A stretch of DNA of 64,000 nt, taken from the IMG/VR virus record IMGVR_UViG_3300001765_000038, positions 11,777 to 75,776 of that record. One strand, given 5' to 3'. Position 1 is the stretch's first letter, and every line of letters starts with the position of its first letter. The notes beneath the pieces were generated by a model. It was not told where the DNA came from. It worked only from the letters and a program-made list of their open reading frames with translations, and searched no databases. The stretch is from a virus (Duplodnaviria > Caudoviricetes). Of the stretch, positions 1-64,000 are shown in pieces. Position numbers and translations under genes: made by a program.

Positions 1-174
1 ATGCTCGAACAAATGATGAGAAATGACAGCATCAACAGAATTATCTTCCCAAGGCCAATCTGGTTTACTTAAATCAACAACAAAATCTGGATCACACTCC
101 TTATCAAAATCAACATTTAAATATCCATCAAAATGTTTGTAACCTGCTCCAAGATGTAGTTTAATTCCACTCAT
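1..174 (-). CDS. SAM-dependent methyltransferase-like protein (type 11-like), 3' end runs off the window
   Basis: Not in the ORF track; translated by hand from ATG at 174: MSGIKLHLGAGYKHFDGYLNVDFDKECDPDFVVDLSKPDWPWEDNSVDAVISHHLFEH. Shows the LHLGxG / GYLNVD / PWEDNSVD..SxHxxEH pattern typical of phage MTase_11-like proteins. Confidence 0.8.
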   Translation of the reverse strand, partial: MSGIKLHLGAGYKHFDGYLNVDFDKECDPDFVVDLSKPDWPWEDNSVDAVISHHLFEH

Positions 175-955
175 AATCATGCCACTCCTTCTTCCAATTA
201 GTAAAATTTGTTGTTAAGTCATTCGGTGATTCATTTTGATAAGACATATGATATGCTACAGAGGGTATTGGCGAAAAACAAGCTATCGGCCCACCATGTC
301 TGACCAAATTTGTGTAAAGTTGATTTATAGTATCATGCTCTTTAACTTTTGGATAATTTAATGCTAAATTCTCAAATATTGGCCAAAACGTCTGTAATGT
401 GTTTTTGTGAATCATCATTGTATTAGCAGTATAATGAGTAGTTTTCCAATAACGCTTTTCAAAATAAAATAGCATAGTAGGTTCAATCAAACCCGGCCAA
501 TATCTGTGCGGACTATCAAATGGAGTTATAACCATTGGGTTAAATTTGTGATATTGAATTGCTGGTGCCGATTGAAAAAAACTAGTCATTGTTGAAATAG
601 AATCAGCAGTATGAAAATAATCATCCTCAATAAAATATATAAATTCTTCTGCTTCTAATCCATGTTTGAATTGCATATACGCAGAATGATTAAATCCCGT
701 TTCTTCAAGATTAATTATTTCATATGGATGAAAAAGTTTTTCTGCTCTTTCTTTCAATTCAACAAGAAATTCTTCTGATGAGTGATCGTCTAAAACCTTT
801 ATTTTAATATTGTGATATGAATTATTACATGCTTTAAACACTGAATCTGCACATTTTAAAATCATGTCTTTGCGATCATCTGATACTAAACGTGTTTGAC
901 CGTTTTGTAATGCTCCTGATCGATCACATGTTCTAAGTATTACATCAAGTTTCAT
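161..955 (-). CDS. Glycosyltransferase, GT-A fold (GT2-like)
   Basis: VILRTCDR, KVLDDHS and FIYFIEDDYFH (DxD-type) motifs. Likely start is the second Met (955), after a GGAG at 966-969; the track start at 988 overlaps the upstream gene. Confidence 0.7.
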   Translation of the reverse strand: MKLDVILRTCDRSGALQNGQTRLVSDDRKDMILKCADSVFKACNNSYHNIKIKVLDDHSSEEFLVELKERAEKLFHPYEIINLEETGFNHSAYMQFKHGLEAEEFIYFIEDDYFHTADSISTMTSFFQSAPAIQYHKFNPMVITPFDSPHRYWPGLIEPTMLFYFEKRYWKTTHYTANTMMIHKNTLQTFWPIFENLALNYPKVKEHDTINQLYTNLVRHGGPIACFSPIPSVAYHMSYQNESPNDLTTNFTNWKKEWHDYEWN

Positions 956-962
956 AATGTTA

Positions 963-1586
963 TTACTCCATTTTCTTAAAAATAGCACTCAATATATTAG
1001 GTAAACCATGCAGCGTTCCCCTAATTTTATCTTCATATGAAGACATTTCTATCAATTTAAAATTACTCTTATAAAACAAATTAGCTAAACCAACTGCACT
1101 AAAATGATGTCTATGTTCATTTGGTTTACGATGTTTCCATGTCTCAAATTCTTTGCCCTCATAATGATTCCATGGCACCGATATAGATATATATCTACAT
1201 TTTAGTTGATTCAAAATGTTGTTTAAATCTACCTGCGGAAAATGCTCCAAAGAATCAAAAAACGATACAATATCCACCGCCTCATTTATGTTTTGAGTGA
1301 TCGTTATCTCTTTGGGTAACTCATATCCAGAAATATCATATCCAAAACATATTTTATCATGTTTTAAACAATATTTCAAAAAAGATCCGTTGCCATATCC
1401 AACATCTAAAATAGATTTAAATTTGATATTTTTTTTGATAAATTCATATCGAAGCTTAGACATGTCATCAACCATTGCATAACGATCATACACATCATGC
1501 ACATAATTATAATCATATTTTATATCACCGGTTTTATTTGTTTGATATAACCAACCCGGCAAAATTTCTTCATATTTTTCTTTCAA
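963..1586 (-). CDS. Class I SAM-dependent methyltransferase (Methyltransf_23-like)
   Basis: ILDVGYGNGSFL motif I, FGYDIS motif II, VSFFDSLEHF, EHRHHFS. Confidence 0.8.
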   Translation of the reverse strand: MKEKYEEILPGWLYQTNKTGDIKYDYNYVHDVYDRYAMVDDMSKLRYEFIKKNIKFKSILDVGYGNGSFLKYCLKHDKICFGYDISGYELPKEITITQNINEAVDIVSFFDSLEHFPQVDLNNILNQLKCRYISISVPWNHYEGKEFETWKHRKPNEHRHHFSAVGLANLFYKSNFKLIEMSSYEDKIRGTLHGLPNILSAIFKKME

Positions 1587-2712
1587 TACAGTACCTCACA
1601 TAATTTGATGCATCGTCAATGCACCCAATCCAATCACCAATTTTATGTTGGGGGAAAACATGCACATTTTTAAACCACGGTTTATTTGACCAACACATAT
1701 AAGGGCGTTTTGGTGCAATAACAATAGTATGTTTTCCAAGCGCTGCTGACATAACAGAAACTGAAGTTTCATTTGTAATCACAAAATCACATCTATCAAG
1801 CATTGCTAAAGTGTCATCCCAATTTTTATATTCAAACTCTAACATTTTTTTAGGAGTTTCAACTGGAAAATCTGAAATAACTTCTTTATGTAGTGATACC
1901 AAATTACCAAACGATACAAAACTAGATTCCAAATAACTTAACGGAGATATAATTGATCGAGGAGTGTCACCATGCCATCTCATTCCAATTAAAGGTTTGT
2001 CATTAGGTAGCTGATATGTTATGTTTTTATCTGATATTAAATATGGAGAGGTATCGGGTTTGTTTATATTTAATCTAATAGGCAATGAAAATATATCAAT
2101 CCAATAATCATGTTCAACTGGCGTTGTATATGAAGATATTGACACATTAAAACATCTTTTAACTATATCTTTAATTGATTCTGAACATGCCACAACAACA
2201 TTACATATTGATAATAAAGGGCGAATAAAATTCAAATATATGATTTCATCACCATACCCTGCTTCAGTAAGAACTAATAACGTTTTACCCGATATATTTT
2301 GACCATTCCAATATTTTTCTTCATCATATCCATAAGTTTTGTATTTGAATAAATTTGCTTCATTTTCTAAATTCTTACTTGTATGAGTTCTCGCTACACC
2401 ATATTTGTGATCATTATATAATTGAGCATGTAAATGACTTATATCAGAATAATTTTTGAATGCCTCTAAATGGTTTCCCATAGAATGATTTAAAAAATAT
2501 AATGCACTCAAATAATCACTTTTAGATAATTTAGAATATGGTAAAACTTTTTGTAATAGTGACATATCATTAAGTTCAAGTATGTAATTAATTAAAATTC
2601 CCCATTGTTCTTCATTCAATTCTTCTTCAATAGGGAATTTTAATATTGATAAAACATTATTTGCATACTCGAAATTTTTTATAACAATTGCATTTACAAC
2701 CAAACTAATCAT
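1570..2712 (-). CDS. TPR-like helical N-terminus plus GT-B (GT9-like) glycosyltransferase
   Basis: YWNGQNISGKTLLVLTEAGYGDEI (EQGxGD-type motif), DYWIDIFSLP, IGMRWHG, CDFVITNETSVSVMSAALGK. Likely start 2712, overlapping the upstream stop (ATGA). Confidence 0.7.
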   Translation of the reverse strand: MISLVVNAIVIKNFEYANNVLSILKFPIEEELNEEQWGILINYILELNDMSLLQKVLPYSKLSKSDYLSALYFLNHSMGNHLEAFKNYSDISHLHAQLYNDHKYGVARTHTSKNLENEANLFKYKTYGYDEEKYWNGQNISGKTLLVLTEAGYGDEIIYLNFIRPLLSICNVVVACSESIKDIVKRCFNVSISSYTTPVEHDYWIDIFSLPIRLNINKPDTSPYLISDKNITYQLPNDKPLIGMRWHGDTPRSIISPLSYLESSFVSFGNLVSLHKEVISDFPVETPKKMLEFEYKNWDDTLAMLDRCDFVITNETSVSVMSAALGKHTIVIAPKRPYMCWSNKPWFKNVHVFPQHKIGDWIGCIDDASNYVRYCIERKI

Positions 2713-3488
2713 CTCATATGTTTCCAAAAATCAAGTTTTTCGTACTCATTGAATACATCAGGGGGAAGAATAGTTGGACGTTCTTTAAATTCTACTGTTT
2801 TACGAACATGATGTAGTCCTTTAATATTCATGTCTGTGTCAAATTCATCGTATTTAGTATCTACGTTATTAAAATCGTGCTCATACCAATCTTCACCAAT
2901 AAAATCGTAAAGTTTTCTCATAATCACTTTTGGATTTTTTGCCAATTGATCATATTGAATAATGTGGAGATTTTTATTAGCGGCACCAAAAATTGCTTGT
3001 TTTACACCGTTATATGCAAACCCGATAAAAGCATCTGGTTGTAAAAGATATGATGTTCTTGAATATACAGATACACCATGTCCAGGCGGAAACATTAATG
3101 GCACATCATATGGATTTTTTGCAAATAGTTGTTCGAAAGAATCTAATACCCATGGAATAGATCTAATGCAACAAATTACTTTTGCTTGTGGATATAAATC
3201 TGACAATAAAGGTAAAAGATAAGTCCAACCTCTGTTGGTATCAAAAGCAACTTCATTTGAAGTGTTGTAATAGGTGCTAATTACATTATGAATTAATTCT
3301 TTTCGTTTTTCAGCTGGACATTGAAAACGATAACCACCTTGTGATTGTGATTCTTCAATAATGGCACGAGTGAATCGTGCCACTGGTCCTGAAATGGACG
3401 AAGAAAACTTAGGATTTTGTCCTAAAATAGACGATAAAAGTGTTGTTCCAGAACGAGGTAATCCTGATATAAAATGTATTTTTTTCAT
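2709..3488 (-). CDS. PAPS-dependent sulfotransferase family protein
   Basis: N-terminal FISGLPRSGTTLL (5'-PSB loop), VICCIRSIPWVLDS (3'-PB motif), IIQYDQL...P...MRKLYDFIG. GGAG Shine-Dalgarno upstream. Confidence 0.85.
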   Translation of the reverse strand: MKKIHFISGLPRSGTTLLSSILGQNPKFSSSISGPVARFTRAIIEESQSQGGYRFQCPAEKRKELIHNVISTYYNTSNEVAFDTNRGWTYLLPLLSDLYPQAKVICCIRSIPWVLDSFEQLFAKNPYDVPLMFPPGHGVSVYSRTSYLLQPDAFIGFAYNGVKQAIFGAANKNLHIIQYDQLAKNPKVIMRKLYDFIGEDWYEHDFNNVDTKYDEFDTDMNIKGLHHVRKTVEFKERPTILPPDVFNEYEKLDFWKHMR

Positions 3489-3535
3489 AATATCTCCAAA
3501 GTAAAAATTTCAATTCACATGTTATTTATACCGAA

Positions 3536-5719
3536 TTATCCAGCAGCCATAATCACCCAATTTGTACCATCTGATACTAACGTAACCCATTTGCCTGCAG
3601 TTGCTGGTAAAATATCTGTGCCAGCAGTTGTGTTATTAATTGGCACAATGTTAGATGCAACAGAAACTACTGTGAATGCAGCAATAGTTTTAATTATAAT
3701 TTCTCTGCCTGTAAATGTTGCAGCTGCTGGCATTGTTATATTAATTGTTGCTGTACCATTACAAACAATTCTATCTTCTGTTATCGCTACAGTAAAATCA
3801 CCAGTTTTGGTAACAGGAGCATTTCGTTTTAATGCACCTATGATTGTTGTTGTAGTTGATACAGTACTACCCAAATTAATATTAGTTGTACTACCTGCAG
3901 ATCCTGCAGTACCTATATTGATTGTCTTTGTGCCACCAGTATCAGCTGCAGTCAATAAGTTAAGTGTTCTGCTTGTTGTGCCAGCAGTTGTATAACCAAG
4001 ATTAAGGGTTGTGTTTGTGTTTGCACCAATACTGAGTGATGCTGCATCGGTAATACCAGCAGCAGTGCCAGTAATGTTACTATCTAAGAATGCGATTGTT
4101 TTTGCTGCACCATTATAAAATGTTAATGCACCTGAAACATTCCATAAATCTCCGTTTGTAGTTGTTGTGCTTGTACCGCTTGGTAAGTTTATTGATGCTA
4201 CAGCACCAGATGGTGTAGCAAATGTTTGTTTAACTGTAAATGCAGTTGATGCATTATGTGTAATAACAGTACCTGCAGCTGTAGCAGGGAATGTATAAGT
4301 AGTAGCAGAACCAAATGATAATGTAGCATCATTAGTGTTAGTAGTCAATGATGTAGTTAAAGTTAACGATTTGCCAGTTGTTCCATCAATGGTCAATGAT
4401 TTAGCAGAACCTGCACCGACAATTAGTGTTGATCCTGTATAACCATCAAAAGTTAATAATTTAGCAGAACCTGTACCGACAGTTATTTTAGAACCAGTAA
4501 ATCCATCAAATGTAAGTGATTTGGCTGATGTTGTACCAACTATCAATGTTGAACCTGTATAACCATCAAAAGTTAATGTTTTTGCTGATACTGTTCCCAC
4601 ATTTAATCTTGAACCTGTATATCCATCAATTGTAAGAGATTTAACACCACCAACACCGACGATCAATGTTGAACCTGAATATCCGTCAAATGTAAGTGAT
4701 TTTGCAGAACCTGTTCCAATGAATAAAGTTGAACCTGAAATACCGTTAAGTGTTAAAGTTTGAGCAACGGTTAATGTTTTGCTTGTTACGCTGAATGCCA
4801 ATGTTCCACCATTTGTTGAAACAACAAAATTACCTGCTAATGATAAAGTGCCCGTTGTAAAAGATAAAGCATTTGGTGCTGTTGCTGATACGGCACCATT
4901 CACACCAAATGTTGCAACTCCACTTGTGCCAATGTTTGGTAATTTAACACCACCAGTAATCGTTGTGTTAAGTCCAACCTTACCCATGTAAATATCAGCA
5001 TTTGATCCAATATTAACTGTTGTAGTATCAGCGCTTGTAAATAAATTTGCGGTAGAGTTTGCTGATCCAGAAGTAATTGATTGTACTGTATCGCCAACAG
5101 AACTTAAAACAATATCACCAGTGTTGACTGTTAAAAGACCGTTGACAGTTAAATCATCTGCTACATTGACAATACCAGTACCGTTTGCTGACAATGTTAA
5201 ATTAGTGTCAGTTGTTGTAGATGCTAATGAATTGGCGAATAAAGAAGTAAACGTGCCGCCACTAGGTGCACCGCCACCAATTGGACCATTAAATGAAGAA
5301 GCAGTAATTGATGTAAATGTACCTGCTGCAGCTGTAGTGGCACCAATAACTACATTATTCATTGAACCAGCAGTTTGTGATGTAATAACAACAGCACCAG
5401 CAATCGGTGTTAATGAAACTGGTCCTTCTAATTTAGTAATTCCCTCAACATTAAAATTCTGTTTAATATTAAGATGCCCAGTAATAGTATCACCTGATCT
5501 TTTAACTTTTCTACTATTGAGATCATTTAATGTTCCAGTAATAATATCTGCAAGAGGTAAAGAATAGTTATCACTTGAGTTTGGATATTCTACACCAGTA
5601 TTATTAGGAGCGTCTGTTATATAAACAGAACCCAAATCACCAATGCTATTAGAAATTTCATTGGTGATATTTCTCCACTGTTCGATTGTGTTAAATCTTG
5701 ATACTGTTGGTTTTGACAT
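3536..5719 (-). CDS. Putative tail fibre (Thr/Gly-rich, 727 aa)
   Basis: N-terminal TIEQWRNITN motif seen in T4-like fibre attachment domains; beta-rich Thr/Gly shaft with 20-aa repeats; C-terminal ITMPAAATFTGREIIIK...LVSDGTNW domain common in phage fibres. Lies directly after the baseplate genes with a late promoter upstream. Confidence 0.7.
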   Translation of the reverse strand: MSKPTVSRFNTIEQWRNITNEISNSIGDLGSVYITDAPNNTGVEYPNSSDNYSLPLADIITGTLNDLNSRKVKRSGDTITGHLNIKQNFNVEGITKLEGPVSLTPIAGAVVITSQTAGSMNNVVIGATTAAAGTFTSITASSFNGPIGGGAPSGGTFTSLFANSLASTTTDTNLTLSANGTGIVNVADDLTVNGLLTVNTGDIVLSSVGDTVQSITSGSANSTANLFTSADTTTVNIGSNADIYMGKVGLNTTITGGVKLPNIGTSGVATFGVNGAVSATAPNALSFTTGTLSLAGNFVVSTNGGTLAFSVTSKTLTVAQTLTLNGISGSTLFIGTGSAKSLTFDGYSGSTLIVGVGGVKSLTIDGYTGSRLNVGTVSAKTLTFDGYTGSTLIVGTTSAKSLTFDGFTGSKITVGTGSAKLLTFDGYTGSTLIVGAGSAKSLTIDGTTGKSLTLTTSLTTNTNDATLSFGSATTYTFPATAAGTVITHNASTAFTVKQTFATPSGAVASINLPSGTSTTTTNGDLWNVSGALTFYNGAAKTIAFLDSNITGTAAGITDAASLSIGANTNTTLNLGYTTAGTTSRTLNLLTAADTGGTKTINIGTAGSAGSTTNINLGSTVSTTTTIIGALKRNAPVTKTGDFTVAITEDRIVCNGTATINITMPAAATFTGREIIIKTIAAFTVVSVASNIVPINNTTAGTDILPATAGKWVTLVSDGTNWVIMAAG
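4375..4780 (-). repeat. About 7 tandem 60-bp (20-aa) repeats, consensus KSLTFDGYTGSTLIVGTGSA
   Basis: The 60-nt period is visible as vertically aligned ccatcaa/ccgtcaa...ttagcagaacctg on consecutive sequence lines 4381-4741. Confidence 0.9.
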
Positions 5720-5742
5720 AATTTGCCTCTAATGTTTTTTAA

Positions 5743-5750
5743 TATTTATA
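5743..5750 (-). promoter_or_regulatory. T4-type late promoter TATAAATA
   Basis: Exact T4 late (gp55) consensus on the minus strand, 24 nt upstream of the fibre ATG. Confidence 0.7.
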
Positions 5751-5949
5751 ATGAAGATATTTTTTCGAGAACATCTTTAAGTGTTAATTTAATAACACGC
5801 ACTTCATCTTCTAATTTTCTAATTTTCTCTTTCATAGATTCTTGTTCTATTTTTCCAGCATTCAAACGATTGCGTTCTTTAATATAGTTTTCATATTCTT
5901 GTTTATCAGAATTTATAACTGCAGTTTTAGTTTTTACTAGATTGTTCAT
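5746..5949 (-). CDS. Small coiled-coil protein, typical position after DUF4815/VrlC in T4-like phages
   Basis: 67 aa; AVINSDKQEYENYI followed by a heptad-rich C-terminus; start overlaps the upstream stop (TAATG). Confidence 0.65.
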   Translation of the reverse strand: MNNLVKTKTAVINSDKQEYENYIKERNRLNAGKIEQESMKEKIRKLEDEVRVIKLTLKDVLEKISSL

Positions 5950-8900
5950 TATAACACCATTATCACTCTAAGATTTTTAATTCGCGGAACCGCAGATGTA
6001 TTAGTAGATCTTAGATCTACTTTAATTTCTAATTTATCATATATGTCGATAGAATTGCTAAAATTAAAGTCAAATCTCTTTTCAATGAATTCATTGCTGT
6101 TGTTTGTCACTTTAACGTTAATACCTCGTGAATCATTATAAATTGTATTACCAAGTGTCCAAACTGCATTATTAAATTCATAATCACCACGACATTTTTT
6201 ATAATAGATTCTTATCTCAGATCCATATGGTAAGTTATAATCATAAAACAATATGAAGCCATCAACGGGAGTTTGCAAAGATATAACTTGCGAACAATAA
6301 CTTGCTGAATTAGTATTATAATTTATTGAAGCTGAATCAGTATAAAAATCATAACTGTAAGCTACAATATCGGCCGTAATTGATTCATAAATCATGTCAC
6401 TATCATTTCTCACATATAATATTAAATCAGTACCAGTATTTACCTTATTTATTATTAACATCTGAATACCATCATTAGAAACAGTATTTTCAAATTCTAA
6501 TGTTTGTCCAACTTTTGCTTTATGATAAATTTCAGCTGCTGAAGTACAAACAATAGCGCTTGCTGTAGAATTAAATAGTAATGATACCGAGCCAGAATAT
6601 AAAATATTTTTATCAATAGGTTTGTTAGTATCAAAATCATAATTATCTATCTTATTTGAAATCGCATTTACTGAGAAAGTAGAAAGATCTATAATAGGTG
6701 ATAAATCTGGGTTCTTAGAATATAACAAGGCATTTAATGTAAATGATTTTTTACCAGTCAATAATCTATCTTCATTTTCTTTTGATAACACCCAACCAGG
6801 TTCTGTTAAATAAGCACTTCTTTCAAGTTCAATTTTTTGATATGTATTTTCTTTAACTCTAGAATCATTTGTTTTTGCAAACGAATAATCAATGTAAGTT
6901 CCAAGTAATACAAAATCATTGCCATCTAAATATAATACATCATATTTCTTATTACCCATCATATACAATGAGTCATCACCACTCCAAGTTGAAGCAGTTG
7001 CAGCTGCAATATTAATAATGAATGAATCTGTAGTTGCGTCATTTACTGCAAACAGCATATTGTCTGGATTGGCAAAACTAGACGAAACAGCTTGTAGAGA
7101 TGTATTTTCATTAGCATTAAATTTAACATAATCACCGTTAATCAAACCGTGACTTTCATGTAATACTCTTGCTTGTGTGAGACCGACAGATGTTTTTATA
7201 GGATCAATAATCATTTTATCAGCATTAAAATAGTTATTGTTTAGATATACTGTTCCTGCACCGCTTATATCAAATTGAGCTTTATACAGAGTAAAGCATA
7301 AATCTTGCATTTGATATGCAGTCCATGATGATCCATTCTGTGATTGCAACATAGTACCTAAAGTGGGCTGTTTAACACACATGTTTCCGTATATATCTAA
7401 TTCTCCTAATTCTGAAGTCCATACAGTAACTCCATTATCCATCACATAATTAGAACCTATCACTATACAATATTCTGTTTCATTTTTCAAAAATACAGGT
7501 GCATTGAATGTGAATGTAGTTGATACTAATTTAGTGGAAGAATAATTTAATTCATCTGCATTTTTAACAACCGTGCTCATTGGAATTGCTTGAATAGCTG
7601 GATAACCATTGACCATTTCACGTAGTTCAACAAACACTGGATAAGCATTCTGTTTCACATTGTAAAAATATAAATCTACTTTTGTGACAAAAATACCAGC
7701 TCCAAACGAATCAACCACAAATGATTGTGCTAATGGATCACCACCGCCACCACCGTCACCACCGCCACCACCGCCATCAATAAAATCAGCTAATATAGTT
7801 GAAATACTACTGCGAGCTGTAGCAGTTGTTGGAGGTGGTGATCCAAATATAGACGGTGCAACAGTAGGTGCTGGTGTTGGTGCAGGAGTAAAAGCAGAAG
7901 TTGTGATACTTGAAACATTAGTAGACGATGTTGTCCAATTTTCTTGTACAACTTGAGACTGTTGAAGTTCAACATCAACTATATTTGCATTTTTAACTGA
8001 TAATATGTCTGTCTGTGTAGTAAATGATAATCCATGAGGATCGTAAGTAGCAACAGCACTTGTAACTGAATTGACTATATTCTTGTTATCACGAATCTGA
8101 ATATTAACTATTTGTGCTAAAAATTTTATATTGTCGTTATTTGGAAAAACCAATACACCGTATACTGATCCAGAAGGACTTGATACAAATGCGTCTTTAG
8201 TAATACTTGAAATTGTGACATATGCTTTAGACGTAAGACCAGTAACAGTTTCACCTTCTAAAAATGTTCCTTGTATATTTGTCACTTTAAGATTGTCATA
8301 TTCATCTGTCAATAGAATAGCAGTTGCTTTAGATGTAGATCCAACAACAATCTCACCTCTATCTAGAATATCATAACTATTTGGACCATATTGACGATAT
8401 TCTAGATTAGTTTGAGAAATAGGTGAATTCAAATAATTTAAAAATTCGCCTACCTTACCAGTATATGCTAATGAATAAGCAGTATCAACATAATCAGTAA
8501 CTTCAATATTATCAATATATGCATATAGTTGATAATTGGGTAAAAAGTTTTGACCATAAAACACGATTACTTTTTGTCTTGCATAAACATCCCAAACGGT
8601 GTTTTGAATTCCAGTAATTCTACCTAATTCATCTTGTCTTTCTTGAGCAACTGTTTCTGTACCAAGTTTCAACTGTGATACATTATTAATTCCATCAATT
8701 GTAGTTACTGTAGTTGTAGTACGAGTGGTTGTTGTTGTGGTACCTGCAATTGTTGTTGATGAAGATACACTATTTGTTGAACTTGAATCTATACTTGTCT
8801 TTGATGATGCTATTACTCTAGCAGTATCTTTCCAAGCACCCCAAACAGTTTTGAGAATTCCTAATCTTTGTGCTGCTTGTTGTAACGAATTATAATTACC

Positions 8901-11900
8901 ATCATTCAATTGATTAACATCTGGTAATGATTCACTATCAATCCATGTATCATAAGAAGGAAATATATTTAATGATCCAGTACGTTTCTTAAGAGTTGAA
9001 AATGGAGTGACACTGTTAGGTGTTGTTGCAATTTTGTTTGATGATACCACAGCATCAATAAATGGTAATGTTACTAGATCACCTGTTACTTGATAATGTC
9101 TTGCTTTTCTCAATTCTGGTGAATCTTCTATTAAGTTTATATTAGCAACAGAATATGTTGGTCGGCATTCTTGTGTGTCGTAATCGATTGCAGCTTTAAA
9201 ACCTGGATCAGTCACGTTTGCTCTTGAATGATCAACAAATGTATCAATAAAGAATCCAGATTTAAATCTAGATAAACCATTTTCATCATAAACAGTAGAT
9301 GACTCAACTGAATTTGCGGCAGACATTGATAAACTCAAAACAGCATTGTTTAACCGCTTATCAATAGAACCAATAGCCCGCATGGTATAACCATTCATTC
9401 TTATTTCATCTAATTTTATATTTTTCGTAACGTCGATGATATATGGATCTAATGATATTTTAGCTATCGATGTATAAGTGGGCAGTGCTGTTGGAACTAT
9501 AGGCATGTCACTCGCATTACCGTTAGTAACTCGTAATGATCCAATGTCTCCCACTTGAAGAATATCATATCTTGGTAGATAATATTGATATGCTACTTCA
9601 ATATCAAAATTTGATGATAGCGGTTCTGTTACAGAAGCATTATTAAGTGTACCATCAGTAACAACTGTTGATTTTGTAGAACTAAATGATGTGTTCTTAT
9701 TGAGAACATAATTTCCATTTCCATCAATGCCCACATCAGAACTTTTAATTTGTAATGCTAATACATGATTATCATATCCTGATATATCACTCCAAACGCT
9801 CAATGTATCTAATTGAATTGGGCTAGATCTACTTATTGTTGAATTAATACCTAATTGACCCGCCCAGTTACTTCCCCATACCCACATTGTACCATTATTT
9901 TTGATTGCATATACAGAACCCCAATTAGTACCAATTTTATTCCAATCATTTAATGAACCAACTTGACATGGAGAAGATTGTGTAATAAGGTTGTTGCGAC
10001 CTAATTGACCATATTCATTTCTACCCCACGCCCATAATGTATTATCATTTTTGATTGCAAATACTGAATTCCAATCTTGTGTAACTGATTTCCAATCACA
10101 TAAACTTCCAATCTGTACAGGAACAGATTTGCTTGTTGGAAATTCTGTACTAAATTTCCCATCATTATCAAAACCCCAACCCCATAAAGTACCATTTGTT
10201 TTAATAGCAAAAAATGAAGATGCATATGCATTTTCACTTAATGTTCCCCAATCACTCATTGTACCTACTTGTGTTGGTGATGAACGATTATTAGTATCTC
10301 CTAATCCCAAATCACCGTACACATTATATCCACAAATCCATAAAGTGTTATCATCTTTAATTGATGCCCATGATGCATAACTACAAGTAATTTTATTCCA
10401 ATCACTCATTGTACCTACTTGTGTTGGTGATGAAAGATCTATATTTGATCCTTGACCTAATGATCCATATCCATCATATCCCCAAGTCCACAATGTTCCG
10501 TTAGTTCTTTTTGCTAATGCAAACAGATAACCGGCCGTAACTTTCTCCCAATTTCTTAAATTTTCGTTTGGATCAGAATCTAAACTTGCCATATCGCATG
10601 TTAAATTTACTGCTGTGCCGAGCATTGTGGGAGAAGATAAATTATAATCAGTTGTTCCGTGTCCTAACTTTCCATGTGAATCATAACCCCATGACCATAA
10701 TGACCCATCTTTTTTAATTGCATATGATGCAGCACCGCCCGCAACAATTTGTGACCAATCTGCTAATGATCCTATCTGTACAGGTGATGATTTGAAACTT
10801 ATTGAATTATCACCAAGTTGGCCATGTATATTATAACCCCAAGCATGTAAAGGTGATGTTGTTGCTTTTCTAATATAATTTGTTGAACTTGATGAATCAT
10901 TAGCAATATCTTCTGGCGGTGTAACACCATCTGCACTAATTTCTAATGCTAAACTAGCAGCAACTGGTCTAAAATCTAAATAATCACTAATCAATTTGCC
11001 TTTATACACAGGCATTTTTTCTAATGGAAGATTATATGAATCAACTGACATATAATCACCATCTGAATGTTCATAATAATTGAAAGTTATTTGAATAGGT
11101 GCAGCTGGTTCAAAACTGTTAATACTTGTTATAATACTGTTGTCATAATAGAAATCATTTATATTCGGTGACAGACGGTATTTGTCTGTAATATCTAATT
11201 CATTAAGCGCTGAATATTCAACAAAAGTATTTCTAAAATTTAAATTAAATTTTGCACCACCTGATTCTCTTATAGAAAGAATCGAAATCACATCAGGTGT
11301 ACCCAAATCAATTTCTGATTTATGCACACTGTTTAATGTATTAAAATAAACTGTTTTTATTTTTTTAGTTTTTGTTTTTTCTTTTACTGATTGTTTGCTC
11401 TTTTTGACTGGTACAATTGCTCTATACATTGTATCTGGGTTCAGATTTTTAAATGTAACTTGTTTAAAATCTGAACTAAGAATCATATTATCACTTGAAG
11501 GAACTGGATTAGCAGTAAGTGAGTTATCAATCAATGCAATATGTGGTAAATCAGTACCTTGTAAATATAATGCATATCCATCCATGAATGCATTTTGAAT
11601 ATCAATCAATGATGTAATTTGAGCAGGACTTGAACGATCAACAATATCACCTAAACCCAATTGCCCAGTATCATTATAACCACAAGTCCAAACTGTATTA
11701 TCATTTTTAATAAGCATTGATGAATATGTGCTAGCGTCTGCAGACGCCCAATCACTTAAAAATCCTACTTGGGTTGGCGCTGAACGATGAACAATATCAT
11801 CTATTCCTAACTGACCATAATCATTTCTTCCCCACGCCCATGCAGTTCCATCAGTTTTTGTTACTATCGTCTGACCATAACCACAAGCAACTTTATTCCA

Positions 11901-13016
11901 ATTACTTAATGTTCCTACTTGTGTAGGGCTTGAGCGTTCTATAATATCTTTTAGTCCTAACTGACCATATAAATTATAGCCCCAAGTCCATAACGTATTA
12001 TTGGTTTTAACTGCTACAGAAAAATCATGAGTTGCTATTTGACGCCAATTACTTAATGTTCCTACTTGTGTGGGAACAGATACACTAAAAGCTGAACTTA
12101 ACCCAAGTTGACCGTTCCATCCATTACCCCACATCCATAAAGTACCATTAGATTTAATCGCACTAACTGTATCCCACCAACAACTTATTTTTGCGCCAGA
12201 CCAATTATTTAATATACCAACTTGTGTTGGTGATGAATGATCAACATCTAAAGTACCGAGACCAAGACAGCCATTGTTATCATCACCAGAAGTCCATAAA
12301 GTGCCATCAGTTCTAATAGCAAAAAATCCATGCCAGCTAGTTGTAACATACGTCCAATCACTTAATGTTCCCACTTGTGTAGGTGATGATCTATCAGTAT
12401 CGCCAGCATCACCCAAACCCAAATGCCCTTTAAAATTATAACCACAATTCCACATCGTACCGTCGGATTTAATTATTGAATTTACATATCCGCAAGAAAC
12501 ACTTGTCCATTTATCTTGACCAAACATAATCATCACTGGGGCAGATCTATCATTAAGATCACCAAGACCTAATGATCCATAATATTGATTATATCCACAT
12601 GTAAATAACCCAGGTGCACCTGAAACTGGTTGATAACTTTTTCCATCTTTATTATCAACTTTTCCTACTAAATATAAATTAGGATTTGATGAAGGAAAAT
12701 TCTCGTCTATATTATGTAAAACAATAGATAATTCACCAGTTGCGGAACTTTTAAGTTGATATGAACGATTGACACAATAAGAAATTTGTGTTTGATCATT
12801 ATCGTCCTTTAGAGTTTTAACATATGGATGTTGTAAATCTCGTAAAAAATTAGAATCACCTTGTAACTTTACATCCTTTTTCCAAAAATATGGAACATTA
12901 GGTAAAACTGAGTTTGCAGTATTAGTATCATTTATTTTGGTAGTTGGAATAATAGCATTTCCATAAGAATCAATACCAAACTTTTTTACTTTATAATAAT
13001 CAACTTTTTTTGCCAT
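5949..13016 (-). CDS. DUF4815/VrlC-like baseplate structural protein, paralogue 2 C-terminal part, with two RCC1/BLIP-II repeat blocks
   Basis: Collinear with paralogue 1 (DYLDFRP, RFKSGFFIDTF, YQVTGDLVTLP, DPLAQSF, VPRIKNLRVI) but lacks the N-terminal PYYDD domain. RCC1 repeats at about 11560-12610 and about 9750-10855. Confidence 0.8.
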   Translation of the reverse strand: MAKKVDYYKVKKFGIDSYGNAIIPTTKINDTNTANSVLPNVPYFWKKDVKLQGDSNFLRDLQHPYVKTLKDDNDQTQISYCVNRSYQLKSSATGELSIVLHNIDENFPSSNPNLYLVGKVDNKDGKSYQPVSGAPGLFTCGYNQYYGSLGLGDLNDRSAPVMIMFGQDKWTSVSCGYVNSIIKSDGTMWNCGYNFKGHLGLGDAGDTDRSSPTQVGTLSDWTYVTTSWHGFFAIRTDGTLWTSGDDNNGCLGLGTLDVDHSSPTQVGILNNWSGAKISCWWDTVSAIKSNGTLWMWGNGWNGQLGLSSAFSVSVPTQVGTLSNWRQIATHDFSVAVKTNNTLWTWGYNLYGQLGLKDIIERSSPTQVGTLSNWNKVACGYGQTIVTKTDGTAWAWGRNDYGQLGIDDIVHRSAPTQVGFLSDWASADASTYSSMLIKNDNTVWTCGYNDTGQLGLGDIVDRSSPAQITSLIDIQNAFMDGYALYLQGTDLPHIALIDNSLTANPVPSSDNMILSSDFKQVTFKNLNPDTMYRAIVPVKKSKQSVKEKTKTKKIKTVYFNTLNSVHKSEIDLGTPDVISILSIRESGGAKFNLNFRNTFVEYSALNELDITDKYRLSPNINDFYYDNSIITSINSFEPAAPIQITFNYYEHSDGDYMSVDSYNLPLEKMPVYKGKLISDYLDFRPVAASLALEISADGVTPPEDIANDSSSSTNYIRKATTSPLHAWGYNIHGQLGDNSISFKSSPVQIGSLADWSQIVAGGAASYAIKKDGSLWSWGYDSHGKLGHGTTDYNLSSPTMLGTAVNLTCDMASLDSDPNENLRNWEKVTAGYLFALAKRTNGTLWTWGYDGYGSLGQGSNIDLSSPTQVGTMSDWNKITCSYASWASIKDDNTLWICGYNVYGDLGLGDTNNRSSPTQVGTMSDWGTLSENAYASSFFAIKTNGTLWGWGFDNDGKFSTEFPTSKSVPVQIGSLCDWKSVTQDWNSVFAIKNDNTLWAWGRNEYGQLGRNNLITQSSPCQVGSLNDWNKIGTNWGSVYAIKNNGTMWVWGSNWAGQLGINSTISRSSPIQLDTLSVWSDISGYDNHVLALQIKSSDVGIDGNGNYVLNKNTSFSSTKSTVVTDGTLNNASVTEPLSSNFDIEVAYQYYLPRYDILQVGDIGSLRVTNGNASDMPIVPTALPTYTSIAKISLDPYIIDVTKNIKLDEIRMNGYTMRAIGSIDKRLNNAVLSLSMSAANSVESSTVYDENGLSRFKSGFFIDTFVDHSRANVTDPGFKAAIDYDTQECRPTYSVANINLIEDSPELRKARHYQVTGDLVTLPFIDAVVSSNKIATTPNSVTPFSTLKKRTGSLNIFPSYDTWIDSESLPDVNQLNDGNYNSLQQAAQRLGILKTVWGAWKDTARVIASSKTSIDSSSTNSVSSSTTIAGTTTTTTRTTTTVTTIDGINNVSQLKLGTETVAQERQDELGRITGIQNTVWDVYARQKVIVFYGQNFLPNYQLYAYIDNIEVTDYVDTAYSLAYTGKVGEFLNYLNSPISQTNLEYRQYGPNSYDILDRGEIVVGSTSKATAILLTDEYDNLKVTNIQGTFLEGETVTGLTSKAYVTISSITKDAFVSSPSGSVYGVLVFPNNDNIKFLAQIVNIQIRDNKNIVNSVTSAVATYDPHGLSFTTQTDILSVKNANIVDVELQQSQVVQENWTTSSTNVSSITTSAFTPAPTPAPTVAPSIFGSPPPTTATARSSISTILADFIDGGGGGGDGGGGGDPLAQSFVVDSFGAGIFVTKVDLYFYNVKQNAYPVFVELREMVNGYPAIQAIPMSTVVKNADELNYSSTKLVSTTFTFNAPVFLKNETEYCIVIGSNYVMDNGVTVWTSELGELDIYGNMCVKQPTLGTMLQSQNGSSWTAYQMQDLCFTLYKAQFDISGAGTVYLNNNYFNADKMIIDPIKTSVGLTQARVLHESHGLINGDYVKFNANENTSLQAVSSSFANPDNMLFAVNDATTDSFIINIAAATASTWSGDDSLYMMGNKKYDVLYLDGNDFVLLGTYIDYSFAKTNDSRVKENTYQKIELERSAYLTEPGWVLSKENEDRLLTGKKSFTLNALLYSKNPDLSPIIDLSTFSVNAISNKIDNYDFDTNKPIDKNILYSGSVSLLFNSTASAIVCTSAAEIYHKAKVGQTLEFENTVSNDGIQMLIINKVNTGTDLILYVRNDSDMIYESITADIVAYSYDFYTDSASINYNTNSASYCSQVISLQTPVDGFILFYDYNLPYGSEIRIYYKKCRGDYEFNNAVWTLGNTIYNDSRGINVKVTNNSNEFIEKRFDFNFSNSIDIYDKLEIKVDLRSTNTSAVPRIKNLRVIMVL

Positions 13017-13026
13017 GGTTTTTAAC

Positions 13027-14826
13027 CTATATTAAATCTGTATATACAACGAATGGATCGCCTGGGCTTAATTCAGCATTTAAATCGTTTCCTTCACCTG
13101 TAAATGCAGCAGTATACGAGGTAGGACCAGAACCAAAATTATATTGCCATAATCCACCTGGCAATTGAGTAACATTTCCTAAAATTTCTGCGTAAAATGT
13201 ACCATCTGGTGCTCTAATTGATCTAGCATCTTTGTTCAAATTATAATTTTGATCAATCTTTAAATCAAAGATATATGCTTTATATGTTGCAACTGAAGAT
13301 GAGACATATAATGTTGTTGGGTCAATTTCTCCAAACGTTTCGGTATTATATTCAAAATTTCTAATTTTACAAACACCTATCGGTAAATCATTATAACTAT
13401 ATATGACATGATTAATTAGTGCTCTATTATTTTCATCTATATTTGTTAAAACTGGCAACCCTCTAACCCCAGTAACGATCAAATATTGACCAACTGGGCT
13501 TGTTAAAAAGTAATTATTAGATTGTTTGAAATCTCTAGTTTTATCTATTGGTGCTAATTTAAAGCCATTGGTTACATCAACTTCTTTACCCTTGATATAC
13601 ATTTTGCCGCCAGAAACTTTAACTAAAGCGACCTTTGATCTATATAATTCATCTTCTAATGTTAAATTATCTGTATGAGGATAATATCCATTATTGTATT
13701 TTGGATTAGAAACACAAACCCAATTAATTGATCCATCTAAAATTTCATTTACTTTTATGACTGGAATTGTAGATCCAGAAACACCATCATTGAGTGCTAC
13801 TAAATTATACGTTATATCATTTTGGGTGATAGTAATAACATCATCCATTAAATATGGAGTTGCTGCTAACCAATCTCCTCTATTGTTATTTCTATATTCA
13901 ATGAACTCATATTTTATAGGTTTTAAAATATAATCACCAGATTCGTCATATGTGCGTCTAGATAAAATAGTACCTAATTGGCCAAGTTCAGTTTTATCTA
14001 CTATAGTTTGAACTTCACCATCTTTAACACTTAATAGTGGAATAAAATTTGTATTAGTTAAATCTGAAAAATAATCATATTTAGTCAATACTAAATCTAT
14101 ATGCATTCTATCAGCACCGACCGCAACTGGATTGTTAAATCCTGCTGAATTATCATATAAAGAAGAATCATCTGATACTGTAACTATTGATGTAACTACA
14201 TCAAATCCTACAACATAAGAAGGTCTTTTATCAAATTTATTGAGCGATATAGTTTGTTTTCTATTTTGAACAAAGTATCCGTTTATATAATAAACACCAC
14301 TTATAACTGTTGCTAAAGAACTATTTGATTCAAAATCATCTACATTTTTAATTGAAACATATCTACTTTTATCTTCAATATATAATAATTCTTCTGTTCC
14401 ATATGTTCTTACTAATTCTCCTTCTGGAGTGGTACCACCTGACCGATAAAACACATATAACATAGGTGGATCAGTATCAGTAGCTTTATCAGCATGCACA
14501 ACATATGCATTTATTCCAGTTATTGAACTTATTATATTTTTACCAATAAATTCTTCTATGTAATTAGATACTGCTAACCCATTATAAAATTCATTCAATT
14601 TTATACCGAATGTATTGGGTTCATATGATACGTTTCCAGGAAATACCATTGCTCCATTACTAAAAGTAAAATCAGCAACTCTTTTTAATTGCTCTTGAAT
14701 ACCCGATTGCAACTGAGTAAGTTCTCGAGACTGGAGTGCAGTACTTGGATTGAATATTATTTTATGATAATTTTTAGATACATCATAATCATCATAATAT
14801 GGAGCTTCTGAATAAATTTTAGTCAT
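13027..14826 (-). CDS. DUF4815/VrlC-like protein, paralogue 2 N-terminal part
   Basis: EAPYYDDYD.SKNYHKIIFNP...QSRELTQLQS, SGVYYINGYFV, GADRMHIDLVL, RRTYDESGDY; aligns to about the first 590 aa of paralogue 1. Confidence 0.8.
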   Translation of the reverse strand: MTKIYSEAPYYDDYDVSKNYHKIIFNPSTALQSRELTQLQSGIQEQLKRVADFTFSNGAMVFPGNVSYEPNTFGIKLNEFYNGLAVSNYIEEFIGKNIISSITGINAYVVHADKATDTDPPMLYVFYRSGGTTPEGELVRTYGTEELLYIEDKSRYVSIKNVDDFESNSSLATVISGVYYINGYFVQNRKQTISLNKFDKRPSYVVGFDVVTSIVTVSDDSSLYDNSAGFNNPVAVGADRMHIDLVLTKYDYFSDLTNTNFIPLLSVKDGEVQTIVDKTELGQLGTILSRRTYDESGDYILKPIKYEFIEYRNNNRGDWLAATPYLMDDVITITQNDITYNLVALNDGVSGSTIPVIKVNEILDGSINWVCVSNPKYNNGYYPHTDNLTLEDELYRSKVALVKVSGGKMYIKGKEVDVTNGFKLAPIDKTRDFKQSNNYFLTSPVGQYLIVTGVRGLPVLTNIDENNRALINHVIYSYNDLPIGVCKIRNFEYNTETFGEIDPTTLYVSSSVATYKAYIFDLKIDQNYNLNKDARSIRAPDGTFYAEILGNVTQLPGGLWQYNFGSGPTSYTAAFTGEGNDLNAELSPGDPFVVYTDLI

Positions 14827-14834
14827 TAAAAACC

Positions 14835-17800
14835 TTAAGCAAGAGCAATTAATCTAAAGTTTTTGATCCTAGGCACTTTGGATGTGTTATTAGATCTAAA
14901 CACAACTTTAACAGTAATTTGATCATATTGTACTTCTGTATTATATTTATTGACAATATTATTCATATCATATTCATGTTCTATAAATGTATCATATTTT
15001 TCTACATCTTGATATACATCATCTTCTAATTTGATCCATGGTAATTTCTCAATGTTTGTATAATCAGACTTTATAGCAATTTTATAATAAACATCAATGA
15101 ATGCATCTTTAGGTTTATTGTAATCAAAAAACAATCTAAATCCTGTTGATGGTTGAGCTAATTCAACTATACTTGTTACATAATTTGATAAATTACTTGA
15201 ACCATCTGAAGCAATAAAATCTACATAATGATCATACACCTGAATTGATACAGGAACTGATCCTAATGGAGTAGGCACTGATGCTGTTGGTAAAATACCA
15301 TCAACTGTAATAGTTAATGTTGTCGTTCCATCTGTATAAACTTTAGTAATCATCATTGGACTTATTGATCCAACGGTAGTATTATTTAAAAGTAAATATC
15401 TACCCACCTTCAATGTATTGAAATTATCAGCTAAATCACCAACAATACCACCTGTAATAGTGATTGTATCATCTAATAATGTTATTGTACTTCCATAATA
15501 ACCAGAAGTAGTCAAATTAATGATATATCTTTTATCTACGTCTAAATTAATAGTTGGTGAAGGATTATTAATCTTATTTCCTATTGTATAAACAGCATAT
15601 GAAGGAAGATCTATAACTGGAGAAAGATTTTCATTTTTACTTAAAATGTATGCTTTAAGTTTAAATGAACTTTCTTTTGTAAAGATGTCTTCATTTTCTT
15701 TAGATAAAATAAATTGTGGATTTTCAAATGTCACATTTTGATTTATTTGAATTGGTATTTCATCTGGTTGAACTTCAATTGAGTTATTTACTAATGCACT
15801 GCTATTGAAGGTGTATTGAATATGTGTTCCTGGCAATACAAAATCTGCACCATTAAAATACATTGTATCCATGCGTCTATCTGAAGTTGCAATGCATTCT
15901 TTGTTTCCATAATGACCAGATGTTACTGCTGCTACTGGTAATGTGATTGTATAAGTATCCAACTCAACATTTGATACAGTAAATTTACTATTAAGTTCTG
16001 TTTGTGAAGGATGTGTCAAATTAGTTATAACATTGCTAAATGTTACACTTGCACCATTTATGAAACCGTGATTTTGATGAGTTACTCTTACTATTTTTGA
16101 ACCAGAAGTAAGTTTGAAAGGATTGATACCTAACATTGACGTTTCAGTATTATTATTCTTAAATGTAAACACACCTGTATTAGCAGTATCAAATTTAGCT
16201 TTATATAAAGTAAAACACATGTCAGTCAATTGATCTGTATCCCATGTGCTGTTATTTTGTGATCTAAAGAATGATCCAGCAGCAGGTTGTTTAGTGATAA
16301 TTTGACCATCTAAACCAGCCTCACCCATTTTAGCAATCCACACCTTAGAATCACTTTGATCTGATCCCATAACGATACAATATTCAACACCATCTTTAAG
16401 ATATACAGGAGATGGGAATGTGAATTTAGATGGAGCTAAAGCTCTACTAGATCCTCTAAGTTCTCTTGGCATTTTTGTTAATGCACCAAACGGTACAATC
16501 ATTGGACCTGGATATCCATTAACCATTTCACGAATTTGCAAGAATATAGATGCTGTAGAATTAAGATCAACTGTATGAAAATAAACATCAACAGCTGTCA
16601 CAAATATACCACCAACATCACTAACTTGGAATGATTGTGCGATTGGATCTAAACCTATAGGTGTGAATGGTCGATAAGCAATAAATAGTGCTGGTAATCC
16701 ACAACCGTAACAACCTGTATTAGTTCTTGGCGCTTCTGTTGGAGCAGGTGCACGAGTCGGAGCAGGAGTTACATATACAATTTTTGTAATAACTCTAGGT
16801 GGCGTCGGCGCTGGTGTTGGAGGTGGAGGTGGAGGTGGTATAGCAACATCTGAATATGTTGAAGATTGAGAATTTGTTGTTACAGCACCCACTATCTTCG
16901 ACCAATTTTCAGTAGTTTGTTTTGTATCTGAAACATCTCTTGAAACAATCGTACCATTTCTCACAGTCATAATTGTTGTTTGTTTAACTTGAATTATACC
17001 ATGACCGTCATATTTTGCTTCGCTATTAGTAGTAATAGCGTCTTGTGTGTCGGCATCACGCAACGAAATAGTTAAAATGCCTGCGGGTACTCTAACAGTA
17101 CTGTTATTTGGTATAGTTACAATACCATAAAAATTACCGGCGCTATTTGTCTTAATTGTTGATTCTGTGACAATTTTATCAAAAACAAGTGTAGCTTTAG
17201 AACTTTGTCCAACGATAGTTTCACCTTTAATAAAGGTACCCTTGATGTTAATAATTTTCAAAACATCTTCAGTTGCTGTTACAAATTGTCTTTCTTCACA
17301 AATTGTAATTGCTGTAGCTCCAGAAGTAGTACCCTTGATGACTTCTCCTCTTTCTAATATATCATATGAATGTGAACCATATTGACGGGCGGTTAAGTCT
17401 TGATGATCAATGTTTGAACTAATATAATCTAAAAATGTTCCGTTCTTAGATGTATAATATAATGTAGTTGCAGCGCTAGCATAAGAAGTTAAAGGAGTAT
17501 TTTCGATGAACACACTTAAGCGCACATTTGGCATCATCTTCTTGCTATACAATACCACACACTTTTCACGCATCCAAGGCGACCAGAGTTCATCAATAAC
17601 GTTAGTTACTTGACCTACTGTATCCCAACGTTCTTGCATTTCTGAATAAACACCTGTTCTGCTCCAATTTAATTGATCTGTACCAGTCTGTGTAGTAGTC
17701 AATGTAGTAGCAGTAGTGGTAGTAGTGGTAGTTCTATTGACAACACCACCGATGTTTTGAGTCGATGAAGCAACTCCTGCCACATTTGAAGATGTTGAAG

Positions 17801-20800
17801 AAGATAAATTTGTATTAAGTGTTGTTCTTGCAGTTGTCTGCCAAGAATTCCAAACAGTACCTAAAATACCAGTTGATTGTGCTATCGTCTGAACAGAATT
17901 AAAATTACCTTCAGACTTAGTTGTAACTGACGGAACAGTAGTGGTGTCAACCCATGTATCACCTACTGGGAAAATATTTAAATCACCATGCATTGATCTA
18001 ATATAAACATAAGGAGTGATACTTTCACCACTACTAGCTATATTCTGTTTAATAGCAACAACTTCAGTATATGGTAATGTAACCAAATCACCAGTTACTT
18101 GATAACCTTTTGATGCTCTCGAACTTGTTAAGCTTTCAATCAATTTAACACTATCAGCATAAAATGTAGGACGACATTCTAAATTACCAGCATCAATAGC
18201 ACATCTATAGCTTGGATTAGCAACATCACCAACACCATGATCTTTAAATTGATCAACAATAAATCCATTTTTATAACGATTCAATCCATTCTCATCTTTG
18301 ATTTGCATGTTGCTTGTAGCAATTTCTAAAGATGTTAAAGAAATATAATATTCAGCGTTTTTAACTCTGCTATCTATTTTACCAATGTCTTTCATTGTGT
18401 AACGTTTTAAATCTGCAACTTCAATATTGATGTTGTTGGAATTTACTTTAACAGTATATGGTGCTAAACTTGCATATGCCAATATAACATTATCATCATT
18501 TGGTAATGGTGCTATTGGTGTGTCACTTGGAGTTCCTTGTTCTACTCTAAATGAACCTGTTGTATCCAATTGAATAATGTCTCTTCTAGGAAGATAATAT
18601 GAATAACTTAAATTGATTGGATATTTTGATGATAATGGTTCTGTTTGATACAATGAATAATCATATGGATCATATGGTCTAAAATCTAAATAATCACCAA
18701 TACTTGCATTATTATATACTGGAAGTTCTGAATAAGTAAATTCATTATATGAATCAATACTATAATAATCACCAGCACCAGTAGTATCGAATTTTTCAAA
18801 AATGATTCTAATTGGGCCACTTGGAATAAATCCTTGAACTGGTGATATTGTCGAATAACTTAATGTGCTAGCTGAGCTATTAGAAACACAACGATAATTA
18901 TCTGTTACATCAATATTAAAAGGTGTTGTTACTGTAACCACAGCATCAGGTGTATTAAAATCAAATTTATCAGTACATTGATAAACGCCTATTAATTTAG
19001 AACCACCCGACCATGTAGCAAGAATATTATTTGAACCTATTACATCATTGAGTTTCGTATAATCAGTATGTGCTATGCTTCTAATTTTTTGCTTTTCTTT
19101 AGCTGCTTGTTTTTCTTTTCTTATGATCGCTTTAAGATAATATGAACCTGTAGCTAATCCAGTAAGAGTAAGTTCTGTAGAATCTGGTGATTTAGAAAAA
19201 GTAACACCATCATTTATACTTAACGGATAATTCAAACCAGATGAATTAACAAATAGATAATTTCCAACAACTAAATCAGCAAATGTTTCAAATGGGCGAC
19301 TTAATGTTATTGTTACAGGAGAACCAACACTTACAATGCTAAACATACGATTCACATAATAACTAATATCAATAGATAAATCATCTGCTCCTCTTACTGA
19401 TCTTACAAATGAGTGATCTAATTTTTTCAATAAATCAACTGTTCCATGTAACACTGTTCTTTTTACATATATTGAATACCACTCACCGTTATTAGGAATA
19501 AATCCGGATCCAAGATCACCAATTGTTAGTGTTGATGAGTTGAGTACAGTTGAAACACGATATGTTCTATTATCAACACTGATATAATCACCAGAAACTA
19601 GTTCTGATGTGAATAATGTACTTTGACCACTTAATGTAGTACTACCGTATGATTGTACTGAACCGCTTAAGAGTACGTCATCTCCTACCACATAATATAA
19701 TGCTGTTCCACCATTTTCTTGTAAAAATCTAACATCTGATATGCCATAACCATCATTCATCATAATTGATACAACATACAATCTATATTTACAATCATGG
19801 TAACCAATAATACCACTCTCATATTCAATGTTTCTAACATAACATTGTCCAATTAAACCAGCTTCGCCAAGTAATTCAAGATATGGATAAAAGTTTGGTG
19901 TTATACCCTGGAAATTTGGAAGATTTTGAGCACCATTTACTATAAAATATTGTCCCATATCACTATTGATATTGACATTTTCTATATTTTTATATGTTCT
20001 TGCCTTATCGAAGAAAGCAATTTTATATCCATTAACTGCTATTTCATAACCTTTGATATATGCTTTTCCGCTATTAATCTTATACACTGCTAATGCAGCA
20101 TAATCTAATTGTGTTTCGATAGTCTGTTCATCAGTTGGAGCTTCATAACCAAAATTAAAATTAGGTTTTCTAGTTGTTTCCCATGTTATATTGCCATCAC
20201 TACTTGGTGTGAAGAATTCATCTGTTGTTGGTGCTGTTGCACCAGATGTTCCACTGTTTTTAGCAGTAAAAAATACATCATTATAACTAACAATATCTCC
20301 TTCTAAATAAACTCTATTTGTAACCCATTCACCGCGATCATTATTTCTAAAATCGATTAAATCAATTTTAAAAGGTTCAACTACATAATCACCAGATTCA
20401 TCGTATGTTCTTCTTGCGAGAACTTTTTCTAAATCACCTAAACGAGTAGAATTGACTTTAAATTGTTGAGTGCCGTTTTTAACATGTAATAAATCAATAA
20501 ATTGATCTGATGTAGTATTGTCTATTTGATCTTCTAAAAGAATATTTTTAGTAAGTTCAAGTTGAATTTGATATCTATCAGCGCCAGCTGCACCATAATT
20601 GGATGAATCAATTGCAATATCTTTTAATGATGGATCGATAGCAGATGTTACAATATTTTCGACAAAATTTAAACCAACTCTATAAGATGGATAATTACTA
20701 TATTTGTCAAGTGAAATTGTCTGAGATAAATTTTGAACAAAGAAACCATTAATATAATACACACCTTCAGTAATAGAAGCTAAAGAACCATAGCCCTTAT

Positions 20801-21296
20801 ATGTACTTTCATCGATTATTTTAACTTGAACTTCTGTATCATCTTCAAGATATAATGTTTCATTTTTATTGAATGTTTTAAAGAAATTACCGTCTTGATC
20901 TATACCGCCTGCAGTATACATAATAAAAATAGTGGGGTAATCATTATCAGTAGATTGTTCAACATGAATCACTGTAGCTTTTACTTGAGTATCAGTACCC
21001 ACTATTCTTTTAGTTAATAATGAATCGATTATCGTATCAGTAGATATATTATTATGAATGAGCTTAAGTTTTATATAATTGGCATTGTTGATAAAATTAA
21101 TATCACCAGGCACAACCATTGAACCATTTTTAAAAATATAATCAGCATTTTGTTTTAATTGATGCTGAAGAATAGATTGAATTTGCGTTAATTCTCTAGC
21201 CTGAATAGGGCGGCCGGGAACAAATAAAATCTTGTGATAACCTTTTGAAGGATCAAAATCATCATAATACGGCTCGACGTTTAAACTGATAGGCAT
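14835..21296 (-). CDS. DUF4815/VrlC-like baseplate structural protein, full-length paralogue 1 (2153 aa)
   Basis: LNVEPYYDDFDPSKGYHKILFVPGRPIQARELTQIQSILQ N-terminus, RRTYDESGDY, RYKNGFIVDQF, DPIAQSF, KVPRIKNFRLIALA end; follows gp8 as in marine/freshwater T4-like phages. Confidence 0.85.
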   Translation of the reverse strand: MPISLNVEPYYDDFDPSKGYHKILFVPGRPIQARELTQIQSILQHQLKQNADYIFKNGSMVVPGDINFINNANYIKLKLIHNNISTDTIIDSLLTKRIVGTDTQVKATVIHVEQSTDNDYPTIFIMYTAGGIDQDGNFFKTFNKNETLYLEDDTEVQVKIIDESTYKGYGSLASITEGVYYINGFFVQNLSQTISLDKYSNYPSYRVGLNFVENIVTSAIDPSLKDIAIDSSNYGAAGADRYQIQLELTKNILLEDQIDNTTSDQFIDLLHVKNGTQQFKVNSTRLGDLEKVLARRTYDESGDYVVEPFKIDLIDFRNNDRGEWVTNRVYLEGDIVSYNDVFFTAKNSGTSGATAPTTDEFFTPSSDGNITWETTRKPNFNFGYEAPTDEQTIETQLDYAALAVYKINSGKAYIKGYEIAVNGYKIAFFDKARTYKNIENVNINSDMGQYFIVNGAQNLPNFQGITPNFYPYLELLGEAGLIGQCYVRNIEYESGIIGYHDCKYRLYVVSIMMNDGYGISDVRFLQENGGTALYYVVGDDVLLSGSVQSYGSTTLSGQSTLFTSELVSGDYISVDNRTYRVSTVLNSSTLTIGDLGSGFIPNNGEWYSIYVKRTVLHGTVDLLKKLDHSFVRSVRGADDLSIDISYYVNRMFSIVSVGSPVTITLSRPFETFADLVVGNYLFVNSSGLNYPLSINDGVTFSKSPDSTELTLTGLATGSYYLKAIIRKEKQAAKEKQKIRSIAHTDYTKLNDVIGSNNILATWSGGSKLIGVYQCTDKFDFNTPDAVVTVTTPFNIDVTDNYRCVSNSSASTLSYSTISPVQGFIPSGPIRIIFEKFDTTGAGDYYSIDSYNEFTYSELPVYNNASIGDYLDFRPYDPYDYSLYQTEPLSSKYPINLSYSYYLPRRDIIQLDTTGSFRVEQGTPSDTPIAPLPNDDNVILAYASLAPYTVKVNSNNINIEVADLKRYTMKDIGKIDSRVKNAEYYISLTSLEIATSNMQIKDENGLNRYKNGFIVDQFKDHGVGDVANPSYRCAIDAGNLECRPTFYADSVKLIESLTSSRASKGYQVTGDLVTLPYTEVVAIKQNIASSGESITPYVYIRSMHGDLNIFPVGDTWVDTTTVPSVTTKSEGNFNSVQTIAQSTGILGTVWNSWQTTARTTLNTNLSSSTSSNVAGVASSTQNIGGVVNRTTTTTTTATTLTTTQTGTDQLNWSRTGVYSEMQERWDTVGQVTNVIDELWSPWMREKCVVLYSKKMMPNVRLSVFIENTPLTSYASAATTLYYTSKNGTFLDYISSNIDHQDLTARQYGSHSYDILERGEVIKGTTSGATAITICEERQFVTATEDVLKIINIKGTFIKGETIVGQSSKATLVFDKIVTESTIKTNSAGNFYGIVTIPNNSTVRVPAGILTISLRDADTQDAITTNSEAKYDGHGIIQVKQTTIMTVRNGTIVSRDVSDTKQTTENWSKIVGAVTTNSQSSTYSDVAIPPPPPPPTPAPTPPRVITKIVYVTPAPTRAPAPTEAPRTNTGCYGCGLPALFIAYRPFTPIGLDPIAQSFQVSDVGGIFVTAVDVYFHTVDLNSTASIFLQIREMVNGYPGPMIVPFGALTKMPRELRGSSRALAPSKFTFPSPVYLKDGVEYCIVMGSDQSDSKVWIAKMGEAGLDGQIITKQPAAGSFFRSQNNSTWDTDQLTDMCFTLYKAKFDTANTGVFTFKNNNTETSMLGINPFKLTSGSKIVRVTHQNHGFINGASVTFSNVITNLTHPSQTELNSKFTVSNVELDTYTITLPVAAVTSGHYGNKECIATSDRRMDTMYFNGADFVLPGTHIQYTFNSSALVNNSIEVQPDEIPIQINQNVTFENPQFILSKENEDIFTKESSFKLKAYILSKNENLSPVIDLPSYAVYTIGNKINNPSPTINLDVDKRYIINLTTSGYYGSTITLLDDTITITGGIVGDLADNFNTLKVGRYLLLNNTTVGSISPMMITKVYTDGTTTLTITVDGILPTASVPTPLGSVPVSIQVYDHYVDFIASDGSSNLSNYVTSIVELAQPSTGFRLFFDYNKPKDAFIDVYYKIAIKSDYTNIEKLPWIKLEDDVYQDVEKYDTFIEHEYDMNNIVNKYNTEVQYDQITVKVVFRSNNTSKVPRIKNFRLIALA

Positions 21297-21308
21297 ATAT
21301 GTTCCCTT

Positions 21309-22775
21309 TTAATATTCTAAAACTAAGTGAATATCTTCTATTTGCAATGCATTTCTAATAATAGGTATTCTATTTTCAAAGTAAATTATTTTTCCAGTGT
21401 TATGTGCGATCTCTGGAACTACTACGTTTGCAAGAGGTTCGTTAGAAATACTTCCTCCCACTACTGAAATTGTGTCACCAATGTTAAACCCATTAAATGC
21501 TGACCAATTTGATGTAGAAAGTGGGCGTGAAAGATTTACTTTCAACACTTTTGTAGCAGCATTCCAATCAATCACTCGAGCCCTAGAACCTGTTGTATTA
21601 TCAACAATTTCTGTATCAACTGTAAATGAAAGACCAGTATTAGTAACAGTCAATCGATAGCTTGCATCTAACGTATCTGCATTAGCTAATGAACCAGAGC
21701 TAGTCAATGGATTTGTAATCAACCCTATTTGTCTAAAATCATTATTTACAATGTAATCAGCACTGTTACTTCCTTCAATTTTTGTTCCAACTAACAGATA
21801 ATTAGATCCCAAATCATATATCGGATTCGCACCAAGACCAGTTAATGGTGTATAAATTGGAGTTAAATTAGATCCAGTAACTCCAGTAATAGTAATGGAA
21901 CAATATGAATAACCCGTTCCTGGTGCTAATATTGTTATCTTCTGTAGCAAATTGTTTAGGCCTCCGAATGTAGCAGATATTTTTAATCCTGAACCATCAC
22001 CCTTAATATTAAAAAATGATTGATCTACAAGTGTTCCTATTGTGCCAGAATATGCAGCATCATTCGTGCCAGGTGCTGTTACAATGACATTATAAATTGC
22101 CCCTGCTTGTTCAACAGCAGCTTCTTGAGCAAGATATTGCAATTCATATGGATCTCCAGATACAGGTTGAGTTGTAACTTGTTTAACTGGATGAAAATTG
22201 ATTGTTGAAAATCTTACACTATCAGCAGATGATATAGAAGAAATAAATTTCCAAATATATCCGTCGGCGGTTGTAAATGAACCAAAACCAACACCAACTC
22301 CATAATCTTGAGGATTTGATGTTGAAGCAGTTAAGCCACTGTTATTCCCTAAACAAATATAAACATTACCGTTTGATGTAACAACATAATAATTAGCAAC
22401 ATCTAATGAAATGGGATAAGTAACTTGACCAGTTAATGAAATACCCTGAACACCATTATTACCATAATCGCTTCTGTAAATATCGTAATAATTACCACTC
22501 GTCCAAACGGTTTTCTTAATACCGTGAGATACCTCTGATCTTAAAATTCTTTTGAGAAACATCATATTTTCCCAAATGAAGTTTTTACTATTAGTGTTAT
22601 CGATAGGTGTAGCTGGAGTTGAATCAGAAGTTGATTCTAAAGGATTAGTTAAATCCCATCGCATTGAATCACCTAAAAATAAGTATGTATAGATATCTGG
22701 AGTCGATCCCTCCATACTCTTTAAAAATGTATCGACATTGAAAACTCTATAATCATTGGTAATAATAGCTGCCAT
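21309..22775 (-). CDS. gp8: Baseplate wedge subunit gp8
   Basis: MAAIITNDYR start, WTSGNYYDIY, NVYICLGN, DGYIWKF, NDFRQIGLITNP, GKIIYFENRIPIIR..QIEDIHLVLEY end. Confidence 0.85.
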   Translation of the reverse strand: MAAIITNDYRVFNVDTFLKSMEGSTPDIYTYLFLGDSMRWDLTNPLESTSDSTPATPIDNTNSKNFIWENMMFLKRILRSEVSHGIKKTVWTSGNYYDIYRSDYGNNGVQGISLTGQVTYPISLDVANYYVVTSNGNVYICLGNNSGLTASTSNPQDYGVGVGFGSFTTADGYIWKFISSISSADSVRFSTINFHPVKQVTTQPVSGDPYELQYLAQEAAVEQAGAIYNVIVTAPGTNDAAYSGTIGTLVDQSFFNIKGDGSGLKISATFGGLNNLLQKITILAPGTGYSYCSITITGVTGSNLTPIYTPLTGLGANPIYDLGSNYLLVGTKIEGSNSADYIVNNDFRQIGLITNPLTSSGSLANADTLDASYRLTVTNTGLSFTVDTEIVDNTTGSRARVIDWNAATKVLKVNLSRPLSTSNWSAFNGFNIGDTISVVGGSISNEPLANVVVPEIAHNTGKIIYFENRIPIIRNALQIEDIHLVLEY

Positions 22776-22800
22776 GGTTTTTCCTCATTTATTGTTTGAA

Positions 22801-22808
22801 TATTTATC
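22801..22808 (-). promoter_or_regulatory. Late promoter variant GATAAATA
   Basis: In the short gp7-gp8 gap, 26 nt upstream of the gp8 ATG; the same octamer occurs twice at 52288-52322. Confidence 0.6.
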
Positions 22809-22816
22809 TTATATTT

Positions 22817-25800
22817 TTAGAAGGTATAGGCGTAATTGTCTATATTTGAGAGTGGTTCCCATAATGTATTCACACCAACGGGGCCATTATCTGATGTTGC
22901 TATTGCTTCTGTAGACGTAAAGAAATACAGTGTTGGAACTCCTGCGATTACATAATATACAATATCATTGAATGAATGCGTATCACCTATCACCCATTTA
23001 ATAACTGATGTAGAACTTTCAGACCATGCAGTAATTTTGAAAATATCAACATCACCAGAACATGTAATCACATCAAACGTCACATAATTATTATCACCAG
23101 TTGTAGTAACATTTACGGGATTAGTAAATGTTATTGTTGTAGCATTTGCAGTTGCAACTGTATATTCATCATCAACAATATCGCCTTCAATAACACCATT
23201 TATTACTGGTAATAGTTTAACAACATCAATTGTATCACCAGCATTAACAGCACTTAATGTTGAATTTAAAGTAACAGTAGTTGATCCAGTTCCAACATAT
23301 TGAGCACTATAACTATTTGTTTTTGCAGTAACTACAAATGAATCTGCTGTTTTAGATTTAACATAATACTCACCAGCAATACATCCGCCACTTGTGAATG
23401 ATAATATTAATCTATCATCAACTTCTAAACCATGTGCTGTTAAACTAATTGTTATATCATCAGAAGCTAGAGCATATGTACCAGTACCTATTTCTTCTTT
23501 AGATTCAATAATTGTAGTGACTGATGCACTATTAACATTATATGGAACTCCATCTAAATAAGAAAATTCATATTCAGGAATAGTATCTGCATCATATAAA
23601 AATATTGGATCATTTTCTTGCCGCCAATTTTCATAATTATAATTTGCATAAAAGGTTGGTTCGGTTGTAGGCAACACTAAATTTCTTATACTTGATAAAT
23701 CCAATGCGTCTTCATTTTGTGTAAAATGTGCGATCATTCTAGCTACTTTTGTATGAGTAACTATTTTAATATCACCATACATCGAATAACCCGTTGGATG
23801 TAATATATTATTTACTTCAGATGAATAACTTTCGATTGGTATACCAGACTTAATAATGTAAGAATAATCTTGATATTTTTTATTATCATGTATTTTTAAC
23901 AAAGGTGAACTAGTTAAACTTTGCGATTTGATTAATGTGTTATCGTATATTCCAACACCATTAAGAATGCCTGTACCTTGTGCTCTGTTATATTTTAATG
24001 CTACGCATTCAGATTTAGATTTTTCACCTACTAAAGTAGAACCCTCAACAATTGTATCAGAATATTCATGAAGAATATAATCTTGACTTATTCCTTCTAA
24101 AGTTAAAAAGTAACCTGTTTCTGTTATAAACTCATATGTTTCGCTCATATCATCAACATACAACAAGTTTCTAATTCTATCTATATCAACAACTCTCGCA
24201 TGGGGTACTGAAAATATATCTATTGGCGCTGGATCTTGTTTCACATAAACATATTCATTGGTTATAAAGTTAACATTTTCTGAAACTGCTATAGTTGCAG
24301 GGAATCGTATCATAGGCACTGATGAAACACCGATAGCATAATCTGTAAATTTTATGCTTTCAATTTGTCCTATTGATTTACTAAATGATCTTATTTCTGC
24401 ACCAGTTCCAATATTTGAAGTTACTGTTAATACTGGAAATTCTTTGTATCCATATCCACCATCTTGAATAGTAATTTTAGAAATAGCACCATATCCACTA
24501 TTGTCACTTATATTTAAATTAGGCATCTGTGAATAACGATTTCCTTTGTAAGTAACATTAAAGTTCTGAATAGAATTATTTGAAATGTTAGCTCTCAATA
24601 CAGCATTATTACCATCACCAGTTACTTTCACAGATGCATGGGTATATTGTTGACCTGCTGTTGTAAGTGTAGCATTGACAATTGGTCGATCAGCATATGC
24701 TTCAATAATAGCACCTGTTCCTGAACCCTGTACTGTAACGGTAGGATTATGATAACCTTGACCTTGATTACTATAATATGCCGTTATTATCTTTCCATCT
24801 TTTATAATAGGAATTAATGAAGCGCCACCGCCCGGAAGTGTTCCCGGTGGTGCAACATCATCAACTACTAAAACAGTATCATGTGCTGAGTAACCAGAAC
24901 CCGAATTAATTATTTCCATTCGTGTTATGCCCGTATCTACTGTCAACTCAACTACAGCACCTGTTCCATCACCTATCACAGTGGCATATGTGCCATAATA
25001 ATATCCTGTTCCTGGATTTGTTATGCCAACTCTTGTAATAATGCCATTTTCAATGACAGGTGTTAATACCGCTTCAGTACCATTGATTTTTCCACCCTGA
25101 ATTGTGATAGTAACACCGGTATAATTTTGACCGCCATCAACAACAAGAACATCTACAAATGAGCCGTTTTCTAAGATTGGCAATAATTCAGCTCCAGTAC
25201 CACCTTTAGCACTATCATCTACAGTAACACTTGCAGTAGTATAACCAGAACCAGGAGTGAGAACATTAATTTTATCGACTTTTGAATCAATAACAGGAGT
25301 CAATATTGCGCCATTGCCATAACCACCAATTGCAGTAACTGTCGGTGGTGTTGTTTTTGAATAACCAGAACCTTCTTCAGTTATATTAATAGATGTAATT
25401 CTGCAAGGAATCCATGCATCAGCTGCAGCACCAGCACCATCGCCTGTAATTTGTACTGTTGGGTGTGACGTATAACCAGATCCCCCATCAACTATATCAA
25501 TAGCAGTAATTATACCACCATTGATAACAGGTACAGCAGTTGCATTTGAACCACCACCATTTATTATGCTTACAGAAGTGTTTCCTATTGTGTATCCATA
25601 CCCACCTTGAAGTACTTCAATTCTAGAAACAAATGTGCCACTAGTCACTAATAATGCAACATTTGCTGTTGCTGTTGCTTGAACACCTAATGGATTATTT
25701 GGTGCAGTAATCACAATATTAGGCTTTTTAACGAAACCCTCACCTTCATATTGAACTAATATTGATTTGACGTAATCAGTAATAGTTGCTTCTGCTGTTG

Positions 25801-28800
25801 CATTTGTACCGTCACCCACAATTGTTATATCTGGTGGAAATGAATAATATTCTCCACCATCAGTTACATCAATACTATCAACAGCACCAGAATTCAAATT
25901 AACTGTAGCTACTGCTGTAGCACCAATGCCACTTCCATTAACAGTCAAAATTAATGGTTCTCTTTCTGCATTAGAATAATAACCAGAACCACCCGCATCT
26001 ACAGAAATACTTGTAATAGATTTAGTTGTAGATCCCGATATAGCATATGTTGCTAAATGAGGGCTTGTATCATCATAATATATTTCTATTTCTGATTCTG
26101 ATGATGCTACAAAACCACCTGAAACGTAAGCACCCAAAGTAGAATGTGTCGTTGCAGTGAAAAGATCTTTAGCTATGTTGAATTCGTTAATGATATAACT
26201 TCCATTATATGATGATGGATTAACACCGCCTATTGATATTACATCACCAACATTTAATAATAATGATGTATCAACTGACACAGTGATGATTGCTGTACTT
26301 GGATTCCAATTGATATTTGTTATATTAACAGAATCAAAATATCCCAAACCACCGTCAGTAATAGAAATTGAAGTAATTTTACCATAATCGATAACAGGTG
26401 TTATCGAAGCAGCAGATAATGGATTTCTTAATTTAGAATTAACTCGTGCTAAACACCCATGATGATAACCGTAACCACTTGATGTAACTGATATTGATTT
26501 TATTGTACCGTTTTTAAGTTCAGAAATTTCTGCTGTTGCGGCAATGCCATCGCCACTTATAATGATTGTGTCCATAACATCATAATCATAACCACCATCA
26601 TTAATCGTAATTGATACTATTTGATCAGCAGATAAAACTGCTGTGCCTCTAAAATTAACTCCAACTGAAGTTACAATTTCAACTAATGCCCATGTATAAC
26701 CAGAACCATTATTAGTCATCAATATATCAGTTATAACACCATTTTTAATATTTGGTTCAGCTGAAAACCCAACACCATGTCCTTCTGAAATAGTAGAAGT
26801 ATAATCTAAATAATTTTGACCAGGATTAGATATAAAAATTCTAAGAGGTCTGTAATACAAATCTAAATCTAATCCAGATCCATGGCCGCCCTGAATTGTA
26901 TATTTGTTAACTCCATATTTGTTAATTTCAAAAAACTCACCTCTGCTAATAATATCAAATGTATTAATACCACCATTCTTTAAATTAGCAGTTAATACAG
27001 CTCCAGATCCTTTTGCTTCTTTTACAATAAGTGTATCTGAAACTCCATAATTAGATCCTTGACGAATGATTATAACATCAGTTATGGATCCAAATTCATC
27101 TATTACAACATCAAATTCAGCGCCAGTACCAGTAGTAGTATTAACAACAACAATAGGATCCACATAATTAATTCCCTCATTATCGACAGATACTGCAGTT
27201 ATTGCACCAGTAGCAATAGTAGGTGATATTAATCCATTAACTCCATTTACAACAACACTTACAGTACTGTCACCAAGATTAGAATCTGTTAATTGCCAAT
27301 CGACTTTGGTTATTGCACCAATAGGATTTTTACTAATCTTAATAGCGCCCTTTGTTGTTTCAACAACACCATTATCATAACTCGTATAATCAGTTCTTAT
27401 TTGGCGCAACGGTGAATTTGAATTAGCATCTGGTAAAATAGCAAAAGAAGTATATGCATATTTGCTGCCGCCATTATTAATTGTTATTGAATTTAAAACA
27501 CTAGATGTTACTATTCCAGTAACCTGTATTTCAGCTAATTTAGAACCAGTTGGTGCATCTTCAATATTTAAATCACCGCCGTAAATATAAAGTAAATCAT
27601 TTATTTGAAAATCATATCCTTTATTAAGAAAATTGATTTCATCTAATTCCATTACAGTAATTGTGTTTAAATCTACACCATCAATAGACGATACAAATCC
27701 AGAAAATCCTTTACCTAATGCATCATCAGATGTTACTTTATCTCCAACTGTATAACCAGAACCACCGTTAGCAATAATCGCTGTATCAACTGATCCAAAT
27801 GAAGTTGCATCAATACTTAATGAACCTCCCGCTCCATCATCATCAAAATTAATAACCTGCCCTTTTTTATAACCCGATCCGCGATAATTTAATTCTATAT
27901 CTGAAAATATAGGAGTGCTTAAACCTATAATATCACTACCATTAATCGTAGCTCTAACAATAGAATCAGTATTGAAATTGCCAAACAATCCCTTTTTCTG
28001 TAAATAAAGTATATAATATTCTGTGCCGTTAATAACAGTAGAAATTACATCATCAACAATAGCAGTTGCATATTCACCTACTTGAACAATTCGATTGCCC
28101 TTTAACGATGTATAATCATATGTTGGAAGATCAAATGAAATAGACGGTGTGTTAATATAATTAGTACCACCATCTAATATTTCAATACTAGAAACTTTAC
28201 TATTATTTAATAATGCTCTTACTTTTGCATCTCTTGTATCAGAAACTGTCCATGTTAATGTGGGAGTTCCAATATAACCACTTCCCGGATCAAGAATATG
28301 TGAATCAATAACTGTACCATTAGAATCTAATATCAATTGAATTTTAATTGGAGTTGTATTAGTTCCAGTAAATTCAACTGTAGGTGGTAGTGTCCAATGT
28401 GATTTACCATCAATAATAGTAAATGTATTTAATGCACCACCACTCATTGTAAATGATACAGTAGGTAAATTATCAGTTAAATCATCATTAATGTTTCTAA
28501 CAAATGAGACTTCTGGTGTTAGATAAATGCCATAATCTGAATCTGTTATATTTACAGCATCGACCGCACCCTTTATCATACGAACTGTAGCTTCTAAATT
28601 TGGTTTTTTAAGCGCTAAAATAATATTTTTTCTATATACAGAATCAGATGATTTAGTATATAAATCTCTACCCCAATCTATTTCAACATCTTCACCATAG
28701 ATTGTTTTAAATAAGAATCTAAAACTATCTTCAGATCCTTTACTTCTAAAAAACTGTTTGCTATTTTTTATTAATAAACTTTTATCGACACTTGTATCTA

Positions 28801-29029
28801 ATGGAAGATTATTAAGAACACCATTAGCAATTAGTGTTTTAAACTTTTCATCTGCAGTATCGTAATCATGCTGCTCTAAAGAATAGCGAATATAATCTAA
28901 TGGATTACCATCATTTTCTAACCATTCAAAATAATATTCTATAAATTTTACAAAATTAGCTGCAGTACCTTGAAAGAATGCAGGTACCTGACTTGATAAA
29001 ACGTGACTTACTTTAGGCTTAATACTCAT
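22817..29029 (-). CDS. gp7: Baseplate wedge initiator gp7-like (2070 aa) with many GxGY beta-sandwich repeats
   Basis: N-terminal SQVPAFF...FVKFIEYYFEWLE, LLIKNSKQFFRSKGSEDSFRFLF; repeated I.V..GGSGY...P.V.I.GDG.GA.A; C-terminal KIHDNKKYQDYSYIIKS...LHPTG; located between gp6 and gp8. Confidence 0.75.
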   Translation of the reverse strand: MSIKPKVSHVLSSQVPAFFQGTAANFVKFIEYYFEWLENDGNPLDYIRYSLEQHDYDTADEKFKTLIANGVLNNLPLDTSVDKSLLIKNSKQFFRSKGSEDSFRFLFKTIYGEDVEIDWGRDLYTKSSDSVYRKNIILALKKPNLEATVRMIKGAVDAVNITDSDYGIYLTPEVSFVRNINDDLTDNLPTVSFTMSGGALNTFTIIDGKSHWTLPPTVEFTGTNTTPIKIQLILDSNGTVIDSHILDPGSGYIGTPTLTWTVSDTRDAKVRALLNNSKVSSIEILDGGTNYINTPSISFDLPTYDYTSLKGNRIVQVGEYATAIVDDVISTVINGTEYYILYLQKKGLFGNFNTDSIVRATINGSDIIGLSTPIFSDIELNYRGSGYKKGQVINFDDDGAGGSLSIDATSFGSVDTAIIANGGSGYTVGDKVTSDDALGKGFSGFVSSIDGVDLNTITVMELDEINFLNKGYDFQINDLLYIYGGDLNIEDAPTGSKLAEIQVTGIVTSSVLNSITINNGGSKYAYTSFAILPDANSNSPLRQIRTDYTSYDNGVVETTKGAIKISKNPIGAITKVDWQLTDSNLGDSTVSVVVNGVNGLISPTIATGAITAVSVDNEGINYVDPIVVVNTTTGTGAEFDVVIDEFGSITDVIIIRQGSNYGVSDTLIVKEAKGSGAVLTANLKNGGINTFDIISRGEFFEINKYGVNKYTIQGGHGSGLDLDLYYRPLRIFISNPGQNYLDYTSTISEGHGVGFSAEPNIKNGVITDILMTNNGSGYTWALVEIVTSVGVNFRGTAVLSADQIVSITINDGGYDYDVMDTIIISGDGIAATAEISELKNGTIKSISVTSSGYGYHHGCLARVNSKLRNPLSAASITPVIDYGKITSISITDGGLGYFDSVNITNINWNPSTAIITVSVDTSLLLNVGDVISIGGVNPSSYNGSYIINEFNIAKDLFTATTHSTLGAYVSGGFVASSESEIEIYYDDTSPHLATYAISGSTTKSITSISVDAGGSGYYSNAEREPLILTVNGSGIGATAVATVNLNSGAVDSIDVTDGGEYYSFPPDITIVGDGTNATAEATITDYVKSILVQYEGEGFVKKPNIVITAPNNPLGVQATATANVALLVTSGTFVSRIEVLQGGYGYTIGNTSVSIINGGGSNATAVPVINGGIITAIDIVDGGSGYTSHPTVQITGDGAGAAADAWIPCRITSINITEEGSGYSKTTPPTVTAIGGYGNGAILTPVIDSKVDKINVLTPGSGYTTASVTVDDSAKGGTGAELLPILENGSFVDVLVVDGGQNYTGVTITIQGGKINGTEAVLTPVIENGIITRVGITNPGTGYYYGTYATVIGDGTGAVVELTVDTGITRMEIINSGSGYSAHDTVLVVDDVAPPGTLPGGGASLIPIIKDGKIITAYYSNQGQGYHNPTVTVQGSGTGAIIEAYADRPIVNATLTTAGQQYTHASVKVTGDGNNAVLRANISNNSIQNFNVTYKGNRYSQMPNLNISDNSGYGAISKITIQDGGYGYKEFPVLTVTSNIGTGAEIRSFSKSIGQIESIKFTDYAIGVSSVPMIRFPATIAVSENVNFITNEYVYVKQDPAPIDIFSVPHARVVDIDRIRNLLYVDDMSETYEFITETGYFLTLEGISQDYILHEYSDTIVEGSTLVGEKSKSECVALKYNRAQGTGILNGVGIYDNTLIKSQSLTSSPLLKIHDNKKYQDYSYIIKSGIPIESYSSEVNNILHPTGYSMYGDIKIVTHTKVARMIAHFTQNEDALDLSSIRNLVLPTTEPTFYANYNYENWRQENDPIFLYDADTIPEYEFSYLDGVPYNVNSASVTTIIESKEEIGTGTYALASDDITISLTAHGLEVDDRLILSFTSGGCIAGEYYVKSKTADSFVVTAKTNSYSAQYVGTGSTTVTLNSTLSAVNAGDTIDVVKLLPVINGVIEGDIVDDEYTVATANATTITFTNPVNVTTTGDNNYVTFDVITCSGDVDIFKITAWSESSTSVIKWVIGDTHSFNDIVYYVIAGVPTLYFFTSTEAIATSDNGPVGVNTLWEPLSNIDNYAYTF

Positions 29030-30792
29030 TATTGATTCCTAGTTCTATCGTCATAAATTCCTATTTTAATATTTTCTTGTTGTATTCTTACAATCGTATT
29101 GTTTTTAGAAAATATATCACTAATAATAGGTGTTGCGTAAATCTTAATTCCATTACCATCAAAATTAGTTATAATGAGAGGTTTAATACTTATAATGCCA
29201 CTGTTTAAATCAACTGATCCAGCACTATTTTCTACAACTTTAATAGTTTGATCTTGATTATAATAATATAACTGTATAGTTTCATTTAAGTTTCTTAAAA
29301 ATACTTTTTCTGCTAAACCATCAATATAAAAACCTGTACTATCTACATTCGTTATACCATTATAAAATTTAAATTCCATACTATTACTTTGTGCTATAAC
29401 TGGTAAAAATAGTTTAAACATTTTAAATGTTGTTAAGTTGTTTAAAATTGAATAATCAGATCCATCAATAATTCTACTTAAAAGCGAGAATCTGAATATA
29501 TCATCAAACTTACCTAAATAGTTATCAGCATATTCTACAATGTTATCCAATACAACATTTTGAAGTTCTAAATTAGTTTTATTATTCTTAAATTTATCAA
29601 AATACACTTTTGAATCAATTTCAATATCGATATAATCTGGATCTAAAAATCGTGGTGATACATTAGCAACAGCACGTTTTTGAATAATGTCTAACACTTC
29701 TGCTTTTTCTGAATCAGTCAAAAATTCAGTATTTTGTGGTTGAATACATATAATCACTTTTCCATATTCAGGAGGTATTTGTTTTTCGCCACCCCATACA
29801 ACAAGATTTTTAACGTTATTAAAGTTCTGCATTATTAACGCTTTACAATCATCTGCAGTAACAGCACGATTTTGAACACCAAAATAAGTCATTGCATTAA
29901 AACGAATTGATTCTATATTTTCAGCATCTGAACCACTTGCTGCTTGTTCTTGTGTTTGTATTGTAACAATACTATTACCTTCAATAGCTCCGGTAAGTTT
30001 AAAAACTTTTGCACCGTTAGCAACTTTACCAGACGATGTGACATAGGTAACATGAATTATATTACCAGCAGACAATTGCTTACCCAATATATCATCACCA
30101 AAATAGATTTCTGTTAAATTGTTTAATCCCTCTTGAACAAAAAATACTGTAGAAGTAGAATTAACATCAATAATAGAATCTGCTAATGAATAATAAGCAT
30201 AATTAGGGGATGAAATAGATTCTTGAACAATCACTCTAATACTCGTTGTATCAACTTCACTATTAGGCAATGAAAATTTTTCTACTTTAAAACCTTCTGC
30301 TACATAACTATTCTGTTGAAACTTCCCTTCATAAATGAAAAACTGTCCAAAGTCATAAGTACTGCCACTTAATGGTGCAATAACATCATCAACAGTTACA
30401 AATTGATATGTATTTTCGTTTATAGTAGTTTCAAAAGGTGTGCCTGCTTTCATTGTTAATTGTGCAGGATTATTTAATGCATTTTGCAACACCATTCCTA
30501 TTTTTGCTTTTGCTGATTTAATTGATTTTGGAATATAACCTAATGATTTTGCATGTGACACAACTGAATCACGTTTAACAGCACTGTCAATGTAAGTTTC
30601 ATTAGCAATATAATTGGCCATTACAGAATTGTAATATGTGTTATATGCTAATAAATCCATCAGAATAGACATTCCCGAGGCTTCATAATCATAATCAGCA
30701 AATTCAGTCTGTGTAGATAAATAACTCTTTAAATTTTCTTTAATAGAGGCAAAATCTAATTCTGATACTCTTAGTTTGTTATTTAATATCAT
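29029..30792 (-). CDS. gp6: Baseplate wedge subunit gp6
   Basis: ELDFASIKENLKSYL, FADYDYEASGMSILMDLLAYNTYY, SVVSHAKSLGYIPKS, QNRAVTADD, VWGGE..PPEYGKV. Confidence 0.9.
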   Translation of the reverse strand: MILNNKLRVSELDFASIKENLKSYLSTQTEFADYDYEASGMSILMDLLAYNTYYNSVMANYIANETYIDSAVKRDSVVSHAKSLGYIPKSIKSAKAKIGMVLQNALNNPAQLTMKAGTPFETTINENTYQFVTVDDVIAPLSGSTYDFGQFFIYEGKFQQNSYVAEGFKVEKFSLPNSEVDTTSIRVIVQESISSPNYAYYSLADSIIDVNSTSTVFFVQEGLNNLTEIYFGDDILGKQLSAGNIIHVTYVTSSGKVANGAKVFKLTGAIEGNSIVTIQTQEQAASGSDAENIESIRFNAMTYFGVQNRAVTADDCKALIMQNFNNVKNLVVWGGEKQIPPEYGKVIICIQPQNTEFLTDSEKAEVLDIIQKRAVANVSPRFLDPDYIDIEIDSKVYFDKFKNNKTNLELQNVVLDNIVEYADNYLGKFDDIFRFSLLSRIIDGSDYSILNNLTTFKMFKLFLPVIAQSNSMEFKFYNGITNVDSTGFYIDGLAEKVFLRNLNETIQLYYYNQDQTIKVVENSAGSVDLNSGIISIKPLIITNFDGNGIKIYATPIISDIFSKNNTIVRIQQENIKIGIYDDRTRNQ

Positions 30793-31178
30793 CTAACTCT
30801 TTCAAATTTAAGTGTTAATTGTTGAGTTACATCTGAACCTATTACATGAAAGTAAAAGTCAATTGCAATTTCATTATAGTCTGGATTATCACGAATAATC
30901 AAATTATCTATATACACTCTTTGATCATAATAAGCTAATTGATTTCTTATTTTTTTCAATAGAGTGATGCTCGTCAATGGTGTCAAGTTTTCAAATATCA
31001 AACCCGGAATACTAATACCGAAGTTCGGATCGAATCTCTTTTCAAAATTATTCGTTAAGAATAAAGTCATGAGAGCTTGCTTTACTGAATCAAGATCGTA
31101 CTTAAGAATAACATCGTCTGTTGATGGATGTTTTTTAAATGTGAGACTTAGATCGGAGTAAGTATATGTTGTGGCCAT
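30789..31178 (-). CDS. gp25: Baseplate wedge subunit gp25
   Basis: YSDLSLTFKKHP...D.DSVKQAL..LFLTNNFEKRFDPNFG; located immediately before gp6. Confidence 0.85.
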   Translation of the reverse strand: MATTYTYSDLSLTFKKHPSTDDVILKYDLDSVKQALMTLFLTNNFEKRFDPNFGISIPGLIFENLTPLTSITLLKKIRNQLAYYDQRVYIDNLIIRDNPDYNEIAIDFYFHVIGSDVTQQLTLKFERVR

Positions 31179-31258
31179 AAAAATAAATTTGACTTAATTT
31201 GACAATAATGTAATAATTACATGTCGGTTGGGTTATGGATATTGATAAGTGATTGATA

Positions 31259-31266
31259 TATTTATA
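31259..31266 (-). promoter_or_regulatory. T4-type late promoter TATAAATA
   Basis: Exact consensus in the PAAR-gp25 intergenic gap, pointing towards gp25. Confidence 0.65.
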
Positions 31267-31274
31267 TCAATTGA

Positions 31275-31568
31275 TCAAGCGCTATTACAAAATACATCAG
31301 GACTACCTGATGCAGATACATCACCGCATGATATAGCATCACCTATTCGATGCACTGGTATTCCTTCAATGAATACATTAGGTGATCCAGCTGAGGCATT
31401 ACCATCATGACATTCTAGATCACAACAATGAGTTGGATAATGTGCACCAATAACAGTTGCTAATATACCATTGACGTATACTGAACTTTGTGCTGCCATA
31501 TCTGATGGTCTTGGCGGAAAACAATGTCCCGCACTTGGATCAACATCAATTCTTGTGATTGCTGGCAT
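31275..31568 (-). CDS. gp5.4: PAAR-repeat spike tip protein (gp5.4-like)
   Basis: 97 aa; MPAITR, GH, VYVNG, H.CCD..CH, GSPNVFIEGIPVHRIGDAISCG; His/Cys metal ligands typical of T4 gp5.4-class PAAR. Confidence 0.9.
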   Translation of the reverse strand: MPAITRIDVDPSAGHCFPPRPSDMAAQSSVYVNGILATVIGAHYPTHCCDLECHDGNASAGSPNVFIEGIPVHRIGDAISCGDVSASGSPDVFCNSA

Positions 31569-31570
31569 AA

Positions 31571-34500
31571 TTATTCCCTTGTATGTTGTTTGACTTTATC
31601 GATAAGTTTTCCATTGAAAACTCCCCAATTATCTCTTACTGTAATCTTTAATGGGATTGTTGTAGTAAATGGTTCAACCGTTGTGGTAGTACCGCCGACG
31701 CCACCTGTATCTGATAATTCAATGATGCCTTTAAATGTAGGATTTTGTGCTGATATATCAACCCATTTATATTGAGGGCCGATTTGCACTGGGCTAGAAT
31801 AAATTATTGTATTTCCTTGACCTAATTCTCCATTAACATTATAGCCCCAACCCCATAATGCTCCTGTATCATTAAGCATATAATAATTACCTGCTAATGC
31901 AGACACTTTAGACCAATTACTTAATGTACCAATTTGAATTGGCGACATCATAAAATGATCAATTCCATGATTAATAAAATCATTATTTAAATAATTACCA
32001 TATGTTTGTAAATCCCCCCAACCCCATAATGTACCATCTGTTTTTACTGCCATCGTCAAATCATTAAAATAACCACATGTTATCTGTTTCCAATTTGTTA
32101 ATGTACCAATTTGTGTTGGGCTAGATATACCAAACACAGTTATATGATCTGATACATATCCCAATCCTAATTTTCCATAATAATTAGAACCACAACCCCA
32201 TAATGTGCCATCAGTTTTAATTGCTAACAAATCATCTCTAAAATTAGAACCTAATTTGCTCCAAGTAGTTAAAGATCCAATTTGAGTAGGCGATGAAACT
32301 GAATTAGTATGACCAAGACCTAAACAACCAGGTGTATTATACCCCCAACCCCATAATGAGCCATTAGTTTTGATTGCAGCTACATTATTATTTGTTCCTG
32401 AAATACTCGCCCAATCACTCATTGAACCAACTTGAGTAGGACTTGATCTTAAAATTTCATCTCCTAAACCCAAAGCACCACCGCTGTTTTCACCCCAACC
32501 CCATAATGTGCCATCTGTTTTGATTGCATTAGTGCACTGTTGTTTCCATGATCCAATTATTTGAGTCGGACTTGAACGATGAATTATATCACCAGTTCCT
32601 AATTCACCATTTCCATTCCAACCTGTCGCCCACAATGAATTATCCGCTCTGATACCCAATGTTGAATATGAATCACTAACAGAAGACCAATCATTTTTAT
32701 CACCTATTTGTATTATAACATGATGATCTATGGTATCACCTGTACCTAACTGACCGAACATATTAGATCCACATCCTACTAATACTCTACCAGTACCAGT
32801 TATAGGGGTGTCTGGTGGTGTTATTGGTGTACTATCAGTGATACCCAACCAATAAGTATGACTTCCACTAACATCTTTCCAAGTACTCAATGTACCTACT
32901 TGCATCGGTGCAGAAATTTCCCATACAGTATCATCTGGTGTTATCATTTGATCTGTATTATAACCACATGCCCATAATGTACCATTAGTTTTAATCATCA
33001 TCATGCAATAATGACCAGATGATGCTAATTTATCCCAATCACTTAATGATCCAACTTGTGTAGGAGAAGATTTATCAATACTATCTCCATGGCCTAAAAT
33101 GTTTCCACCATTGTATCCCCAAGACCATAATGTACCATCTGTTTTGATAGCAAAACTAGCAGAACCGTCAGCATGTACTTGTTTCCAATTACTTAATAAA
33201 CCAACTTGAGTTGGAACATCTAAATTTACAGAACTAGTATTTTGTCCTAAAACACCATCTACATCTCTACCCCAAGACCATAATGTACCATTAGTTTTAA
33301 CTGCTAAAGTGTGATATTCGTTAACAGATGCCTGTTTCCAGTTTAAATCAGTGCCAATTTGAACAGGTGATGAAACACCAAGATCAGTAATAGCACCTAA
33401 TCCCAACATAGTGTTTTCCCAATCCCAACCCATCACCCATAATGATCCATTATTATTTAATAATATTGTTCGATTAGATTCAGCTGTCCATGCTTTTGAC
33501 CAAGTATTCCCACCAGCAATTTGTACTGGTGAACTTATAGGAATATTTGGATTCATTCCTAATTCACCAGAATAATTATAACCCATACCCCATGCTGTGC
33601 CATCAGTTTTTATCATAACTGTAGTCATTGCACTACAATGCACATATGCCCAATCATTTGATGTTCCAACTTTAATAGGAGTTGATACATTATAAACATA
33701 TCCATTATAAGGTGTTTGTCCCCACACCCATAACGACCCATCAGTTTTAATACCGTTAGAATTATATGCATATCTTTCAGATGGTGCAGCTAATTGTTTC
33801 CAATCGACATTAGAAATTAATTGAACGGGTGATGAGTATTGATTATTAATTTCACCGATACCTAATTCGCCTGACCAGTTTGTTCCGTTGCCCCAACCAG
33901 CAATATTAGATGGTGGTGTATCATCTGTTGTCGCTAACCATGCATAACCTGCACCCCAAACTTTACTCCAATTACTCAATGTTCCAATTTGAATTGGTGA
34001 CGAGTGATTTATTTGATTAAGTATAGCCCCATTCGATGTATATGCGTAATTAGTTTCACCCCATGCCCATAATGTGCCATTAATTTTTCTTGCTATAAAT
34101 GATCTCCATGGGACGCCTCCCCCACCAATTTCACCCCAATCGCTCAATGTTCCAATTTGAACAGGTGAAGATAATTCAAAATTTGGATCAATTGTACGCT
34201 CTGCAGCACAAACAGTCTTGAGTAATGAATAACTAGTTCCACCCCATCCCCATAAGGTATTATTATTCTGTATCCCATAAACTGTGGAATCATCACAAGT
34301 TACATTTTTCCAATTACTTAGTGTCCCCAGTTGAACTGGCGAAGATGTTGATTGAGTAGTAAAACTATTTAATAAAAGATTTCCATAAAAATTAACACCC
34401 CAACCCCATAATGTATTGTTAGTTTTAATTGCTGTAGAATATTCAGTGCCTATAGCAATAAACCTCCAATCAGTATCTACACCAATTTGCACTGGAGAAG

Positions 34501-37500
34501 ACATGCTAGTATATCCATTTACCCCTTGTCCTGTTTGTCCTCTATTATTGTTTCCCCATCCCCATAATGTGTTATTTTCTCCAATGGCAATTGTATGATA
34601 ACCACAAACCACTTTATTCCAAGTTGTTTTTGTTCCAATTTGCACCGGACTTGATCGTGAGAAATAATCACCTATACCACCTTCTCCAAAACCATTATAA
34701 CCTATCATCCATAAAGTATTATCTGATTTAATTCCCATCATTGTTGAACCATGACAATTAACACTTTCCCAATTTCCGGTGTTGCTTATCATTACTGGTG
34801 CACTAACAGACTTATTATATGCTCCATATATGTTTCCAACTCCCCATAAATTTTTATTTTTATCAATAAAAAATGATGCTGGGACATCACCAGAAGTACA
34901 CATATATGTCCAATTACTACTTAATTGAACGGGTGATGAATAATTAGTATAATCTGCCTTATCGAGTGCTGGGAAGTAACCAGCACCCCAATGTTTAATA
35001 TAAGTAGGTGCCGGCGCCGGCGCCGGCGCCGGCAATATTTCTCTTGTTGCTAATGTAACATTATCATATGATGATATTTCATTCCAATCACTTAATGTGC
35101 CAATTTGAATTGGCGATGAATAATCGAGTGTATTAGAAGCTCCTAATGAGCCCCATACTACACCTTCACCACAAGCCCACAATGTTCTATCAGTTTTAGT
35201 GGCAAATAAAGCTGAATCACCTATTTCAACCGATCTCCAGTTATTCAAACTGCCAATTTGAGTGGGAGATGATCTGTGGATCTTATCTCCCAGTCCTAAA
35301 CCACCATCACCATTCCAACCCCAAGACCATAATGTACCATCTGTTTTAACAGCTCCAGTAGAATAATAAATTGATACTTGTTCCCAGTTACTTAAAGTAC
35401 CAACTTGTGTTGGTACTGAATACCCGAGTATGTTTTCTAATCCCAATTGCCCATGTGAATTCCAACCCCATGCCCATAATGTACCATTAGTTTTTACTGC
35501 CATTGTGCTAGCATATTCTCCAGCTGATATTTGTTTCCAATTAAATCCTGTACCAATTTGAACTGGACTTGAACGATTAATATCATCACCCAATCCAAGC
35601 TCTCCAGATTCATTTTCACCCCAACCCCATATTCCACCACCTATACTTTTTGCAATTGTATGATAATATCCACAAGAAACTTTATCCCAATAATCTAATA
35701 TTCCGATTTGAATTGGTGAAGAACGATTATCAGCATAACCAGATATACCGTTACCCAAAGTACCTATCCAATTATATCCACATGACCATAATGTACCATC
35801 GGTTTTAACGGAAACAAAAAATCTTCTTCCCGCAGAAATTTGCTTCCAATTACTTAAAGTACCGACCTGACATGGAGAAGAACGATTATTATAAACATCT
35901 CCTAAACCTAAACCACCTTCACTATTAGCACCCCAGGACCATAATGTCCCATTTGTTTTGATACCATATGATGATTGATAATATTCTTCAATAGTATTCC
36001 AATCATTTAATAGTCCAACTTGAACTGGACTAGAACGATCTAAATCATCATTTGTTCCTATTTGACCCCATGTATTTGCACCCCATGCCCATAATGTATT
36101 GCTTGTAAGTGGAGGTGCATTTACAGTAGTTTTAAATCCGAAAAAATAATCTGCATCAATAATTGCTTTTTCCCATGTATTTTCTATACCAATTTGTACT
36201 GGAGAAGATACATAATTTACAATTTCCCAGTCACCCAAATCAAATCCGGGATTTAATCCCCATCCCCACAAGGTTCCATCTGTTTTAGTTGCAATAACAT
36301 TATCCCATGAAACAAATACTGTTTTCCAGTTATTTAATGCTCCAATTTGACGAGGAATAAATGTATCTAATGTTTCAGGTGATGTTATATCAGGTAAATA
36401 TCCGTTATGATCATTACCCCATCCCCACAGTGTTCCATCAGTTTTAATTGCAATATTATAATCATAATGAGAATCAACAAATGACCAATTGCTCAATGTT
36501 CCAACTTGAGTTGGACTAGAACGATCAATATAATCACCCAATCCTAGTTGTCCATTTATATTCCACCCCCATGTCCATAATGTTCCATTTGTTTTGATTG
36601 CTTTAACACTCTCAACACTTGCGGCAACTTGTTTCCAATCATTTGACGTACCAACTTGTATTGGAGAACTATAACGATAAGCACCAATTGTAGTACCGGT
36701 AAGTATTCCATAATCATCTTGTCCCCAACCCCATAATGTGCCATCTGTTTTAATTGCGAAATGTGCCCACACCCAACCATATGGTTTACCAGAAACAGAA
36801 CTCCAATCACTTAATGATCCAACTTGAATAGGTGATGAATATCTAATCGTATTACCAACTCCCAATAATCCATCCCAATTATAACCACATCCCCATAATG
36901 TTCCATTAGTTTTAATTGCTAGCCAACTCCATTCAGCAGCTGATGATACTGTTTTCCAATTATTTAATAAACCTATTTGACATGGAGATGATCTTTCAAT
37001 ATTATCACCAAATCCAATTATAGAATCTCTGTTCCCGCCCCATCCCCATAATGTACCATCAGCTTTAGTTGCAACTACACTATTATCCCAACCAGATGAA
37101 TTTAATATTGCTATCGAACTCCAATTATCACCAACATGTTCAAATTTGAAATAACCATCTGCATTACCAACACCTGCAGGTCCAGTACTGTCACTTAAAG
37201 GTATTTGATCATATCCACAGAACCATAATTCATTTGATGGTGTTACTTGTACTGGACTAGATATTACTGGTGTTATTGGTGTTAATGTATCATCAGTAAT
37301 GCCAATCCAATGATAAGAATTACATGATACTTGCGTCCAATTAGAAAGAGATCCAAGTTGAACAGGTGAAGATTTATTTTCATTTATTAATTGATCACAC
37401 CCCGCAATATCACCCCATGCCCATAATGTACCATTAGTTTTAATAGCAAAGGTTCTTTCACTGCCCCAACCACCAGTATGATTATTTGATAATTTACTCC

Positions 37501-40500
37501 AATCGCCTAGCAATCCAATTTGAGTTGGTACATCCACATATGTTCCAGTACCACCACCCTGACCAGAATTACCTATACCCCACGTCCATAATGTGCCATC
37601 TGTTTTAATTGCTGTTGATTGAGAATATCCACAAGAAATAATATTCCAATTTGTGGCAGTTCCAATTTGAGTGGGAGAGGATCTACTAAACTGATCTGCT
37701 TGACCTAACGCACCATTTGCATAACTACCCCAACCCCATAATGTTCCATCAGTTTTAATCGCTATACTAAATCTTCCACCACATGATACTGTTTTCCAAT
37801 TATTCATTGTTCCTACTTGTGTAGGACTAGAACGATCATCCCAATTATCACCCAATCCTAATTGGCCATCAGATGTACTTCCCCATGACCATAATGTGTT
37901 ATCAATTTTAATTGCTAATGAGTGTGTATCACCTGGTGCAATATCTTTCCAATTGGTTGAAGTGCCTACTTGAGTTGGACTAGAACGATTTTCATACAAT
38001 GTTCCATGACCAAGCATTCCCCAATCATCATTACCCCAAGTCCACATTGTACCGTCAGTTTTGACTGCCATAACATGATCACGGTTCATTGCAATTGTTT
38101 TCCAATTGCTTGTATCACCTACTTGAGTTGGACTAGAAATTCCCATAAATTGACCTGAAGAAGTATAACCTAAACCCAATTGACCTACATCATTATATCC
38201 ACAACCCCATAATGTGCCATCAGTTTTAATAGCAAATGATTGCTCCCATTCACCTGTTGCAATATATTTGTAATCATCTCCTAACATTAATATTGGACTA
38301 GTATACTGTATTCTATCACCATGTCCTAATTCACCACCATCATTATAACCACAACCCCATACTTTTAAAGGTGATGGTGGTTTTATGTAAACTTCACCTT
38401 GAGATGCAAGTGTTGCATACATTGATGATTCTACTTTATTCCAATTACTCAATGTTCCAACTTGGCAAGGAGATGATCTATCAATATTATCACCTAATCC
38501 ACAATTATTATGATATTGTGTATTTTGACCCCATGTCCATAATGTTCCATCTGTTTTTGTTGCTGCGGCAGCATAACCACAAGCAATATCTTTCCAATTT
38601 GTCATTGATCCAATTTGAACAGGTGAAGATCTATCAATATTATCACCCATTCCTAATCTTCCATGGAAATTTTCTCCCCATGACCATATTGTGCCATCAG
38701 TTTTAAGAGCTAAAGAATATCTACAAAATGTTTTTTTAGATACTTTATTCCAATTTGACATTAATCCTATTTGTATAGGAGAAGATATATTTGTTACTAA
38801 ATCACCACTAATTCCATTGCCAAATTCGCCTCTAGTATTATCACCCCAAGACCATAATGTGCTGTCAGTTTTAATTGCATGAGCAACAAATTCACTTGCA
38901 TTTATTTGTTTCCAATTTGTTAATGATCCAATCTGCACAGGAGATGAAATTGCCTCCCAAAAATAAGTACCACCTGATGGTGCTGGCAATAATCCGTCAC
39001 TAGTATATCCCCAACCCCACAGTGTGCCATTAGTTTTAATAGCGAAAGTTGTGTTCATACCGCATGTTACTTCTTTCCAATCACTTAATGATCCTACTTG
39101 AATCGGTGAAGATGCCCATATTGTTTCTGGATATCCACATTTACCGCCACTATTATTTCCCCACACCCACAATGTTCCATCAATTTTAATTGCACCTACA
39201 TGATTTTCTACAGATACTTGTTGCCAATCAGTTAATGCACCTATTTGTATTGGAGAAGATTTTTTTTCATCATCTTCATAAAAATGTCCTGTTGATCCCC
39301 ATGACCACAATGTACCATCTATTTTAATGGCAAACGCATTATATTCGCCCAGAGAAAAATTATTCCAATTTTCTAATACACCAATTTGACAAGGAGATGA
39401 TCTATCAATCATATCACCTAAACCTAAACCACCATATTTTATACCCCATGAATATAATTTGCTACCACGAGAAAAACTAGAACATAATTTTTCTTCATAT
39501 CCTATAAACTCTGTAGTATTTCTTATTCCCATTGAATTATTATATGAGCATGAGATACTACTCCAATCGCTCAATGATCCAACTTGAGTAGGACTACTTC
39601 TACCATCAGATATTGTAGTTCCTATACCTAAATGATGTTGAACCCAATTTATACCCCACGCCCATAATGTACCATTATTCTTAATTGCGAAAGTGTTTTG
39701 TGCACCAACTTTAACATCTTTCCAATCAGTCATTGATCCTACTTGAACTGGGCTTGATCTAGCAATTGTATCATTAACTCCAACTGCACCATCAATGTTA
39801 GATCCCCACGCCCATAATGTACCGTCTGTTTTAATTGCTGCAGTGGCCATGTCAGATATTGCAACAGTTTTCCAATTGCTTAACAATCCAACTTGAGTTG
39901 GGCTAGATCTATTTATTGTATCACCCAATCCTAAACCAGCGCCCCATCCCACACCCCAAACCCATAATGTACCATCAGTTTTAATTGCTGCAGAATTAGC
40001 CCACATAGTAGAAATATGAGCCCAATCACTCAATGTTCCAAGTTGAACAGGACTTAAAGTATCGACACCTTCAACTCTTCCCCATCGCCATAAAGTATTA
40101 TTTGTTTTTATAGAATATGATATAAATCTACCGGCTATAATTTTATTCCAATCACTTAACAATCCAACTTGAACTGGACTAGATCGATAAATATCATCAC
40201 CTAACCCTAATTGACCCTCATCATTTGATCCAGTTGCCCATAGTGTTCCATTTGTTTTTGTCATTAATGCATGATAACCGCAAGATACATCTTTCCAATC
40301 AGTCATCGAACCAACTTGAACGGGTGATGATGAATAACCTATATAATTTCCAAAACCACCCCATACCCAATCATTTGATCCCCATGACCATAATGTGCCA
40401 TTTGGTTTTATTCCCGCACTTGTATAATTTCCTGGTGCTAAAACTGACCAATTGTTTAATGATCCAATTTGCATAGGAGAAGATATTCCCCAAATTGGTC

Positions 40501-43500
40501 GATCTCCAATACCTAAAGAACCGTCTAAACATTGCCCCCAACCCCATCCAGTTGTAGAAGTTACTATAACTGGTGATGAACATATATTTGGATCTGGGCA
40601 TGGTACATTTAACCAATTATTTGTTCTATTTTTAATAGCAAATGATCTATAATAAGTAGAATATGCATCTGACCAATTACTTAATGTGCCTACTTGTGTT
40701 GGACTTGAATAATTTATGTTATTTGTGTTTAGACCTAAACTGCCACCTTGAGCATTACCCCACGCCCAAAGTGTACCATCTGTTTTAATTGCTGCACTAT
40801 AGTAACCACATGTTATTTTTGCCCAATTTGACATTGAACCAATTTGACATGGAGAAGATTGATGAGCAAAATTACCAGCATATCCTAATCCTAAATCTCC
40901 ATTCCAATTTCCACCCCATGACCATAATGTGCCATTTGTTTTAAGTGCGAGTGTATGCCAACACCCAGGTTTTATATCTGCCCAATCTGACATTAGTCCG
41001 ACTTGCGTAGGACTAGATCTCCAAATTTCATTACCTAATCCCAATGCACCCATCCATCCAGATCCCCACATCCATAATGTGCCGTCTGTTTTAATTGCAC
41101 CTACGGGTGGTGCATTAAGTGAATACCAAGTAGATAATTTTGCCCAATTTGACATTGATCCAATTTGACATGGACTCGAGCGATCAATTTGGTCACCAAG
41201 TCCAAGAGGCCCTTGCCAACCCCAACCCCACGACCATATAGTGCCGTCTGTTTTAAGTGCGTGAAATATATTATCATCACATGCATTTATACTTTTCCAA
41301 TTACTTAATGATCCAAGTTGAACTGGACTAGATTCAGCATAATTTGTACCGAGTGTGCCAAACGCACATTGAGAATTATACGCACCCCAATACCATAACG
41401 TTCCGTCAGTTTTGATACCCAATGTCGCCGTTTCAGCACATCTTACTTCTTTCCAATCGCTTAATGTTCCTACTTGTTGAAAATCATAATTGTATGCAAA
41501 AAGTGAATGCCCGAGGCCGAGCATACCATCCCAGTTTAATCCGTTAGCCCATAATGTTCCATCATCTTTAATAACAAAGAAAGAATCCCAATTGCCTGAT
41601 ATTTTATCCCAGTTTGATTCTATACCTATTTGTACTGGTGATGAAATGTCTGTACTTACAATTTCATCTTTATAACCAGAATACCACAATTCACCACCCA
41701 TTTGTACGGGAGATGAACATGTTACTGGTAATGTATCTTCTCCAGTTAATCGTATTCCTCTGAACGAACCCCATCCACAAGTTATGTCAGTCCACGTAGA
41801 TAATGTGCCAACTTGACAAGGACTAGAACGATCAAATACATCATTCAATCCAAGTTGACCACCATTATTTTCTCCCCAGGTCCATAAAGTACCGTTTGTT
41901 TTAATAGCATATGATGATTCAACACAATAATTTTCTATTTCTTTCCAATCACTTAATGTGCCAACTTGACATGGACTAGAACGATTAATATTATCATTTA
42001 ATCCTAAAAGACCTTTAGAATTATCACTACCCCATGTCCATAAAGTACCGTTTGTTTTAATTGTAAGTGCATGTGCGGTTCCGCATGCTAATTTATTCCA
42101 ATCAGTTAATGCACCTATTTGTGCTGGACTAGATCGCCATATATTATCATTATGTCCCAATTGACCCTGTTCATTATATCCCCAACTCCAAATACTATTG
42201 TCTAATTTTAAACCAACTACTGCATTACTTAAAAATTTAGCTGTTTTCCAATTTGCTTCTGGATCAGTACAAGTTTTTGTTCCAGTAAGTCCTACAGCTT
42301 TAAAAAATTCTTGTCCGACTTTTAACCAATTACTTAATGATCCGATCTGTATTGGAGAAGATATTACACTATCTGAAAAATTATTTCCTCCCAATAAATA
42401 AGTATAATTACCAGTTTGTGAATAAAACGGATATCTATTTGATCCCCAACCCCATAATGTTCCATCAGTTTTAATTCCATAATATATTGGTAAATTAACA
42501 TCTTCTTTATTCGACCAAACTGTTTTCCAATTTGATAAATTGCTTATCATAATTGGTGTAAGTATTGGTGTAGTAGATCCATTTAATAATTCTTTTTCAT
42601 AGGGTGATCCCATACCCCATAACGTCCCATTAGTTTTTACTGCTATTGTGCAATGAAAACTCATTGCAACATGTGACCAATCACTCATTGATCCAATTTG
42701 CACTGGTGAAGAAATATCATTTTGATGACCAATACCCAAATTACCAAAATAATTGCTGCCCCAACCCCATAATGTGCCATCAGTTTTAATTGCTACTGCT
42801 GATTGGTCAGATGTAAAAATATTTTTCCAATCATCTAAAATACCAACTTGAAATGGTATTTCATGTTCTTGATTTGAAGAATTTAATCCTAATTGCCCAT
42901 GAGTACCAAGCCCCATTCCCCACAACTTACCGTTACTTGTAATGCCCATTACTGTTTCATTACCACCAACTGAAACATCTTTCCAATTACTCATGGTTCC
43001 TACTTGACAAGGACTAGAACGAGATATTCCACCAGTATTAATACCTAGCCCCAACGATCCGTAATAATCATTACCCCATGTCCATAATGTACCATCTGAT
43101 TTAATAGCAGCATTAGTTGAATAACCACAAGATATTGTTTTCCAATCAGTCAATGTTCCAATTTGTATTGGACTCGAATGATCAATTGTATCACTTTGAC
43201 CCAATTGACCATCGTGATTACGACCGTTTGACCACATTGTGCCATCATTTTTAATTGCAACCCAATGATAATCACCACATCCAATATCTTTCCAAACTGT
43301 TGTTGTATCAGTTATGGAAATTGGAGTTGGATTATTAAATAATCCATTTACTAGTTCACCATAATAACTTGCACCCCAACCCCATAAATTACCGATTGCG
43401 ACTGGTGATACTGATGGTGTTCCATGGATGCCCATAGTATGAACTAACCAATTATGTGCTACTTTAGTCCAATCACTATATGTGCCTACTTGAACAGGTA

Positions 43501-46500
43501 AAAAATAATATGTTGCTGAATAAGGAAGACCTGCTTGACCAGAATCATTTCTACCCCAGCCCCATAAAGTACCATTTGTTTTAATACCATTAACAATTGT
43601 TTCACCACCGAGCGAACATGATACTTCTTTCCAGTCTGAAGCAGAACCCATTTGTACTGGTGATGAAATAGTTGGTTGCCCCCATGTGTAAGAATTTCCC
43701 CACCACCATAATGTTCCATTTTGTTTAACTGCATATGCATTTGCCTCTGCTAATGCACATTGACTCCAATCACTCATTGATCCTATTTGAATAGGACTCT
43801 GAACATTAGCTGTAAGTGTATCACCCCAACCCCACAATGCACCAGTAGTTTTAACTGCAAGAGCACCACTGCCACTTGCACATACTTGTTTCCAATCTGT
43901 TGATGTTCCAAGTTGTGTATGTTGTAATAACGGTGATTGAAATATATCATATAATTCATGATCACCTGATACCCAAAGAGTATTGTTTTCTCTTATTCCA
44001 TATGAAGCACCATAACTACATGATATTTGACGCCAATCACTGAAATTACCCACTTGAGCTGGAGATGATATTAAATCATATTCAATACCTAAACCAAAAA
44101 TAGATGAGTTGGGATTACCTTCATTTTCACCTAATGCCCATAATGTTCCATCTTTTTTAATTAACATTGTGCTAAATGATTCATTGACAACTACTTTGTT
44201 CCAATCAGTTAATGAACCAATTTGAACTGGACTTGAACGGTATACTTGATCCCAAAGATTAATATTGACTTGACCATGATTACCTCTCCAATCTCTACCA
44301 CAGAACCATAATGATCCATCATCTTTAATACCTGTCCAAAACCAATATCCACAACTAATATCTTTCCAATTTACACTTGGTGGTGCGACCTGAATAAATC
44401 CATATTGTTCATAATTAGGTGCTGTGCCATCACCAACAGTACCATGAGATATCCAACCTGTAATCATTAAATTACCATTTGTCGCTGTTGTTACATTTTG
44501 AGTTGCATCATTTGAAATAGTGCATACTAAATTATCTTGTGGTGCGCCCTGTGTATATGATATTGTTCCTAATTGAACTGGTGAAGATCTGTTAATATTA
44601 TCACCTAATCCTAAATTACCATCGCCGCCATATCCAATAACTAACGTTCTATTATCATTAGTTAAAACTGTTATTTGTCCAAAATCAGCTGAGGTTGTTA
44701 TTGATTTCCAATCATATCCTATATTGGTTAATGTAGTTAAAACTCCAGTATTTACAGTTGTATATCCTAATAGATTACCGTAATCATCATCGCCGGCTGC
44801 CCATACTTGGTTATATGTATTAAATGCATATATATTAGTAGCCCCAGCAACAACATTTGACCAATTAGATAATGATCCTATTTGTACTGGACTAGAATAT
44901 ACAATGTCTATTCCAGTACCAAGATATCTTCCTCTTCCAATACCCCATAATGTACCATTTGTTTTAATTAATACAGTATTATCAGTACTGTTACTACTAG
45001 AAATTTTATTCCAATCACTTAATGACCCTATTTGAGTAGGAACAGAACGATTAATATTATCACCAAACCCTAAATAACAGCCCCAATTATATCCCCATGC
45101 CCATAATGTACCATTTGTTTTAATTGCATGATTTCTAGCATATGCTGGAGCTAATACTTTCCAATCAGTATCTACACCAACTTGAACAGGACTAGATCTA
45201 CCAATACCAGAAACACCTAAACCGAGACTTCCACTATAATCAGTTCCCCAAGCCCATAATGTACCGTCTGTTTTAATTGCAGAACCACAACTCCAACCAG
45301 CATATATTTCTTTCCAATCATTAGAGGTTCCTATTTGAGTTGGAGATGTATATGTGTCCCAAGTTCCTAAACCTAATGTACCACCAAAATCACCCCACGC
45401 CCATAATGTACCATTTGTTTTTAGAGCGAAAGTTTCTCTAGTTTGGTTACCAACAATTTTTGCCCAATCATTTGATAAACCAACTTGAACTGGAGAAGAA
45501 ATAAATCTATCTGCCCATGGCGGTACTGTTGGGTAAAATGATGGGTCACCTGCAATATAACCATCTGTACAACCAGTAAACCATAAAGTACCATCTGATC
45601 TGATTAAATGTAAACCTAATCTAGACATTCCATATTCTTTGTAATACAATGAAGAAAATGTATTATTTGATGATAATTGAACTGGTGATGAATATTGAAT
45701 AGTTTGATCAGCTGAGTTACCTAATTGACCGCCAAAATTCCAACCCCAGATCCATAAAGTATTATCATTTTTAATTGCTAGAGTATTAGTATTATCATTA
45801 TTTGTGATAAATTTCCAATCAGATAAAGATCCTATTTGACAAGGACTTGATCTACTTATCATATCTCCCAAACCTAAATGACCACCTTCTGGTATACTGT
45901 TACCCGGCCAACCCCACGACCATATTGTACCATCTGTTTTTAGTGCAACTGCTTCTGCACCACTACCCCCATATATTTCTTTCCAATCATTAAGATTACC
46001 AACTTGAACTGGACTCGAATTTAAATAATAATCCCACGGAAACAGTGCATTGTATGCACAAGACCAAAGTGAATTATTATTTTTAGTAAGAAATGTTGGA
46101 TATCCATTAAATACCTTTGACCAATCATTTGGATTACCTAATTGAGTAGGTACTGAACGAGAATTAATATCACCAAGACCTAAATTACCATCACTATTAT
46201 AACCACAAACATATACAGTACGATTACTGCCACCACTTCCTAATGTTGTTTTTGTGCCAGTGATAGTTACTTGTGCATAATAGGGATATTGGTGATTCGG
46301 GCCTGTATATTGAAATATCTCTGATTCGATGGGTATATTATCAAAACTTTTTGATGTACCATATGTTATATCTGGATTGATAAATTGCATACCACGAGGA
46401 AATTTATCTTTCAATTCACCAAAATTGCCTTTGATATGAATTGTTGTGCCATCAACAGACGATTGAACACCTGCTTCTGAGGGCACAACAATCGACACAT

Positions 46501-46624
46501 GTTCAATTGATTGTGTTACCGCTGGATCAGTATTAGTATCAACAACATACACAACATTGTCGAATTGTGTAAGTTCAACCGCGTTTACCTTATCAGGATT
46601 TAAATTAAAATTTACATCAGTCAT
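31571..46624 (-). CDS. 5017-aa RCC1/BLIP-II repeat protein built on a gp5.1-like scaffold
   Basis: About 4850 aa of roughly 50-aa repeats (W..VSCG.....AIKTDGTLWAWG.N..GQLGLGD...RSSP.QVG.LS.W), flanked by about 130 non-repeat N-terminal and about 35 C-terminal residues; occupies the gp5.1 slot between gp5 and PAAR. Confidence 0.85.
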   Translation of the reverse strand: MTDVNFNLNPDKVNAVELTQFDNVVYVVDTNTDPAVTQSIEHVSIVVPSEAGVQSSVDGTTIHIKGNFGELKDKFPRGMQFINPDITYGTSKSFDNIPIESEIFQYTGPNHQYPYYAQVTITGTKTTLGSGGSNRTVYVCGYNSDGNLGLGDINSRSVPTQLGNPNDWSKVFNGYPTFLTKNNNSLWSCAYNALFPWDYYLNSSPVQVGNLNDWKEIYGGSGAEAVALKTDGTIWSWGWPGNSIPEGGHLGLGDMISRSSPCQIGSLSDWKFITNNDNTNTLAIKNDNTLWIWGWNFGGQLGNSADQTIQYSSPVQLSSNNTFSSLYYKEYGMSRLGLHLIRSDGTLWFTGCTDGYIAGDPSFYPTVPPWADRFISSPVQVGLSNDWAKIVGNQTRETFALKTNGTLWAWGDFGGTLGLGTWDTYTSPTQIGTSNDWKEIYAGWSCGSAIKTDGTLWAWGTDYSGSLGLGVSGIGRSSPVQVGVDTDWKVLAPAYARNHAIKTNGTLWAWGYNWGCYLGFGDNINRSVPTQIGSLSDWNKISSSNSTDNTVLIKTNGTLWGIGRGRYLGTGIDIVYSSPVQIGSLSNWSNVVAGATNIYAFNTYNQVWAAGDDDYGNLLGYTTVNTGVLTTLTNIGYDWKSITTSADFGQITVLTNDNRTLVIGYGGDGNLGLGDNINRSSPVQLGTISYTQGAPQDNLVCTISNDATQNVTTATNGNLMITGWISHGTVGDGTAPNYEQYGFIQVAPPSVNWKDISCGYWFWTGIKDDGSLWFCGRDWRGNHGQVNINLWDQVYRSSPVQIGSLTDWNKVVVNESFSTMLIKKDGTLWALGENEGNPNSSIFGLGIEYDLISSPAQVGNFSDWRQISCSYGASYGIRENNTLWVSGDHELYDIFQSPLLQHTQLGTSTDWKQVCASGSGALAVKTTGALWGWGDTLTANVQSPIQIGSMSDWSQCALAEANAYAVKQNGTLWWWGNSYTWGQPTISSPVQMGSASDWKEVSCSLGGETIVNGIKTNGTLWGWGRNDSGQAGLPYSATYYFLPVQVGTYSDWTKVAHNWLVHTMGIHGTPSVSPVAIGNLWGWGASYYGELVNGLFNNPTPISITDTTTVWKDIGCGDYHWVAIKNDGTMWSNGRNHDGQLGQSDTIDHSSPIQIGTLTDWKTISCGYSTNAAIKSDGTLWTWGNDYYGSLGLGINTGGISRSSPCQVGTMSNWKDVSVGGNETVMGITSNGKLWGMGLGTHGQLGLNSSNQEHEIPFQVGILDDWKNIFTSDQSAVAIKTDGTLWGWGSNYFGNLGIGHQNDISSPVQIGSMSDWSHVAMSFHCTIAVKTNGTLWGMGSPYEKELLNGSTTPILTPIMISNLSNWKTVWSNKEDVNLPIYYGIKTDGTLWGWGSNRYPFYSQTGNYTYLLGGNNFSDSVISSPIQIGSLSNWLKVGQEFFKAVGLTGTKTCTDPEANWKTAKFLSNAVVGLKLDNSIWSWGYNEQGQLGHNDNIWRSSPAQIGALTDWNKLACGTAHALTIKTNGTLWTWGSDNSKGLLGLNDNINRSSPCQVGTLSDWKEIENYCVESSYAIKTNGTLWTWGENNGGQLGLNDVFDRSSPCQVGTLSTWTDITCGWGSFRGIRLTGEDTLPVTCSSPVQMGGELWYSGYKDEIVSTDISSPVQIGIESNWDKISGNWDSFFVIKDDGTLWANGLNWDGMLGLGHSLFAYNYDFQQVGTLSDWKEVRCAETATLGIKTDGTLWYWGAYNSQCAFGTLGTNYAESSPVQLGSLSNWKSINACDDNIFHALKTDGTIWSWGWGWQGPLGLGDQIDRSSPCQIGSMSNWAKLSTWYSLNAPPVGAIKTDGTLWMWGSGWMGALGLGNEIWRSSPTQVGLMSDWADIKPGCWHTLALKTNGTLWSWGGNWNGDLGLGYAGNFAHQSSPCQIGSMSNWAKITCGYYSAAIKTDGTLWAWGNAQGGSLGLNTNNINYSSPTQVGTLSNWSDAYSTYYRSFAIKNRTNNWLNVPCPDPNICSSPVIVTSTTGWGWGQCLDGSLGIGDRPIWGISSPMQIGSLNNWSVLAPGNYTSAGIKPNGTLWSWGSNDWVWGGFGNYIGYSSSPVQVGSMTDWKDVSCGYHALMTKTNGTLWATGSNDEGQLGLGDDIYRSSPVQVGLLSDWNKIIAGRFISYSIKTNNTLWRWGRVEGVDTLSPVQLGTLSDWAHISTMWANSAAIKTDGTLWVWGVGWGAGLGLGDTINRSSPTQVGLLSNWKTVAISDMATAAIKTDGTLWAWGSNIDGAVGVNDTIARSSPVQVGSMTDWKDVKVGAQNTFAIKNNGTLWAWGINWVQHHLGIGTTISDGRSSPTQVGSLSDWSSISCSYNNSMGIRNTTEFIGYEEKLCSSFSRGSKLYSWGIKYGGLGLGDMIDRSSPCQIGVLENWNNFSLGEYNAFAIKIDGTLWSWGSTGHFYEDDEKKSSPIQIGALTDWQQVSVENHVGAIKIDGTLWVWGNNSGGKCGYPETIWASSPIQVGSLSDWKEVTCGMNTTFAIKTNGTLWGWGYTSDGLLPAPSGGTYFWEAISSPVQIGSLTNWKQINASEFVAHAIKTDSTLWSWGDNTRGEFGNGISGDLVTNISSPIQIGLMSNWNKVSKKTFCRYSLALKTDGTIWSWGENFHGRLGMGDNIDRSSPVQIGSMTNWKDIACGYAAAATKTDGTLWTWGQNTQYHNNCGLGDNIDRSSPCQVGTLSNWNKVESSMYATLASQGEVYIKPPSPLKVWGCGYNDGGELGHGDRIQYTSPILMLGDDYKYIATGEWEQSFAIKTDGTLWGCGYNDVGQLGLGYTSSGQFMGISSPTQVGDTSNWKTIAMNRDHVMAVKTDGTMWTWGNDDWGMLGHGTLYENRSSPTQVGTSTNWKDIAPGDTHSLAIKIDNTLWSWGSTSDGQLGLGDNWDDRSSPTQVGTMNNWKTVSCGGRFSIAIKTDGTLWGWGSYANGALGQADQFSRSSPTQIGTATNWNIISCGYSQSTAIKTDGTLWTWGIGNSGQGGGTGTYVDVPTQIGLLGDWSKLSNNHTGGWGSERTFAIKTNGTLWAWGDIAGCDQLINENKSSPVQLGSLSNWTQVSCNSYHWIGITDDTLTPITPVISSPVQVTPSNELWFCGYDQIPLSDSTGPAGVGNADGYFKFEHVGDNWSSIAILNSSGWDNSVVATKADGTLWGWGGNRDSIIGFGDNIERSSPCQIGLLNNWKTVSSAAEWSWLAIKTNGTLWGCGYNWDGLLGVGNTIRYSSPIQVGSLSDWSSVSGKPYGWVWAHFAIKTDGTLWGWGQDDYGILTGTTIGAYRYSSPIQVGTSNDWKQVAASVESVKAIKTNGTLWTWGWNINGQLGLGDYIDRSSPTQVGTLSNWSFVDSHYDYNIAIKTDGTLWGWGNDHNGYLPDITSPETLDTFIPRQIGALNNWKTVFVSWDNVIATKTDGTLWGWGLNPGFDLGDWEIVNYVSSPVQIGIENTWEKAIIDADYFFGFKTTVNAPPLTSNTLWAWGANTWGQIGTNDDLDRSSPVQVGLLNDWNTIEEYYQSSYGIKTNGTLWSWGANSEGGLGLGDVYNNRSSPCQVGTLSNWKQISAGRRFFVSVKTDGTLWSCGYNWIGTLGNGISGYADNRSSPIQIGILDYWDKVSCGYYHTIAKSIGGGIWGWGENESGELGLGDDINRSSPVQIGTGFNWKQISAGEYASTMAVKTNGTLWAWGWNSHGQLGLENILGYSVPTQVGTLSNWEQVSIYYSTGAVKTDGTLWSWGWNGDGGLGLGDKIHRSSPTQIGSLNNWRSVEIGDSALFATKTDRTLWACGEGVVWGSLGASNTLDYSSPIQIGTLSDWNEISSYDNVTLATREILPAPAPAPAPTYIKHWGAGYFPALDKADYTNYSSPVQLSSNWTYMCTSGDVPASFFIDKNKNLWGVGNIYGAYNKSVSAPVMISNTGNWESVNCHGSTMMGIKSDNTLWMIGYNGFGEGGIGDYFSRSSPVQIGTKTTWNKVVCGYHTIAIGENNTLWGWGNNNRGQTGQGVNGYTSMSSPVQIGVDTDWRFIAIGTEYSTAIKTNNTLWGWGVNFYGNLLLNSFTTQSTSSPVQLGTLSNWKNVTCDDSTVYGIQNNNTLWGWGGTSYSLLKTVCAAERTIDPNFELSSPVQIGTLSDWGEIGGGGVPWRSFIARKINGTLWAWGETNYAYTSNGAILNQINHSSPIQIGTLSNWSKVWGAGYAWLATTDDTPPSNIAGWGNGTNWSGELGIGEINNQYSSPVQLISNVDWKQLAAPSERYAYNSNGIKTDGSLWVWGQTPYNGYVYNVSTPIKVGTSNDWAYVHCSAMTTVMIKTDGTAWGMGYNYSGELGMNPNIPISSPVQIAGGNTWSKAWTAESNRTILLNNNGSLWVMGWDWENTMLGLGAITDLGVSSPVQIGTDLNWKQASVNEYHTLAVKTNGTLWSWGRDVDGVLGQNTSSVNLDVPTQVGLLSNWKQVHADGSASFAIKTDGTLWSWGYNGGNILGHGDSIDKSSPTQVGSLSDWDKLASSGHYCMMMIKTNGTLWACGYNTDQMITPDDTVWEISAPMQVGTLSTWKDVSGSHTYWLGITDSTPITPPDTPITGTGRVLVGCGSNMFGQLGTGDTIDHHVIIQIGDKNDWSSVSDSYSTLGIRADNSLWATGWNGNGELGTGDIIHRSSPTQIIGSWKQQCTNAIKTDGTLWGWGENSGGALGLGDEILRSSPTQVGSMSDWASISGTNNNVAAIKTNGSLWGWGYNTPGCLGLGHTNSVSSPTQIGSLTTWSKLGSNFRDDLLAIKTDGTLWGCGSNYYGKLGLGYVSDHITVFGISSPTQIGTLTNWKQITCGYFNDLTMAVKTDGTLWGWGDLQTYGNYLNNDFINHGIDHFMMSPIQIGTLSNWSKVSALAGNYYMLNDTGALWGWGYNVNGELGQGNTIIYSSPVQIGPQYKWVDISAQNPTFKGIIELSDTGGVGGTTTTVEPFTTTIPLKITVRDNWGVFNGKLIDKVKQHTRE
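35010..35033. repeat. (GCCGGC)x4 palindromic microsatellite encoding PAPAPAPA
   Basis: 24 consecutive G/C bases read directly at 35010-35033. Confidence 0.95.
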
Positions 46625-46627
46625 TTA

Positions 46628-49345
46628 TTATGCAAAGCCAAGACCTTGTGTAGTTGTACCCGTTGAAGTATTTATCGTCATCATAGATCCTCTATTTCCA
46701 CCATCTGCATTCATTGATACATGCACCCATGCAGAACCAGAACTACCAGATGATTCAAGAATAAGTTGATCAAATGGCACACTATTTTTTATTTCACTTG
46801 CAAATTCTTGCATTAATTGTTTCTTATTGGCCGATTCTTCTATTGAACGTCTTGACAGATCAACTGCCATACCCTTGTTATGTTGTGATGTTCCCGTTCC
46901 CATTCTAAAGCCGCTATTGATAATGAGATCAGGATATTTCTGTTTAAGTGGTTCAAGAACATTAATCGCTAACTGCATTAAATTACATACAATCTTATCT
47001 TGTGATAAACCTACTTGTCCATCAATTCCCGGTAAGGGTGCTGAACCGCCACCCGGTCTTTTACATAATTGACCTAATGTGAAATTAGTAGATAATCTTG
47101 TGCTTGAACCAAATGGTTTTTGATCTTCTAACGCTGCACAATCACCTTGATATGGTTTAATTGGTGGCGGCGGCAAATTATCTACTGGAATATCTGATGA
47201 CGGTTCTGCTAATCTTGGAGTGTTATTACTCAATCTTTGATCCTCTACATATTTTGCCTGTTCTTCTGGACTTGCATCTTCCATTAAAAAGTCATCTGAT
47301 GATTGGCGAGTGGTAGGATCTAATACCTTAAGTTCTGGTTCAAATTCTTCAATATCAACTGCATCTTTCGCATCACCCGCATCGCCCGCATCTGCAGCAA
47401 GAGTTGACATACCAGAGTTCCAATGGATCAATTGTGCATCACCAGCAATCATCACACCTGCAGTTAAACTCATTGTATCACCTGCACTACCAGCAATGTT
47501 TATACCTGCTTTATAATCATAATTACCATCAATAGTTAAACGACTATCCATCAATACATGTTCATCTTTAGCACCATCAATTTTCAACATGTAATCGCCA
47601 ACTGTATGTTCATCATAATTACCATCTAACAACAATTTATAATCGCCACCTATGTGCCAGTCATAATTACCATCAACTCGCATTTTCATATCACCCTTAA
47701 CCCAACAATCCCAATCACCATCTATTTTTTGTCTGACATCACCTTGCACATATAGTTGAACGTCTCCCACAACTTCTACTTGTAATGACTTTTGAATAAT
47801 GACACTAAAATCGCCATCAACTGTTATAAGACCAGTACCTGTAATATGAGTTTTATTGTCGTTTTCATTTATTTTAACTTCATTACCCTTGATACGACTT
47901 GTGATATTACCTTTAGAATCTATTTCAACAAAAGTACCCGTTTTATGATAGATGTGAATGCGCTCCATACCTTCAGTATCATCAATTTCTATAGTGTGCC
48001 CAGACTCAGATTCCAATACATGGTTAAATGGATAATCAGCATTGTAAGGAATTAATGTTTGATCCCATGTAGATTCAGAATTTGCTATTAATAGTTCTTT
48101 TTCACGTTCTTGCTCTTTAGGAACAACAATTGTTTTTTCAATCGATTGATGCCGCGCTAATCGATGAGTATCAGGTTCTTCCAACCAATCTTCTTTTGGA
48201 TATTTTTCATTAGGATCTTTAAATCCTATTATATCTTTGGTGCCACGAATTCTTAATTTTTTACTTAGTTCGGGCATGTTTGCTGGATCAAACTTTGAAC
48301 TCTCTGAACTAGAATTACTGTTGTTTTGGATATTTTTATCAATAGGAGCACTAGCTAAGTTTTGTGGTGTTGGTAATTCATTAGTTGCTTGCCCAGCAAT
48401 TGCTTTTTGTCCCAGGTTATAATATGATTGAGCACTTGTACCATTACCATCAACGGGATTACTACCATTTAAAAACTGTTTTGCACCACCAGCACCGACT
48501 AAATGTGCTGCTGTAAGCATGCCTGCTTGTTTTTCAGCAGGCACTGAATCATTTAAATTCAAACGTTTATAGTTAGTTTTCAAATTGCTATCCATTGCAT
48601 TTTCTTGTGCAGATGGATTATTTAAAAATGAGTCCTTACTTGTAGTGCCATCTTTACCAGTCCAAAGACTTGGATTATTCATCGCCTGATTGCCATATTT
48701 GGCAGTCGATCCTGGACTTAAATAGCCTGCATCTTCCAATGCACCCGCACCCATTTGATATTTGCCCAAATAGTTGCGGCTATTTACTGCTTGATAATTA
48801 TTACTTGATTCTCTATTGCCAATTGTTTGTTTTAACTTATCATATTGATCTTGTGATAAATTACCTAATGTATTATCGCCTGATGCAGTTGATGGTGAGA
48901 CAACATAACCACCTGAACCAGTTTGAATAGGTGTGCCTGAACTGTCAGTCACTGCATTTTCTGGTACAGATGTGTTTCCCTTTGCTTGATTCTGAATAGT
49001 GTTCTGTAGAAAATCTTCAATATCTTCTGCTCGTGCATTATCTTCAATAGGAATTCCACCAATACTTCCCATCATAAATGGTTGCTGATATGAATCATCT
49101 AAAAACGTTACAACCAACCATGTACCTTCGACTGGCCCAACAGGCGCTTGTCCGATACCAGACATTGCAGCACTATTGATTGCTTGAAGTGGCCACGCCC
49201 ATGGTAAATCTTCTATAGGCAATTCGATTTTATTATCAGTATGTAACCCAAGCACCCTAACACGGCATCGCCCCAAAAACAGAGGATCCATTCGATCCTC
49301 TACAACACCAAACCAAAGAATTTTATTGCCTATTTTATTATGCAT
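46628..49345 (-). CDS. gp5: Baseplate hub/tail spike gp5 with lysozyme-like domain, beta-helix and C-terminal peptidase M15
   Basis: WFGVVEDRMDPLFLGRCRVRVLG...LPWA (OB fold); RESSNNYQAVN...YLGKYQMG...AAHLVGAGG (lysozyme-like); YPFNHVLESESGH, RIHIYHKTGTF and 8-aa VxGD repeats (beta-helix); LSTNFTL...INSGFR...SQHNKGMAVD...WVHVS (M15). Likely start 49345. Confidence 0.9.
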   Translation of the reverse strand: MHNKIGNKILWFGVVEDRMDPLFLGRCRVRVLGLHTDNKIELPIEDLPWAWPLQAINSAAMSGIGQAPVGPVEGTWLVVTFLDDSYQQPFMMGSIGGIPIEDNARAEDIEDFLQNTIQNQAKGNTSVPENAVTDSSGTPIQTGSGGYVVSPSTASGDNTLGNLSQDQYDKLKQTIGNRESSNNYQAVNSRNYLGKYQMGAGALEDAGYLSPGSTAKYGNQAMNNPSLWTGKDGTTSKDSFLNNPSAQENAMDSNLKTNYKRLNLNDSVPAEKQAGMLTAAHLVGAGGAKQFLNGSNPVDGNGTSAQSYYNLGQKAIAGQATNELPTPQNLASAPIDKNIQNNSNSSSESSKFDPANMPELSKKLRIRGTKDIIGFKDPNEKYPKEDWLEEPDTHRLARHQSIEKTIVVPKEQEREKELLIANSESTWDQTLIPYNADYPFNHVLESESGHTIEIDDTEGMERIHIYHKTGTFVEIDSKGNITSRIKGNEVKINENDNKTHITGTGLITVDGDFSVIIQKSLQVEVVGDVQLYVQGDVRQKIDGDWDCWVKGDMKMRVDGNYDWHIGGDYKLLLDGNYDEHTVGDYMLKIDGAKDEHVLMDSRLTIDGNYDYKAGINIAGSAGDTMSLTAGVMIAGDAQLIHWNSGMSTLAADAGDAGDAKDAVDIEEFEPELKVLDPTTRQSSDDFLMEDASPEEQAKYVEDQRLSNNTPRLAEPSSDIPVDNLPPPPIKPYQGDCAALEDQKPFGSSTRLSTNFTLGQLCKRPGGGSAPLPGIDGQVGLSQDKIVCNLMQLAINVLEPLKQKYPDLIINSGFRMGTGTSQHNKGMAVDLSRRSIEESANKKQLMQEFASEIKNSVPFDQLILESSGSSGSAWVHVSMNADGGNRGSMMTINTSTGTTTQGLGFA

Positions 49346-50618
49346 ATTCAGTCTCCACACTTTCACGAGCTATATTTAAAACCATTGCATGTTTTTTTAA
49401 TGTTAATCGATGCATTATAGAAGTCACTAGATAATTACCATTATATCTACTATCTGATGCACCTTCATTTTTTTCATCTGGAACAATTAAACCAAGACCG
49501 CCTATATTGACATTAATAACAGTTCCCACTTCTAAATCAGATCGACCATTAACAGTTATTTCTAATTTTACAGTATTAAGTTGTTCTAATAATGGTAATT
49601 TTTTAGTGAGTACTTTACCATAATTATCTTCAGACATATCATTATGAACTTGCGGGTAAGTAGTTAATACAGACAATGCTGTATTCTTTGATGTAAGAAT
49701 ATTATCAGACGATACTTTACTCTCACTTAAATGTGCAGTTTTATCGAAATCTTCTTTGTAATAATAACCACGTTTTGTGATGGTTTTAAGCAATATATTA
49801 TGATCCCATACGAAATGTGAATAAAATCCATTTTCATATCTATTTAATACGTTGAATTTTTCTAATATATGTAAATCATAAATCTTCATTAATTCTGCTT
49901 CTACATCACGATAAGATTCTTTTAAAACCCCATTACGTGCTGGATCATTGTTATAGAAATATTTAATTTTAGGTTCTTTACCATTTTCATATATACTATT
50001 TAAAGATGTAAAAACGTATTTTTTATTTGTTTCATAGAACACAAAATCGGACGCTTTAAACCCATCTGATGATTGTGCTCGTGATGTTAAATAATTAATA
50101 CATCTAAATGGATTCCAACTTGGTGCCACAAATTTTAAATTATTAGTACTACTATCAAATTCTGTTTCTTTTATTGATTGTAATCCATTAGATCCTAATA
50201 TACGAGAAATAATGTTATTTGGTGTTCCTGTAAATGCTTTTGTTATTCTACTATTCAAATCAATAATCGATTCTGGTGTTGTGAAATATAACGTATAAAT
50301 CTGTTTATGTGGTGTGGGTGTTAATATTGTGCCTAATTTATATACAGAAAAGACTTGTGTCACTCTAGCAGATTCGGGAAATCCAGGTGTTTTAAATACT
50401 AACTCAATCTTTTCTTCACCTATAATAGGTAAGTTTTCAATTAAGTTATTAGTATCAACCATTGTAATTGAACCAGATAATGAATGAGAAAACATATCCT
50501 CATACAGTTCTATTTCAGAAAACATGTTGCTAATATCATATGAATTATCTTTATAATCATATAATACTAGAGTAGATATTTCTACATCGCCACCTACTGC
50601 TAATTCATTATCATTCAT
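49338..50618 (-). CDS. gp27: Baseplate hub protein gp27-like
   Basis: IELYEDMFSHSLSGSITMVD...LPIIGEEKI, FVFYET, ITVNGRSDLEVG.VI, YNGNYLVTSIMH; located between gp53 and gp5. Confidence 0.75.
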   Translation of the reverse strand: MNDNELAVGGDVEISTLVLYDYKDNSYDISNMFSEIELYEDMFSHSLSGSITMVDTNNLIENLPIIGEEKIELVFKTPGFPESARVTQVFSVYKLGTILTPTPHKQIYTLYFTTPESIIDLNSRITKAFTGTPNNIISRILGSNGLQSIKETEFDSSTNNLKFVAPSWNPFRCINYLTSRAQSSDGFKASDFVFYETNKKYVFTSLNSIYENGKEPKIKYFYNNDPARNGVLKESYRDVEAELMKIYDLHILEKFNVLNRYENGFYSHFVWDHNILLKTITKRGYYYKEDFDKTAHLSESKVSSDNILTSKNTALSVLTTYPQVHNDMSEDNYGKVLTKKLPLLEQLNTVKLEITVNGRSDLEVGTVINVNIGGLGLIVPDEKNEGASDSRYNGNYLVTSIMHRLTLKKHAMVLNIARESVETEYA

Positions 50619-51205
50619 GTTGTAGATTCTTTCAACGCTTTTAAATATGCCTTAATAAATTCACCAATATAATTACTTTTTATAAGTTTAATCTGTCTTT
50701 TTCTTTCATTCAGACCATCTTCGTACTCATAATTAGTTACTGGTATACCTTCTAAAGTTTTATAATCACTCATCCATATGGGGTGAGTAGCATCAAGACC
50801 CTTTAATTGTGCATTGGTAGCATTTTTATAATCATAATAATATTCATCAACTACATTACCATCTGGATCTTCATAATGATGTATATCATAGATCTTATCT
50901 TCACCGTATTTACTTATAACAAATTTCATCATAGAATCATATATCATTGGAAAGTCAGTGATGTAATCAAACCTGTTATTAATATACATAACAACCCAGT
51001 GATAATCCATCGTGTTATAAAATTTATATGATATGATTTCTGGTGTTTCTCCATCTAACATTGTGTAATTGAAAAACATATAACGGTTTTCAATATCAGT
51101 CATTCTATAATTTATTCGTACTAAAATATCTGGAATAATAACCGGAATAGCATTCTCATTACGAATTGCTAAATCATACATAATTTTTGGTAAATTTTTA
51201 ATCAT
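50615..51205 (-). CDS. gp53: Baseplate wedge subunit gp53 (LysM-like)
   Basis: DGETPEIISYKFYNTMDYHWVVMYINN, IHHYED, VTNYEYE..LNERKRQIKLIK. Confidence 0.85.
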   Translation of the reverse strand: MIKNLPKIMYDLAIRNENAIPVIIPDILVRINYRMTDIENRYMFFNYTMLDGETPEIISYKFYNTMDYHWVVMYINNRFDYITDFPMIYDSMMKFVISKYGEDKIYDIHHYEDPDGNVVDEYYYDYKNATNAQLKGLDATHPIWMSDYKTLEGIPVTNYEYEDGLNERKRQIKLIKSNYIGEFIKAYLKALKESTT

Positions 51206-52278
51206 TAAGTTCTATCCCTAGCATTAATTATTCCCGCAGCAGAACCAATAGGATTGTCTGCTGCAAATGAGGCCGCTGCATCAGAAACACCAGTTGAAGT
51301 TGTCGGCCCTTCGCCAAATTCATCTAAACGATCTTTTGTCAATGGTTCTAATTCAGTAAAGGTTAATGACATTGTTACTGCGGTCGGATAACCATTTGTA
51401 TCTTTGAATGCAGACCATACACCGTCTGGTGTATAATTTACTGACATATCTGTTAATGCACATGTCGCAATACTACCAATAAATTGATTAACTTGTCGTG
51501 TGCCAGAATCATTGTTTTTTGTGCCACTATAAAAATCTATTTCAAATTCTGCAGGGAATATTAAATATTCACCAGATGTTATTTCTGGATGCATGTGATA
51601 TTTAAATGTATCAATGATTCTTATTACATTTCCTGCTTCTGTTCTTGATCTTGGTGCCATTAAAAATTCAAAGGTGAACGTTCTAAAGTTCATACCATTA
51701 AATATTGATTCAGAATTAGGGTTAGATAATTTACCTTGCAATTTATTAGCAACTTCTTTACTTGATGTTATCGCTGCTAAAATATTACCTACGGTACCTT
51801 GTGCAAATCTATTTGCCATCGATCCTGCCATGCTACTTATTGCATCTGTTACTTGACCACCGCTCTTATTAGCTTCTCGTGATAATAAATTGATAATAGC
51901 GTTAGAATCAGCTTGTTCATATTTAGCACTCCATGATTCAACCCAATTGTTAGGCATATACATGGCAATGGCGCTCTTTAATTGTTTATAACCAGGTGCA
52001 AATGTAATCGTTTGTCCGCCTACTGTCATTGATGTAATACCAGCATTCGCTGCTGCTTTTCCAATATTACCCGTCCCACTCTTTTTAGACATTGGTGCAG
52101 CACCAGAAAATAATGTGTTTGCAGCATCACCAATTTTTGATTTACCTGGAACATTTATGAAGAATACTACCATATGCTTTTTATCTTCTTGAAAAAGATC
52201 TATGGGGTACGTCAATTCATCAATATTAAAATCACCGCCAGTTCCTGTGGCACCACCTGCTCTTCTTAAAGTTACCAT
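51205..52278 (-). CDS. gp48: Baseplate tail tube cap gp48
   Basis: LTYP.D, IAMYMP, NP..E.IFNGMNFRTFTFEF.MAPRS..EA..V..II..FKYHMHP, CALTDMSVNYTPDG, MSLTFTELEPLTK. Confidence 0.85.
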   Translation of the reverse strand: MVTLRRAGGATGTGGDFNIDELTYPIDLFQEDKKHMVVFFINVPGKSKIGDAANTLFSGAAPMSKKSGTGNIGKAAANAGITSMTVGGQTITFAPGYKQLKSAIAMYMPNNWVESWSAKYEQADSNAIINLLSREANKSGGQVTDAISSMAGSMANRFAQGTVGNILAAITSSKEVANKLQGKLSNPNSESIFNGMNFRTFTFEFLMAPRSRTEAGNVIRIIDTFKYHMHPEITSGEYLIFPAEFEIDFYSGTKNNDSGTRQVNQFIGSIATCALTDMSVNYTPDGVWSAFKDTNGYPTAVTMSLTFTELEPLTKDRLDEFGEGPTTSTGVSDAAASFAADNPIGSAAGIINARDRT

Positions 52279-52287
52279 AATTTCCTC

Positions 52288-52322
52288 GATAAATATTGTA
52301 TTACGACTGTTTAATATTTATC
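52288..52322. promoter_or_regulatory. Pair of face-to-face late promoters GATAAATA (plus 52288-52295; minus 52315-52322)
   Basis: Perfect 10-bp inverted repeat gataaatatt / aatatttatc in the gap between the divergent gp48 and gp4 genes. Confidence 0.7.
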
Positions 52323-52331
52323 ACTAAACTT

Positions 52332-52784
52332 ATGGCAAGAAATTATTTACAAGGTAAATTTACATTAAAGAATCCTAATAAATATGTAGGAGATAAGGAA
52401 AATGTCATTTATCGCTCTAGTTGGGAAAAGAAATTGATGATATATTTAGATGAAAATGCATCAATTTTGAAGTGGGGAAGTGAAGAATTAATTATACCCT
52501 ATATTAACAAAGTAGATAACAAACCACATCGCTATTTCCCTGATTTTGTTATAGAATACAAGACACAGAAAGATACAATAAAACATGCAATAATTGAAAT
52601 TAAACCAAAAGCACAAACAATACCACCACAATTACCCAAATCAGGAAAGCAAAATAGAAAGTATTTAAACGAAATGGTGACATATATTACTAATGAAAGT
52701 AAGTGGTTAGCGGCTAAGGATTGGGCTTTAAAACATGGTTGGGATTTCATCATCATGACAGAGAAAGAACTCGGAATAAAATAA
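52332..52784 (+). CDS. gp4: Head completion nuclease gp4 (TnsA-like)
   Basis: YLQGKF..KNPNKYVGD...IYRSSWE, WGSEE..IPY, HRYFPDF, IEIKP. Start set to the MARNY Met. Confidence 0.9.
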   Translation: MARNYLQGKFTLKNPNKYVGDKENVIYRSSWEKKLMIYLDENASILKWGSEELIIPYINKVDNKPHRYFPDFVIEYKTQKDTIKHAIIEIKPKAQTIPPQLPKSGKQNRKYLNEMVTYITNESKWLAAKDWALKHGWDFIIMTEKELGIK

Positions 52785-53353
52785 TGTATATAAGAGAATT
52801 AACTAACAAAATCAAATCAGATCCAAAGTATAATGCAAAAAACACTTATACTTGGTTTAGAAGTAAAATACAGCAATTGGGAACTATTAATCCTAAAACG
52901 TATACTGATAAAGCAACATTCACTAAAATTATACCTGGTTTTTGTTATCTATACATGTATGATCCAAAATATAAGAAAACTATGCCCTATTATGATCGAT
53001 TCCCATTAGTGTTTCCATTCAATAAAGATGCAGAGGGTTTCATTGGATTAAATTTGCATTATTTACATCCAAAACTTAGATTGATATTGTTAGCAAGATT
53101 GAATTCATTTAAAGTAAAACAACTTAATAATGAAAATAAATTAATGTTACAGTGGAAATATTTAAGCAATGTGGCGAAGTTTCCAGAAGTTGCACCATGT
53201 GTTAAAAGATATCTATGGTCTCATTGTAAATCAAAGTTTCTTAAAATACCCGATGATGATTGGATTGTTATGTCACAATTGCCCACTGATGTATTTAAAG
53301 GTGATATAAACACTTCGGTTTGGGCCGAATCTAGAACAAAGATAGGAAGATAA
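52784..53353 (+). CDS. gp2: DNA end protector gp2
   Basis: YLYMYDPKYK.TMPYYDRFPLVFP, FIGLNLHYL, PCVKRYLWSH; start at the TAATG overlap with gp4. Confidence 0.9.
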   Translation: MYIRELTNKIKSDPKYNAKNTYTWFRSKIQQLGTINPKTYTDKATFTKIIPGFCYLYMYDPKYKKTMPYYDRFPLVFPFNKDAEGFIGLNLHYLHPKLRLILLARLNSFKVKQLNNENKLMLQWKYLSNVAKFPEVAPCVKRYLWSHCKSKFLKIPDDDWIVMSQLPTDVFKGDINTSVWAESRTKIGR

Positions 53354-53354
53354 A

Positions 53355-54191
53355 ATGGTATCAGATAATATTGTAAATGATGAAAGTGGTATAAGTAAGT
53401 TTATTGGTGCAATAAACTCAAGTACGGGTTTAGCTAAACCCAATTGGTTTAAAGTGTTTATTACAAAACCTTCTTTATCTAATGTTGAGCGTGATGTTTC
53501 ATTATTTTGTACTGCAGCACAATTTCCTTCTAATAATATATTAACTTCACCAATAAGAACTTATGGGCCGCCTATTGAATATCCCTATATGAAAATATTT
53601 GATGCTGTCAATTTAACATTTTTAGTCGATAATCAAATGAAAGTTAAAAACTTCTTTGATAATTGGATGCAATTGATTGTTGATGATGGTGTCACTAATG
53701 ATGTTGCATTTTCTGATGATTATGCCACTACAATTGACATATATCAATTAGATCAGGGATCAAGTGGTATTACTCATTCAATTAGTTTGTTACAAGCATA
53801 TCCAAAATTAATCAATGCTATACAATTAGATCATCAATCACAAAATCAATTTCATCGTTTAGAAGTTACTTTTGTTTATTCTAAGATTTTATATGGCATA
53901 TATGAAAATGAATCACCCACTATTAATCCACAAGCTGAAGCTCCAAGTAGTTCAAATTATACAAATAATGAAAATTCACCATTTGGTGCACCAACATATG
54001 ACAATTCTTTTGGCAATACTGATTTCTTAGGATCAAGTTATCCAGAAGTGTCTAATTTCACTAATCAAATAAATGCTCAAGTAATGAATACATTTTCACC
54101 ATTTATGTCACCAATAACTGACACATTAAATAATATAACAGCAGCATCATCGTTTCTTGCAAATCCAAATATTTCAATAAGACTTTATTAA
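53355..54191 (+). CDS. gp54: Baseplate tail tube initiator gp54 (tail-tube fold)
   Basis: GLAKPNWFKV, FCTAAQFP, YPYMKIFDAVNLTF, FFDNWMQLI, LLQAYP..INAIQLD, LEVTFVY; low-complexity C-terminal extension. Confidence 0.75.
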   Translation: MVSDNIVNDESGISKFIGAINSSTGLAKPNWFKVFITKPSLSNVERDVSLFCTAAQFPSNNILTSPIRTYGPPIEYPYMKIFDAVNLTFLVDNQMKVKNFFDNWMQLIVDDGVTNDVAFSDDYATTIDIYQLDQGSSGITHSISLLQAYPKLINAIQLDHQSQNQFHRLEVTFVYSKILYGIYENESPTINPQAEAPSSSNYTNNENSPFGAPTYDNSFGNTDFLGSSYPEVSNFTNQINAQVMNTFSPFMSPITDTLNNITAASSFLANPNISIRLY

Positions 54192-54205
54192 TGAGGAGAT
54201 TATGA

Positions 54206-54907
54206 ATGAAATTTTCGTCTATTCCAACATATGAATTGATATTACCATCGACTGGTAAAAAGATTAAATACCGACCATTTTTAGTGAAAGAAGAAAAAGT
54301 ATTGTTGCTTTCTATTCAAGAAAAAAATGAAGAACATGTTATACACACATTGAAAGATATTATTAATTCTTGCACATTTAATATGATCAACGTTGATAAA
54401 TTGCCAGCAGTAGATATTGAATATATCTTTATTATGCTTAGAAATAAAAGTATGGGTGAAGCATTAGATTTAGAAGTAACATGTAATAGCTGTGATGCTA
54501 AAAATTTGGTGTCTTGTAATTTAGAGAATATTAAAGTTAGCAAACCATTGGAAAATGTGAAGGACAAAACGATTAAATTAACAGATGAATTGATTGTCAC
54601 TATGCGGTATCCAACCCTAGAAATGTCATATAATTTAACCGAAGGTGACGATATACAGAGTACAATTGAAGTTATCGCTAAGTGTGTCGAATTCATTGAC
54701 TATCAGGGTAAATTACATGATACCGCCGATTTACCATTTACAGAAGTTGTCGAATTTGTTGAGAATTTAACACAAAAACAGATCAATCTTATAGATGAAT
54801 TTTTAGAAACAATACCTCAAGTAGTATTTGATGATGATTTTAAATGTAGCAAATGTGGTAACACAAATCATATTCATATAGAGGGTATATCTAATTTTTT
54901 CGTCTAG
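54206..54907 (+). CDS. gp26: Baseplate hub assembly chaperone gp26-like (T4_baseplate family), short form
   Basis: YEL.LPSTGKKIKYRPFLVKEEKVLL, DIEYIFIMLRNKSMGE, CxxC twice, MRYP, ends EGISNFFV. Confidence 0.85.
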   Translation: MKFSSIPTYELILPSTGKKIKYRPFLVKEEKVLLLSIQEKNEEHVIHTLKDIINSCTFNMINVDKLPAVDIEYIFIMLRNKSMGEALDLEVTCNSCDAKNLVSCNLENIKVSKPLENVKDKTIKLTDELIVTMRYPTLEMSYNLTEGDDIQSTIEVIAKCVEFIDYQGKLHDTADLPFTEVVEFVENLTQKQINLIDEFLETIPQVVFDDDFKCSKCGNTNHIHIEGISNFFV

Positions 54908-54931
54908 CGCTCAATGCTGAATCATTGGGCG
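54895..54931 (+). promoter_or_regulatory. Candidate programmed -1 ribosomal frameshift signal
   Basis: In-frame slippery heptamer T TTT TTC (54895-54901), 6-nt spacer GTCTAG, then a 9-bp stem CGCTCAATG/CATTGGGCG (one G-U pair) with a 6-nt loop (54908-54931). Confidence 0.75.
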
Positions 54932-55086
54932 ATTATTATCGAATTAATTTTAGTATGATGCAATTTCATCATTATAGTTTAACAGAATTAGAAAACATGT
55001 TACCATGGGAACGAGAAGTTTATCTGTCATTATTATTGAAATACATTCAGGAAGAAAACGAACGGAAAAGTAAACAGGTAAAATAA
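54895..55086 (+). CDS. gp51-type C-terminal extension in the -1 frame of gp26 (no credible own start)
   Basis: Not in the ORF track. Frame opens right after TAA at 54892-54894: FFRLALNAESLGDYYRINFSMMQFHHYSLTELENMLPWEREVYLSLLLKYIQEENERKSKQVK. YSLTELENMLPWER is the motif usually annotated gp51 in T4-like phages; the first ATG (54955) lies inside the conserved-looking block. Confidence 0.8.
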   Translation, partial: FFRLALNAESLGDYYRINFSMMQFHHYSLTELENMLPWEREVYLSLLLKYIQEENERKSKQVK

Positions 55087-55087
55087 T

Positions 55088-57295
55088 ATGGCAAAAGATA
55101 CTAAACAGATTGAACAAGACGTCAACAATTTATTAGACGTATTTGAAGAAATCGCAAAACATAATAAAGAGGGTTATGCTGAATTAGAGCGTGAAATCAA
55201 TCAGAAATCTGCTAAATGGATGAAGCAGATGACTGATAGAACTAAACTCGCTGATGTGGCTACAAAAGATTATGATGCAGGTGCCGATTTATCATTGAAA
55301 ATTTCTGAACAGTTTGTTAAAAAAGGTGCTCTTAAAAAAATAATGGAAGAAACTCTTGTTGAATTCATCAATAAGAAAGCACCAGAATTAGTAGAAAATA
55401 TCCGTGATCAAATAGGTACTGATACATCACCAGAAAATTTAGATCGAATCGCCGCTAAGATTGCAGATAAGGTGCAACCAGAAACGTCATCATATCCTAT
55501 TGCACAACAAAGTACTCCTTCTGGATTGCCCATACAAGATCCACAAACACCTAAGGAAGAAAAAGTTGGTAAAACAAAAATAAAGAAAAAATTATCATTT
55601 GGTCAACATGTTAAAAAGTGGGGAAGAGCAGCACTTAGATTAAATCCACTTTTAAATGATTATATGGATAAATTAGATGATGAAGATTCACGCACTAAAC
55701 GTATTGAACGTGAAGAAAAAATGCAGGAAAAACTCATTGAAACTGGTGTTTCACCACGAATAGCAAAATCGACTGGATCAGTCGCCGCTAATTCTACAAT
55801 TGTAAAATTATTAGAAAAAATTGAAGAAAACACAAGAGGCGGTGATGAATCTAAAAAAGAATCTATTAAACCAAACCGTAAAAAAGTAACATTAGAAGCA
55901 GTTAAACAATGGGCCGCAGATAAAATGGTTAACACCATTGGTGGTACTGATGTTGGCAGATTAGCATTGAACACATATAGTGTTGCTAAAGTAGTTGGTG
56001 GTGGTGTTAAAGATTTAATGGGTACAAATAAAGAAAATCAAGGAAAAACTGGCAATTTAGGAGACGTTAATACTACAGTTAAAAATAATACTAGTAACAA
56101 TAAAATGTTTTCTTTTGTGAAAAATTTATTCAAACGAAATTCAAATGTAAATCAAAACTCTGACTCATCTATCAATCAAAACTCTGACTCATCTATCATT
56201 CAAAATAGTGATAAACTATCATTGATGAATTCATCAGTGGGTGATGTTATAAGCAAATCAACTAATTCTACAACGACAGGTACATCAAGATTTAAAAATA
56301 AACTGTTAGCGATGAATCCATTTCGAGCAAGAAACAAAGAAACGGCGGAGGACAAGTTCGAAGCATCAAAAGCTGATGATCCATTGATAGACACATTGAA
56401 ACAGATTGAAAAAAATACTAATCCCAAAAAAGAGAAAAAAGAGAAAAAATCAATTTTGGGAGAAATATTTGGTGGTTTATTTGGTAAATTATTTGATGTA
56501 ATCAAACCATTTTTTGAGGGTTTAATGGTGCGATTATTACCAGTATTAGCATCAATTGGTTCAGCATTATTACCATTAGCGGCTCTTGTTGCAACAACAT
56601 TGATTGTTGGCGCTGCTGCTGATTGGTTACTTAAAAAAGTAGTTGGTGATCCTGGAGACATTAAAACAAGTGAAGATGCAAGAGAATCTACTAAACCAGG
56701 TTCAACATTAGACACTATACAAAAGGCAGTAGGTGGTCAAGGTTTGAAAGCTGCTGCAGATAAATCAGATGTTGAAAAAATTCAGACAGAACGCCCGACC
56801 GCTGCAAACAAAAAACGTTGGGAAACAAGAATATTTGAACAGGGTACGATGGTCACTTCAGAAGAAGCAAAAGCATTAAAAGAAAAACATGATATTGAAG
56901 TACCTGATGATCAAATCAAATCAAAGGCAATTGCAGTTAATGGGACAGCTAATAAAACATATGCAAATGCAACAGAAGAACGTATTGCAAAAGAAGAACT
57001 AGAATCAAAGAAAGCATCGTCTAATGCTTCTACTGTACCAGTTATATCTTCAAAGATAGATCCAGCAAAACCAAAATTTAATGATATTCCTAATAAAATA
57101 GAAACAGGATCACACATTAAAGAAGAATTAGAAAATAAAATTGATAAACAGGGTACTGCAAAAGCAATAGCGCCAATTATCAATAAACCAGTTACTAACA
57201 TTAGTAATAACAATACATCAACATCTTTCAGATTACACCCAAGAAATCAAGATAGTTCATGGACAAGATATATGGATGGCAGATATGCGGTATAA
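55088..57295 (+). CDS. gp29: Putative tape measure / baseplate hub subunit gp29-like (735 aa)
   Basis: Long, Lys/Glu-rich helical protein with a hydrophobic Gly/Ala segment (LLPVLASIGSALLPLAALVATTLIVGAAA) and a C-terminal NISNNNTS-type tail; directly follows the chaperone gene. Confidence 0.65.
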   Translation: MAKDTKQIEQDVNNLLDVFEEIAKHNKEGYAELEREINQKSAKWMKQMTDRTKLADVATKDYDAGADLSLKISEQFVKKGALKKIMEETLVEFINKKAPELVENIRDQIGTDTSPENLDRIAAKIADKVQPETSSYPIAQQSTPSGLPIQDPQTPKEEKVGKTKIKKKLSFGQHVKKWGRAALRLNPLLNDYMDKLDDEDSRTKRIEREEKMQEKLIETGVSPRIAKSTGSVAANSTIVKLLEKIEENTRGGDESKKESIKPNRKKVTLEAVKQWAADKMVNTIGGTDVGRLALNTYSVAKVVGGGVKDLMGTNKENQGKTGNLGDVNTTVKNNTSNNKMFSFVKNLFKRNSNVNQNSDSSINQNSDSSIIQNSDKLSLMNSSVGDVISKSTNSTTTGTSRFKNKLLAMNPFRARNKETAEDKFEASKADDPLIDTLKQIEKNTNPKKEKKEKKSILGEIFGGLFGKLFDVIKPFFEGLMVRLLPVLASIGSALLPLAALVATTLIVGAAADWLLKKVVGDPGDIKTSEDARESTKPGSTLDTIQKAVGGQGLKAAADKSDVEKIQTERPTAANKKRWETRIFEQGTMVTSEEAKALKEKHDIEVPDDQIKSKAIAVNGTANKTYANATEERIAKEELESKKASSNASTVPVISSKIDPAKPKFNDIPNKIETGSHIKEELENKIDKQGTAKAIAPIINKPVTNISNNNTSTSFRLHPRNQDSSWTRYMDGRYAV
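56150..56197 (+). repeat. Exact 24-bp tandem duplication (NQNSDSSI x2) in the tape measure
   Basis: aatcaaaactctgactcatctatc at 56150-56173 and 56174-56197. Confidence 0.95.
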
Positions 57296-57404
57296 TGTAT
57301 GGGATTTTAAAGAATTTGATGAATTTATTCCGTGGGGCGAAACACCAACACCAACACCTACTCCAGCACCACAAAAAAATGGGGAGCAATGCTCCCCATT
57401 TTGA
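57276..57404 (+). CDS. Possible 42-aa micro-ORF with a PTPTPTPAP tract
   Basis: MADMRYNVWDFKEFDEFIPWGETPTPTPTPAPQKNGEQCSPF; overlaps the gp29 stop and runs through the terminator hairpin. Confidence 0.4.
   Translation: MADMRYNVWDFKEFDEFIPWGETPTPTPTPAPQKNGEQCSPF
57376..57402 (-). terminator. Rho-independent terminator, probably bidirectional, between convergent gp29 and gp32
   Basis: 12-bp stem aaaatggggagc-aat-gctccccatttt; on the minus strand the GC stem is followed by a U7 run. Confidence 0.85.
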
Positions 57405-57415
57405 ATGATGATTAA

Positions 57416-58303
57416 TTAATCATCGTCAGATGCAAGTGATTTGAAATATGCCAAATCATCATCTTCTTCACTATCTGCAACAGGTTTAGGTGCGGGTTTT
57501 GCCGCCTTCTTTGCCTTATCCACAAAATCATCATCATCTGAAGCACCTTTACTCTTTACGTTAGTAACTGCTTCACCACCAAGAACAGTTGCAAGTTTAA
57601 CTTTCAATGCATCGTATTCTTTGAAATTTTCCTTAGCAACAAGTTCATTGAGATCATGAATCTTTGTGATAACATCATCAAAGTTATCTACTTTTGATTG
57701 AACGTCAAAAGTTGATTTATCGTAGTTTGCATAACCTTCAACCTTACGAATTTTCAATTTAAAATTCGCACCTTCAATTGGATCAAACGGATTAAGTGCA
57801 GCATCATCTGGATCAATAGGATTACCCTTTTCATCAACTGGTGGCTGAAGCTTATCAACAATTTTGTCAAAGATTTTTTGACCAAATTTAAACATGAACA
57901 CTTTACCTTCATTGTCAGGATTTTTACTATCTTGAACAACAAGAATGTTTGTTACATATTGTAATTTACGCTTGCGTTTCCTAACAATTTCTTTATCTGA
58001 TTCACGGCCACTGTTCCATAGAACACCGTTCGCCTCACATACTGGACAAGTACCTTCAATAGTAGTCGGACAATTTTCAATGAACCAACGACCATTATCG
58101 CCCTGAAATCCGTGATTATACATTTTTACAAATGGAATGTCATCTTCTGTTTTGCCAGGTAGAAAACGAATTACGCTAAATGCGTTTCCGGCTTTATCCT
58201 GTTCAGCCTTCCAATAATTTGCTTTATCATCACTGAACGTTGAACCGCCTGCTTTAGCCTTGTTAACTGCTGCCAAAAGATTACCGAATGCTTTATTTGC
58301 CAT
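57416..58303 (-). CDS. gp32: Single-stranded DNA-binding protein gp32
   Basis: DKAGNAFSVIRFLP, HGFQG..GRWFIENCPTT, CPVCE, FMFKFGQKIFDKI, GANFKLKIRKVEGYANYDKS, acidic tail DDDLAYFKSLASDDD; AAGGAG upstream of MANKAF. Confidence 0.95.
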   Translation of the reverse strand: MANKAFGNLLAAVNKAKAGGSTFSDDKANYWKAEQDKAGNAFSVIRFLPGKTEDDIPFVKMYNHGFQGDNGRWFIENCPTTIEGTCPVCEANGVLWNSGRESDKEIVRKRKRKLQYVTNILVVQDSKNPDNEGKVFMFKFGQKIFDKIVDKLQPPVDEKGNPIDPDDAALNPFDPIEGANFKLKIRKVEGYANYDKSTFDVQSKVDNFDDVITKIHDLNELVAKENFKEYDALKVKLATVLGGEAVTNVKSKGASDDDDFVDKAKKAAKPAPKPVADSEEDDDLAYFKSLASDDD

Positions 58304-58394
58304 GTTTGTTGCTCCTTTAATTAGATACGATAGATACAATTATGATACGATTTTTACATTTTAACAAATCATCATTTAACTACTCCTCACCATT

Positions 58395-58402
58395 TATTTA
58401 TA
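58395..58402 (-). promoter_or_regulatory. T4-type late promoter TATAAATA upstream of gp32
   Basis: Exact consensus just downstream of the sigma70 -10 box. Confidence 0.6.
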
Positions 58403-58406
58403 CAAC

Positions 58407-58435
58407 ATTATAACAACATCTTTATTTATTGTCAA
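58407..58435 (-). promoter_or_regulatory. Perfect sigma70 promoter TTGACA-N17-TATAAT for gp32
   Basis: TTGACA at 58435-58430, TATAAT at 58412-58407, 17-nt spacer. Confidence 0.85.
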
Positions 58436-58620
58436 TCAGTTAGGAAGGTATATGCTGGACCAGTACCATTAATAGTTGGATCCCACTGTTCATCAATGAT
58501 ACGTTTAACTTCAGACAAATGATCACCCTCATTATGAATGAACCATTGTGCATCTTGCATATCAGAAAATTGCTTTGTTATTTCTTGTCCATCGCTATAT
58601 TTGAACCAATATTTAATCAT
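58432..58620 (-). CDS. Hypothetical protein
   Basis: About 62 aa, tight ATGA overlap with the upstream gene. Confidence 0.6.
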   Translation of the reverse strand: MIKYWFKYSDGQEITKQFSDMQDAQWFIHNEGDHLSEVKRIIDEQWDPTINGTGPAYTFLTD

Positions 58621-58838
58621 TTCAGGTACCTTTTCCAATCATCAAAATTTCCATATTCGTGGTCAATGTCAATATCTTCTAAATTGACTTCTACAGGTTT
58701 TAATTTGCCATGCCCTTTACGTTTGGCCCGTTTATGCATATCTGTTTCATCATCAAAAAAAATCTTTTCACCATGACGTTTGTCTTTGCGAATTTTCTTT
58801 GGCTTTACAAATTCGGTAAGTTCATCAAATTGTTTCAT
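58617..58838 (-). CDS. Hypothetical basic/acidic protein
   Basis: 73 aa, packed between gp59 and the next ORF; GGAG upstream. Confidence 0.6.
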   Translation of the reverse strand: MKQFDELTEFVKPKKIRKDKRHGEKIFFDDETDMHKRAKRKGHGKLKPVEVNLEDIDIDHEYGNFDDWKRYLK

Positions 58839-59457
58839 TTTCTTTTATTATCTCCTTGAATAATTCTTTAATTTTAGCATCATCCAACGAAGGTGTGATG
58901 AATGGTGTGTATTTGTTTAGCAAAAATATTGTATCTGATACCATTGGATCTATTTCATATTCGATCCCCCATTTATCCAATACAGGAAGAATACAATGAT
59001 CAAGAATAATAACAGACTCTTTGCTAATGTTTCTTGCAAGGAGTAATTGTAAAATAGGTGGTTTGTTGCCAGAAGGAGTTTTGCGAAATAAATCTTTAAT
59101 GTGCTCGACTTTTTTTGTTTCCACAATTTTCGATAATACATTGAAGTCATTTTTTAAATAGTGTAATTGAGAATCTCGAATCGATTTCCATTTTAGAAAA
59201 AATTCATCCGCTTGTTGTTTAGATTGATATAACCAATTGTGATCATTGTTTACGAATTGTGCTAAACAATATTGACCAACTTGTTTGGTAGAAAAGAATT
59301 TTGATGCCCATAATTCAAATAAATGTTTGTCTCGTCTTTTGTCATATGAATTAGTATTTATTGTTTTAGATTTCCCACAATATTTGAAAACATCATATGT
59401 AGATGTGAAATGTAAGTGGAGTGCTTGGTATTTTTGAAAAAACTCATAACCATTCAT
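58825..59457 (-). CDS. gp59: Helicase loader gp59
   Basis: GYEFFQKYQALHLHFT..YDVFKY.GK, YDKRRDKHLF, PPILQLLL...ISKES.IILD; located next to gp33 and gp32. Confidence 0.85.
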   Translation of the reverse strand: MNGYEFFQKYQALHLHFTSTYDVFKYCGKSKTINTNSYDKRRDKHLFELWASKFFSTKQVGQYCLAQFVNNDHNWLYQSKQQADEFFLKWKSIRDSQLHYLKNDFNVLSKIVETKKVEHIKDLFRKTPSGNKPPILQLLLARNISKESVIILDHCILPVLDKWGIEYEIDPMVSDTIFLLNKYTPFITPSLDDAKIKELFKEIIKENETI

Positions 59458-59538
59458 TTAAGTCCATATACGATAAATTGTTAGAAAAATAATAACGGGA
59501 ACTAAAATGCACCAAAGAAGTAAATCCATTTTATACAT
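59458..59538 (-). CDS. 26-aa single-pass membrane micropeptide
   Basis: MYKMDLLLWCILVPVIIFLTIYRIWT fills the gp33-gp59 gap exactly (1 nt after the gp33 stop; its stop abuts the gp59 ATG). Confidence 0.6.
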   Translation of the reverse strand: MYKMDLLLWCILVPVIIFLTIYRIWT

Positions 59539-59539
59539 T

Positions 59540-59758
59540 TTACAGTCCCGGCAATTGTGCTTCGCGTTTCAATAAACCATCATTCATTGCGTCAGTTTTA
59601 ATTTTACCCTTGAGATTACTTGAAATCAATTTAACAATATCCTCTGGATCGATTTCATTTTCTTTACAATAAAAAATGACGGCATCAAGATAATTAAGTC
59701 GTTTTTCAGAAACAATATTTTCTATTTCTGTTTGAAATTTGGCATCTGTAAGAAACAT
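59540..59758 (-). CDS. gp33: Late transcription co-activator gp33
   Basis: F..EIE.IV.EKRLNYLDAVIFYCKENEIDPE.I.KLIS.NLK.KI..DA...LL. Confidence 0.9.
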   Translation of the reverse strand: MFLTDAKFQTEIENIVSEKRLNYLDAVIFYCKENEIDPEDIVKLISSNLKGKIKTDAMNDGLLKREAQLPGL

Positions 59759-59973
59759 TATCGTGGCTTTTCAAAAGAAATTTCACCAATACGGCGCAGA
59801 TTGTCAAGTTTGATATAGCTCAATTTTGGCCGAGTAATACTATTTGTCACTTCGATATAAGTGACACCATCAATTTCTTTCTTCATTGCATCTTTAATTG
59901 GATATCCATAATATACATCACCTGTAGCAATGTTTTCATATTTTTCCAATGTTACCATACGCTTGCGATTCAT
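59758..59973 (-). CDS. Hypothetical protein
   Basis: Likely start MNRKR at 59973 (AGGA upstream); TAATG overlap with gp33. Confidence 0.6.
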   Translation of the reverse strand: MNRKRMVTLEKYENIATGDVYYGYPIKDAMKKEIDGVTYIEVTNSITRPKLSYIKLDNLRRIGEISFEKPR

Positions 59974-59974
59974 T

Positions 59975-60256
59975 TTATTTCCTGTTATAAAAGTGATTAA
60001 GTGTCGAATATTTGTCACTGAGTTCAGTATACAACCTCCATCCTTCAGTGTCATCCTCATCCATTTTGTATTGTTTAATCATATCAGGATCATTCAATAA
60101 TTGCAATATTTTCTTTTCAGTTTTTGCTCGCTCGTCATAAATGAAATGCTTTAATTCATCTAAATGTCCTTCAGATTTATACACATTGAAGTCGTGAAAT
60201 ACAGCATTGTAGATATGAACACCATACTTGGTCTTTAGTACAATTGCGGGTTTCAT
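59975..60256 (-). CDS. Hypothetical protein
   Basis: 93 aa, tightly packed in the early operon. Confidence 0.6.
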   Translation of the reverse strand: MKPAIVLKTKYGVHIYNAVFHDFNVYKSEGHLDELKHFIYDERAKTEKKILQLLNDPDMIKQYKMDEDDTEGWRLYTELSDKYSTLNHFYNRK

Positions 60257-60450
60257 GATAGGTTTGCCTTTAGAAATTGAATTGCAGATGCAAGTTGATC
60301 CATTTGCTTACGATCCATCATAAGAGTGACACATTCGCCGGGTGCGTCAATCCAAAACAATGGTTCCGGATATCCCAACTCACCATTTTGAATCATCTCA
60401 TAACCAACTTCAAAATTGTTGTTATCACAATCTTTCATTATAATTTTCAT
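60253..60450 (-). CDS. Hypothetical protein
   Basis: 65 aa, ATGA overlap with the downstream gene. Confidence 0.55.
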   Translation of the reverse strand: MKIIMKDCDNNNFEVGYEMIQNGELGYPEPLFWIDAPGECVTLMMDRKQMDQLASAIQFLKANLS

Positions 60451-60453
60451 TAT

Positions 60454-60744
60454 TTACTCCGTACATTTAGAACAAAAATAAGGTGATGGTGGAATCTCAC
60501 GACTAAATCCATTATCAGCAGGACCACCACAATTAGGACACACATTTATATCTTCTTCCTCTGGTTCATCACATAGAGGATCAATATGATTCGCAGCACG
60601 AAGAATGTCATCAGCAAATCTACGAGCAGCATCTGCATCAATGGCAAAAGTATTAAATGTCCCATCAACATTAAAATTAATAAAAACTTTACCTTCACCT
60701 CTGTAATTGCCAGGTCCGGCTATAAAATAATTAAACATATTCAT
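60454..60744 (-). CDS. Hypothetical protein with C-terminal CxxC...CxxC zinc ribbon
   Basis: CPNCGG...FCSKC. Confidence 0.65.
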   Translation of the reverse strand: MNMFNYFIAGPGNYRGEGKVFINFNVDGTFNTFAIDADAARRFADDILRAANHIDPLCDEPEEEDINVCPNCGGPADNGFSREIPPSPYFCSKCTE

Positions 60745-61055
60745 AGTACCATATCCTTATAATCAATCATTTCGATTTTCATATCATCTGTTTCCTGTTC
60801 TTTGAATCCTGTATACACCATTGCCATATATCCAGTAGTACGTTCTTCATTTTTATGACAATCATATGTGCTACCAGACTCACCATGAAACCGATAATAT
60901 GTTCCACAATCTTCTACTTTGGTAATTCCAGAATTCATCTTCCAACTATCGCTACCAAGATACCCGCCATACCATCCGGCGAATACTCGATAATGACTTT
61001 TTTCTTTGTCGGTCAATTTCAGAATCACCCAAGCATCAGGTGTGTAGTTGCTCAT
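60741..61055 (-). CDS. Conserved phage hypothetical protein
   Basis: YTPDAWV, YRVFAGWYGGYLGSDSWKMNSGITKV, GESGSTYDC; a pattern I recall from many large phages. Confidence 0.7.
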   Translation of the reverse strand: MSNYTPDAWVILKLTDKEKSHYRVFAGWYGGYLGSDSWKMNSGITKVEDCGTYYRFHGESGSTYDCHKNEERTTGYMAMVYTGFKEQETDDMKIEMIDYKDMVL

Positions 61056-61237
61056 TTATCTTCACCTTTCACGATTGCTTTGCAAATTGCTCGTGCTTGC
61101 TCAACTGTTTGTGTTTTGTGATATGTCATACATCGTTCAGTGGCAGTTTTAGTTGTAGTCATATCACTCATGAGTACCAAACACATAATAAAAGTAAATA
61201 ATATTCCAACGACAAATCCAGTGAATGCATCATTCAT
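61052..61237 (-). CDS. Hypothetical membrane-anchored protein
   Basis: N-terminal hydrophobic helix followed by a short Cys-pair domain. Confidence 0.6.
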   Translation of the reverse strand: MNDAFTGFVVGILFTFIMCLVLMSDMTTTKTATERCMTYHKTQTVEQARAICKAIVKGEDK

Positions 61238-62646
61238 ACTACTACTCCTTCATAACGAGGTGCACCAATAGTCTCCATCATAACATCCCATGGAGTGAAA
61301 TTTTTTGCCTTCAACACTGAACGCATGATTGAAGGACTGAAACCAGAGATTAGTGCTGTACCTCCTTCTTTAAATGCAACTGGTGCATTGCCATAACTCG
61401 CATTCAAGTTCCAGAAAATAACTTTAGGAACTTCATAGTCAGCAGATGCGTACATGCGACGAATCATTGTCATTGCTGTGTCATTTGGTTCTTTAGCGCA
61501 TTCATCAAACTGCATATCGCTCAAGATCAAAATGTACTTAGGCATGTTTTCTGGTTCAACATGACTAGAAATTGCAGTGGACAATACTGTCTTAAATGCA
61601 GACTCAATATTGGTATTCATGCCCCAATCTGCATTTTCCATCTCTGCCATTTGCATAACAATATTATCACCTTTCAGAACTTGCAAATGTGGTGTTGCAG
61701 AGAACGTCAAGAACGCACCTTTGAAAGCACCTTTTTGCTTGTTGGCAATATACAAACCAAGACCAACTGCAACATCCATGCATGTTACATTAGAACTACC
61801 TGCTTTGCAACCCATTGAACCTGACACATCCACCATGGGCAGAATTGCATCATCGCCCAAATAATTAGGCAATGAATCCCATTGTGCTTGTGCTACAATT
61901 TGATCGCCATGACGAATGCCTTGAATTACATCATGTGGAAAAATTGCAGATGCATTAACTTTTGCTTCACCAGAAACAAGTTTTTGCTTGTACTGTGAAT
62001 AACCCATAGGATCATGGCGACCGAACGCTTGTTGATATTGCTTTGCAGCGATAGATGGAACATGTTCATAATTGATTTTCGACCAATCACCAGAACACAT
62101 AGCAGTTTCAACTACTTGCGTACCATGCACAAGCATTTTGCGGTATGCCTTTGGCGACAGATTCATCCAGTTACGAAGATCAACAGCATCTTTACCTTTA
62201 CGGGGCATCCATTTGCTGCACAATCCATAACCCTCGCCTTGATTGCGAAGTGTATCAGTGATATGACGGAACGCTGCTTCACGACATTCTTTCTTTGTCA
62301 AAACAAGCAAATCATCCCAGCGACCGAATGCAGGAATCAATCGGATATTCTTTACAATTGTTGAAGGTGAAATAACTTCCAGCACACCTAAAAGGTTGCG
62401 GAATGTTTGACGCTCACCTGCACCTTCTCGGACATCACGAGTCCAGAACAGAATTTTTGCAGCAGTCAAAGCATCGTCAGCAAATGCGCGAGCGAATGCA
62501 ACTTTGATTCCTTCGGGATCATTGCGTGATGATCCAACATTGAAAAACAAATCAGTGCAAAGACTGCCTGTTTTATCAAGTGCAGCCATACCATTTGTGG
62601 TTACGGTTGCTTGCGGTGCAGCGATAGCTTGTGCAAATGTAGTCAT
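61234..62646 (-). CDS. DUF2828-family protein: TROVE-like helical domain plus vWA/MIDAS domain
   Basis: TTNGM, DLFFNVG, ILFWTRDVREGAGER, FGRWDDLL, KWMPRK, VSGEAKVNASAIFPHDV; MIDAS DVSGSM...TN...ILSDMQFD; IFWNL; LISGFSP. GGAG Shine-Dalgarno. Confidence 0.85.
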   Translation of the reverse strand: MTTFAQAIAAPQATVTTNGMAALDKTGSLCTDLFFNVGSSRNDPEGIKVAFARAFADDALTAAKILFWTRDVREGAGERQTFRNLLGVLEVISPSTIVKNIRLIPAFGRWDDLLVLTKKECREAAFRHITDTLRNQGEGYGLCSKWMPRKGKDAVDLRNWMNLSPKAYRKMLVHGTQVVETAMCSGDWSKINYEHVPSIAAKQYQQAFGRHDPMGYSQYKQKLVSGEAKVNASAIFPHDVIQGIRHGDQIVAQAQWDSLPNYLGDDAILPMVDVSGSMGCKAGSSNVTCMDVAVGLGLYIANKQKGAFKGAFLTFSATPHLQVLKGDNIVMQMAEMENADWGMNTNIESAFKTVLSTAISSHVEPENMPKYILILSDMQFDECAKEPNDTAMTMIRRMYASADYEVPKVIFWNLNASYGNAPVAFKEGGTALISGFSPSIMRSVLKAKNFTPWDVMMETIGAPRYEGVVV

Positions 62647-62657
62647 TATGTATCTCC

Positions 62658-62763
62658 AGATTAAAGTTTAAAAGTTTGCTGTAATTAATCTAATTCAATA
62701 TCAGGATGAAAGATGTTTATTGACCTCTCGGTCCGCATGGGTTATGTTTGCTGAATTCATCCT
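62658..62763 (-). ncRNA. Candidate structured leader RNA: two hairpins, each carrying UU(A)CAGCAAAC
   Basis: Hairpin 1: AGGAUGAA-UUCAGCAAAC...GACC-GAGA-GGUC...-UUCAUCCU (62763-62703). Hairpin 2: AGAUUAA-UUACAGCAAAC...-UUAAUCU (62691-62658), abutting the GGAG RBS. Confidence 0.65.
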
Positions 62764-62772
62764 ATGTTGCAT

Positions 62773-62801
62773 ATTATATATAATATCCTATTTAATGTCA
62801 A
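62773..62801 (-). promoter_or_regulatory. Perfect sigma70 promoter TTGACA-N17-TATAAT
   Basis: TTGACA at 62801-62796, TATAAT at 62778-62773, 17-nt spacer; predicted +1 near 62765-62767. Confidence 0.85.
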
Positions 62802-62994
62802 TAGATGATTTAAACAAAACAGAAATCAAAATTTGAATGCCCCACATCTGTGCCCAACCTACTTCTTGAATCGCGGGAATAGCAGGCACGAGACAATAAT
62901 TCCATAAAAGCATCAACGGATATGCAAGCACCAATCCAAACAAAATAGCGAACAATAATATTACTCCAACTTTTACCAGCATATATAACCTCAC
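62788..62994 (-). CDS. Hypothetical membrane protein (two hydrophobic segments)
   Basis: 68 aa; PLMLLWNYCLVPAIP..EVGWAQMWGI. Confidence 0.65.
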   Translation of the reverse strand: MRLYMLVKVGVILLFAILFGLVLAYPLMLLWNYCLVPAIPAIQEVGWAQMWGIQILISVLFKSSIDIK

Positions 62995-63176
62995 GAAAAA
63001 AGTTTCAAAATATTAGAAAAAATCCACAAAGCGCCCAATCCACCACTTATTACAATAAGTTGCACTAACATAGGAATTCCTACAACTAAAAACACTGCAA
63101 TCAAAAACCCTATCGGCAACCAAATTGGAGCAGTTATAATTATAACAACCCATTGCATTAAAGACAAATTTAACAT
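62991..63176 (-). CDS. Hypothetical membrane protein
   Basis: Likely start MLNLSLMQ at the TAATG overlap with the ATPase stop; almost entirely hydrophobic. Confidence 0.55.
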   Translation of the reverse strand: MLNLSLMQWVVIIITAPIWLPIGFLIAVFLVVGIPMLVQLIVISGGLGALWIFSNILKLFS

Positions 63177-64000
63177 TACGCCATTACCGTGTAGAGTGCC
63201 AATCTTTCCCAACCTTCACCAACATCCTTGCGAAGTTTCAATACATTCAATGCACTACGTACATTCAGGTCAGTGAATTTAGCAGCGTGAGTACGCACAA
63301 AATTAAGAGCAATATTTTTGTCTTCTGTATCAGCATCCACTTGCGTGAATACATGAGCAATCCTATCCACCTTTTCATTCATTGTCAGTGTCAAATCAAC
63401 TTTCATCGACCGCGACAACAGCGCTTGCGGAAATTTCACGAGCGGCAAGTTACTAATGAAAATAACACGACCTGTAAACTCGAAGCGATTCGGCAATTCT
63501 TCTTTTTCAGAAAATTCTGCACCCCAAGTGATAACACGTTTCGGTTCAGAATCAAGAGCACCCTTCAGCAGGTTTGCACCGATCGGATCTTTGTGCACTG
63601 AATCTGCATCATCAAAAATGATAATCTTGCCATTATTTTCCCACAAAGTGCGATACATTGCCTTGGCAGTGCTGTAACCCTTGATAACGACAAAATCACC
63701 ATTCCAGTCACCAATCGATTCTTCTTTCAAACCCATTTTTTTAAGAGTGTTGATTACCGTGTAGGTTTTGCCCAAACCACCGTCACCAGTGATAATCAGG
63801 GAATTCATAACCTTGCGCTTGATCATGCCAACGAACTGTTCGATGAATTCGAAACGCTCATCAACTGAGAATTCGCATTTTTCATCTTTGACCGGAGCTG
63901 CCATCGTTTCAATAGCACGATCCGTATCAATATTGATACCAAATTGCTTTGCCTTGCGGCCCATGTAATATTCTGTGCCTTTGGCAACAACTTTGCCATT
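63176..64000 (-). CDS. AAA+-type P-loop ATPase, 5' end probably outside the window
   Basis: Walker A ITGDGGLGKT, Walker B IIIFDDADS, ALLSRS arginine-finger region. The frame stays open from the track ATG (63964) to base 64000 (NGKVVAKGTEYY). Confidence 0.8.
   Translation of the reverse strand, partial: NGKVVAKGTEYYMGRKAKQFGINIDTDRAIETMAAPVKDEKCEFSVDERFEFIEQFVGMIKRKVMNSLIITGDGGLGKTYTVINTLKKMGLKEESIGDWNGDFVVIKGYSTAKAMYRTLWENNGKIIIFDDADSVHKDPIGANLLKGALDSEPKRVITWGAEFSEKEELPNRFEFTGRVIFISNLPLVKFPQALLSRSMKVDLTLTMNEKVDRIAHVFTQVDADTEDKNIALNFVRTHAAKFTDLNVRSALNVLKLRKDVGEGWERLALYTVMA

Follow-up and report, generated by a model that had tools for sequence, protein, structure and literature searches.

In T4 and its relatives, the genes for the baseplate hub and spike protein, gp5, and for the PAAR protein of the spike tip (5.4) flank a small gene, 5.1, whose product is conserved across the Straboviridae. 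Genes 5.1, 5.3 and 5.4 of T4 are late-promoter ORFans of unknown function (Mattenberger et al., bioRxiv 10.1101/2025.08.28.672839). In the stretch of DNA analysed here (‘the window’; 64,000 nt from an uncultured marine T4-like phage), the place of the small gene is taken by a single ORF of 5017 amino acids (aa), the ‘giant’. What is a protein of this size doing beside the spike, and has it anything to do with gp5.1? We propose, with a probability of roughly 45%, that it is a gp5.1 protein with thirteen β-propellers inserted in a loop, docked at the spike tip as an array that binds the host. The genome is represented by a metagenomic fragment whose CheckV completeness, 46%, implies a total of ~165 kb. 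The giant gene takes up 15 kb, or ~9%, of this, which argues for strong selection for it.

The ORF begins with ATG, contains no internal stops, starts 3 nt beyond the gp5 stop and ends 2 nt short of the PAAR gene; it is intact, as the earlier note had described it. The gene order on this strand is phrog_350, gp5, giant, PAAR, gp25 and gp6 (Table 1). The gp5 protein carries a Gp5_trimer_C domain at aa 551-622 (Pfam), and the PAAR protein scores well past the cut-off for PF05488 (27 bits). It might be objected that the contig is metagenomic, and that we are looking at a gene in decay or at an artefact, the assembly of repeats from short reads having yielded an inflated or chimeric product; in the protein collection, indeed, the ORF is represented by a gene call of 4198 aa (P0049), whose start is the internal Met820. 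We consider this very improbable. The frame stays open across 15 kb in a genome of 32-38% GC, the DNA repeat copies are merely 60-85% identical, over <135 nt each, and the protein units share only 33-46% identity. Exact DNA repeats inside the ORF reach 34 nt at most, and just eight 31-mers occur more than once; mis-assembled repeat expansion, which the earlier note had named as a possible undoing of its proposal, is therefore unlikely.

The T4 late-promoter consensus occurs four times in the window (14.65 expected), every time on the minus strand, and at least three of the four copies lie in gaps immediately upstream of minus-strand ORF starts (ORF table); these copies may well be working promoters. 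Immediately before the giant ORF the same pattern search of the window found none. The giant is thus likely to share its transcript with gp5; co-translation with gp5 and PAAR is probable, too. We conclude that the giant ORF is a genuine gene of the late structural module.

Table 1. Features of the spike locus, with positions in the window
Feature	Position	Strand	Evidence
TATAAATA, T4 late-promoter consensus, between PAAR and gp25	31259..31266	-	pattern search
PAAR spike-tip protein (gp5.4 equivalent), 97 aa	31275..31568	-	phrog_281 E 2.4e-25; PF05488 56.2 bits
Giant ORF	31571..46624	-	
C-terminal part of gp5.1-like module (aa 4972-5017)	31574..31711	-	gp5.1 family HMM
Nine regular seven-bladed RCC1-like propellers (aa 1632-4971)	31712..41731	-	370-position block HMM; PF25390, PF00415
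RCC1 blades 1-28 (aa ~137-1631), equivalent to four propellers, irregular boundaries	41732..46216	-	blade HMM, linker positions
N-terminal part of gp5.1-like module (aa 1 to ~131)	46232..46624	-	gp5.1 family HMM
gp5 baseplate hub/spike protein, 912 aa	46628..49366	-	phrog_430 E 4.8e-90; Pfam Gp5_OB 77 bits
phrog_350 tail protein, 426 aa, upstream of gp5	49338..50618	-	phrog_350 E 4e-79

Most of the giant is an array of RCC1 repeats that spans aa ~137-4971 (4835 residues). PF25390, the RCC1-like domain, scores 874 and 1026 bits on the two halves of the protein (cut-off 150), and PF00415 scores 505 and 627 bits (cut-off 21.7). When the giant's own blades were made into an HMM, it gave 94 matches on the protein. 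These resolve to 91 units phased on SSPxQ: aa 137-1631 contain 28, and aa 1632-4971 the other 63. An initial estimate of ~85-95 RCC1-type blades thus becomes a count of 91. Since 91 is 13 x 7, the array is predicted to consist of 13 seven-bladed propellers. Nine are matched end to end by a 370-position block HMM, at 430-491 bits each. These regular units are 362-388 aa long (~370 aa), joined by short Pro/Thr linkers, and have boundaries at aa 1632, 2007, 2372, 2747, 3114, 3502, 3864, 4235, 4599 and 4971; their pairwise identity is the 33-46% given above. All nine of the Pro/Thr linkers that had been quoted are present, at aa 1068, 1632, 2007, 2747, 3114, 3502, 3864, 4235 and 4599. The division into ~13 blocks proposed in the earlier note agrees with the blade count and with the nine clean units, but it is too simple for the first 1500 aa of the array, which do not divide into four plain blocks. 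Here a unit of seven blades (aa 1069-1448), bounded by linkers at aa 1068 and 1448, sits between two pieces of ~3.5 blades (aa ~903-1068 and 1449-1631); going by blade counts only, this is probably a propeller nested between two half-propellers.

Within the blade, positions S1, P2, Q4, G6, W11, W31, G34 and G42 form a conserved scaffold, and positions 13, 15-22, 35-40, 46 and 48 are highly variable (entropy 3-3.8 bits). Conserved frameworks and variable loops had been expected, and blade entropy bears this out. The loops had also been thought to be aromatic-rich, but they are so only to a mild degree: F+W+Y make up 11%, and the loops are mainly Ser/Thr/Asn/Asp (35%).

What remains, once the array is removed, are two short ends. 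The N-terminal part finishes in the strand QYPYYAQVTITGTK, followed by GSGGSN. The C-terminal part comprises a Gly/Thr linker, the strand TTIPLKITVRDNW and the helix GVFNGKLIDKVKQ. We compared both with a gp5.1 HMM of 48 family sequences, which include members from Aeromonas, Vibrio, Shewanella and Acinetobacter phages. The N-terminal part alone scores 12.3 bits, aa 37-131 aligning to profile positions 31-124, and its G66, P98, P109 and V119 fall in columns that are invariant in the family (MAFFT). The C-terminal part aligns to the last ~35 positions, with the motif GNWS.WA..LR.Y, and resembles the ITVQNDW...L of an environmental gp5.1 (locus L045). By itself it is weak (4 bits, a score reached by 6 of 5000 shuffles); added to the N-terminal part it lifts the score from 12.3 to 18.3 bits. 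The match of the rejoined ends is collinear and covers profile positions 31-167 of 169. None of 5000 shuffles of the rejoined ends exceeds 10.0 bits, the reversed sequence scores -0.9, and the next best among 23 window ORFs under the same treatment scores 4.1 bits. With two environmental gp5.1 sequences added to the HMM, the rejoined ends score 20.5 bits; 18-20 bits is low in absolute terms, and its significance holds solely for a targeted test. The earlier note had suggested joining the ends and comparing them with gp5.1 by profile; hhalign, applied in this way, gives a probability of 65% and P 6e-5, with 124 columns across both halves.

Other searches returned less. BLASTP aligned neither end with T4 gp5.1; no match to the N-terminal 150 aa turned up in 50,697 phage records (tblastn), or to the gp48-gp5 region in the phage collection (megablast); IMG/VR scans with the giant N-terminus and with gp5 found no relatives; and the ESM Atlas held no usable match to the N-terminus. 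Among 1.84 billion representatives, phmmer found no credible homologue of the N-terminal 140 aa. Its two matches were repeat-driven artefacts and were set aside. No phrog_1168 appeared in a PHROG scan of the giant halves (E limit 0.01) and the end pieces (up to E 10), nor any family in a Pfam scan of the separate ends up to E 10. Library scans cannot see the whole gp5.1 domain in the giant because it is split by 4835 aa; moreover, T4 gp5.1 itself gave no PF26906 in the Pfam copy used, from which that family is probably absent.

These results invite the alternative that the ends are not gp5.1 at all, and that an unrelated RCC1 fibre gene, its termini orphans, has come to lie between gp5 and PAAR by accident, the profile match reflecting chance or composition. 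The lack of a credible homologue of the N-terminal 140 aa in the 1.84 billion representatives, the phage collection and IMG/VR is in its favour, as are the silence of the library HMMs and the low absolute bit scores. We nevertheless judge it improbable. The alignment is collinear over both ends and falls on the family's conserved motifs; no shuffle comes near the joined score; relatives with identical gene order hold a small gp5.1 in this slot; and the lengths of both pieces fit the parts of the gp5.1 model that flank its disordered loop.

The genomic context can be set out briefly. The giant lies directly downstream of gp5 and upstream of PAAR (5.4), where gp5.1 is found. The order gp5, gp5.1, PAAR occurs in Vibrio phage D481, Shewanella phage Thanatos-2, and Acinetobacter phages DP45 and 133, and in D481 a gene annotated ‘tail protein’ occupies the phrog_350 position. 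One IMG/VR locus, L086, has phrog_350, gp5, a 155-aa phrog_1168 protein, PAAR, gp25 and gp6, and so agrees with the window in both families and gene order. Among 63 IMG/VR loci with gp6 relatives there are two distinct small gp5.1 homologues (L045/L086 and L054), and RCC1 in none. The gp5.1 family alignment, scanned for longer forms (325-2000 aa), contains none, which is weak evidence, and among the 120 largest RCC1 relatives, compared with the gp5.1 HMM and with the giant's ends, none shares them except the window's own product, P0049.

An AF2 model of T4-type gp5.1 (pLDDT 83.6) gives the family fold as an Ig-like β-sandwich, a long β-hairpin (strands 111-124 and 153-166, with a disordered 28-residue loop between them) and, after the hairpin, a C-terminal helix. 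The length of the hairpin loop differs within the family, with extremes close to 0 in Shewanella and ~28 aa in T4. For the N-terminal 136 aa of the giant, modelled with the gp5.1 alignment, AF2 reached a pLDDT of 46.5, too low to inform on the fold. Foldseek found no match to the gp5.1 model in the PDB at E <= 0.001, and a VIA-wide search with this model returned generic Ig-like sandwiches only (Z <= 8.3). Profile match, shuffles, hhalign, synteny and the gp5.1 model together support the proposition, first made in the earlier note, that the two non-repeat ends of the giant are homologous to the two parts of gp5.1. Profile match and model agree, further, in placing the insertion in the low-complexity loop that had been suspected, and support insertion of the propellers at the disordered tip of the long β-hairpin.

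A gp5.1 module (PF26906/phrog_1168), then, would be rebuilt from the first ~131 aa and the last ~45 aa of the giant, and the propeller chain would exit from, and re-enter, the same hairpin. With its two ends anchored in a single small Ig-like domain, which they rebuild jointly, the array would not be the free beads-on-a-string that had been pictured, but a closed, tethered ring of 13 beads. The giant is not the only protein here with such an insert. A 2355-aa DUF4815 protein has ~446 aa of RCC1 inserted, and in its 2153-aa paralogue the motifs that flank the insert are ~10 aa apart. In this phage RCC1 propellers act as loop-insertion cassettes, in at least two different putative virion proteins. 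The emerging picture of these propellers as modular binding cassettes of aquatic phages would thereby be extended to the central spike locus.

How might the giant function? The gp5.1 module would dock it at or near the tip of the central spike, in low copy (1-3). Each propeller would present a variable loop face of its own, and together they would bind ligands on the host surface, in a multivalent or multispecific manner, and the array would be stripped off once the spike punctures the envelope. Incorporation into the virion, docking on PAAR or gp5, and ligand binding are steps that we infer; a role as adhesin, or as a reader of several receptors, is plausible by analogy. Counting against a spike-tip array is its bulk, since an appendage of ~540 kDa would need to be displaced before penetration.

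The array might, instead, be carried by the virion to bind environmental material (marine gels, mucus, particles or non-host cells) and raise encounter rates, or act as a steric cap or sensor against early firing. Its large contour length and its inferred closed-loop topology, unlike that of a fibre, would suit such a role, as would variable faces rich in Ser/Thr/Asn/Asp/Tyr, a composition usual in generic binding surfaces; the primary receptor binders could be other large fibre-like proteins of the phage, among them the RCC1-bearing DUF4815 protein. We regard this as unlikely, because divergence of the 13 units to 33-46% identity suggests selection for distinct specificities, and because a position beside the spike genes suits a role in infection. 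Distinctly unlikely, in our estimation, is that the giant is not part of the virion and is an assembly factor, or is intracellular or periplasmic, its array binding or inhibiting host proteins during infection, in the manner of the inhibitor array considered in the earlier note. True, baseplate maps of T4 have never shown gp5.1, and eukaryotic RCC1-like domains are protein-interaction platforms. Yet the N-terminus has, by eye, no signal peptide or hydrophobic stretch; the gene belongs to a late structural operon, with gaps of 2-3 nt on either side; other phage RCC1 proteins occupy tail-fibre modules; and the giant has no similarity to BLIP-II, a Streptomyces β-lactamase inhibitor, at E <= 1e-5.

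More ambitious is the idea that gp5.1 is, in T4-like phages generally, a spike-tip cargo adaptor that docks on PAAR and here displays 13 receptor-binding propellers of different specificity as a closed necklace surrounding the tip that punctures the host. We hold this to be doubtful. If it were true, the giant would form a central multi-receptor appendage of a kind undescribed for any contractile-tail phage, and a function would be assigned to a long-standing T4 ORFan. Even on the reading that we prefer, a host-binding array in the loop of a gp5.1, there are consequences for T4. If a natural relative carries 540 kDa of binding domains in its hairpin loop, then gp5.1 is probably a structural adaptor and not an enzyme or regulator, and its loop would be exposed and tolerant of insertions, predictions that are directly testable in T4.

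Comparison with known systems begins with the propellers. By sequence, the closest solved relatives of the giant are UVR8, HERC1/HERC2, RPGR and RCC1, the best being UVR8 (E 5e-41, one block). All (in HERC1/HERC2, the RLDs) have the seven-bladed RCC1 architecture found in the giant, but they are single propellers that act in cellular signalling, and the giant shows no sign of a GEF or UV-sensing function. The earlier note had drawn a link to BLIP-II and the penicillin-recognising enzymes. BLIP-II is a seven-bladed propeller binder, and resembles the units of the giant in general type; of the 31 PDB sequences with a match at E <= 1e-5 none is BLIP-II, and the analogy was dropped as unsupported. 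The jumbo coliphage phAPEC6 encodes eleven RCC1-like proteins, for which its authors proposed a DNA-organising role, and ~40-kDa ‘DNA condensation’ proteins are listed in its structural proteome table (PMC7247149). As here, there are many RCC1-like propellers in one phage; in phAPEC6, however, they are eleven separate single-propeller genes without gp5.1 context, whereas the giant is one gene.

Nearer in kind are the RCC1 propellers that two Synechococcus phages, S-SRM01 (gp335/337/344) and BUCT-ZZ01, encode among their tail-fibre and baseplate genes, and the RCC1 giants (2825-4655 aa) in tail-fibre modules of other uncultured phages, beside Phage_tail_APC chaperone genes. The proteins of S-SRM01, BUCT-ZZ01 and marine virus AG-345-E08, and the metagenomic giants, belong to the same blade family (37-43% identity to single blocks), are likewise encoded in the virion tail module, and include multi-propeller arrays of comparable size. 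They are free-standing, with other anchor domains or none, whereas the giant has gp5.1-like ends, and none of those we examined lies between gp5 and PAAR. The earlier statement that no phage appendage like this had been described, therefore, does not hold for the array, given the giants of 2800-4650 aa elsewhere and the single propellers of cyanophages. Since RCC1 arrays of giant size are a common sight in the tail modules of metagenomic phages, what is new is the gp5.1 scaffold and the spike locus.

T4 gp5.1 itself (NP_049760; PF26906, phrog_1168) occupies the same slot between gp5 and PAAR, and is matched by the giant collinearly, at both ends, in profile comparison. The two have in common the motifs (Y/F)G.(Y/F), F..(L/I)P, (Y/F)....P and (G/D)NW....(K/N)L, and both are Gly/Ser-rich at the start of the hairpin loop. 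They differ in that T4 gp5.1 has 164 aa and a loop of ~28 residues, and the giant 4835 aa in the loop; their pairwise identity is ~15%. The earlier note had described gp5.1 as baseplate-associated, which is more than the T4 data establish: reconstructions of T4 contain no density for gp5.1, and a published AF3 model, a model only, sets it on a lateral face of the PAAR pyramid (PMC13611949). There is precedent, finally, for large proteins at this place. In RB43 (orf205w) and Klebsiella phage Helios (gp203), a protein of ~690 aa replaces genes 5.1-5.4 at the spike tip (bioRxiv 10.1101/2025.08.28.672839; PMC13611949), and the 5.1-5.4 locus of T4-like phages thus appears as a hot spot at which a tip accessory is remodelled into a large protein. 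The outcomes differ: the RB43 and Helios proteins are largely α-helical, replace PAAR, and are modelled as a sharp tip, whereas in the giant's locus PAAR is kept and β-propellers are added.

The contig from which the window was taken is a 75.8-kb IMG/VR virus (CheckV completeness 46%). It represents a T4-like phage of low GC that, among cultured phages, comes closest to Pelagibacter phage Mosig, the Methylophilales Melnitz phages and cyanomyoviruses, and whose gp6 reaches a best identity of 33-45% in the phage and IMG/VR collections searched. Genes on the minus strand follow the order gp48, gp53, phrog_350 tail protein, gp5, the giant ORF, PAAR, gp25, gp6, gp7-position protein and gp8 (see table). 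Packing is tight: 3 nt separate the gp5 stop from the start of the giant, and 2 nt separate its end from the PAAR start. The T4 late-promoter consensus, TATAAATA, is rarer in the window than expected (4 matches versus 14.65), all four copies are on the minus strand, and by the ORF table at least three occupy gaps just upstream of minus-strand ORF starts. The PAAR-gp25 gap holds one; a pattern search of the window found none directly before the giant ORF. As judged from sequence, this placement fits that of putative T4-type late promoters. The gp5 protein continues for ~290 aa past its match to the Pfam Gp5 C-terminal trimerisation domain (aa 551-622), and aa 756-905 resemble the PHROG ‘endolysin’; no lysozyme domain was detected at the usual T4 position. 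The gp5 of L086, an IMG/VR locus, has the same C-terminal tail.

Features of the window discussed in the text
Feature	Window position	Strand	Size or basis
gp5	46628-49366	-	912 aa
Giant ORF	31571-46624	-	5017 aa
Part of giant omitted from entry P0049	44166-46624	-	aa 1-819
Putative nested propeller pair in giant	41729-43918	-	aa ~903-1632
PAAR protein	between giant ORF and gp25	-	97 aa
gp7-position protein	between gp6 and gp8	-	2070 aa
DUF4815 protein with RCC1 propellers	5949-13016	-	2355 aa
DUF4815 paralogue	14835-21296	-	2153 aa
TATAAATA (T4 late-promoter consensus)	3523-3530, 5743-5750, 31259-31266, 58395-58402	-	pattern search

That the giant is a homologue of gp5.1 carrying an insertion at a hairpin loop we regard as established, at a probability of about 85%. 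The earlier note had likened the two non-repeat ends to the two parts of T4 gp5.1, and targeted comparison upholds this. In BLASTP, the reference T4 gp5.1 (164 aa, phrog_1168, from the T4 record) aligns with neither end; taken separately, the ends match no library HMM, and a search of 1.84 billion representatives gave no credible homologue of the N-terminal 140 aa. Rejoined (aa 1-135 plus aa 4968-5017), they score 18.3 bits against an HMM of 48 family members, including divergent proteins from Aeromonas, Vibrio, Shewanella and Acinetobacter phages, and are collinear with it over profile positions 31-167 of 169; the N- and C-terminal pieces alone score 12.3 and ~4 bits. Shuffled 5000 times, the joined ends never exceeded 10.0 bits; reversed, they gave -0.9; and N-plus-C constructs of the other 22 long window ORFs gave 4.1 at most. 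With hhalign the rejoined ends match the family at a probability of 65% (P 6e-5), across 124 columns that take in both of them, and in an independent MAFFT alignment G66, P98, P109 and V119 of the giant fall in invariant columns. Addition of two environmental gp5.1 sequences to the profile, one of them from L086, brought the score up to 20.5 bits, and the C-termini are alike (ITVQNDW...L in the gp5.1 proteins of L086 and a further locus, L045; ITVRDNW...GKL in the giant).

Synteny agrees with this homology. The order gp5, gp5.1, PAAR recurs in Vibrio phage D481, Shewanella phage Thanatos-2 and two Acinetobacter phages. At L086, whose gp6 is 33% identical to that of the window, the order is phrog_350, gp5 (phrog_430), a 155-aa phrog_1168 protein, PAAR (phrog_281), gp25 (phrog_261) and gp6: families and order are those of the window, with a small gp5.1 in the slot of the giant. 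Given these scores, controls and gene order, we consider it improbable that the ends resemble gp5.1 by chance.

The site of insertion emerges from an AlphaFold2 model of T4-type gp5.1 (17-sequence alignment, pLDDT 83.6), in which a beta-sandwich leads into a long hairpin and then a C-terminal helix; the hairpin strands (111-124 and 153-166) are connected by a loop of 28 disordered residues. By alignment, QYPYYAQVTITGTK and TTIPLKITVRDNW of the giant correspond to the two hairpin strands and GVFNGKLIDKVKQ to the helix; the 13 propellers thus stand in place of the hairpin loop, whose length within the family varies from near zero (Shewanella phage) to ~28 aa (T4). Because the propeller chain begins and ends at a single hairpin, the array would be a closed, tethered loop rather than a free string, a consequence that goes beyond the beads on a string originally envisaged. 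The modelled fold is a generic Ig-like sandwich; its best VIA match, to SraP modules and Ig domains, has Z 8.3, and a Foldseek search of the PDB gave nothing significant. In BFVD it occurs also in Acinetobacter, Aeromonas and Campylobacter phages and in Prochlorococcus phage P-HM1, where the 169-aa E3SMR3 is labelled ‘Putative RTX toxin’ (Foldseek E 2.4e-5, TM ~0.5). On this predicted likeness, marine cyanomyoviruses probably possess the fold too, under misleading annotation.

The giant ORF and its anatomy are established. Pfam models for the RCC1-like domain and the RCC1 repeat score far above their cut-offs throughout, the ends excepted. A blade HMM built from the giant itself delineates 91 phased blades, of which aa 137-1631 contain 28 and aa 1632-4971 contain 63, and a 370-position unit HMM resolves the latter stretch into nine end-to-end units of 33-46% pairwise identity (mean 40%). 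The linkers quoted in the earlier note coincide with the boundaries of these units, and its division into blocks holds for this regular part; over its first 1500 aa the array is irregular. Here a seven-blade unit lies between linkers at aa 1068 (GTPSVSPV) and 1448 (GTKTCTDPE), with a ~3.5-blade piece on each side, and blade counts and linkers suggest one propeller nested within another. Per-blade entropy reveals an almost invariant scaffold, SP.Q.G....W...........A.K..G.LW.WG.....G.LG., and great variability at positions 13, 15-22, 35-40, 46 and 48. Conserved frameworks and variable loops were thus correctly perceived; the loops are only mildly aromatic, the variable columns being 11% aromatic and 35% Ser/Thr/Asn/Asp. 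The solved structures nearest to one unit by sequence are UVR8 (E 5e-41), HERC1/2, RPGR and RCC1. BLIP-II, the propeller type once proposed, is absent from those matched.

Could so long an array be an artefact of assembly? We think this very improbable. Its DNA repeat copies share just 60-85% identity in stretches of less than 135 nt, the longest exact repeat is 34 nt, only eight 31-mers recur, and in this AT-rich genome no stop interrupts the frame over 15 kb. One observation sits less easily with this: P0049, a 4198-aa protein-collection entry, equals exactly aa 820-5017. Two contigs are on record for it, the longest of 76,651 b, and its internal start could reflect an upstream sequence variant or a choice made by the gene caller.

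In T4, genes 5.1, 5.3 and 5.4 are late-promoter ORFans, and RB43-type phages have a ~690-aa spike-tip protein in place of the 5.1-5.4 locus (bioRxiv 10.1101/2025.08.28.672839). A 2026 paper sets T4 gp5.1, in an AF3 model, on a lateral face of the PAAR pyramid and points out that cryo-EM maps have no density assigned to this protein; it also states that particles without gp5.4 lacked gp5.1 (PMC13611949), a statement we did not find in the preprint cited for it. In the mechanism we propose, a low number of copies of the giant would be docked by the gp5.1 module at the spike tip or close to it, its 13 diverged propellers would form a multivalent or multispecific binding array, and this array would be displaced upon puncture. 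We hold this chain of inferred steps tentatively, at somewhat less than even odds. That the array is carried on the virion but serves some purpose other than receptor binding is unlikely, and a role outside the virion slightly more so. The main value of the giant is as a testable hypothesis for gp5.1.

RCC1 propellers are established as recurrent loop-insertion cassettes in this phage. The DUF4815 protein also bears them (best PF25390 stretch aa 137-470), with ~446 aa of RCC1 sequence between its YLDFRP and TEPLSS motifs, which are ~10 residues apart in the paralogue; the cassette has thus been inserted into loops of a second putative virion protein. The earlier note knew of no such phage appendage. 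RCC1 arrays in phage tail modules are already known, as is gp5.1 itself; what is new is their combination, in which a conserved spike-locus ORFan is expanded 30-fold via one loop. We found no description of this combination in literature searches, and the collections searched yielded no further case: the best 120 hits to the giant include no gp5.1-like ends except in P0049, the window's own product, and 63 gp6-related IMG/VR loci contain no RCC1.

Four metagenome contigs (L022, L023, L025 and L026) and Synechococcus phage S-SRM01 (L014) have RCC1 giants or single-propeller genes, repeatedly preceded by Phage_tail_APC chaperone genes and followed by methyltransferase, glycosyltransferase, sulfotransferase and APS-kinase genes. 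The window's contig has a glycan-modification operon, according to the earlier note. Glycans may decorate the propellers or fibres.

Very large arrays of this kind are no exception: two units of the giant match 693 proteins of 2759-8780 aa at E <= 1e-10. Phage phAPEC6 encodes eleven RCC1-like proteins, and ~40-kDa ‘DNA condensation’ proteins appear in its virion proteome table (PMC7247149). The closest of the 693 (2825-4655 aa, 36-41% identity) occur on phage-like contigs beside genes for Phage_tail_APC chaperones, LamG or S74-type fibres, and methyl-, glycosyl- and sulfotransferases. Freshwater cyanomyoviruses (S-SRM01 and BUCT-ZZ01) carry single RCC1 propellers amid baseplate and tail-fibre genes, and the marine virus AG-345-E08 encodes its propellers as numerous separate genes of ~390 aa.
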